Assembly: GCA_009917695.1 (NCBI GenBank) | Contig: JAACJG010000011.1 | Location: 1 to 28,996 of the forward strand | From: Candidatus Rifleibacterium amylolyticum | Lineage (GTDB): Bacteria > Muiribacteriota > Ozemobacteria > Ozemobacterales > Ozemobacteraceae | DNA length: 28,996 nt | Direction of reading: 5' to 3' | Shown here: in pieces, positions 1 to 28,996 of the stretch | Layout of the letters: every line of letters starts with the position of its first letter | Position numbering within the stretch: the stretch's first letter is position 1 | Position numbers and translations under genes: made by a program | Notes under the pieces: generated by a model | Told to the model about the DNA's origin: nothing | The model's input: only the letters and a program-made list of their open reading frames with translations | The model's database searches: none

Positions 1-104
1 CTTCTAAATTCAAGTGCAGATCCTCTTCCGCCGCGAAGAGCCTTTTTCAGAAACTTTCGTTGTGAATCAGAAAGCTTGACCACAAACTGCTTTTTTCGGC
101 CCAT
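1..104 (-). CDS. IS630-family-like transposase, N-terminal HTH fragment (5' end only; gene runs off window start)
   Basis: Reading the - strand from 104 gives MGRKKQFVVKLSDSQRKFLKKALRGGRGSALEFR..., preceded by a strong SD (aaGGAGGgcatcATG). The 'MGRxK..V.LS..ER..L......(K/R)..A......RARILL' pattern matches the N-terminal HTH of IS630-family transposases. Only about 35 aa are in the window, so the family assignment is tentative. Confidence 0.4.
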   Translation of the reverse strand, partial: MGRKKQFVVKLSDSQRKFLKKALRGGRGSALEFR

Positions 105-188
105 GATGCCCTCCTTCTGGTGCCCTGCTTTAAAAACAGGGTTCAAAGAAGATGATCGCTCAGATAGGAAAAAAGTACAAGCTTTTTC

Positions 189-1082
189 TTGTGCTTCAAC
201 TTTGACAGACCACTAGAGCTTGATGATAACCTTCCGGATATTGTCAGAGGAGATTCCGGCAAGCTCAGGCAGATTCTGGTTAATCTTTTAGATAATGCAA
301 TTAAATTTACTGCTGAAGGTGAAGTTTATCTGCAGGTGACACCAGATTCTGAAGCAGGCAACAGCAACATCAGATTTGAGGTTAGAGACACAGGCATTGG
401 GATTGCAGTCGACAAGCAGGATCTGTTGTTTCAAAGTTTTACACAGATAGACTCGTCAAATACCCGACGCTATGGCGGCAGTGGTCTGGGCCTGGCTATC
501 TCCAAAAAACTTGTACTATTAATGCGTGGACAGCTGTTCGTCCAAAGCGAATTGGGTAAGGGCGCAAGATTCTGGTTTCATATTCCCTTACCAGTCGAAG
601 CTGATAAAGAAAAGGCTGATCATTTTTATAGGCAGGCAAGGTCGCTGTCGGGCAGAATGGTTGCTATCCCTATGCCGGAATTGTCGCAAAAAAGCTGTTA
701 TGCGCTTCTGGCAGAAGACAATCCCGTTAATCAGTATGTTGTCAAAGCAATGCTCGACAAGCTCGGCATATCGGTAGATGTCGTTTCAAACGGACATGAA
801 GCAATTCTGGCGCTGGCACGTCGGCGCTACGATATTCTCCTGCTCGATCTGCAGATGCCGCTTCTTGATGGTTTTGAAACAATCAGACTGGTTCGCAGTA
901 ATACCAATGCTAATTTTAATCGCACAATTCCAGCGATAGCCGTTACAGCCGACGCTTTTTCCGAGACCAGAGAGGCCTGCATTCAGGCTGGCATGAATGA
1001 TTGTCTGGTCAAGCCTTTTCGCATGCACGATCTGAGCAGCATAGTCAAGAAATGGCTTCCTGAAGATATTGCGAATAATTAG
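189..1082 (+). CDS. hybrid sensor histidine kinase, C-terminal fragment (HATPase_c + REC receiver); N-terminally truncated, lacking sensor/HisKA
   Basis: The ORF starts (TTG) exactly at the N-box of HATPase_c (FDRPLELDDNLPDIVRGDSGKLRQILVNLLDNAIKFT) and continues through the G1/G2 boxes (DTGIGI...GGSGLGLAISKKLV). A receiver domain follows (ALLAEDNPVNQYVVKAMLDKLG...DILLLDLQMPLLDG...KP). An in-frame stop lies at 165-167, so no HisKA/H-box exists upstream. Confidence 0.7.
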   Translation: MCFNFDRPLELDDNLPDIVRGDSGKLRQILVNLLDNAIKFTAEGEVYLQVTPDSEAGNSNIRFEVRDTGIGIAVDKQDLLFQSFTQIDSSNTRRYGGSGLGLAISKKLVLLMRGQLFVQSELGKGARFWFHIPLPVEADKEKADHFYRQARSLSGRMVAIPMPELSQKSCYALLAEDNPVNQYVVKAMLDKLGISVDVVSNGHEAILALARRRYDILLLDLQMPLLDGFETIRLVRSNTNANFNRTIPAIAVTADAFSETREACIQAGMNDCLVKPFRMHDLSSIVKKWLPEDIANN

Positions 1083-1188
1083 ATGCCTGTATTGACGCTG
1101 GTTTAGAGATTTTAGTTTGTGAAATTGCTGTTTTGGCAAAAATGAAGAGTAAATTTCTGGCGATTTGCTGTAAATTAATGTTTAAGGC

Positions 1189-1217
1189 TTGACGAATTTG
1201 CGGTCGACTATTACTAT
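1189..1217 (+). promoter_or_regulatory. candidate sigma70 promoter for glnN (TTGACG-N17-TACTAT)
   Basis: TTGACG at 1189-1194, a 17-nt spacer, and TACTAT at 1212-1217, about 45 nt upstream of the glnN ATG. SD 'taaGGGGtatgcATG'. Confidence 0.4.
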
Positions 1218-1262
1218 TAGAAATCTTCCGCAGGATCGCAAATTTTACATTAAGGGGTATGC

Positions 1263-3365
1263 ATGTCGCAGGTAACAAAAATCTTTGGTGAGCTGACGTT
1301 CAATCGTTCAGTAATGCGCGAAAAGCTTAGTCACAATACTTATGAGAGGCTAATATCTACCATTCACTCCGGCAATCCGCTCGATGAATCGATAGCCGAA
1401 CCGGTTGCGCATGCCATGAAGGAGTGGGCGATCGGGGCTGGCGCAACCCACTTCACCCACTGGTTTCAACCGCAGCGCGGCGGAACTGCCGAAAAACATG
1501 ATGCCTTCATTACCTACTCAGAAACCGGCGATATCATCGAAAGATTCTCGGCTAAACAGCTTATTCAGAGCGAGCCCGACGCCTCTTCATTCCCTTCCGG
1601 CGGCATGAGATCTACTTTTGAAGCCCGCGGTTATACGGCCTGGGATCCTACTTCTCCCGCATTTCTGATCGAAACCGATAACGTCAGAACTCTGGTTATT
1701 CCTTCAGTTTTTCTTTCCTGGACAGGCGATGTTCTTGACCTAAAAACACCTTTCTTAAGGTCAATGCGAGCGCTTAATGATGCTGGAATCAGGCTTCAGA
1801 GACTGCTTGGCAATCGTCTGGCCAAGAAAATCGTGGTTAACTGCGGTCCAGAACAGGAATATTTTGTCATATCGAAAAAACTGTATGAAACCAGACAGGA
1901 TCTGCGAATATGTGGAAGAACCCTGTTTGGTGCTGCTCCTGCGAAGGGGCAACAGATGGAAGACCATTATTTTGGCTCGATTCACCCACGTATGATCAAA
2001 TTTATGTCTGAGCTCGATCATCAGCTTTATCGTCGTGGCATTCCCGCCAAGACCAGGCATAATGAAGTCTCACCCAACCAGTTCGAAATTGCACCGCTCT
2101 ATGAAGAGGCAAATCTCGCAATAGACCACAATCTACAGACTATGGATATCATGCGCCAGGTGGCAATGAAGCATGATCTCCATGTAACCATGCATGAAAA
2201 GCCATTTGCCAGAGTTAACGGGTCAGGCAAACATGTAAACTGGTCAATAGGCGACAATACAGGTACCAACTATCTTGAGCCTTCAGCCTCTCCTTTGAAG
2301 AATATATCGTTTTTGCTCACCCTTGGCGCCTTTATGCTGGGTGTTGATAAATTTGGCGGCGTTCTGCGTGCATGTGTTGCAGATGCCGGCAACGATCACC
2401 GACTAGGTGCAAGCGAAGCGCCGCCGGCGATCATGTCTATCTATCTTGGTGAATATCTCACCCGTTTGATCGATGAGATCGAAAGAATGGGCAAGCCTAC
2501 AGAGCAGGTTATGGCCAATATAAACATGGGTGTGCGCAATCTGCCAAGAATATCCAAAGACTACTCCGACAGGAATCGCACTTCGCCAATTGCGTTTACC
2601 GGCAACAAATTTGAATTCAGAGCGGTAGGGTCGTCTCAGAATCCTTCTGAGGCAGCAACTTTGCTCAATCAAATCTGTACCTACGGGTTTTATACGATTG
2701 AAAAGAGACTGTCACAGCATAAAGAAAAAGATATTCGCGAAAGCGCACTGCTGGTTCTTAAGGATGTTTTCAGAGAAACCCGGCGCGTCAGATTTGAGGG
2801 AAATGGCTATTCTGATGAATGGCATAAACAGGCAGAAAAATTGGGTCTGCCGAATGCCAGAAATACACCTACAGCACTGAATGCTTATCTTGAGCCAGAA
2901 GCGATCGAACTCATGGAAAAGACTCATGTTCTGAGTGAGCGAGAGGTTTGTGCCAAGGTCGAGATCAAGCTTGAAAACTATATTAAAACAAAAGAAATCG
3001 AATATCGCACAGCGGTAAATATCGCGAGAACTCAGATTTTACCAGCTCTTGTAAAACAGATAAACTCTGTGGCTTCAGCCGCCGCCGCCGCCAAAGCCGC
3101 TGGAGCTGGTTCAAAAGTCTTAAGCGCCGAAGTTAAGAAGTTTGACGCCTTCTATTCTGATATTCAGCAGCACGCCGACAAGTTGGAAGCGATTCTTGAA
3201 AAGGCAGACAAACAGGACAATCATCATAAAAAAGCGGAATTTCTGGCCGAAGCTGGTGAGAAAGCTCTTGAACAGTTACGGGTGGTGGTTGATAATGCCG
3301 AAGAGTCGGTTGCCCATGAATTCTGGCCAATGGCCAAATATCAGGAACTGCTGACAGTTCTTTAA
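1263..3365 (+). CDS. glnN: glutamine synthetase type III (GSIII)
   Basis: A 700-aa protein with a GS catalytic core (NEVSPNQFEIAP, HEKPF, NGSGKHVNWS) and the GSIII-typical N- and C-terminal extensions. Its length matches the ~700-730 aa GlnN family. ATG start with SD. Confidence 0.85.
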   Translation: MSQVTKIFGELTFNRSVMREKLSHNTYERLISTIHSGNPLDESIAEPVAHAMKEWAIGAGATHFTHWFQPQRGGTAEKHDAFITYSETGDIIERFSAKQLIQSEPDASSFPSGGMRSTFEARGYTAWDPTSPAFLIETDNVRTLVIPSVFLSWTGDVLDLKTPFLRSMRALNDAGIRLQRLLGNRLAKKIVVNCGPEQEYFVISKKLYETRQDLRICGRTLFGAAPAKGQQMEDHYFGSIHPRMIKFMSELDHQLYRRGIPAKTRHNEVSPNQFEIAPLYEEANLAIDHNLQTMDIMRQVAMKHDLHVTMHEKPFARVNGSGKHVNWSIGDNTGTNYLEPSASPLKNISFLLTLGAFMLGVDKFGGVLRACVADAGNDHRLGASEAPPAIMSIYLGEYLTRLIDEIERMGKPTEQVMANINMGVRNLPRISKDYSDRNRTSPIAFTGNKFEFRAVGSSQNPSEAATLLNQICTYGFYTIEKRLSQHKEKDIRESALLVLKDVFRETRRVRFEGNGYSDEWHKQAEKLGLPNARNTPTALNAYLEPEAIELMEKTHVLSEREVCAKVEIKLENYIKTKEIEYRTAVNIARTQILPALVKQINSVASAAAAAKAAGAGSKVLSAEVKKFDAFYSDIQQHADKLEAILEKADKQDNHHKKAEFLAEAGEKALEQLRVVVDNAEESVAHEFWPMAKYQELLTVL

Positions 3366-3376
3366 ACATCCATTAA

Positions 3377-3410
3377 ATCTCCAATACAGAAATGTATTGG
3401 AGATTTTTTA
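3377..3410. terminator. bidirectional rho-independent terminator between convergent glnN and adenylate cyclase genes
   Basis: Perfect 12-bp stem ATCTCCAATACA / TGTATTGGAGAT with a GAAA loop, followed by TTTTTTA on the + strand. The stop codon of the - strand cyclase (3408-3410) lies inside the T-tract. Confidence 0.7.
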
Positions 3411-5012
3411 ATTTCCATCGTCCTTCAGTAATGCATGGAGTTTATACAGATTTTGAGTGGCAGCGCCTTTTATTTCTACATTTGGCATCATGCTGAATTT
3501 AAAAGAATCCAAAGGCAATTGATTAAACGTCGTTTCATCAACGATTATTTCGTTACTCTCTGCCAACTTTTCGATGCGCGCTGCCAGATTAACTGTCTCG
3601 CCGATCGCAGTGTATTCCATGCGGTTTTTTGAGCCAAAATTTCCGACAACCGCCTCACCGGTTGAAATTGAAATACTCAGGCCGAGGGAACATCCGGCCG
3701 GGAGTTTAACGAGCGTCATGAATCGGGAAAACTCCTCCTGCAACCTGAACGCAGTATAGACTGAGCGCAAGGTGTCATCATGTCCGGTTTTGGGTGCGCC
3801 AAACAGAACGAGAATCCCGTCACCCATGAATTTGTCGATATGTCCGCCATTCTTCTCAATGAGAGTACAGGCCCGCTCAAACCAGGTGTTAAGTAAGGTC
3901 ACCACTCCTTCTATCGGAATTGTGCCGCTCAAGCGGGTAAAGCCTCGTAGGTCTGCCATCATTACTGAAATTTTGGCCTTTTTGCCGCCCAGAGCCATAT
4001 TCGCTTGATTATCGATTATGTTTCTGGCGACATCTCCTGACACATATTTGCCCAGAGCACTTTCCACTTTTTCGCTTTTTTGCACGGCCTTATCAAGAAG
4101 TTGACGGCAGATAAGGTTGGTTTGGCAGTTTTCGAATGCTGATCCAAGGACATACGCGAAAGCGGCAAAATGGGCAGGATCAAGATATTTGCGATTCTCT
4201 TCCTTCTGTCGAAAAACTACCACCAGACCGGTAACAATCTTATCCGCACTCAACGGCATGGCGGCCAGAGCATCAATTGACGACTCAGGAATCATGTTTT
4301 TGAGTGTGCGAAGGCTTGTTTTGCCGCCAATCAGGCTCAACATGCCCTTGCCGGGATCGTAACTATGCTTGCGCCAGAAATCAGGTTGAACCAGTATCGG
4401 CGGAAAATTTCTGTCAGGCTCGGTTCCCGGTTTAAAGCTGGGAATCAATAGATTTTTTTCATGGTCGGCCAGATATATTATCGCTTTATCTGCCTTGAAA
4501 AACTCCTCAAGCACATGGTAAGCCTGAGACAATACTCTGTTCTTGTCTCTGAGACAGCCGAGAAGGCTGAAATACAGGAGTTTTTGCATATACAGCTCAT
4601 CTGCTTCCCTTAAATCGGCTTTAAGACTTTTAACCCGGGATTCAGATATATAATTCTGAGCGAGTTGCCAGTAGAAGTAGAAAAAAATGGCAGAAATAAT
4701 TACGTGTCCGAGCATGCCTCCAAAAAACAGGCCGGGCGACTTGAAATGCACTGCGAAAATCAGCAGTAATAGAAGATTTGGTATCTGTACGGCTGCGGCA
4801 ATTATAAAGAAATGCTCGATCTCTTTAAGACAGAGTATGAGCAGCATTATGGTCAGAAGCAGATTTCTGGTGCCGTATGCCAGGGTTTGCGAAGAAATGA
4901 ACCAGGCATCGGTCAACGCAAGCAGTATTGCCACTCCAGCGAAGATTCCGAAATGCAAAGATCGCACAAGACTTTTAATCGAGTCAGTAAGCTTTCCCAT
5001 TGGTCTGGTCAC
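3408..5012 (-). CDS. membrane-anchored class III adenylate/guanylate cyclase (multi-TM N-terminus, GAF-like middle region, CHD catalytic domain)
   Basis: The N-terminal ~150 aa are hydrophobic (several TM helices). The C-terminus carries cyclase homology domain motifs: VMMADLRGFTRLS, DKFMGDGILVLFGAP, EYTAIGETVNLAARIE. GTG start. Confidence 0.8.
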   Translation of the reverse strand: MTRPMGKLTDSIKSLVRSLHFGIFAGVAILLALTDAWFISSQTLAYGTRNLLLTIMLLILCLKEIEHFFIIAAAVQIPNLLLLLIFAVHFKSPGLFFGGMLGHVIISAIFFYFYWQLAQNYISESRVKSLKADLREADELYMQKLLYFSLLGCLRDKNRVLSQAYHVLEEFFKADKAIIYLADHEKNLLIPSFKPGTEPDRNFPPILVQPDFWRKHSYDPGKGMLSLIGGKTSLRTLKNMIPESSIDALAAMPLSADKIVTGLVVVFRQKEENRKYLDPAHFAAFAYVLGSAFENCQTNLICRQLLDKAVQKSEKVESALGKYVSGDVARNIIDNQANMALGGKKAKISVMMADLRGFTRLSGTIPIEGVVTLLNTWFERACTLIEKNGGHIDKFMGDGILVLFGAPKTGHDDTLRSVYTAFRLQEEFSRFMTLVKLPAGCSLGLSISISTGEAVVGNFGSKNRMEYTAIGETVNLAARIEKLAESNEIIVDETTFNQLPLDSFKFSMMPNVEIKGAATQNLYKLHALLKDDGN

Positions 5013-5037
5013 CAGAGTATTTCTTGAGTATCAGCTG

Positions 5038-5068
5038 ATTATATACATCATTTTAACCAGATTGGCAA
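5038..5068 (-). promoter_or_regulatory. candidate sigma70 promoter for adenylate cyclase gene (TTGCCA-N17-TATATAAT)
   Basis: On the - strand: TTGCCA (reverse complement of 5063-5068), a 17-nt spacer, and TATATAAT (reverse complement of 5038-5045), about 25 nt upstream of the GTG start at 5012. Confidence 0.45.
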
Positions 5069-5203
5069 TTCGAATTCGCTTTTGAACAGGTTTCAAGCGG
5101 GATGTCGTGTTTATAGCAGATTTCTAACTAATCTTGAGACTATCTAACCGGCTCAAATTTTGTTATCATCGATGATCAGCCAATACTAACAGGAATCACA
5201 ATT

Positions 5204-5764
5204 ATGGATATGACTATACTGCTGACCGGACTGGCAGTGTTTATGGCAAGGATTGTCGATGTTTCAGTCGGCACCATACGCATTATCAGTATTGTTAATG
5301 GTCGCATCAAGACTGCTTTCGTGCTTGGTTTCATCGAAGTCAGTATCTGGTTGCTGGTGATCTCAACGGTGTTGGGCAAAATTAATGAAAGTCCATTTAT
5401 CGCGATATTTTATGCTCTCGGTTACGCTTCAGGTAACGTTGTCGGGATTCTTATCGAAAAACGTATTTCTATGGGAAACTCGATGCTGAGAATCATCAGC
5501 CTTGAGAAAGGTATTGAGCTGGCGACGGAATTCAGGCGTCTTGGTTTTCAGGTAATGACTTTTGACGGCATTGAATCTGATCGCGCGGTCAAAGAAATCG
5601 AAATTCCCTGTCGTCGCAAAGATATCGATCAGCTTGTGGCAATCGCAAGAAAAATAGAGCCAGATGCATTTTTTGTGACCGCCAATATCGGAGTCGGGCC
5701 AAAGATAAGGCATCCGGTAATGCAGCCGCCAAGCGGCTGGCGCGCTATTTTTAAGCGCAAGTAG
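5204..5764 (+). CDS. DUF2179 / UPF0316 family small membrane protein
   Basis: 186 aa with an N-terminal membrane helix (ILLTGLAVFMARIVDVSVGTIRIISIVNGR) and a second hydrophobic segment. The soluble C-terminal domain resembles UPF0316 proteins such as B. subtilis YebE-like. Confidence 0.6.
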   Translation: MDMTILLTGLAVFMARIVDVSVGTIRIISIVNGRIKTAFVLGFIEVSIWLLVISTVLGKINESPFIAIFYALGYASGNVVGILIEKRISMGNSMLRIISLEKGIELATEFRRLGFQVMTFDGIESDRAVKEIEIPCRRKDIDQLVAIARKIEPDAFFVTANIGVGPKIRHPVMQPPSGWRAIFKRK

Positions 5765-5770
5765 TATTTG

Positions 5771-6418
5771 TCAGCGAACACCTGATTTAGCCAGTAATTG
5801 CTTCAGATCTTCGATTATTGCCCGGTAAGGGCGGAGTATTTTATGCCCGGCTGCTGTCTGCCCGGTATTCTGGCTTTTGATGAGCAAGTCGAGATCGGCT
5901 ATTTCTCTGGTTAACCATTCTCTTATTGCACGCAGTGTCTGCGCTGACAACTCCTCTATCAATAATTTTCTCGCCAGCTGATATTCAGCAAAGTGTCTGG
6001 CGACAAAACTTAAACCAAGGCGATAATAGTCTTCTTCGAGCAATTGTGGGTGCCCGGCAGCAAGCGCAGTCAGCTCATACTGCAGCGCGACTGCTCTCAT
6101 AAAATCCTCATGTTTCTGCCCGGTCAGCTCTATACCTGATTCAAGTCGCCAGATCGTGCTTTCGACAACACCTGCGAGATGGTCGAGGTCTTTCTGCACA
6201 GACGCACAAACTGGAGCGATGGCAAGTATCATTAATAGCACGCATGCAATCAGACTGGTGAATAGTGAATTGTTGAAGAAATCAGGCTTTCCATGAGATT
6301 GCTTTGCCGCTACGCTCCTCGCAATGACTGATTTAAGCAATATTGAGTCCTCTTCTGATGCAGAGCTTGAGGTGTCGATAAGAATTGCCGGCTTTACCAT
6401 ATGGGCGTGGCTGCTCAT
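5771..6418 (-). CDS. hypothetical single-pass membrane protein, translationally coupled (ATGA overlap) to cca
   Basis: 215 aa with one predicted TM helix (SLFTSLIACVLLMILAIAPVCA) and no recognisable domain. Its start overlaps the cca stop (6415-6418). Confidence 0.5.
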   Translation of the reverse strand: MSSHAHMVKPAILIDTSSSASEEDSILLKSVIARSVAAKQSHGKPDFFNNSLFTSLIACVLLMILAIAPVCASVQKDLDHLAGVVESTIWRLESGIELTGQKHEDFMRAVALQYELTALAAGHPQLLEEDYYRLGLSFVARHFAEYQLARKLLIEELSAQTLRAIREWLTREIADLDLLIKSQNTGQTAAGHKILRPYRAIIEDLKQLLAKSGVR

Positions 6419-7902
6419 TGTTCAAGCAGTTTTGCGGCTCTGGCCAGGGCTTCTTCACGCGTGCTGATTTCGCCTAAAAACTGTGCCTCTTCGAGGGCTT
6501 CGAGGATTCTTCTGAATTCAGGGCCTGGTTTGAGTTTGAAATGTTTAATCAGGTCGTTACCGTTGAGAAAAGGGGCTAGTTTTGGCCTTTTGAGCTGTTC
6601 GTAAAATGCCTGCATGATTTTCATTATGCCGATTTCGAATTCTGCCATTTCCTCGGTGCTGAGAGTGCCCTGGGCGGAGCAGCGGTCAGCCAGCGAGAGC
6701 AGGGCTATGCCCAGGCCGTCCCGGCCGGTTTCTGAGAAAAAACGAAACAGACGCTTATCAGTAATACCCTGCTGCAGCATGACGCCAGGGCGCATGTGAT
6801 TTTTTACCAGAAGCTGCAGATACTGGCTTTCGTTGACCGAGAGCCTGAGGTTTTCGCTGATTTCTCGGGTTATGCGCACGCCTTCCATTTCATGACCATG
6901 AAAAATCACGCGGCCAGAATCTGCATCAACTCTGCGACAATCAGGTTTTCCGAGATCATGCAGCAGGCTGCTAAGCTTGAGAAGCTGGCGGTAGGTGCGG
7001 TTTCCAGAAAGATTCTCGTCAAGATATCTGATGAAGGCCGGCCACCATTCGGGCCGATCATCTGCGACAAGCAGCAGTTTTTCAAGGTTTTCGAGAGTCA
7101 GCAGGCTGTGTTCAAATACATCGAGGTGGTGCCACTCGTTCTGCTCGACGCCAGCACAGGCGGCGAGCTGTGGAAAAATCACCGGTAAAATACCGGTTTC
7201 GTGCATAATTCTGATCCAGTGCGTGCTGTTATCGACCTGGAAAACTTTGAAAAGTTCGTCGCGTATGCGCTCACCAGAAACGCCTTTGAGCAGCGGTGCC
7301 TGGTCAACTATCATTTTATACAGCTGTTCAGAAAAGCTTGCATTGAAAAGCGCAGAGAATCTGAATGCCCGCATCAGTCGCAGCGGATCATCGGTAAACA
7401 GATGGTCTGAGCAGGGTATGATCAGACCCTGCTTCAGGTGCTCACAGCCACAAAGTGGATCGTATAATTCTAATTCACTCCCGGCTTTGCCCCCTTGTCT
7501 CGTTTGTTGTGGCTTATCTTCAGGCATTGTGAGCCGGGCAGCGATGGCGTTAATGGTAAAGTCGCGTGCGCGCAGATCAGCATCTATGTCTTCAGCCCTG
7601 AACATTGAGATGTCAAAGGTATAATGTTGATCATCAAAAGATCTTACCACCCTGACGACCTTGCGCTCTTCGTCGAGTACTACGAAACCGGCGCCAGTTT
7701 TTCGCGCGTATTCACGCGCGGCCGGTATCGGGTTAAAGCTGGTGGCGAGATCAAGATCTGGCAGGGCAGTCTGTCCCTGCAACAGGTCGCGTATACTGCC
7801 GCCCACCAGCCATACCTCATGGTCTGCTGCCGGGCGCAGAAAGTACAGAATCTCCCGCAGCATCATGGTTTCGATGTGCGGGAGATTTACTGTAATTGTC
7901 AT
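6415..7902 (-). CDS. cca: CCA-adding tRNA nucleotidyltransferase / poly(A) polymerase family protein with HD domain
   Basis: Class II nucleotidyltransferase head motif (LVGGSIRDLLQG...DLDLATS), RxD motifs (FTINAIA) and a C-terminal HD-domain-like region (HDLGK). Sits 8 nt downstream of gcvPB. Confidence 0.8.
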   Translation of the reverse strand: MTITVNLPHIETMMLREILYFLRPAADHEVWLVGGSIRDLLQGQTALPDLDLATSFNPIPAAREYARKTGAGFVVLDEERKVVRVVRSFDDQHYTFDISMFRAEDIDADLRARDFTINAIAARLTMPEDKPQQTRQGGKAGSELELYDPLCGCEHLKQGLIIPCSDHLFTDDPLRLMRAFRFSALFNASFSEQLYKMIVDQAPLLKGVSGERIRDELFKVFQVDNSTHWIRIMHETGILPVIFPQLAACAGVEQNEWHHLDVFEHSLLTLENLEKLLLVADDRPEWWPAFIRYLDENLSGNRTYRQLLKLSSLLHDLGKPDCRRVDADSGRVIFHGHEMEGVRITREISENLRLSVNESQYLQLLVKNHMRPGVMLQQGITDKRLFRFFSETGRDGLGIALLSLADRCSAQGTLSTEEMAEFEIGIMKIMQAFYEQLKRPKLAPFLNGNDLIKHFKLKPGPEFRRILEALEEAQFLGEISTREEALARAAKLLEQ

Positions 7903-7910
7903 CAGCCAGG

Positions 7911-9362
7911 TTATTCGGGTTTCTGGAAGTAGTTTATATCGGGTTTGCGGGCAGCCGTAGCTTCGTCAAGGCGGCGCACCGGCGTTTTTGTCGGCGCATT
8001 CTTGAGGTTGTCAGGGTTTTCGGCAGCTTCGCGCGCAATCATTTCCATGGCTTCGCAGAAACAGTCAAGCGTGCCCTTGCTTTCGGTTTCGGTTGGTTCG
8101 ATCATCATCGATTCTTCGACGATCATCGGGAAATACACGGTAGGTGCGTGAAATCCGAAATCAAGCAGGCGCTTGGCAACGTCGAGGGTCTTGACGCCGT
8201 GTCTGGCGAGACCTTTTCCCGACAATACGAATTCATGCTTGCAGAAGCGATCGTAAGGCAGATCGAAGGTCTTTTTGAGGCGCTGCATCATGTAGTTAGC
8301 GTTAAGAACCGCATAGGCAGAGACATTTTTGAGACCTTCGCGGCCGTTGACCAGAATGTAGGCAAAGGCGCGCACGAGCACGAGGAAATTGCCGAGCGAT
8401 CCGAGTACCGGGCCGACCGACTCGCGGCATTTGGTCTGCAGGCGGTATTTTTTGCCGTCGAACTGAATGCGCGGGTTGGGCAGAAAGGCCTCGAGATGCT
8501 TCTTGACGCCGACCGGGCCGGCGCCGGGGCCGCCGCCGCCGTGTGGAGTTGAGAAGGTCTTGTGCAGATTGAGATGCACGATGTCGAATCCCATGTCGCC
8601 CGGGCGGGTCCAGCCCATGATGGCATTGAGATTGGCGCCGTCATAGTAGACGAGGCCGTCGACCGAATGCACCAGGTGAGCGAGTTCACCGATATTTTCG
8701 TCGAACAGGCCGAGTGTGTTGGGGTTGGTGATCATCAGACCGGCGATATCGGGGCCGAGTTTCGATTTGAGGTCTTCGATATCGACGCCGCCGCGCGGGT
8801 CGGACTTGATGTTTACGACTTCGTAGCCGACCATCGAGCACGACGCCGGGTTGGTGCCGTGGCCGCTGTCAGGAATCATGATTTTGGTCTTGTGATTGCC
8901 TTTTTTGCGGTGATAAGCCTTCATGATCAGCAGGCCGGTGAGTTCGCCATGGGCGCCGGCAGCTGGCTGCAGCGTGATGGCATCCATGCCGGTAATTTCT
9001 GCAAGCGACTCTTCAAGGGTCTTGAGCATCTGCAGGGCGCCCTGCACACTCTCTTCAGGCTGCTGCGGGTGCAGGTTGGCAAATCCCGGCAAACGCGCCA
9101 TGTTTTCGTTAACCTTGGGGTTATACTTCATGGTGCAGGAACCGAGCGGGTAAAAGCCGATATCGACGCTGTGATTCAGTCGCGAAAGGCGTGTGAAATG
9201 CCGAACTACATCGAGTTCAGACATCGACGGCAGCGGCAGTTCTTCACGCAGAAAGCGGGCCGGAATATGGTCAGCTGGATCGACTTCAGGAACATCGAGC
9301 GCCGGCAGCGTAAAGCCGCGGCAGCCATCTTTCGACAGGTCAAAAATCAAGGGTTCAGCCAT
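7911..9362 (-). CDS. gcvPB: glycine dehydrogenase (decarboxylating) subunit 2, C-terminal half of the P-protein
   Basis: A 483-aa PLP-fold protein of typical GcvPB length and motifs ([18 protein letters not shown]). Overlaps gcvPA by 8 nt. Confidence 0.9.
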
Positions 9363-10701
9363 TGATAAACCCTCCTAACAGGTTGCAGTAGTTGTCGATT
9401 TCGTCTTTGCTGCGTTTTTCGGTAACAGCTACCAGCACGCAGTCTTTGAGATTCGCAAACCAGTTGTCGAGCGGAATGCCGGCAAAAACGCCATGTTTGG
9501 CCATTTTGCCGAGTACTTTGCGGGCGTTGGGGATCTTAACGACCAGTTCATGGAAGAAGCTGCCGGTAAACGGGAAGGTAACGCCATCAACCTTTGCGAG
9601 TTCGCGTTTGAGGTAATGCGCTTTCTGGAAACACTGGCCGGCTACTTCGCGAATGCCTTCGCGCCCCATCAGGCTCAAATAAATGGTTGCGTTGAGAGCC
9701 ATCAGCGCCTGGTTCGAGCAGATGTTGCTGCTCGCCTTTTCACGTCTGATATGCTGTTCGCGGGCCTGAAGAGTGAGCACAAAGCCGATTTTACCATCGA
9801 TATCGGTAGTTTTGCCGACGATACGACCGGGCATTCGGCGCAGCAACGCTTTTTTCGAAGCAAGAAAGCCGACGTAGGGGCCGCCAAAGCTGAGCGGAAT
9901 CCCGAGTGGTTGCCCTTCGCCGCAAACGATGTCGGCGCCAAGCTTCCCGGGGGTTTCAAGCAGGCCGAGAGCAATCGGGTTGGCGACGACTATTGCAAGA
10001 GCACCCGCTTCATGAGCAACTTCCGCAATTTTTTCGATATCTTCGATGCAGCCGAGGAAGTTCGGATACTGCATGACAACTGCTGCAACCTGGTTGTTCA
10101 GCATTTCATGCACTTTGGCCGGATCGACGACGCCGTCTTCGAACGGCACGCTGACAATTTCAGCTCCAAGCGGAGTGTTGAGCGAATTTATGACGCGGCG
10201 GTATTCCGGATTAACCGTCTGCAACACGAGAACCCGGTTGCGGCGGGTCTGTGCTGTCGCCATGTTGATGGCTTCGACAGTTGCGGTTGCGCCCTCATAC
10301 ATTGAAGCATTGGCCTGATCCATGCCGGTCAGCCCGCAGATCAGACTCTGAAATTCGTAGATACACTGGAGAGTGCCCTGCGAAACTTCTGGCTGATAGG
10401 GAGTGTAGGCCGTAAAAAAGTCGCCGCGCAGCAGCAGATGGTCGATTGCCGCCGGGATAATGTGATCGTAGGCTCCACCGCCAAGAAAACAGACCTTGTC
10501 ATCGACGGTCTCGTTGCTCTGTGAAAGGCGGGTCAGCTTTCTCGTCATTTCGGGCTCACTCATTCCTTCTGGGATGTTGAGGTCGCCCTGAAGCCTTAGT
10601 TCAGGCGGAATTTCGGCAAAAAGATCGTCGATGGTCTTTACGCCGATGGCCCCGAGCATTTCCTGCACTTCGGCAGGAGTTGTGGGGATATAGTTAGCCA
10701 T
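9355..10701 (-). CDS. gcvPA: glycine dehydrogenase (decarboxylating) subunit 1, N-terminal half of the P-protein
   Basis: 448 aa starting [25 protein letters not shown], the typical GcvPA N-terminus. Positioned between gcvH and gcvPB. Confidence 0.9.
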
Positions 10702-10719
10702 AAGACAGCTCCTGTCGGT

Positions 10720-11079
10720 TTATTCGCAGATTTTTTTGTAGTCAGCTTCTGAAAGCAGTGTGTCGTATTCCTTGGAATCAGCGACCTTGATTTTAACTAT
10801 CCAGCCGGCATCCATCGGAGACTCGTTGACCAGAGCCGGGTTGCCTTCGAGTTCGCTGTTGGTTTCAACGACTTCGCCGCTGACCGGGGCATACATGTCA
10901 GAAACGGTCTTAACCGATTCAATGGTGCCAAAGGTCTTGCCAATAGTCAGTTTGCTGCCGTTTGCCGGAAGCTCGACAAAAACCACATCGCCAAGCTGGT
11001 GGGCGGCATATTCAGTAATGCCTACGGTTACCACGTTGCCATCGAGTTTTGCCCATTCATGTTCTTTTGTGAATCTCAT
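10720..11079 (-). CDS. gcvH: glycine cleavage system H protein (lipoyl carrier)
   Basis: 119 aa with the lipoyl-lysine motif ESVKTVSDMYAPVSGEVVETN. SD AGGAG upstream. Confidence 0.9.
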   Translation of the reverse strand: MRFTKEHEWAKLDGNVVTVGITEYAAHQLGDVVFVELPANGSKLTIGKTFGTIESVKTVSDMYAPVSGEVVETNSELEGNPALVNESPMDAGWIVKIKVADSKEYDTLLSEADYKKICE

Positions 11080-11093
11080 CTTGTAATCTCCTG

Positions 11094-12332
11094 TTAAATT
11101 GAGTAAAAGGGGAATTTTTTGCAGATTTCGTTTACTTTGCCCTTTACGGTTGCCAGATTGGCTTCGTCTTCGGGGGCAGTCAGTGCCTGATCCATCAGGT
11201 CCGCGATCTGGCTCATTTCATTGGGGGTCATGCCACGGGTAGTAACAGCCGGCGTGCCTACGCGCAGGCCTGAAGTGACAAAGGGCGACTGCGGGTCGTT
11301 AGGAATTGTATTTTTGTTAACTGTGATTCCGGCGTGATCAAGAGCTTTTTCAGCGAGTTTGCCAGTAACGTTCTTGTTGCGAACATCGATCAGCATCAGG
11401 TGGTTGTCGGTACCGCCAGATACGAGTCGGAAACCTTTGGCTGTAAGAGCTTTGGCAAGAGCCTGCGCGTTATCTATCACTTTTTTCTGGTATTCCTTGA
11501 ATTCGGGCTCAAGAGCTTCTTTAAAAGCGACGGCCTTGGCTGCGATTACATGCATCAGCGGGCCGCCCTGCAGACCAGGGAAAATCGCCTTATCGATCGC
11601 CTTAGCCCATTTCTCTTTGCAGAGAACAAGGCCGCCACGGGGGCCGCGCAGGGTTTTATGGGTTGTCGAGGTTACGAAATCAGCATAGGGTATCGGCGAT
11701 GGGTGCAGACCGGCAGCGACGAGGCCGGCGATGTGAGCCATATCGACACACATGACAGCATCGATTTCGTCGCAGACTTTGCGGATTCTTTCGAAATCGA
11801 TGATACGCGGGTAAGCAGAGGCGCCGACCATGATCATTTTGGCTTTATTTTCTACTGCCAGTTTGTGCAGCATGTTGTAATCAAGAGTTTCAGTGTCATC
11901 GGTAACGCCGTAAGGAACGACATTGTAGAGCAGGCCGCTGAAATTAACCGGGCTGCCGTGAGTGAGATGGCCGCCGTTCTGCAGGTTCATGCCAAGAAAG
12001 GTGTCGCCTGGCTTGAGAACGACCTGATATACGGCCATATTAGCCTGGCTGCCAGAATGTGGCTGTACGTTGGCATGTTCGGCGCCAAAAAGCTTTTTAA
12101 CGCGATCGCGAGCCAGGTTTTCGGCTTCATCGACGACTTCACAGCCGCCATAATAACGTTTCGCCGGGTAACCTTCGGCGTATTTGTTGGTGAGAACCGA
12201 GCCGAGAGCTTCGAGAACAGCTTCTGATACGAAGTTTTCTGAAGCGATAAGCTCGATCTGGCTCATCTGGCGATTTTTTTCGCGCCCGATAATTTCAAAA
12301 ATCTCGTTGTCGAATTCTTTAAGACTGCGCAT
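11094..12332 (-). CDS. glyA: serine hydroxymethyltransferase
   Basis: 412 aa with the SHMT signatures LIASENFVS and [12 protein letters not shown] (PLP-lysine). Confidence 0.92.
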
Positions 12333-12334
12333 TA

Positions 12335-13423
12335 TTAACTCCTTGCCCTGGTGTAAAATGGTGTTTCTATGACTGTAGCGGGATAATTCTTGCCGCGAAT
12401 TTCAATGTCGAAAACAGTGCCGATGGCGCTGAGCGCTGGCGGTACGTAGCCGAGTCCGATGTTTTTCTTGAGAGTCGGGGCCATGGTGCCAGAAGTCACT
12501 TCGCCAACGGTTTTGCCGTCTTTTACGATCGGGTAGCCGTGACGGGCAGCCGGGCCTTTACCCAGTTCAAAGCCGACGAGAGTCTTGCTGACGCCCTGTT
12601 CTTTCTGCTTTTTGAGCACATCGCTGCCGGTAAACGCGCCTTTGTTGAACTTTACGGTCCAGTTCAGATTAGCTTCGATCGGAGTTGTATTGTCACTGAT
12701 ATCGTTGCCATAGAGCATCAGACGTGCTTCGAGCCTGAGCGTGTCGCGGGCGCCAAGCCCTATGGGTTTGATTCCTGCCTCTTTGCCGGCTTCCATCAGA
12801 GCGTTCCAGAGCTTTTCTGAATGCTCGGCCGGGTAGTAGAGTTCGAAGCCTTCTTCGCCGGTATAGCCGGTGCGACTGATGATGCATTCTACGTCGAGAA
12901 CCTTGCCTGAGGTGAACCAGTAGAATTTGATGGGTTTGAGGCGCTGGCGGGTAAGCTTTTGCAGAATGGCTTCAGCCTGTGGCCCTTGAATCGCTATCAA
13001 GCCGGTGTTGTTCGACTGGTTGTCGAATTTAACATCGCCTTCGAGTTGGCTTTTGATCCAGTTGTAGTCTTTTTCGATATTGCTGGCGTTGACGACGAGC
13101 AGAAACTTTTCTGCGTTCCAGCGGTAGACGAGCAGGTCATCGACGATACTGCCATCGGGTCGGCACATCGGAGTATAAGCTATCTGGCGGTCAGAGAGAG
13201 CTTCGGCATCCTGTGTGACAATTTTTTGAACATTTTTGAGCGCGTCAGGCCCGGTCAGCCAGAATTCGCCCATGTGGAAAAGATCGAAAAGCCCGGCCGC
13301 CTCGCGCACGGCATTGTGCTCTTCGATGATCGAAGTATACTGCACCGGCATATACCAGCCCGAAAAATCGATCATTCGGGCGCCAAGTTTTTCATGCACT
13401 GCACACAACGGGGTCTTGTTCAT
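12335..13423 (-). CDS. gcvT: aminomethyltransferase, glycine cleavage system T protein
   Basis: 362 aa of the GcvT family (folate-binding, YTGEEGFEL motif). SD AGGAG. Confidence 0.88.
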
Positions 13424-13442
13424 TCTTATCTCCTTTGAGTTC

Positions 13443-15104
13443 TCATAAACCAGTTATATTGCCGTTTTCATCGACATCTATATGCTCGGCTGAAGGGGTT
13501 GCCGGCAGTCCCGGCATGGTCATGATCTCGCCAGCAATGGCGACGACAAAGCCGGCGCCGGCGCTCAGTCTGGCTTCGCGTATGGTAACTTCGAAACCGC
13601 TCGGCCGACCAAGCTTGTTAACAGTATCAGAGAGCGATGACTGGGTTTTGGCGATACATACCGGAACCTTGCGATAACCCAGTTTCTCGAACATTTCGAG
13701 GCTGTCTTTGGCTTTTTTCAGAATGGTTACGCTGCCGGCTCCGTAGCAGCAGCGCGCAATGACGTTAATTTTTTCAATAAGCGGCATTTCAAGCGGGTAG
13801 AGACAGGCGAATTCGTTTTTCTGACTGGCGATGACCTTTTCGATTTCTTTAGCCAGTGCCAGTCCGCCTTCCGGGCCTTTTCCATAAATATCAGCTTCGA
13901 CCGCAGCAACGCCGAGCTTTCGCGCCGCTTCGACTACCCAGGCAATCTCAGCATCGGTATCGCTGGCAAAGCGGTTAACCGAGACCACGCAGGGCACTCC
14001 GTAATGGCCGATGTTTTCGATATGTTTGGCGAGATTGTCGAAACCGGCTTTGACTGCCTGCAGATTCTCAGCATCAAGCTGATTTTTGGGAACACCGCCG
14101 TGCATCTTGAGAGCCCTTACCGTGGCGACTATTACTGCTGCGGCCGGTTTTAGTCCGCCAACCCGGCATTTGATATCGAAGAATTTTTCGGCGCCAAGAT
14201 CGGTGGCGAAGCCTGCTTCAGTAATCACAACATCAGCAAGTTTGAGGGCAAGCTTGGTGGCAACCAGACTGTTGCAGCCATGCGCGATATTGGCGAACGG
14301 GCCGCCATGAATCAAAACCGGCGTGGAATAGCGAGTCTGCACCAGGTTTGGCTTCATCGCCTCTTTGAGAATGGCGCACATTGCACCCTGAGCCTTGAAA
14401 TCACGGGCATAGATCGGTTCGCCCTTGCGGTTGAACGAGACAATCATGTTGCCCAGTCGCTCTCGCAGCTCGTTCAGGTCTTCAGAGAGGCAAAGGGCAG
14501 CCATGACTTCAGAAGCGGCAGTGATATCGAAGCCGGTCTCGCGCGGAACTCCATTTGCCGGGCCGCCGAGGCCAGATACGATACAACGCAGACTGCGGTC
14601 GTTCATGTCCATGACGCGACGGAATGGTGTTGACTTGGGGTCGATATCAAGCTGGTTGCCATGCTGAATGTGGTTGGCTACAAGTGCGGTTAGCAAATTG
14701 TGAGCAGAAGTTACCGCGTGAATGTCACCGGTAAAATGCAGATTGATTTCGGCCATCGGCTCGATCTGACTCTTACCGCCGCCGGTGGCGCCACCTTTGA
14801 CACCAAATACCGGGCCCATTGAGGGCTCGCGCAGACACAGCATGGTCCTGCGGCCGAGCGCTCGAAACGAGTCAGCCAGGCCGATGCAGGTCGTGGTTTT
14901 GCCTTCACCGGCAGGTGTCGGTGTCATTGCTGACACCAGAATCAGTTTGCCATCAGGATTACCCGCCAGCCGCTGTCGCGCCTTTGCCGATACCTTAGCC
15001 TTCATGCGGCCATAGGGTTCAATTTCGTCATGCAGAAGGCCAATTTCAAGACCGACGTCTTCAATCGGTCTAAGCCCTTCTTTAAGTTGCCTGTATTCTG
15101 TCAA
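13443..15104 (-). CDS. fhs: formate--tetrahydrofolate ligase (formyl-THF synthetase)
   Basis: 553 aa with the TPTPAGEGKTTT P-loop signature of FTHFS. TTG start preceded by a GAGGTGAGG SD. Confidence 0.9.
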   Translation of the reverse strand: MTEYRQLKEGLRPIEDVGLEIGLLHDEIEPYGRMKAKVSAKARQRLAGNPDGKLILVSAMTPTPAGEGKTTTCIGLADSFRALGRRTMLCLREPSMGPVFGVKGGATGGGKSQIEPMAEINLHFTGDIHAVTSAHNLLTALVANHIQHGNQLDIDPKSTPFRRVMDMNDRSLRCIVSGLGGPANGVPRETGFDITAASEVMAALCLSEDLNELRERLGNMIVSFNRKGEPIYARDFKAQGAMCAILKEAMKPNLVQTRYSTPVLIHGGPFANIAHGCNSLVATKLALKLADVVITEAGFATDLGAEKFFDIKCRVGGLKPAAAVIVATVRALKMHGGVPKNQLDAENLQAVKAGFDNLAKHIENIGHYGVPCVVSVNRFASDTDAEIAWVVEAARKLGVAAVEADIYGKGPEGGLALAKEIEKVIASQKNEFACLYPLEMPLIEKINVIARCCYGAGSVTILKKAKDSLEMFEKLGYRKVPVCIAKTQSSLSDTVNKLGRPSGFEVTIREARLSAGAGFVVAIAGEIMTMPGLPATPSAEHIDVDENGNITGL

Positions 15105-15116
15105 AGCCTCACCTCA

Positions 15117-16289
15117 TCACTTGTAATTGAGAAAATATTCCATGGTGGCGCTGATGCCGGCGCCAACCTGTTTGAGATAACCAGATTTTTTGAGCGTCAT
15201 CTCGAGCAGGCCGACAGTACCGAGAATATCGCGCTCGCCAATCGCGCCTATTGTGGTAATGCGCAGAAGCTTGGTTGCGAACTGTTCCTGTCCGCCTGCA
15301 ATAAGCACACCGTAGCGGTTGCGCAGTTCACTGACTATATCTTTTGGCGCGACGCCCTCCGGTGAGTAGAAAACTGTCAGCACATTGGAGGTTGCATCTT
15401 CGTCTGTAAAAAGGCGCAGATTCATTGCCTTGAGTGCGGCACGCAGACCGCCGGCCAGTTTATCATAATGTTTGAAGCAGTTTTCGATGCCGATGCGGTC
15501 GATCTTACGCAGTGCTTCGAGCAGCGAAAACATGACGTTGATGGCGGGTGTCCATGGATATGCCGGAATCGCGCCTTCCTGGTCTTTTTTGTAAATTTTC
15601 AGATCGAAATAATAGCCGTGGCACTTGACCTGTTCAACCTTGGCCCAGGCCTTTTCTGAGAGAGCGACCATGCCGACACCTGGAGGTGCCAGAAAGCCCT
15701 TTTGCGAGGCTGACACGGCGACATCGACATGCCATTCATCCATTTTAAAGGGGAGGGCTCCGATACCCGAAACGCCGTCGGTGATGAAAATCTTGCCTTT
15801 GTCTTTGAGAAACTTGCCAATAGCTTCGATATCGTTGCGAATACCGGTTGAGGTTTCGTTAAAAGTGACGGTAACGCCTGAAATCTCGGGGTTCTTTTCG
15901 AGAGCGGCAGCTATCTGCTCGACAGTTACACGTTTGCCGTCTTCACAGGCGAGCACGACTGTTTTTAGTCTGAATGCTTCGCAGATCCTGGTGAAGCGCA
16001 CGCCGAATACGCCAGTTTGAATGGTCAATACCGTTTCGCCTTCATTAAAAAGATTGGCGATGGCGGTTTCCATGGCACCGGTGCCAGATGAGGTTGTCAA
16101 ATAAAGCTTTTGCGTCGTGCCAAAGAATTTTTTGAGCAGAGTTACACATTCAGTGTATACCGGCGCAAAATCATTGGTGCGGTGGTGGGTAAGAGCGCGG
16201 GCTCCTGCCAGAGTTACTTCTGCGTCGAGGTGAACAGGGCCAGGGGTCATCAACAGGGTATCAATTTCCATGACAGTTCTCCATTCCAT
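15117..16289 (-). CDS. class V (AGXT-family) aminotransferase, serine--glyoxylate/serine--pyruvate or phosphoserine aminotransferase-like
   Basis: A PLP-lysine motif SASQKGF and AGXT-family similarity throughout. The likely true start is Met7 (16271), which has a better SD. Confidence 0.75.
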   Translation of the reverse strand: MEWRTVMEIDTLLMTPGPVHLDAEVTLAGARALTHHRTNDFAPVYTECVTLLKKFFGTTQKLYLTTSSGTGAMETAIANLFNEGETVLTIQTGVFGVRFTRICEAFRLKTVVLACEDGKRVTVEQIAAALEKNPEISGVTVTFNETSTGIRNDIEAIGKFLKDKGKIFITDGVSGIGALPFKMDEWHVDVAVSASQKGFLAPPGVGMVALSEKAWAKVEQVKCHGYYFDLKIYKKDQEGAIPAYPWTPAINVMFSLLEALRKIDRIGIENCFKHYDKLAGGLRAALKAMNLRLFTDEDATSNVLTVFYSPEGVAPKDIVSELRNRYGVLIAGGQEQFATKLLRITTIGAIGERDILGTVGLLEMTLKKSGYLKQVGAGISATMEYFLNYK

Positions 16290-16303
16290 TCCTTGTGTTT
16301 ATC

Positions 16304-17170
16304 TTATGATAATTTTTCTTTTGCTTTTAAAGTGTTGGCCAGCAGCATGGCGATGGTCATCGGCCCGACTCCGCCCGGCACCGGCGTGATATAACCGGCC
16401 CGCTGCGCTGCCGGTTCAAATTCTACGTCACCAACCAGCCGGTAACCTTTTGCTGACGCCGGGTCATCGACCGAGTTGATGCCGACATCGATAACGACAC
16501 TGCCAGGCTTAACCCATTCGCCTTTGACGAATTCCGGCTTGCCGAGTCCGGCAACGATAATGTCGGCGCCACTGATCAGGGCTGGCAGGTCGCGGGTGCG
16601 CGAATGGGCGACAGTCACCGTAGCGTTGGCTTTGGTCAGCAGCGCCGCCATCGGCTTGCCGACTATGTTACTGCGCCCGATTACGAGGGCAGTTTTCCCC
16701 TCAATCGGAACTTTGTAGCGCTTGAGCATTTCCATGACGCCCAGTGGTGTGCAGGGAACGAAGGTATCGACGCCGAGATGCAGATAACCGACATTCACCG
16801 GATGAAAACCATCGACGTCTTTGCGCGGATCAATTGTCTGCAAAGCCTCAGATTCGTTGAGATGAGAGGGCAGGGGAAGCTGCAGCAGAATGCCGTGAAT
16901 TTGCGGATCCTGGTTGAGCCGACGTATCTCGTCGAGCAGTCCAGCCTGCGTCGTCTGGCCATCGAGAGTGATTTCACGCGAATAGATACCGGCCTCTTCA
17001 CATGCCTTTTTTTTGGAGTTGACATAGACGCGCGACGCCTTGTTGTCGCCAACGATTATGACGGCGAGTCCGGGTGGTTTCTGCCCGGCGCTGGTCATTG
17101 TCTTGACCGATGCGGCGACTTCGGCCCGGATCTGCTGAGATAGCTGTTTCCCGTCGAGGATTGTGGTCAC
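16304..17170 (-). CDS. folD: bifunctional 5,10-methylene-THF dehydrogenase / 5,10-methenyl-THF cyclohydrolase
   Basis: A 288-aa FolD-family protein. GTG start with an AGGAG SD. Confidence 0.9.
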   Translation of the reverse strand: MTTILDGKQLSQQIRAEVAASVKTMTSAGQKPPGLAVIIVGDNKASRVYVNSKKKACEEAGIYSREITLDGQTTQAGLLDEIRRLNQDPQIHGILLQLPLPSHLNESEALQTIDPRKDVDGFHPVNVGYLHLGVDTFVPCTPLGVMEMLKRYKVPIEGKTALVIGRSNIVGKPMAALLTKANATVTVAHSRTRDLPALISGADIIVAGLGKPEFVKGEWVKPGSVVIDVGINSVDDPASAKGYRLVGDVEFEPAAQRAGYITPVPGGVGPMTIAMLLANTLKAKEKLS

Positions 17171-17200
17171 GGCAGACTCCTGTTAAATGATTTTCAGCCG

Positions 17201-17229
17201 AGTATAACGCTGTAAAAGTAAATAGGCAA
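17201..17229 (-). promoter_or_regulatory. candidate sigma70 promoter of folD–gcv operon (TTGCCT-N17-TATACT)
   Basis: The - strand reads TTGCCT, a 17-nt spacer, and TATACT, about 30 nt upstream of the folD GTG. Confidence 0.4.
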
Positions 17230-17455
17230 CCCTTATCTAAGAAATTCGCCCGAAGAAATACTCTATAGAGGCAAATCGCATGAAACTCGGTCGAAAGACA
17301 CAAACCGCCGATTCTCTCATCGCAAAGAAACAGGATTCCCTGTCATGTTTTGAAAGCTATGGGTTTATTAGAGACAGAGACAAAAAGTCTGGATATGGAA
17401 ATGGTTTGCTGATAGGATATGGCGATAGATCGATCGGACAGGGAGAGTGATTTAA

Positions 17456-18448
17456 GTGGAATCATGTGAGAAAACCCCGGTTTCGGGGAGAGAAATTATC
17501 GATATGGCCGGTCGCAAGGTGATCTTACCTGAAACCATCAATTCGGTTTTTGCCGGGTCATTTTATGGTTACACCATGCTTGCCTCGCTGGCGCCTGAGA
17601 TGATAGCCGCAACGCCAATGCCGGCGCGTGAATGCGATAAAAGGTATCTGCACCCGCACCTGCATGATCTGCCGGTAATCGAAAAAATTACCGAAGTAGA
17701 TGCACTGGCAAAGGTTAAACCCGACGTTATAGTAGTCTGGGCGGACAAGGAGCAGCCTTTTCATAAAAAGTCAGAGGCTGTTTGCGATTCTCTGGGTATT
17801 CCATTCGTGTATGCAATAGTTGGCAATCTTGGTGATGTCGAAGATTTTCCGGCAGCTTACGAGTTTCTTGGCAAACTGTTGGGGTGCGAAGCCCGTGCTG
17901 CACGCCTCGCCGAATATTGCCGGGAAACGCTCGCCGAGGTCACCACGGTGGTCGATCGCATACCTGAGCGCCTTAGACCTGGTGTTTATTATGCTGAATG
18001 TGAAAACGGGCTGGCGACTGAATTCGACGATTCGTTGCACGCTCATCTGTTTCGCCTGATGGGCGATGTCAATGTCCATCGAGGGCACATTGCCGAGCAT
18101 AAAGGTCTCGAACCGGTTACTTTCGAGCAGATAGAAGCTTATAACCCTGACGTGATAATTGCCTGGAGCCGTTCATTCGTAAAAAACGTCATGCTGGATC
18201 CTCGCTGGAACGAGATCAGAGCCGTTCGCAACCATAGGGTTTATCCGATTCCGAACGTTCCGTTCAACTGGTTCGACCGGCCGCCCTGCTTCATGCGGAT
18301 AATCGGTCTCAAGTGGCTTGCTCATCTGCTTTATCCAAATGATTACGCGGTCGACCTCGTCAAGGAGACCCAACAATTCTATGCATTGTATCTCGACAAG
18401 GAAATCTCAGCCGAAGAAGCCGGCAGAATCATCGCCCAGGAAACATGA
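17456..18448 (+). CDS. periplasmic-binding-protein fold (Peripla_BP_2, BtuF/FhuD-like cluster A) protein without signal peptide (predicted cytoplasmic)
   Basis: 330 aa with the typical N-terminus GREIIDMAGRKVILPETINSVFAG of corrinoid/siderophore-type substrate-binding proteins. The N-terminus is not hydrophobic, and an in-frame stop sits 3 nt upstream of the GTG start. The stop overlaps the next gene (ATGA). Confidence 0.65.
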   Translation: MESCEKTPVSGREIIDMAGRKVILPETINSVFAGSFYGYTMLASLAPEMIAATPMPARECDKRYLHPHLHDLPVIEKITEVDALAKVKPDVIVVWADKEQPFHKKSEAVCDSLGIPFVYAIVGNLGDVEDFPAAYEFLGKLLGCEARAARLAEYCRETLAEVTTVVDRIPERLRPGVYYAECENGLATEFDDSLHAHLFRLMGDVNVHRGHIAEHKGLEPVTFEQIEAYNPDVIIAWSRSFVKNVMLDPRWNEIRAVRNHRVYPIPNVPFNWFDRPPCFMRIIGLKWLAHLLYPNDYAVDLVKETQQFYALYLDKEISAEEAGRIIAQET

Positions 18449-19317
18449 TTGTCAGTGTCAGTCGGCGAACGGATATACCGGCTTTTTATCATGAGTGGTT
18501 TTACAACCGCCTGACGACAGGCTTTGTGCTGACAAGAAACCCGATGAATCCGGCGCAGATCCGGCGGGTTGAGTTGAACCCGGAAGAGGTTGACTGTTTT
18601 GTGTTCTGGAGCAAGAACCCGCAACCGTTTATGCAGAACTTCAGTCGGCTGAATGCTTATAAATACTACTTTCAGTTCACGCTGACGCCTTACGATCGTG
18701 ACCTTGAGCCCGGGTTGCCAGATAAAAGAGAGCTAATTGGGACATTTCGCGCGCTGTCAACTGAGATAGGCGCAGAAAAGGTTGTCTGGCGGTATGATCC
18801 GATAATCTTTACTTCGCGATACGATCTGCAATACCATGCCGGGCATTTTGCCTGGCTATGTGAGCAACTGAGCGGCTTTACTGAACGTTGTATCATCAGC
18901 TTTTATGACCACTACAATTTTGTCAGGCGCAATCTGAACGGCATCGAAATTTTGCCGGTTGACAGTGCCAGAATACGCGAGATTGCACTAATATTTGCCG
19001 AAACAGCCGGCAAAAATGGTTTGACGGTCGAAAGCTGCGCCGAAAGTGAAAACCTGGAAGAATTTGGTATCGCGCATGGGCGTTGCATCGATGACCGTTT
19101 GATCAACCGCATCTGCGGGCGCGATTTACATTTAAAAAGAGACCATGGCCAGCGCCCGTTGTGCGGCTGCGTTAAAAGCGTCGATATTGGCGCCTATTCA
19201 ACCTGCCTTCACGGCTGCCGCTATTGCTATGCGGCCAGGCAACGGCTTACTGCTGCACAGATATCGTCAAGACACGACCCCACAGCACCATTTCTGGTTG
19301 GCAATTCTACTAAATAG
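18445..19317 (+). CDS. DUF1848 family protein with C-terminal CX3CX2C cysteine cluster (putative Fe-S / radical-SAM-like)
   Basis: 290 aa with the characteristic N-terminus MIVSVSRRTDIPAFYHEWFYNRL and the C-terminal cluster CGC...CLHGCRYCYA (C-X3-C-X2-C). Translationally coupled to the upstream PBP-fold gene. Confidence 0.6.
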   Translation: MIVSVSRRTDIPAFYHEWFYNRLTTGFVLTRNPMNPAQIRRVELNPEEVDCFVFWSKNPQPFMQNFSRLNAYKYYFQFTLTPYDRDLEPGLPDKRELIGTFRALSTEIGAEKVVWRYDPIIFTSRYDLQYHAGHFAWLCEQLSGFTERCIISFYDHYNFVRRNLNGIEILPVDSARIREIALIFAETAGKNGLTVESCAESENLEEFGIAHGRCIDDRLINRICGRDLHLKRDHGQRPLCGCVKSVDIGAYSTCLHGCRYCYAARQRLTAAQISSRHDPTAPFLVGNSTK

Positions 19318-19319
19318 GT

Positions 19320-20633
19320 CTATCGGTTTGCGGGTGGGGTGACGGTGAAGACGACCTGTGACTGTAATCCCCATTTTTCGACACTCTGTTTGAGCACGTG
19401 GTATTTGCGGGCGTAATACCAGTCGCCGTCGTTGATGACCTTGTTCTGCAACATGGTTTGAATGTTTTTCAGCAGAGGCACCATGGCGAGGCGCTCGGCC
19501 GGGGCCATTTGATCAATCTCTTTCAGTAGAATCTCAAAGAGTTTGAATTTTTCGTTGGTAAACTCGCTGGAAACATTCTTTTCGACTCTGCCTTGAGCAT
19601 CATTCAGAGACTGACGGGCTACTTCATCGCCGGGGTTTTTGACCAACATGTGATGAGCGTCGAGCATGCGCTTTAAATTGCGTTTCAGTGGGAGTTTGGC
19701 GGTAATCTGGTAGACGATGATTTTTGCCACAACCGTCAGAATCTGGCTGCCCATATAGCCGCCAATAACGCTGCCGACACCGGGCGCGAGAACCGAACCA
19801 ACTGCCGCGCCAAGCGAAGCGCCGGTAACACTGACCAGACTTATTGATGCGCTTCTGAAAATCTGCAGAGCGAGAAAACTCAGAAGAGTTCGATCTTTCA
19901 TCGTCTGCTTGAAGATGTTTTTCAGACCCTGATTTTGTGCAGAAGCCTTAATCATGTCGTTAACCAGCCGGGTAAAGGCGACGGCCGAAAAGCTGCGAAA
20001 GGTTTCTGAGATTGCTTTCGACAGCACACCGATATTAAGCTGAGCAAGGAATTCGGTAAGCATGTCGAATGCCGGCGAGAGAGCGCCAGATGCCGCCAGG
20101 TGCGGCGTCTTTTTGAGCAGTTCGTAAGCCATGCGGTCGAGCGAAACAACTACCGAGCAGTTGTAGTTAAAGCTAAGCCCTGAACGGCTTTGCCTGATTT
20201 CAGAAATATAAAGATCGACCGAAATCTCGCTGTTGCTGGTGATTATGTAGCTGTCTTTATCTATGTTCCATGGCAGTTTGCCTTGAAAAAGCGCATTTCC
20301 ACTGAAAGACACAAAGTAGCGTCTGATTCTGGTGTCATAAAAAGAACTGTGCACCTGAACCGACAGGTTGTCTGTCTTATCGATTGCCAGCGCTAGTTTG
20401 CGTACCGTCTTGTCAAGCGCAGCAGCAGTTTTGACTACACTCTTTTCGACAGCTTCCGAGAATTTAACTCGAATCTTCTCGGTCGGCCGCATTTCAGCAG
20501 CATTGACAAAAGGTGCTGCAAGAAGGCTAAAACAGAGTATCAGGCATAGAAAGAGCCTGTTGCCAGGCTTTTTAAGACAAGATGTTATATTCATGCAATA
20601 CCTCTTTTCAAGATCCGCAGAATGCTGCGACAC
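19320..20633 (-). CDS. secreted hypothetical protein with internal glycine-zipper segment
   Basis: 437 aa with a signal peptide after Met14 (MNITSCLKKPGNRLFLCLILCFSLLAAPFVNA) and a glycine-zipper segment GASLGAAVGSVLAPGVGSVIGGYMGS. It has no recognisable enzyme domain and lies 38 nt downstream of the C11 peptidase gene. Confidence 0.5.
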   Translation of the reverse strand: MSQHSADLEKRYCMNITSCLKKPGNRLFLCLILCFSLLAAPFVNAAEMRPTEKIRVKFSEAVEKSVVKTAAALDKTVRKLALAIDKTDNLSVQVHSSFYDTRIRRYFVSFSGNALFQGKLPWNIDKDSYIITSNSEISVDLYISEIRQSRSGLSFNYNCSVVVSLDRMAYELLKKTPHLAASGALSPAFDMLTEFLAQLNIGVLSKAISETFRSFSAVAFTRLVNDMIKASAQNQGLKNIFKQTMKDRTLLSFLALQIFRSASISLVSVTGASLGAAVGSVLAPGVGSVIGGYMGSQILTVVAKIIVYQITAKLPLKRNLKRMLDAHHMLVKNPGDEVARQSLNDAQGRVEKNVSSEFTNEKFKLFEILLKEIDQMAPAERLAMVPLLKNIQTMLQNKVINDGDWYYARKYHVLKQSVEKWGLQSQVVFTVTPPANR

Positions 20634-20671
20634 ACTAATTCAGCCGGGAAGAGAAGCGGGCCTGACGGGGT

Positions 20672-21895
20672 TTACTTGATGCCGAGCTGACGCAGGTCGA
20701 GCATTTCGTCCCATTTGCTGTCGCGCGACATGTCGAGAGCCTTGTAGAATCGGCGATATTTGGTGTAATCAGCCTTTTCTGGCCAGGTGATGCTGATCGT
20801 GCCGCGGCGGGTGACCCTGGCTGCTTCGACTGCATCCATGAGGTCTTTGCCCATCTGCTTGATTACAGCACGGTTGCTGGCACCGTTTAGCTCAGAATTT
20901 TCGCGGTAGAACGCCTCGGCAACCTTGTAGAGGTCCCAATAGTTGGTGCCTTTGCCAAAAGAAGCCTGATTGCGCAGACCAAAGTTCTTAGAAGTTTCTT
21001 CGATGGCATTAAGAAGTTGCATGGCGAGCTGGTTGACTGCAAAAACCAGCTGAGCGGAATTGGCCGTTTTCCAGGCACCGATCAGGCTGCTGTTAAGACG
21101 TTCTGCCATGTCGGTGGCAAATTCAGTCGGTGTGAAAGTTGAATTGCGGCTCATAAAGCGTGCCATCGCGTCGTAATTGAAGCCGCTGATCGGTGTTGTT
21201 TCTGGACTGCCGACCATGAAATCACAGGCATCGCGCAACTGATAGAGCACTTCAACGCTGCCGGGCATGCAGGCGTCGAAAGCCACGAGATCGAATTTTC
21301 CACCATTTTTGTAGCGCTGATTGAAGACTTTCAAGACTTCGGCAACTTCGAAAATCGTCAGGGCGTCTTTGTCGGTGTGGTCGTAAGCTACGAAACGGCC
21401 CGATTTGCGGTCGGGGTTGAAATCTACCTTGCCGGGTTCACCAGCGCTGACAGAGCCTTCGCCCCACCAGGTGAACACACCGCTGCCGTGACTGTTGATT
21501 ACAAGAGCATAATGTTTGGCAGGGTATTTTTCCTGAGCCCATTTAAGGCAATCCCACAGAGTTTGCGGTGAACCCATATTAACTTCGCCGAGCACGCCCT
21601 CGTCGATCAGTTTGCCTTTTTCGACGCGTAGACGGCTGCCGCCCTTGTAGTTGAGCTTCTGCTCATCTGATGAACCGCTCGACATTCCGTCGATCTGCAC
21701 CAGCAGCTTGTGATTCTCGCCTGAACCATAATTCTTGAGATAGCCGAGATTGCGAAAATTGGCATTTTCAAGAACCGTATCCTTGTCATCGTTTACCATA
21801 TAGACGATGACAGTCCATTCATTTATGGCCATAACGCTTGTTGGCTGAGCAAAAAGGGAACAAAGGGCAATCAGAACCGCAAAGATTTTTTTCAT
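20672..21895 (-). CDS. secreted clostripain-like cysteine peptidase, family C11
   Basis: 407 aa with a signal peptide (MKKIFAVLIALCSLFAQPTSVMA), the N-terminal WTVIVYMVNDD, a catalytic His in ALVINSHGSG and a catalytic Cys in LVAFDACMPGS. Confidence 0.75.
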   Translation of the reverse strand: MKKIFAVLIALCSLFAQPTSVMAINEWTVIVYMVNDDKDTVLENANFRNLGYLKNYGSGENHKLLVQIDGMSSGSSDEQKLNYKGGSRLRVEKGKLIDEGVLGEVNMGSPQTLWDCLKWAQEKYPAKHYALVINSHGSGVFTWWGEGSVSAGEPGKVDFNPDRKSGRFVAYDHTDKDALTIFEVAEVLKVFNQRYKNGGKFDLVAFDACMPGSVEVLYQLRDACDFMVGSPETTPISGFNYDAMARFMSRNSTFTPTEFATDMAERLNSSLIGAWKTANSAQLVFAVNQLAMQLLNAIEETSKNFGLRNQASFGKGTNYWDLYKVAEAFYRENSELNGASNRAVIKQMGKDLMDAVEAARVTRRGTISITWPEKADYTKYRRFYKALDMSRDSKWDEMLDLRQLGIK

Positions 21896-21994
21896 AAATC
21901 ACCTGATATCTTCAATATTGCGAATCTAAATGATACCCGAATTTCCCCGACATGACAATGCTGGCAAAAATCTTGCAAATTGCGCAATTGACTA

Positions 21995-22032
21995 TGATAA
22001 AACTGCCGGCAGCTTGTAAGCCACCGGCAGTT
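21995..22032 (-). terminator. rho-independent terminator downstream of thrC
   Basis: Stem AACTGCCGG / CCGGCAGTT (22001-22009 and 22024-22032), followed on the - strand by TTTTAT. Confidence 0.5.
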
Positions 22033-22048
22033 GTTTAACAAAGACAGA

Positions 22049-23275
22049 TCAGATAAGAGTTTTTACGTGGGCTTCGATGGTGGCGGAGTCTGGCGCTACG
22101 GGAGCCGGCATGGTGCATACAGATATTGCCGATTCGATGTCTTTGAGGCCGTTACCGGTAATAAGCACGACAACCTTTTCGGAAACGCCGATATCTTTTG
22201 CCAGGGCATGTTTCTTGAATCCCGCAAAAGCGGTGACGCCAGCTGGTTCGCCGAATACGCCGGTTGCCCGCGGCATTTCGAGCAGAGCTGAGCGGATTTC
22301 ATCGTCGGTAACTGATATGCAGTCGCCGTTTGAATTCTTAAGGGCACGCATGGCTTTGAGTCGGTTGCGCGGAATGCCGACCGCGATTGAATCGGCAATA
22401 GTGTTGCCATCCTGCGCAACGAATTCGCCGGTTTTAAGTGCAACTTCGACCGGATTGCAACCAGCCGCCTGCACGCCGATTATGCGAGGCATGCGATCGG
22501 TCAGGCCAAGCTGCATGAGGTCGTAGAAGCCTTTGTAGATGCCAGAAGTAATGCAGCCATCGCCGATCGAAACATACACCCGGTCGGGCAGATCAAAGCC
22601 CATCTGTTCCCACATTTCGTAGGCGACGGTTTTTTTTCCTTCGACCAGAAACGGGTTGTAGGCGCAATTTCGGTTGTAGAGCCCGAACTTTTTCGTAATT
22701 TCAACCGATAGTTCGAATGCACGGTCATAAGTGTCATCGACGATAACCGTTTTGGCGCCATACACCAGCAGCTGGGCAACTTTTGCTCTTGGAGCACGCT
22801 TGGGCACGAATATTACGGTTTTAAGGCCGGCCGAGGCGGCAAAACCGGCGAGTGAACTGGCGGCATTTCCGGTCGAGGCCGCGCAGATTGTTTTTGCGCC
22901 AGCTTCGCGGGCTTTGGCTACGCCGACAGCGCTGGCACGGTCTTTGAGAGAGGCAGTCGGATTGCGGCCATCATCTTTGATAAAAACCTTATCGAGGCCG
23001 AGCTGGCTTTCAACAGTGTGGGCGCGGTAAAGTGGCGTCCAGCCGACCTGAAGTGGCGGAATTTCAGTCGTATCTGCCAGCGGCAGCATCTTGCGATAGC
23101 GCCAGAGCGAATAGTTCTTGGAGGCAGCGATTTCTTCGCGGCTGACCTTAATTGAGCTGTAATCGTAGACTATGTCGAGAATACCGTCGATGCCGCAATC
23201 GTCGCAGACGTAGCGATCGGCCGCTTCTGGGTACTCTTTTTCGCATTTCATGCACTTCATGGTAAGAACTTTCAT
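22049..23275 (-). CDS. thrC: threonine synthase (PLP fold type II) with N-terminal zinc-ribbon, archaeal/Thermotoga-type
   Basis: 408 aa. The N-terminal Zn-ribbon has four Cys (CMKCEKEY...CDDCG). PLP-lysine motif FIKDDGRNPTASLKDRA. SD GGAGTG with an ATG start. Confidence 0.75.
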   Translation of the reverse strand: MKVLTMKCMKCEKEYPEAADRYVCDDCGIDGILDIVYDYSSIKVSREEIAASKNYSLWRYRKMLPLADTTEIPPLQVGWTPLYRAHTVESQLGLDKVFIKDDGRNPTASLKDRASAVGVAKAREAGAKTICAASTGNAASSLAGFAASAGLKTVIFVPKRAPRAKVAQLLVYGAKTVIVDDTYDRAFELSVEITKKFGLYNRNCAYNPFLVEGKKTVAYEMWEQMGFDLPDRVYVSIGDGCITSGIYKGFYDLMQLGLTDRMPRIIGVQAAGCNPVEVALKTGEFVAQDGNTIADSIAVGIPRNRLKAMRALKNSNGDCISVTDDEIRSALLEMPRATGVFGEPAGVTAFAGFKKHALAKDIGVSEKVVVLITGNGLKDIESAISVCTMPAPVAPDSATIEAHVKTLI

Positions 23276-23421
23276 TTTTTCACTCCATGTTTTTGATTTG
23301 CTTAATCAGGCGGATTATATAACGCAAACATATTTTTTTGCCAGAAAAACAGCTTTTTTTCGCTGCACTCTTTACACATCAGTTAATTATTCTTATTATT
23401 TAACAATACGGAGGTGGCTTA

Positions 23422-24873
23422 ATGAAATTTAAACCAGTTTGTTTATTGTCTGCAATAGCTGTATCCATCTGTTTAAGCGTTTCTCCAGTGCAGGCCGGCG
23501 AAAAGCCGAATGTGCTGATCATCGATTCAGGCAGTGATTTTACCCATAATGTGCTCAAACCATTTGCTCTTGCCAATGAAGCTGAGGCAAAAGGTAAAGC
23601 CGGTGTTGACGACGATGGTAACGGTTATGTCGACGATGTATATGGCTGGAATTTCGTAAATAACAGCAAGGAACTGGTTAATCTCAAGGACACACCTCCC
23701 GAATACGACAAGGTTCTGCGCTGCATGGAACTGCTCGGCAAATTACAGGCTTATGGCCAGGCCGGTATGGAACCGGAAGAATTCGAATTTCTCAAAACCC
23801 AATACCAGAACCAGAAGTTCTGGGCCTGGGTCGGTTTTACCGGTGGCTGGGCGCATGGCACCCACTGTGCTGGTATCGCCTCGACCAAAAACAGCAACGT
23901 TAATCTTAACGCCATTTCGCATATCCCGACCGGCAACAGCCCGCAAAAAGAAGCTGCAGAAGCTCTTGCCCAGGTTAAGCACATGATAGCTCACAAGATG
24001 AGCCGAAGAACAAGCCGCACCGATGAAGCTCCGAAAAAGGTGACCATGGAAGAGCTGGACCAGTATTTTACTCAGCTTGGCCAGCAATATGCCGCCCAGG
24101 TCAAAGAAAAGGCCGACTACATCGGTTCGCTCAAGCCGCGAGTGATCAACTGTTCTTTTGGCGCGCCGAATGAAGCGCTTGTCGATATGATGAGCAAGAA
24201 CATGGTGCAGTGGGGCTGGACAAATCCGACCGCCGCCGAAGTTCAGGAAGTCGTCAACCTGTTTGTCACCAAAGCTTTTCTGACCAGAGATAAGGCAATG
24301 TTTGCCAAAGCGCCGAACGCGCTGGTCGTTATTGCTTCTGGTAACTCATCAGAAGATCTCGATCCGTTCGTTTCTTCTCCCAATGATGTTCCGATCGAGA
24401 ACAAGCTGGTAATCGCCGCCACCGACGAAGATCAGAAACTTGCTCCGTTCTCATGCTACGGCAAAAAAGTGGTTGATGTAGCTGTACCTGGCGTAAACAT
24501 CTATGCTACCTACCCAAACCAGAAGATGGGTTATATGTCGGGCACTTCGATGGCCTGCCCGCTGGCCGTGAACTATGCCGCTCAGGTCATCTACGTAAAT
24601 CCCGATCTGACTGCCGTTCAGGTTAAGAAGATCCTCATGGAAACCGTCGATAAAAAAGACTGGTTGACCGACAAGGTTAAATCAGGCGGCGTCATCAACG
24701 TCACCCGCGCGGTGCATGCCGCTCAGCTGGTTAAAGAGGGTAAAACTCTTGCCCAGGCAATCAGCGCTGCCCGAAAAGACGTTTCTGACAAGGTTCATCG
24801 CTCAGCCAAGAGAACTCGACCTGACCTCAGTGACCCGATGGTTAAGGCGCTCTACTTCTCTGTTCTTCAGTAA
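23422..24873 (+). CDS. secreted subtilisin-like serine peptidase, family S8
   Basis: Signal peptide MKFKPVCLLSAIAVSICLSVSPVQA. Catalytic triad motifs are present: Asp (VLIIDSGSD), His (HGTHCAGIA) and Ser (GTSMACP). Ca-loop DDDGNGYVDDVYGWNF. SD GGAGGTG. Confidence 0.85.
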   Translation: MKFKPVCLLSAIAVSICLSVSPVQAGEKPNVLIIDSGSDFTHNVLKPFALANEAEAKGKAGVDDDGNGYVDDVYGWNFVNNSKELVNLKDTPPEYDKVLRCMELLGKLQAYGQAGMEPEEFEFLKTQYQNQKFWAWVGFTGGWAHGTHCAGIASTKNSNVNLNAISHIPTGNSPQKEAAEALAQVKHMIAHKMSRRTSRTDEAPKKVTMEELDQYFTQLGQQYAAQVKEKADYIGSLKPRVINCSFGAPNEALVDMMSKNMVQWGWTNPTAAEVQEVVNLFVTKAFLTRDKAMFAKAPNALVVIASGNSSEDLDPFVSSPNDVPIENKLVIAATDEDQKLAPFSCYGKKVVDVAVPGVNIYATYPNQKMGYMSGTSMACPLAVNYAAQVIYVNPDLTAVQVKKILMETVDKKDWLTDKVKSGGVINVTRAVHAAQLVKEGKTLAQAISAARKDVSDKVHRSAKRTRPDLSDPMVKALYFSVLQ

Positions 24874-24893
24874 CTTCAGGTTATTCAGAAAGA

Positions 24894-24925
24894 GCTCCCG
24901 GGTATACGCCCGGGAGCCTTTTTTA
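24894..24925 (+). terminator. rho-independent terminator after S8 peptidase gene
   Basis: Stem GCTCCCGGG / CCCGGGAGC with a tatacg loop, followed by CTTTTTTAT. Confidence 0.7.
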
Positions 24926-24943
24926 TGTAATCTTTGCGGCTAC

Positions 24944-25459
24944 CTAGTGTTTTAACACTATTGACAGTGCGGTGGTAAGTTTAAGCACGTCTTTGTTGGC
25001 TTTGCGCAGGCGCTTGCTGATAAGAGCGGCGAGGTTTTTCATGGCAATTACGCCAGCCTGTTGATTTTGGAAGCAGAATTCAATGAAACGATCACGTTGT
25101 ATCTTCCAGGTAAGGCAGTCGCTGAGAGCACGGACAGTCGCCGTGCGCGGCGAACTTTCGAGCAGTGCCATCTCACCGAAAACTGGCAGGGTATCAGCGT
25201 CAAGAACAATAAGTGTTTTGTCCTTTTCTTCAAAGTCCTGTTCTTCGCTGCGCATTACCAGTGTCTGACAAATCTCGACGCGACCGGATGCGAGAACAAG
25301 CATTTCGTCACCGGTTTCGCCTTCTTTGAATATTGTTTCGCCAGCTTTAAAGTGCCTGGTTTCCATGTATCTGGCAGCTGCGTTAAGCATGTCCGGGTCG
25401 AGCCCGTTGAAAAGGCATACCCCAGCGAGCATTTCGATGTTGATCGGAATATCTGTCAT
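24944..25459 (-). CDS. stand-alone cyclic-nucleotide-binding (cNMP/CAP-type) domain protein
   Basis: 171 aa with cNMP-binding signatures (FGEMALL....RTATVRA) and a preceding β-roll (FKAGETIFKEGETGDEMLVLASGRV). It has no HTH DNA-binding domain and lies 27 nt downstream of the K+ channel gene. Confidence 0.8.
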   Translation of the reverse strand: MTDIPINIEMLAGVCLFNGLDPDMLNAAARYMETRHFKAGETIFKEGETGDEMLVLASGRVEICQTLVMRSEEQDFEEKDKTLIVLDADTLPVFGEMALLESSPRTATVRALSDCLTWKIQRDRFIEFCFQNQQAGVIAMKNLAALISKRLRKANKDVLKLTTALSIVLKH

Positions 25460-25486
25460 ATTATTGCTTCACCGATTCTGCCGAAG

Positions 25487-26692
25487 TCAGACTGCTGTTG
25501 GGCTACAGCCTGCAATTATTATAGCCACATCATCTTTTTTGATCATATAATCGCGCCCGGGATTCATCAAAAGCCGCGACGTCGGCTTGCCTTCGGTCAG
25601 ATAGTTTTCCTTTGATTCCTTAAGTTTTTCGCGGATAAAGACGTCGATGGCAGAGCCGTCAGCCAGCATGCTTTCGAGGCTGAAGCCCTTTTCATGTCTG
25701 AAGACACCTACCAGAACAGAAGAGTGCTCGACAAGAAACTTGCCCATTGCCTGTTCGAAGCTCATGCCTACCATTTCAGATGGAAATATTCTTGACGCCA
25801 GCTTAACCTTGCTGTCGGTATCGCTGAGGGTCTTGATCACCATCGGCAACTCAGGCGAGCTGGTCCCTCTGGCCAGCATGAACCCGCTCATTCCGCCCTG
25901 CACGACAATCTCGTCGGCACCTGCGCGGCGCACATGATCGACCTTTTCCTCATCGACTATTTCGGCGCAGATGCGTATTTTAGGCTTGAGATCCTTGATT
26001 GTGAGAGTCGTTAAAATTGTTCTGTCATCGACAAGTGATCCGGTTGGAATGTCGCCAAAGGTGTCGGCGAGAATGATTACCGAAGAGGCGCTGGTAACGC
26101 CGGCCCGTCGCAGAATGGCTTCTTTTGAGTAATCGCCTCTGACAAAGCGTAATTCAAGTTTTCCAGCATAATTCTCTTTAAGGGCGGCAAAGTCTTCTTC
26201 ATCCATGTTGTTGACGAGAACAACTTCGTCAGTTGCGGCATTTTGTGCCAGTTCTTCGAGAACCCGGTTGAGATTGCGGTTGATTCCGCAGATGACCAGA
26301 TGATTGTTTAATAACACGGTTTCCAGGCCTTTCCCTTCTCTGAGGCTTCTTTCGACCATCAATGATGCCATGGTCGCTGTGAAAGCGCTCATAATGATTA
26401 CTCCACCCATTATCACCAGTGTTCCGAGAAATTTTCCTTCAGGGGTAACCGGGTAGGTGTCGCCATAGCCAACAGTGGCAACGGTAACCAGCGCCCACCA
26501 GAATCCATCGGCAAGGGCATAAAGCCAGGGCTTGCCATCGTTCTCGAACCATGCAAAGCCAAGTCCAGACAACAACATGAAAACAAAGGCAATGATCGCC
26601 AGGCGCACTACCGTAACATCGCCAAGCATGCGACGAAATCGCCCGATCTCGGGTACCAGGTTAAAAATATGCCTTATCTCGCTGCGCTTCAT
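25487..26692 (-). CDS. 2TM potassium channel with cytoplasmic RCK (TrkA_N/TrkA_C) gating domains, MthK/Kch-like
   Basis: Two TM helices flank a pore helix with the selectivity filter TVGYGD. The RCK Rossmann domain follows with HLVICGINRNLNRV. Confidence 0.85.
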   Translation of the reverse strand: MKRSEIRHIFNLVPEIGRFRRMLGDVTVVRLAIIAFVFMLLSGLGFAWFENDGKPWLYALADGFWWALVTVATVGYGDTYPVTPEGKFLGTLVIMGGVIIMSAFTATMASLMVERSLREGKGLETVLLNNHLVICGINRNLNRVLEELAQNAATDEVVLVNNMDEEDFAALKENYAGKLELRFVRGDYSKEAILRRAGVTSASSVIILADTFGDIPTGSLVDDRTILTTLTIKDLKPKIRICAEIVDEEKVDHVRRAGADEIVVQGGMSGFMLARGTSSPELPMVIKTLSDTDSKVKLASRIFPSEMVGMSFEQAMGKFLVEHSSVLVGVFRHEKGFSLESMLADGSAIDVFIREKLKESKENYLTEGKPTSRLLMNPGRDYMIKKDDVAIIIAGCSPTAV

Positions 26693-26759
26693 TATTGCCT
26701 GTAGATCTCCTGATTCTGACCGGTCGAATTATATCATATTCTTGTCTTTTTACAGGTTA

Positions 26760-28277
26760 TTAGTTTGTCATATCAGGCCTGGTATCGTTGTGGGTATTGC
26801 CTGTGCAATCGGCGACATCGGGGTTGGGGATTCTGGCCAGATCATCGACCAGGTAGTCCGCCACAATATCTGAGAGCAGCCTGGCTTTACCGTTGTGAAA
26901 AAGAGTAACAGAGCCGCAACGGCTGATTTCCTGAGTAACGTTGCCAGCGCTCGGGTGATAGCGAAATTTAGCCACAGTTGCGTCTTCGAGCCTTACTGAA
27001 TAATCGTATTGCTTGCCGCTGGCGAGTCTCCAGACAATTTTGTGGTGTCCCGGTTTAACTCCTCGAAGCTGCAGAGGGCAGCGGCCAACAGGTCTGCCGT
27101 TGAGCGTAGCCTGAGCCTCGGGTTCGTCACATTTGAGCAAAAGCTCAACCCCAAGTAAAAACTCATCTGGATTCTGCTTGTATTCCGGCATTGTGTGAAG
27201 TTTTTCCAGACAAAGATCGACCTGTTTTTCGAAATAGCCGGCATGAAAGGCTTGAGCCAGCACGTAGACCACCATTGCTGAATCAGGTGCAAGCCAGTAA
27301 GCGCGACTGAGACAGGCCAGTGCCTGAGGAATGTTAAATTTTGCCAGAAAAATATTGCCGAGCATGCCGCAGGCAAAAGCATCGCCAGGTGTCAGTTCGA
27401 TGCGCCTTTTCGCTAGTTTGAGCGCCTCATCTGTACCCTGAGTTTTCCAGACTTCTGATATTGCTGCAAGTTCCAGCTCCGGAGGAATTGTCGGCAGGTC
27501 GCTGCGCCGCAGCCGTGGGGCGACGGGCTGTTTTAACTCAGCGGCCAGGTTTCCGCACAGAGGCGAGAAGACATCGATTGTGAGTGCCGCCCAGCCAGAA
27601 TAATCATTCTCATAAAGTATGCGGGCAGTCGTGGTTGCGAAGTAATGAAAAAATTCTTCGCGGCTTGAGAACAAGCCAAGAGCGCTCATCAGCATTTCAC
27701 CGTATTGAATGCGATCTTCTGGATCCAGCGATAGAAGTTCAGCAGCAACCGCAAGGCCATAGAAGCGGTCAGAATCGTATTCCCAGTTTGATTCAAAAAA
27801 ATCAGCGATGAAAAATGACTGATTTCTGCGGTAAAAATTTAGCTGTTTTTCTGTTAAATCAGGCAAGTCTGGCATGATTACTCTGCCTGAGACTTTTTCT
27901 TCGCGATTTTTGCCATGAAGAATGATTGTCTGTAAACGCATGCCAGCTTGAGCAAGTTCTGGATCGCCGCCATCTATCATATCTTCGGCGATATAGTCGA
28001 GCATAAAATAGTTGGCCAGAGCGGGAACCAGAACAATCAGGTGACCGATCATGCTGGCAAATTTAAGATAAAATTCTTTTCTTTCGATAATTTCGCTTTC
28101 GCCCATGCCGCATGCCATGAACAAAGACTGTAGTTCATCGCCATGCTGGTGCCAGAGCGCGAACCGGCAGGCCTGTAACAATGCATTCTGGCCCTCCGGC
28201 GACAGCGGCACACGCTCAAAACGGCACAGATTAACAAATTCAGGCAAATTGTCGCGATACATCAAGCCCTCCGACAT
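26760..28277 (-). CDS. hypothetical TPR-like repeat protein with C-terminal PEGA domain
   Basis: 505 aa. The central region is helical and repeat-like (AYWLAPDSAMVVYVLAQAF...). The C-terminus has the PEGA pattern (ATLNGRPVGRCPLQLRGVKPGHHKIVWRLASGKQY). Confidence 0.5.
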   Translation of the reverse strand: MSEGLMYRDNLPEFVNLCRFERVPLSPEGQNALLQACRFALWHQHGDELQSLFMACGMGESEIIERKEFYLKFASMIGHLIVLVPALANYFMLDYIAEDMIDGGDPELAQAGMRLQTIILHGKNREEKVSGRVIMPDLPDLTEKQLNFYRRNQSFFIADFFESNWEYDSDRFYGLAVAAELLSLDPEDRIQYGEMLMSALGLFSSREEFFHYFATTTARILYENDYSGWAALTIDVFSPLCGNLAAELKQPVAPRLRRSDLPTIPPELELAAISEVWKTQGTDEALKLAKRRIELTPGDAFACGMLGNIFLAKFNIPQALACLSRAYWLAPDSAMVVYVLAQAFHAGYFEKQVDLCLEKLHTMPEYKQNPDEFLLGVELLLKCDEPEAQATLNGRPVGRCPLQLRGVKPGHHKIVWRLASGKQYDYSVRLEDATVAKFRYHPSAGNVTQEISRCGSVTLFHNGKARLLSDIVADYLVDDLARIPNPDVADCTGNTHNDTRPDMTN

Positions 28278-28312
28278 TTTACATAGTGATATGTATTAAG
28301 AACTCAAATGAG

Positions 28313-28807
28313 TCAAGGCGTTTCTTCTGCGGGTAAATGTTGCAGCGCTGTTTCGATTTTGGCTTTTTCAAAAGGAACTGACAGCACGCGGTTCCAGCCA
28401 TCGTATTCTACTCTCAGAAACAGTGTTTTGCCTGAAAGATAGCAGCCGTAGCTTCTCCCGGGTGAACCTGGCTGATTGGGTTCCAGCCAGAATACAATAT
28501 CGTAACCATCAGTCACTGCGTTATAACATATGTGTTGATACAGGATAACAATGGGATTTCGCGATGGCGAAGCTGTCTTCTCAATCAACTCCTTGAGCTT
28601 AAGTGCATAAAATCCGTCATAACCTTTCTGATCCGCTGTTGGCAGACCATACACCCTGACGACGTAGTTCGAGTCGATACCTGTCAGCTCTATGGCGCCA
28701 GCGTTCCAGATTACCGGCAGCAGTAATACAACTCCAAGCACCAATAAGAAGAGGATTCGGCCAGTAAGATTTTCGCCACCTTGTGCCATGCGTTCAGCCC
28801 TTTTCAT
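28313..28807 (-). CDS. hypothetical membrane-anchored protein (N-terminal signal anchor)
   Basis: 164 aa with a hydrophobic helix ILFLLVLGVVLLLPVIW near the N-terminus. The second ATG (28789) has the better SD. Sits 35 nt upstream of the TPR-PEGA gene on the same strand. Confidence 0.45.
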   Translation of the reverse strand: MKRAERMAQGGENLTGRILFLLVLGVVLLLPVIWNAGAIELTGIDSNYVVRVYGLPTADQKGYDGFYALKLKELIEKTASPSRNPIVILYQHICYNAVTDGYDIVFWLEPNQPGSPGRSYGCYLSGKTLFLRVEYDGWNRVLSVPFEKAKIETALQHLPAEETP

Positions 28808-28996
28808 TTAACAACAATCAACAGTCTATCTGTGATTATATTGTCAATTTTGATCATATTCCAGCCCTTACAGAATGGTGTTACCGAAGAAAGTAGGTAT
28901 TGTAACTGCTTTCAGATTTTTCTTTTCTGTTTGGCGGCATGAGTTTATATTGAAACATCGAATGGTCACCAAGAGCAACAGCATAATAGTGAACTG

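Follow-up and report, generated by a model that had tools for sequence, protein, structure and literature searches.

A compact serine, glycine and one-carbon operon of the Riflebacteria that looks closer to housekeeping metabolism than to a new carbon-fixing pathway

In the uncultured groundwater bacterium 'Candidatus Rifleibacterium amylolyticum' (phylum Riflebacteria), enzymes of serine, glycine, folate-bound one-carbon (C1) and formate metabolism are gathered in one tightly packed, real operon, which looks closer to housekeeping metabolism than to a new CO2- or formate-fixing pathway. Ten open reading frames (ORFs) on the - strand, running from 17170 to 5771 of the analysed window (the whole stretch of 28,996 nucleotides), were all confirmed by ORF check, in the order folD, class-V (AGXT-family) aminotransferase, fhs, gcvT, glyA, gcvH, gcvPA, gcvPB, a CCA-adding-enzyme-like gene and an orphan ORF (Table 1). 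Families were assigned with NCBIfam and Pfam profiles, and gene identities were judged against curated bit cutoffs. The nine junctions, from folD onward, measure 14, 12, 19, 2, 14, 18, -8, 8 and -4 nt, and carry Shine-Dalgarno sites, although the CCA-adding-enzyme-like gene, which begins 8 nt past the gcvPB stop, has none. The coordinates, profile scores and junctions (-8 to 19 nt) thus confirm the eight-enzyme content and close packing described in the initial annotation, and the genes are presumably co-transcribed.

Table 1. Coordinates and supporting evidence for the operon and its upstream elements
Feature	Position	Strand	Evidence
Candidate sigma-70-type promoter	17201..17229	-	-35 TTGCCT, 17-nt spacer, -10 TATACT; consensus scan
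Short 5' leader	17171..17200	-	Shine-Dalgarno CAGGAG; ~22 nt past putative start site
folD	16304-17170	-	NF008058 375.6 bits (cutoff 355); Pfam THF_DHG_CYH + THF_DHG_CYH_C
Class-V (AGXT-family) aminotransferase	15117-16289	-	Pfam Aminotran_5 114 bits; best NCBIfam BhcA 260 (cutoff 650)
fhs, formate--tetrahydrofolate ligase	13443-15104	-	TTG start; NF010030 825.6 bits (cutoff 652); Pfam FTHFS
gcvT, aminomethyltransferase (T protein)	12335-13423	-	TIGR00528 420 bits (cutoff 236)
glyA, serine hydroxymethyltransferase	11094-12332	-	NF000586 654 bits (cutoff 335); Pfam SHMT
gcvH, lipoyl carrier H protein	10720-11079	-	TIGR00527 148 bits (cutoff 116); lipoyl-lysine motif ESVK
gcvPA, glycine dehydrogenase subunit 1	9355-10701	-	NF001696 638 bits (cutoff 364)
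gcvPB, glycine dehydrogenase subunit 2	7911-9362	-	NF003346 747 bits (cutoff 441); 8-nt overlap with gcvPA
CCA-adding-enzyme-like class II nucleotidyltransferase with HD domain	6415-7902	-	Pfam PolyA_pol, PolyA_pol_RNAbd, HD, tRNA_NucTran2_2
215-aa orphan ORF	5771-6418	-	ATGA-coupled to cca-like gene; one hydrophobic segment

The clustering is not due to chance, since the operon recurs with the same order in ~20 Riflebacteria loci, whereas among 80 unrelated fhs loci a single one had glycine cleavage system (GCS) genes close by. Across the phylum it takes three forms: full, without fhs, or reduced to folD-aminotransferase-gcvT-glyA-cca. The invariant core is folD-aminotransferase-gcvT-glyA(-cca), with fhs, which is restricted to operon variant A, and gcvH/PA/PB dispensable in some lineages. 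Subsurface, groundwater and digester lineages have the operon with fhs and gcvH/P, while in gut and rumen lineages these are missing from the operon and the core is kept. The ancestral neighbour upstream is the co-oriented biosynthetic gene for threonine synthase (thrC), which directly adjoins the operon in L007-L009, L014 and L055; downstream, the conserved neighbour is cca.

The presence of cca and a small coupled gene at the 3' end was also borne out. In 14 related loci the cca-like gene stands at the 3' end of the operon; its best match, CCA tRNA nucleotidyltransferase TIGR02692, scored 160 bits against a cutoff of 438.8, and it is therefore described only as CCA-enzyme-like. Translational coupling would carry this gene at the end of the operon. 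Pfam and NCBIfam searches returned no family for the 215-aa ORF, which recurs in just the two nearest relatives, L001 (44%) and L004 (66%).

The single candidate promoter proposed initially is supported by phylogenetic footprinting: in an alignment of nine Riflebacteria species (A1), GGTTGCCT and CGGCGTTATACTC of the putative promoter and the Shine-Dalgarno CAGGAG are invariant, whereas conservation is lacking in the remaining intergenic DNA. Transcription would proceed from one conserved sigma-70 promoter without an RNA switch, the predicted start site giving a leader of ~22 nt, which leaves no room for a glycine riboswitch. Indeed, no Rfam family reached gathering score anywhere in the window, a search of 17100-17500 up to E=10 returned three chance-level matches, all on the + strand and none relevant to the leader, and no riboswitch was found in seven related loci, in agreement with the initial annotation. 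Glycine riboswitches control the gcvT-gcvPA-gcvPB operons of Bacillota, which have the split P protein and gcvT-led GCS in common with the Riflebacteria operon but differ from it in this respect.

No NCBIfam equivalog can be assigned to the aminotransferase, since BhcA scores far below its cutoff. The protein is 100% identical to GQF41_3348 ('Candidatus Rifleibacterium amylolyticum'), carries the PLP motif SASQK and a C-terminal Arg, and has PH1308 (2dr1) and Arabidopsis SGAT (6pk1) as its closest solved structures. Its true start is more likely the ATG at 16271 (384 aa) than position 16289; the former has a GGAG at the right distance and agrees with NCBI gene call P0001, and would set the folD-aminotransferase gap at 32 nt. 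The nearest homologues outside the phylum (37-43% identity) belong to Marinitoga, Omnitrophica, Actinomycetota, Bacillota and Peptococcaceae. A 2-hydroxyacid dehydrogenase gene lies directly 3' of the homologue in all five bacterial loci examined, and in four it encodes a full-length SerA (two called by Pfam domains 2-Hacid_dh, PGDH_inter and ACT, two by full-length tblastn matches to that SerA). Because its nearest outside relatives directly precede serA, the enzyme is probably an AGXT-type phosphoserine aminotransferase of serine synthesis, the second of two options raised initially, rather than a link from serine to hydroxypyruvate and glycerate, the first. However, this assignment is weakened by the low identity and by the lack of serA within 10 kb in any of the Riflebacteria loci. 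A phosphoserine transaminase other than SerC is documented in Synechocystis (sll1559, 'SerC2'; PMC9997740). SerC2-type and serA-linked enzymes share the class-V fold and SxSQK PLP motif with the operon protein and form its best-matching outgroup subfamily; they differ in that the gene precedes serA, whereas in Riflebacteria the gene for this candidate activity stands without serA, between folD and fhs/gcvT.

On balance, the operon is best explained as a constitutively expressed hub of serine, glycine and C1 housekeeping metabolism in the phylum Riflebacteria that also exchanges formate, an account of modest confidence. The AGXT-type aminotransferase would convert 3-phosphohydroxypyruvate to phosphoserine and thence serine, with SerA and SerB encoded elsewhere, and GlyA would split serine into glycine and 5,10-methylene-THF. 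GcvT/H/PA/PB would break down surplus glycine, yielding CO2, NH3 and another methylene-THF, with the partner that reoxidises lipoamide encoded elsewhere, and FolD would oxidise methylene-THF to 10-formyl-THF for purines and fMet-tRNA. Fhs would join the C1 pool with free formate, either salvaging fermentative or environmental formate at the cost of ATP or, under C1 excess, releasing formate with a gain of ATP. The substrate of the aminotransferase and the net direction of flux in this scheme are inferred. The housekeeping account is favoured by retention of the core throughout the phylum, even where fhs and gcvH/P are missing from the operon, by the biosynthetic thrC upstream and conserved cca downstream, by the pairing of the aminotransferase subfamily with serA, and by the short leader lacking a regulatory RNA. 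It is favoured too by the absence of formate dehydrogenase (FDH), lpd, lplA, grd and sdaA from the window and the scanned neighbourhoods of related loci, and by the description of the source MAG group as anaerobic and presumably heterotrophic and fermentative (PMC7509429). Counted against it are the full P protein and Fhs, which exceed a minimal biosynthetic set, and the rarity of the fhs-GCS fusion, which could hint at a dedicated pathway.

All of the reactions are reversible, so the same genes could equally make glycine, acting as a glycine synthase, or oxidise it with a gain of energy. Both had been proposed at the outset, and as gene content the claim was correct: the enzymes make up the reductive glycine pathway's core and, run backwards, a route from glycine to formate. 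The functional reading was not supported: no result favoured either special role, and several pointed to housekeeping, the alternative that the initial annotation had itself named as the refuting case. Catabolism is an unlikely explanation, in which imported glycine or serine would pass through methylene-THF (GlyA, GcvTHP) and 10-formyl-THF (FolD) to formate and one ATP (Fhs) by substrate-level phosphorylation, as in the oxidative arm of glycine fermentation in Peptoclostridium acidaminophilum and purine-fermenting clostridia, with formate passing to a partner, formate dehydrogenase or hydrogenase. That fhs and gcvH/P occur in subsurface, groundwater and digester lineages but are missing from the operon in gut ones is the distribution expected of an accessory trait, and P. 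(Eubacterium) acidaminophilum likewise has gcvT-gcvH-gcvPA-gcvPB-fhs in one cluster with no lpd or lplA nearby (PMC12674515). However, in the Riflebacteria operon fhs precedes gcvT, glyA lies between gcvT and gcvH, and folD, the aminotransferase and cca are additional. An unrelated metagenome contig (L128) carries gcvT-H-PA-PB-lplA-lpd-fhs-fchA-folD, which, like Thermacetogenium phaeum (gcvT-H-PA-PB-lpd-lplA), has co-oriented GCS and C1-THF enzymes; yet an L protein and a lipoate ligase are part of both clusters whereas glyA and the aminotransferase are not, the opposite of the present operon. Against a catabolic role, there is no glycine-responsive control, with neither riboswitch nor adjacent regulator, and neither the surroundings of the operon in the window nor the scanned flanking ORFs of related loci contained a glycine reductase, thioredoxin or amino-acid transporter gene. 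Moreover, a probable biosynthetic aminotransferase and cca are carried in the operon, thrC is its ancestral neighbour, and the core survives without fhs and gcvH/P.

Operation as a reductive glycine pathway appears more doubtful still. Starting from formate, or from CO2 via an FDH encoded elsewhere, Fhs would carry out the activation and FolD the reduction; the reversed GCS would then add CO2 and NH3 to give glycine, which GlyA would turn into serine. From there, assimilation would run either through a deaminase or, by way of the aminotransferase, through hydroxypyruvate and glycerate. Fhs, FolD, GcvT/H/PA/PB and GlyA are indeed the listed core steps (PMC7547702; bioRxiv 10.1101/2020.12.28.424620), shared with Desulfovibrio desulfuricans G11, 'Ca. 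Phosphitivorax anaerolimi' Phox-21 and Clostridium drakei, and the same set has been used to infer the pathway in MAG studies, e.g. of Atribacterota (PMC11227167). Additionally, a serine-glyoxylate transaminase was proposed to substitute for serine deaminase in one MAG (bioRxiv 10.1101/2020.12.28.424620), and the bacterium comes from a deep aquifer whose metabolism is based on H2 and formate (PMC7509429). However, the complete serine-route set occurs in 203 genomes (PMC7547702), and gene presence is therefore not diagnostic. No FDH, serine deaminase (sdaA), glycine reductase (grd), hydroxypyruvate reductase or glycerate kinase was detected in the 29-kb window or among the scanned flanking ORFs of related loci; lpdA, rightly reported as missing from the cluster, is absent from the window also, and 361 kb of sequence around the operons yielded no homologue of lpd, lplA or fchA. 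The operon thus differs from reductive glycine systems in having no linked FDH, L protein, glycine reductase or serine deaminase. Furthermore, the nearest relatives of the aminotransferase are linked to serA and not to glycerate metabolism, several Riflebacteria lineages have no fhs in the operon, and fermentative heterotrophy is the lifestyle described for the MAG's group. The pathway genes of G11 and C. drakei are spread over several loci, as opposed to one operon here: C. drakei has gcvH and lpdA within the WLP cluster and glyA far away, and because the G11 genes are dispersed (GCS 0325-0328, GR 1441-1448, FTL 3068, SHMT 2276, SDA 1577; PMC7547702), the suggested synteny test against a 'D. 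desulfuricans G11 reductive glycine cluster' is moot.

For the Riflebacteria, then, every enzyme of the operon is one already known, and the novelty lies in their arrangement only.

Ten co-oriented open reading frames were identified on the minus strand of the window, from 17170 down to 5771, and seven of the predicted products scored above curated-model cutoffs with concordant Pfam assignments (see table). The junctions between successive genes, from folD to the terminal 215-aa ORF, measure 14, 12, 19, 2, 14, 18, −8, 8 and −4 nt, and a Shine-Dalgarno site precedes each gene apart from the last two. The ORFs, the curated models and the junction lengths together bear out the initial annotation, in which eight enzyme genes were described as tightly packed head-to-tail on the minus strand. 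The organisation is that of a glycine cleavage system (GCS) operon, in that gcvT, gcvH and a split gcvPA/gcvPB pair are co-oriented and the lipoyl-lysine of the H-protein is intact. Recognisable counterparts of the 215-aa ORF were confined to the two nearest relatives, at 44% and 66% identity, and the ORF is therefore regarded as a fast-evolving, lineage-specific addition. Horizontal acquisition of fhs is not indicated, since the GC and GC3 values of the gene are not anomalous and its homologues form a Riflebacteria series declining from 100% to about 60% identity, with Firmicutes appearing only below that.

Features of the operon, its surroundings and related loci (window coordinates unless another locus is named)
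Feature	Coordinates	Strand	Remarks
Promoter, TTGCCT-17-TATACT	17229..17201		consensus scan; upstream of folD
FolD	16304-17170	-	375.6 bits, cutoff 355
Class-V aminotransferase (AGXT/SGAT family)	15117-16289	-	Pfam Aminotran_5, 114 bits
Fhs	13443-15104	-	825.6 bits, cutoff 652
GcvT	12335-13423	-	curated model above cutoff
GlyA (SHMT)	11094-12332	-	curated model above cutoff
GcvH	10720-11079	-	curated model above cutoff; lipoyl-lysine motif ESVK
GcvPA	9355-10701	-	curated model above cutoff
GcvPB	7911-9362	-	curated model above cutoff
CCA-adding-enzyme-like class II nucleotidyltransferase with HD domain	6415-7902	-	below equivalog cutoff
215-aa ORF	5771-6418	-	no Pfam/NCBIfam family; one hydrophobic segment; ATGA-coupled to cca-like gene
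HATPase_c and receiver-domain ORF	189-1082	+	no HisKA/dimerisation domain inside ORF
Adenylate/guanylate cyclase	3408-5012	-	
Stretch between folD and thrC	17456-21895		about 5 kb
Threonine synthase (thrC)	22049-23275	-	TIGR00260, 207 bits, cutoff 167
Stand-alone cNMP-binding protein	24944-25459	-	
RCK-domain K+ channel	25487-26692	-	
Variant C operon, L014	6141-12463		
Variant C operon, L015	951-7360		
Variant C operon, L017	3425-9129		
Variant C operon, L018	3468-9338		
Nine-gene run, L128	2194-12402		contig ERZ773005

A consensus scan placed a promoter directly upstream of folD. When the 300 nt preceding folD were aligned across nine species of Riflebacteria, three elements proved invariant in all nine, namely GGTTGCCT, CGGCGTTATACTC and the Shine-Dalgarno site CAGGAG, the remaining upstream DNA being unalignable; as judged from this alignment, the conserved blocks are the phylogenetic footprint of what is evidently a real promoter. 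The predicted leader of approximately 22 nt is too short to accommodate a riboswitch. At gathering score, Rfam searches gave no match in the window or across seven related loci, nor did the leader yield one when E values up to 10 were admitted, hence a riboswitch or other leader RNA of the kind associated with glycine-riboswitch gcv operons was rejected, in agreement with the earlier failure to find a glycine riboswitch. Candidate internal promoters and terminators amounted to weak consensus matches inside coding regions, in numbers close to the shuffled expectation. We infer that the operon genes are co-transcribed.

The genes flanking the operon in the window are unrelated to it, and comprise those for GS-III, adenylate cyclase, DUF5698, a periplasmic binding protein, DUF1848, a C11 peptidase, threonine synthase, a subtilase, a cNMP-binding protein and a K+ channel. 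The cyclase, the cNMP-binding protein and the RCK-domain channel hint that cyclic-nucleotide signalling genes surround the operon. The ORF at the left edge of the window, in which HATPase_c and receiver domains are combined, could represent the C-terminal portion of a larger hybrid histidine kinase, either interrupted or starting ahead of the window. No ORF of the 29-kb window encodes an L protein, formate dehydrogenase, glycine reductase or serine dehydratase, upholding the earlier remark that the cluster contains no lpdA, and the sole PALP enzyme nearby fits the threonine synthase model. Similarly, the scanned ORFs that flank the operon in related loci included none for formate dehydrogenase, and no homologue of lpd or of the lipoate ligase gene lplA was detected in 361 kb of Riflebacteria operon neighbourhoods, the lpd search being by tblastn with the Lpd of an unrelated metagenome fhs locus (L128) as the query. 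The L protein may be encoded elsewhere or replaced, by analogy with what has been discussed for Peptoclostridium acidaminophilum.

A genome-collection scan with the operon's aminotransferase (AT) returned 21 operon-bearing loci, whose synteny was established by tblastn and one extra look-up, and which revealed three forms of the operon across the phylum. Variant A, folD-AT-fhs-gcvT-glyA-gcvH-gcvPA-gcvPB-cca, is present in the window and in L001, L004, L005, L007 and L055, in truncated form in L003, L009 and L011, and in L048, where it is cut after fhs. Variant B (L012, L013, L019 and L020) is the same arrangement without fhs. Variant C, folD-AT-gcvT-glyA-cca, which has neither fhs nor gcvH/P, occurs in rumen and gut MAGs (L014 to L018); the L015 contig begins inside the operon, such that folD is not seen, and L016 has no adjacent cca. 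The three gene orders define an invariant core of folD-AT-gcvT-glyA, usually followed by cca. The gcvH, gcvPA and gcvPB genes are absent from both the operon and its flanks in L014, L015, L017 and L018, where the T protein gene is kept beside that for SHMT with no gene for an H or P protein nearby. Either the H and P proteins are encoded elsewhere in these organisms, or gcvT has another folate-dependent role. The contigs of L017 and L018 (JAZUDR010000105.1 and JAZRWI010000039.1) are labelled 'Candidatus Avigastranaerophilus sp.' (Melainabacteria) and carry the Riflebacteria-type variant C operon, with proteins 56-77% identical to those of the window, which suggests either that the MAGs were mislabelled or mis-binned, or that the operon was transferred from one phylum to another.

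In many loci a co-oriented threonine synthase gene lies upstream of the operon, and in L007-L009, L014 and L055 the two are directly adjacent. thrC is the ancestral upstream neighbour, and was parted from folD in the lineage of the window by an insertion of approximately 5 kb, the distance seen in the window, L001 and L004. The intervening stretch encodes a C11 peptidase, a 437-aa ORF without a family, a DUF1848 protein and a periplasmic binding protein, the last of which is absent in L001.

The rarity of the gene fusion was gauged against 80 metagenome fhs loci from outside the phylum (53-58% identity; median length 11.6 kb). folD lies near fhs in 18 of these, and GCS genes in one clear case, L128, in which nine genes run gcvT-gcvH-gcvPA-gcvPB-lplA-lpd-fhs-fchA-folD. 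As a glycine-cleavage/formate cluster, L128 is more self-contained than that of the window. Among characterised organisms, P. acidaminophilum has a gcvT-H-PA-PB-fhs cluster with lpd and lplA not nearby, and Thermacetogenium phaeum has gcvT-H-PA-PB-lpd-lplA, with a threonine synthase gene adjoining glyA1 (PMC12674515). In the catabolic P. acidaminophilum type of cluster, which is coupled to glycine reductase/thioredoxin metabolism, fhs is contiguous with the GCS genes, as it is in the window, although the order differs. The Riflebacteria operon is distinguished by the presence of glyA, AT and cca, and by the lack of lpd and lplA. The Riflebacteria arrangement is rare, yet precedented.

The AT, which is identical (100%) to GQF41_3348 of Candidatus Rifleibacterium amylolyticum, has a class-V fold and the PLP lysine within an SASQK motif, and probably starts at the ATG at 16271, six codons into the ORF, where the public gene call also places the start of a 384-aa protein. 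None of the NCBIfam equivalog models is satisfied, the top-scoring one being BhcA (260 bits; cutoff 650), and the closest solved structures are PH1308 (2dr1) and the Arabidopsis serine-glyoxylate aminotransferase (6pk1). All homologues above 55% identity reside on Riflebacteria-type contigs, the next ones being at most 43% identical. Five of the nearest bacterial outgroup genes were examined, from Marinitoga (L050), Omnitrophica (L051/L052), an Actinomycetota member (L053) and MAGs of Bacillota (L021) and Peptococcaceae (L024). Downstream of each, at a distance of some 15-35 nt, lies a gene for a 2-hydroxyacid dehydrogenase, which in four of the five is a full-length SerA, as judged by Pfam 2-Hacid_dh, PGDH_inter and ACT domains (L051/L052 and L053) or by a full-length tblastn match (L021 and L024). 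The Synechocystis protein sll1559, moreover, presumably belongs to the AGXT family. It is a documented phosphoserine transaminase outside the SerC family (PMC9997740). Given the pairing of the nearest outgroup homologues with serA and this non-SerC precedent, the most economical reading is that the AT is, by probable orthology, an AGXT-type phosphoserine aminotransferase with a predicted role in serine biosynthesis. Of the two functions initially suggested for it, the phosphoserine option therefore gains support from the serA-linked relatives; the hydroxypyruvate/glycerate option has no such backing. The class-V fold and PLP lysine are common to SerC2-like enzymes and the AT, but the pairing with serA is missing in Riflebacteria, neither the window nor any other Riflebacteria locus having a serA within 10 kb of the AT. 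The gaps of variant loci were ruled out as a hiding place for serA, since the additional ORFs of L016 and L015 are familyless or unrelated.

The reductive glycine pathway (RGP) comprises formate dehydrogenase, Fhs, FolD, the GCS with Lpd, and then SHMT with serine deaminase, or glycine reductase (PMC7547702; bioRxiv 10.1101/2020.12.28.424620). The complete gene set for the serine route has been reported in 203 genomes (PMC7547702), and MAG studies, e.g. of Atribacterota (PMC11227167), routinely deduce the pathway from gene presence, which is not diagnostic of it. In the window, the formate-THF ligase and methylene-THF dehydrogenase/cyclohydrolase steps are represented by Fhs and FolD, both above cutoffs, and the GCS step by T, H, PA and PB proteins, with no L protein gene. 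The middle of the pathway is thus present and fused in one operon, whereas in Desulfovibrio desulfuricans G11 the RGP genes are dispersed over at least five loci (PMC7547702); in C. drakei, too, glyA lies far from the glycine synthase genes. The genes for formate dehydrogenase, the serine or glycine outlet and the L protein are unlinked to the operon across the window and the scanned flanks, and operation of the operon as an RGP is considered improbable. As regards the outlet from glycine to central carbon, SHMT is present, and neither serine dehydratase nor grd genes were found in the window or flanks. Equally improbable is the bolder proposal that the Riflebacteria operon is a natural 'formate-to-serine' cassette more compact than any other known, with one promoter driving formate activation, glycine synthase and SHMT for assimilation of formate or CO2 in the deep subsurface, and the AT providing a deaminase-independent outlet from serine to hydroxypyruvate and glycerate. 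Catabolism of glycine or serine to formate with a gain of ATP, which the initial annotation had offered alongside the RGP, is also unlikely, though somewhat less so.

On balance, and by a modest preference, the operon is interpreted as a constitutive housekeeping hub for serine, glycine and C1 metabolism with formate exchange. Such a hub would make serine, split it to glycine and a C1 unit, cleave surplus glycine, and interconvert C1 units and exchange them with formate. This interpretation is favoured by survival of the core in host-associated lineages whose operon has neither fhs nor gcvH/P, the biosynthetic and housekeeping neighbours thrC and cca, the probable identity of the AT as a phosphoserine aminotransferase, a promoter without a regulatory leader, the lack of pathway-end genes linked to the operon, and the fermentative lifestyle of the group. 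With regard to the last, the MAG containing the window appears to be Ch46, a Riflebacteria MAG of 5.39 Mb obtained through a borehole from an aquifer 2.8 km deep in Western Siberia. Members of the group to which Ch46 belongs have been characterised as anaerobes, presumably with a heterotrophic and fermentative metabolism (PMC7509429). Since every step is reversible, these readings are not mutually exclusive.

The enzymes and pathway logic involved are all known already; the novelty lies in describing the operon and its promoter, the three variants that it takes within an uncultured phylum, and what the AT probably is. No published description of the operon was found in the literature searched, and papers that pair Riflebacteria with glycine or formate are silent on it. 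If the RGP reading were true, the operon would offer engineers of formate assimilation a template that is both natural and portable, its single-promoter cassette joining steps that synthetic biologists must build as separate modules, and C1 assimilation would extend to a fermentative subsurface phylum. If the operon is instead a housekeeping hub, its value lies in annotation. It then cautions that a full 'reductive glycine pathway' gene complement, even as one operon, is no evidence for the pathway, it would allow an 'alanine-glyoxylate aminotransferase family protein' to be renamed as a probable phosphoserine aminotransferase, and it maps the operon throughout the phylum of an uncultured lineage.

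Follow-up and report, generated by a model that had tools for sequence, protein, structure and literature searches.

Cluster-A substrate-binding proteins of the Peripla_BP_2 family (PF01497) belong to TonB-receptor and FecCD-type importers, and UG25 reverse transcriptase (RT)-methylase systems have been associated with proteins of the DUF1848 family (Mestre et al., PMC9226505). DUF1848 (PF08902) is a large, anaerobe-centered, and wholly uncharacterized family of at least 8,000 clusters at 90% identity; in the literature that we searched, it is mentioned in passing only, and PF08902 goes unmentioned. ThiC is described as a radical SAM enzyme of a non-canonical kind, the cluster-binding motif of which is C-terminal (PMC4389238). 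Here, we examined a locus of Candidatus Rifleibacterium amylolyticum at which genes of the Peripla_BP_2 and DUF1848 families overlap. The window (the whole 28,996-nt stretch of contig JAACJG010000011.1 that was analyzed) contains, as neighbors, folD, the binding-protein gene, the DUF1848 gene, a gene for a 437-aa unknown protein, and a Peptidase_C11 gene. Both open reading frames reported in a preliminary description of the sequence were confirmed (Table 1), the first as Peripla_BP_2 by Pfam. That description regarded them as a translationally coupled pair comprising a ligand-delivery protein and an Fe-S enzyme. In our judgment, it is probable that they are two independent genes that common descent has left side by side in one subclade of Riflebacteria, and not a conserved functional module.

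Table 1. Positions of the binding-protein and DUF1848 genes and of associated features in the window.
Feature	Position	Strand	Remarks
Intergenic region between divergent folD (-) and binding-protein gene (+)	17171..17455	.	285 nt
GGGAGAG, Shine-Dalgarno-like	8-14 nt 5' of binding-protein GTG 17456		
In-frame TAA	17453-17455		Codon just 5' of binding-protein GTG
Peripla_BP_2 (cluster-A / class III) homologue	17456-18448	+	330 aa, GTG start, TGA 18446-18448
ATGA, overlap of binding-protein stop and DUF1848 start	18445..18448	+	Found in window genome only
DUF1848 protein	18445..19317	+	290 aa, ATG start, predicted beta/alpha-barrel Fe-S enzyme
C198 and C214 codons	19036-19038 and 19084-19086	+	Candidate second-metal-site ligands; 146/146 conserved
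C240-G-C242-X11-C254-X3-C258-R-Y260-C261-Y262-A263	19162..19233	+	C-terminal Cys cluster with CX3CX(aromatic)C

The pairing was assessed across 160 DUF1848 loci (80 from other genomes and 80 from metagenome contigs; 126 with >1.1 kb upstream), using tblastn with the binding-protein subfamily of the window (E ≤1e-3), a search that very divergent Peripla_BP_2 proteins could escape. A binding-protein neighbor was found in Riflebacteria only, at L011/L092 and L091, and at none of the non-Riflebacteria loci among the 160. Among 28 upstream neighbors tightly linked to DUF1848, a Pfam scan returned Peripla_BP_2 only for the Riflebacteria one. All paired loci (L011/L092, L091, L007/L008, and L171) have folD and the glycine-cleavage cluster to one side; to the other side, wherever the contig is long enough, lie a 424-aa gene and Peptidase_C11. 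Given these common flanks, they represent one evolutionary event. At the syntenic L009/L010 of a related Riflebacterium (DUF1848 75% identical), folD is followed by DUF1848, and the binding-protein gene is absent. Same-strand pairs with short spacers occur in five distinct Riflebacteria genomes (binding proteins 67%–88% identical to that of the window), and in the more distant L001 (~52% identical), the two genes are 3.2 kb apart. Because the pair is confined to one Riflebacteria group, its members are probably neighbors by descent rather than a working pair, and the notion of ligand delivery is poorly supported, the adjacency being limited to one syntenic locus of one subclade and missing in L009/L010. 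With the evidence pointing to an inherited neighborhood and not a new system, the pair as such is of little weight. A selective reason for keeping the two genes together in Riflebacteria is possible, considering the five same-strand genomes and their location within 3.2 kb in L001.

The ATGA overlap of the two reading frames is real, but translational coupling is not supported as a feature of the pair, since the overlap is peculiar to the window genome. Spacers between the genes in Riflebacteria are −4 (window), 10, 46, 58, and 124 nt. The overlap sequence is the remainder expected if a spacer between two ATGA repeats were removed, and a recent deletion of this kind appears to have produced it. 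The overlap now forces co-translation and is uninformative on ancestral coupling.

The DUF1848 protein appears to be an ordinary member of its family, with a predicted beta/alpha barrel and seven invariant cysteines. It matches the Pfam model at full length (355.4 bits; profile positions 1–262 of 262) and has every family-invariant residue, including R8, D10, W18, R22, D118, P119, and the seven cysteines. Its gene is under purifying selection (dN/dS 0.093 versus an 85%-identical relative). At least 145 of 146 distinct and diverse DUF1848 homologues (35%–88% identity) retain each residue of the C-terminal cluster, and the same proportion holds for the CX3CXYC motif together with four additional cysteines. 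The conservation on which the preliminary description had made its radical-SAM-like interpretation depend is therefore present across the family. The motif and its C-terminal place were also correctly described, but the spacing given as X10 is in fact X11. Sequence searches and PDB profile searches returned no solved DUF1848 structure.

C254-X3-C258-R-Y260-C261 fits the CX3CX(aromatic)C pattern, its cysteines being three candidate [4Fe-4S] ligands. By analogy with radical SAM enzymes, this C-terminal CX3CX(Tyr)C could hold a site-differentiated [4Fe-4S] cluster, with the remaining four cysteines as possible ligands of a zinc ion or a second cluster. The Pfam description of DUF1848 reportedly already likens its cysteine motif to radical SAM. 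Unlike in radical SAM proteins such as PFL-activating enzyme, HemN, and spore photoproduct lyase, the motif is C-terminal (residues 254–261 of 290) and does not follow strand 1, the loop of which (SRRTDIPAF) is without cysteine. The label of canonical radical SAM was an overstatement, as the match is confined to the motif: PF04055 gave no match to the DUF1848 protein at E ≤0.01, and hhalign against a PFL-activase-like alignment covered the CX3CXWC motif only (16 columns, probability 1.5%). Profile-level homology of DUF1848 to radical SAM activases was rejected, as the alignment is confined to this 16-residue motif. Foldseek against the PDB gave weak generic TIM-barrel matches only, none significant. 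It is possible, if somewhat unlikely, that DUF1848 is not of the radical SAM type but a generic TIM-barrel hydrolase or lyase, in which the cysteines coordinate zinc or an Fe-S cluster of structural or redox function, as they do in Fe-S DNA glycosylases and nucleases.

Gene context elsewhere offers clues to the substrate of DUF1848. In ~30 of the 146 loci, a methyltransferase-like domain is encoded directly upstream, and the two genes mostly overlap by 4 nt; one partner is a 1213-aa UvrD helicase whose residues 956–1174 match the methyltransferase-like domain. Methyltransferase-like partners occur, for instance, at Bacteroides and Akkermansia loci, and the UvrD-fused form is found at gut metagenome loci, where a TPR protein is encoded further upstream. 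The recurrent partners are SAM-methyltransferase-like domains, which are either free or part of UvrD-type helicases; reverse transcriptases are also reported as partners. Such partners suggest that the substrate is most likely a nucleic acid, which may be repaired or have its bases modified through radical chemistry, and not a corrinoid or metal cofactor. The preliminary suggestion that the pair handles a corrinoid or metal cofactor is further weakened by the lack of a riboswitch and of a BtuF model match (see below). Most DUF1848 genes, including the window copy, are without a methyltransferase-like, helicase, or RT partner, and this context covers about one-fifth of loci; a methyltransferase-like gene was sought across the window, with no match. 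DUF1848 is of interest as a large anaerobe-centered family with seven invariant cysteines, including a radical-SAM-type motif that lies at the C-terminal instead of the usual N-terminal end. Given that methyltransferase-like, helicase, and RT proteins are repeatedly coupled to it, one testable hypothesis is that it is a radical enzyme directed at nucleic acids.

The binding protein matches PF01497 at 57.3 bits (cut-off 27.5; E = 2e-15), and its nearest solved structure is PDB 4pag, a "periplasmic binding protein" (E = 3.3e-52; residues 12–321 on 4–317). The N-terminus, MESCEKTPVSGREIIDMAGRKV, has neither a hydrophobic h-region nor a lipobox, which bears out the preliminary description. A missed upstream start with a signal peptide, considered improbable there, is excluded because the TAA abutting the GTG makes upstream extension of the reading frame impossible. 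No signal peptide is encoded in the other frames of the intergenic region, and the NCBI record KAF1080183.1 (named "BtuF") is the same 330-aa product with an identical start. A promoter and terminator consensus scan gave a signal not usefully over background. Homologues of ~345 aa have classic signal peptides immediately upstream of the shared REITDMAGRKV start, and the maximum 10-residue Kyte-Doolittle mean in the N-terminal 40 residues is ~1.0–1.7 for Riflebacteria orthologues versus mostly 2.2–3.7 for exported homologues. Signal peptides, lipoboxes, and twin-arginine motifs were sought in the Riflebacteria orthologues (P0121–P0137, about 17 from independent assemblies, 60%–88% identity), and all lack them. 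Purifying selection also acts on the binding-protein gene (dN/dS 0.085 versus an 85%-identical relative). The leaderless lineage is genuine and conserved, purifying selection acts on it, and the existence of such a class III lineage lacking export signals prompts the question of its role inside the cell.

The name BtuF was rejected, as no BtuF model was among the NCBIfam matches at E ≤0.01. The best of these were ferrichrome, heme, and Fe-dicitrate binders, at 26 bits and thus far below the cut-off of 374. Rfam gave no match at E ≤1 within positions 17000–19500 and, at gathering score, only tRNAs in the window and nine related loci; with no Rfam family in the folD/binding-protein intergenic region, there is therefore no cobalamin or Moco riboswitch there. 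The window protein shares with BtuF the Pfam family and general fold class, but differs in lacking a BtuF model match, a cobalamin riboswitch, btuCD neighbors, and an export signal. PHROGs gave no match for either protein of the pair, and a literature search for cytoplasmic homologues of class III binding proteins yielded nothing informative, with 4PAG unmentioned.

At least six other contexts harbor leaderless orthologues without DUF1848. Of the unpaired orthologues, the closest one (L005, 73% identical) adjoins genes for an exported Peripla_BP_2 protein, FecCD, ABC_tran, TOBE, and DUF364, those of L006 and L172 adjoin Band_7 genes and an ABC exporter pair, and those of L176, L177, and L004 are orphans or next to a TonB receptor. 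The L174 orthologue lies 3' of SbcCD, with no DUF1848 start in the 156 nt from the binding-protein gene to the contig end. Exported homologues of 50%–57% identity are found in TonB/FecCD/ABC operons; for example, L175 (57% identical) lies within a TonB-receptor, Band_7, FecCD, and ABC_tran operon. The fold family, absence of an export signal, conservation, and importer context of one orthologue and an exported homologue point to a signal-peptide-less descendant of TonB-receptor and FecCD-type metal-chelate importer proteins. Its ligand is most likely still a small one of the metal-chelate type, bound intracellularly, and the protein may hold or buffer what the importer brings in. TOBE and MoeA neighbors of relatives make molybdate or tungstate a candidate ligand, besides Fe-siderophore, corrinoid, and heme.

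A different role, namely transport with a FecCD/ABC importer encoded elsewhere, by non-classical export or at the membrane and with incidental adjacency to DUF1848, appears unlikely. The L005 orthologue does adjoin importer genes, but that importer is already provided with a separate, exported binding protein, which bears a canonical signal peptide. The operons of the exported homologues are likewise consistent with transport, as are the candidate permease-docking residues D82 and E224, which by motif would correspond to BtuF E72 and E202. These positions are acidic in 44/52 and 46/52 leaderless proteins (66/69 and 67/69 exported ones), and their retention fits transport at least as well as a cytoplasmic role. 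Nonetheless, the ~17 Riflebacteria orthologues are uniformly devoid of export signals, and the TAA directly upstream of the GTG precludes a longer product. Leaderless export of class III binding proteins is not known.

It is quite unlikely that, at least in Riflebacteria, the binding protein acts in the cytoplasm as a carrier and passes a corrinoid, siderophore, or metal cofactor on to DUF1848. Such a transfer would fit the same-strand neighbors of five Riflebacteria genomes (spacers of −4 to 124 nt; ≤3.2 kb in L001), but all paired loci are one syntenic locus, i.e., one event, and DUF1848 stands alone in L009/L010. No orthologue has an export signal and both genes are under purifying selection, although leaderless orthologues also persist apart from DUF1848, and the non-Riflebacteria loci of the screen offer no such neighbor. 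DUF1848 is probably an Fe-S enzyme, but its recurrent partners are nucleic-acid enzymes, and neither a cobalamin or Moco riboswitch nor a BtuF model match accompanies the binding protein. A Riflebacteria two-protein system, in which a transporter binding protein that had lost its export signal became a cytoplasmic carrier and feeds a metal-chelate or cofactor to DUF1848, a radical SAM enzyme permuted such that the cluster motif is C-terminal, is very unlikely; if it were true, the adjacency would represent a lineage-specific system.

The two proteins can be compared with known systems separately, and what is of interest in DUF1848 and in the leaderless lineage applies at the family level and is not specific to the window. 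The binding protein resembles PF01497 cluster-A proteins of TonB-receptor and FecCD-type importers in its full-length homology and in an acidic residue per lobe. Unlike these importer proteins, it has no signal peptide or lipobox, and FecCD permease and importer-type ABC ATPase genes are absent from the entire 29-kb window, which extends the earlier observation that none are nearby. The DUF1848 protein belongs to the same family as the UG25/DRT defense accessory RTasDUF1848, the PADLOC model of which it matches at full length (4.9e-46, 155.5 bits), but it stands alone in a housekeeping neighborhood, with no adjoining reverse transcriptase, helicase, or methyltransferase-like gene. The ThiC motif is CX2CX4C, and its barrel family differs from that of DUF1848; no sequence relation between the two was found. 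By analogy, ThiC may nevertheless provide a precedent for DUF1848: in this barrel enzyme, a C-terminal segment supplies the [4Fe-4S] ligands in place of an N-terminal loop.

Reading of the ORFs together with Pfam searches bore out the two genes, their coordinates and their ATGA overlap as they appear in the preliminary description. The 330-aa protein matches Peripla_BP_2 (57.3 bits versus a cut-off of 27.5), and the 290-aa protein matches DUF1848 over its full length (355.4 bits). Relative to an 85%-identical relative, both genes show a dN/dS of ~0.09 and are therefore both functional. The window corresponds to the MAG published for Candidatus Rifleibacterium amylolyticum; the DUF1848 protein shows 100% identity to NCBI GQF41_3352, and the binding protein is deposited with an identical start as KAF1080183.1, under the name 'BtuF'. 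As previously remarked for the adjacent genes, no FecCD permease or importer ATPase was found, here across the entire window. The cluster to the left encodes glycine-cleavage P subunits, GcvH, SHMT, GcvT, formate-THF ligase, a class-V aminotransferase and FolD, a gene set that fits a (reductive) glycine/C1-folate module and is kept in several Riflebacteria (L007, L009, L171). DUF1848 is followed 3' by a 437-aa protein gene, Peptidase_C11, a PALP enzyme and a subtilase, the first two being kept together across Riflebacteria loci (L007, L009, L011).

Features of the window and of comparison loci (L numbers; identities are to the window binding protein)
Feature	Position	Strand	Remarks
Glycine-cleavage/C1-folate cluster	7911-17170	-	One strand, contiguous, FolD at end
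Binding-protein ORF	17456-18448	+	GTG start, 330 aa; preceding codon TAA
DUF1848 ORF	18445-19317	+	290 aa; start within ATGA closing the binding-protein ORF
437-aa protein	19320-20633	-	Convergent; no Pfam match; end 2 nt from DUF1848 stop
Peptidase_C11 (clostripain-like)	20672-21895	-	Adjoins 437-aa gene
Leaderless orthologue, 73%	L005:3935-9127		Beside divergent exported Peripla_BP_2, FecCD, ABC_tran, 69-aa TOBE (molbindin-like) protein, DUF364
Leaderless orthologue, 62-68%	L006, L172		Two Band_7 genes and ABC exporter pair
Leaderless orthologue, 63%	L174		Immediately 3' of SbcCD
Leaderless orthologue, about 52%	L176, L177		Orphan
Related leaderless paralogue, 43%	L004		Near TonB-dependent receptor, MoeA, two exported paralogues
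Free-standing methyltransferase-like gene + DUF1848	L026:5129-6861, L049, L029, L055, L057, L087, L090, L125, L140; also L015, L024, L096		
TPR, 1213-aa and DUF1848 genes	L102:49-5867		Three-gene operon; 4-nt overlap at DUF1848

Among the loci searched, adjacency of the two genes was confined to Riflebacteria. When 160 DUF1848 loci (80 from species-representative genomes and 80 from metagenomes) were screened by tblastn with the window binding protein, only L091 and L011 (with L092 representing the latter stretch again) carried both side by side, so that the survey of DUF1848 and Peripla_BP_2 neighborhoods proposed earlier returned the pairing in this group alone; further paired loci (L007/L008 and L171) were reached from the binding-protein side. 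Given sufficient contig, the paired loci share a folD cluster on the left and a 424-aa gene with Peptidase_C11 on the right, and the adjacency therefore represents one evolutionary event, inherited in one subclade. At the same syntenic position, L009 and L010 (HGW-Riflebacteria-1 type; DUF1848 75% identical) have folD, a 300-nt spacer and DUF1848, the binding-protein gene being absent, and binding-protein orthologues lacking an N-terminal export signal (leaderless) occur apart from DUF1848 at the loci tabulated. According to identity matrices, the L005 binding protein stands to the paired binding proteins approximately as the L009 DUF1848 stands to the paired DUF1848 proteins, which fits a simple history: if L005 and L009 represent one lineage, its binding-protein gene may lie at the importer locus instead. 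L001 (about 52% identical) is a more distant case, in which an interval of 3.2 kb holding three genes of opposite orientation separates the two co-oriented genes. In L176, the nearest relative of L001 in the set of loci studied, no DUF1848 lies within 7 kb.

The overlap itself, previously taken to signify translational coupling, is new in the window. Binding-protein genes of relatives close with ...CAGGA(A/G)(A/G)CATGA, and the gap to ...ATGATTGT(C/T/A)AGTG is 124 nt (L091, 88% identical), 58 nt (L007), 46 nt (L011) or 10 nt (L171). The window junction reads ...CAGGAAACATGATTGTCAGTG, exactly the product of deleting everything between two ATGA tetramers. Judged from these junctions, the overlap is best read as recently arisen or as an artifact of assembly, with no ancestral design role.

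The proposed lack of an export signal in the binding protein stands. Its N-terminus, MESCEKTPVSGREIIDMAGRKV, is continuous with the conserved residues that open the mature domain, and every orthologue from Riflebacteria (P0121-P0137; independent assemblies, 60-88% identity) likewise lacks a signal peptide. In homologues of ~345 aa from Desulfobacterota, Syntrophia and Geobacter, a classic signal peptide ends just before the shared REITDMAGRKV, and Riflebacteria also possess canonical signal peptides (e.g., the second binding protein of L005, beginning MSKSYLKLLTTLLILLIFSATLVSAEE). An alignment of 121 subfamily members comprised 52 leaderless sequences and 69 with a signal peptide; hence, the leaderless state recurs within the subfamily. 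Exported relatives are components of TonB-receptor/FecCD/ABC importers, and an importer of the FecCD/ABC type adjoins one leaderless orthologue (L005). Two lobe positions (D82 and E224 in the window protein) are acidic in 44 and 46, respectively, of the 52 leaderless sequences; from motifs rather than structure superposition, we equate these with the permease-docking glutamates of BtuF. These features are compatible with a transport-linked role and count against drastic neofunctionalization. We infer, as our preferred reading, that the protein would hold a ligand inside the cell, as a paralogue of an importer binding protein. The neighbors of its relatives at L005 and L004 are a possible pointer to the ligand class of the subfamily, which may be molybdate, tungstate or some other metal-chelate.

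The solved structure nearest to the binding protein was 4pag (E=3.3e-52), for the ligand of which no record was found in the literature searched. NCBIfam gave no BtuF match, only far-sub-threshold matches to ferrichrome, heme and Fe-dicitrate binders, and no riboswitch was found upstream of the window gene or its orthologues; the 'BtuF' and corrinoid identity is unsupported. Nor does the comparative context support a ligand-delivery protein with a coupled Fe-S enzyme that handles a corrinoid or metal cofactor, a model we consider quite improbable.

DUF1848 is a large family (at least 8000 clusters at 90% identity), limited among the genomes sampled to anaerobes (Clostridia, Bacteroidota, Desulfobacterota, Spirochaetota, Negativicutes, Akkermansia, Chlorobium and Elusimicrobia). 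The four nearest neighbors of DUF1848, from ORFs predicted by a crude greedy caller, were clustered; the upstream neighbor was on the same strand at 56 of 68 genome loci, and ≤50 nt away in 28. The sole recurring partner was a SAM-methyltransferase-like domain (~30/146 loci, some being near-duplicate gut contigs), marked by a GCG motif I, weak Methyltransf_31/23 matches and the PADLOC 'methyl transferase' model C3a159, and usually overlapping the DUF1848 start by 4 nt. Its free-standing form (~290-450 aa) occurs in Bacteroidales, Prolixibacteraceae, Xylanibacter, Akkermansia, Clostridium, Sarcina and Sedimentibacter; at the tabulated loci, from Bacteroidota, Akkermansia, Clostridium and Sarcina, it is a cysteine-rich protein of about 290-360 aa encoded directly 5' of DUF1848, often with a 4-nt overlap, and has nil or very weak Pfam matches. 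In the fused form, the domain makes up residues 956-1174, at the C-terminal end of a 1213-aa UvrD-type helicase that begins with an RNase-H1-type hybrid-binding domain; encoded 5' of this helicase is a TPR protein, matched best in PADLOC by a model for TPR repeats joined to a cold-shock-like domain. This operon, found in human-gut metagenome contigs L102, L105, L106, L110 and L113, looks like an undescribed defense or nucleic-acid-modification module. DUF1848 is also reported to adjoin UG25 RTs bearing an N-terminal methyltransferase domain (Mestre et al., PMC9226505), and the window DUF1848 matches the PADLOC DRT accessory model RTasDUF1848 at 4.9e-46. Together, the methyltransferase-like, helicase and RT contexts suggest that DUF1848 acts on nucleic acids. 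No methyltransferase-like partner was found in the window, where DUF1848 looks like a stand-alone housekeeping copy. At five metagenome loci (including L104:6054-6977, L134, L135 and L168), DUF1848 is followed after 100-200 nt by a canonical, PFL-activase-like radical SAM protein that carries a ferredoxin-type insert; three of these loci, and two others, have an HD-domain protein just 5' of DUF1848.

The cysteine cluster on which a radical-SAM-like interpretation had been based proved conserved. Among 146 distinct DUF1848 sequences (35-88% identity), C198, C214, C240, C242, C254, C258 and C261 are each kept in at least 145, Y260, Y262 and A263 in all, and R8 and D10 of the N-terminal SRRTDIPA motif are invariant. 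C254-X3-C258-X-Y260-C261 matches the radical SAM pattern CX3CX(aromatic)C; the remaining four cysteines could form a second cluster or a zinc site. Strands and helices alternate in the AF2 model, which is confident (pLDDT 92, pTM 0.91). For this model, Foldseek returned only weak generic TIM-barrel matches in the PDB; in a viral library it returned scattered weak radical SAM matches and one segment of a crAss-like phage polyprotein. This top viral match, from a 1278-aa protein of uncultured crAss-like phage cr272_1 (BFVD A0A7M1RU68_5; E=2e-10, TM 0.65 on query), may reflect a DUF1848-like domain inside a large phage protein. Pfam gave no PF04055 match, sequence and profile searches found no solved relative, and hhalign against a PFL-activase-like alignment aligned only YSTCLHGCRYCYAARQ to FKGCLLKCVWCHNPET. 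For these reasons, 'radical-SAM-like' is a reasonable working model, in which the motif would occupy a non-canonical place in the chain, rather than a demonstrated membership of the superfamily.

Both proteins belong to already known kinds, and interest lies in the families (the biochemistry of DUF1848, and class III binding proteins that are leaderless) rather than in this locus specifically. ThiC (PMC4389238) sets a precedent as a non-canonical radical SAM enzyme whose cluster is C-terminal.
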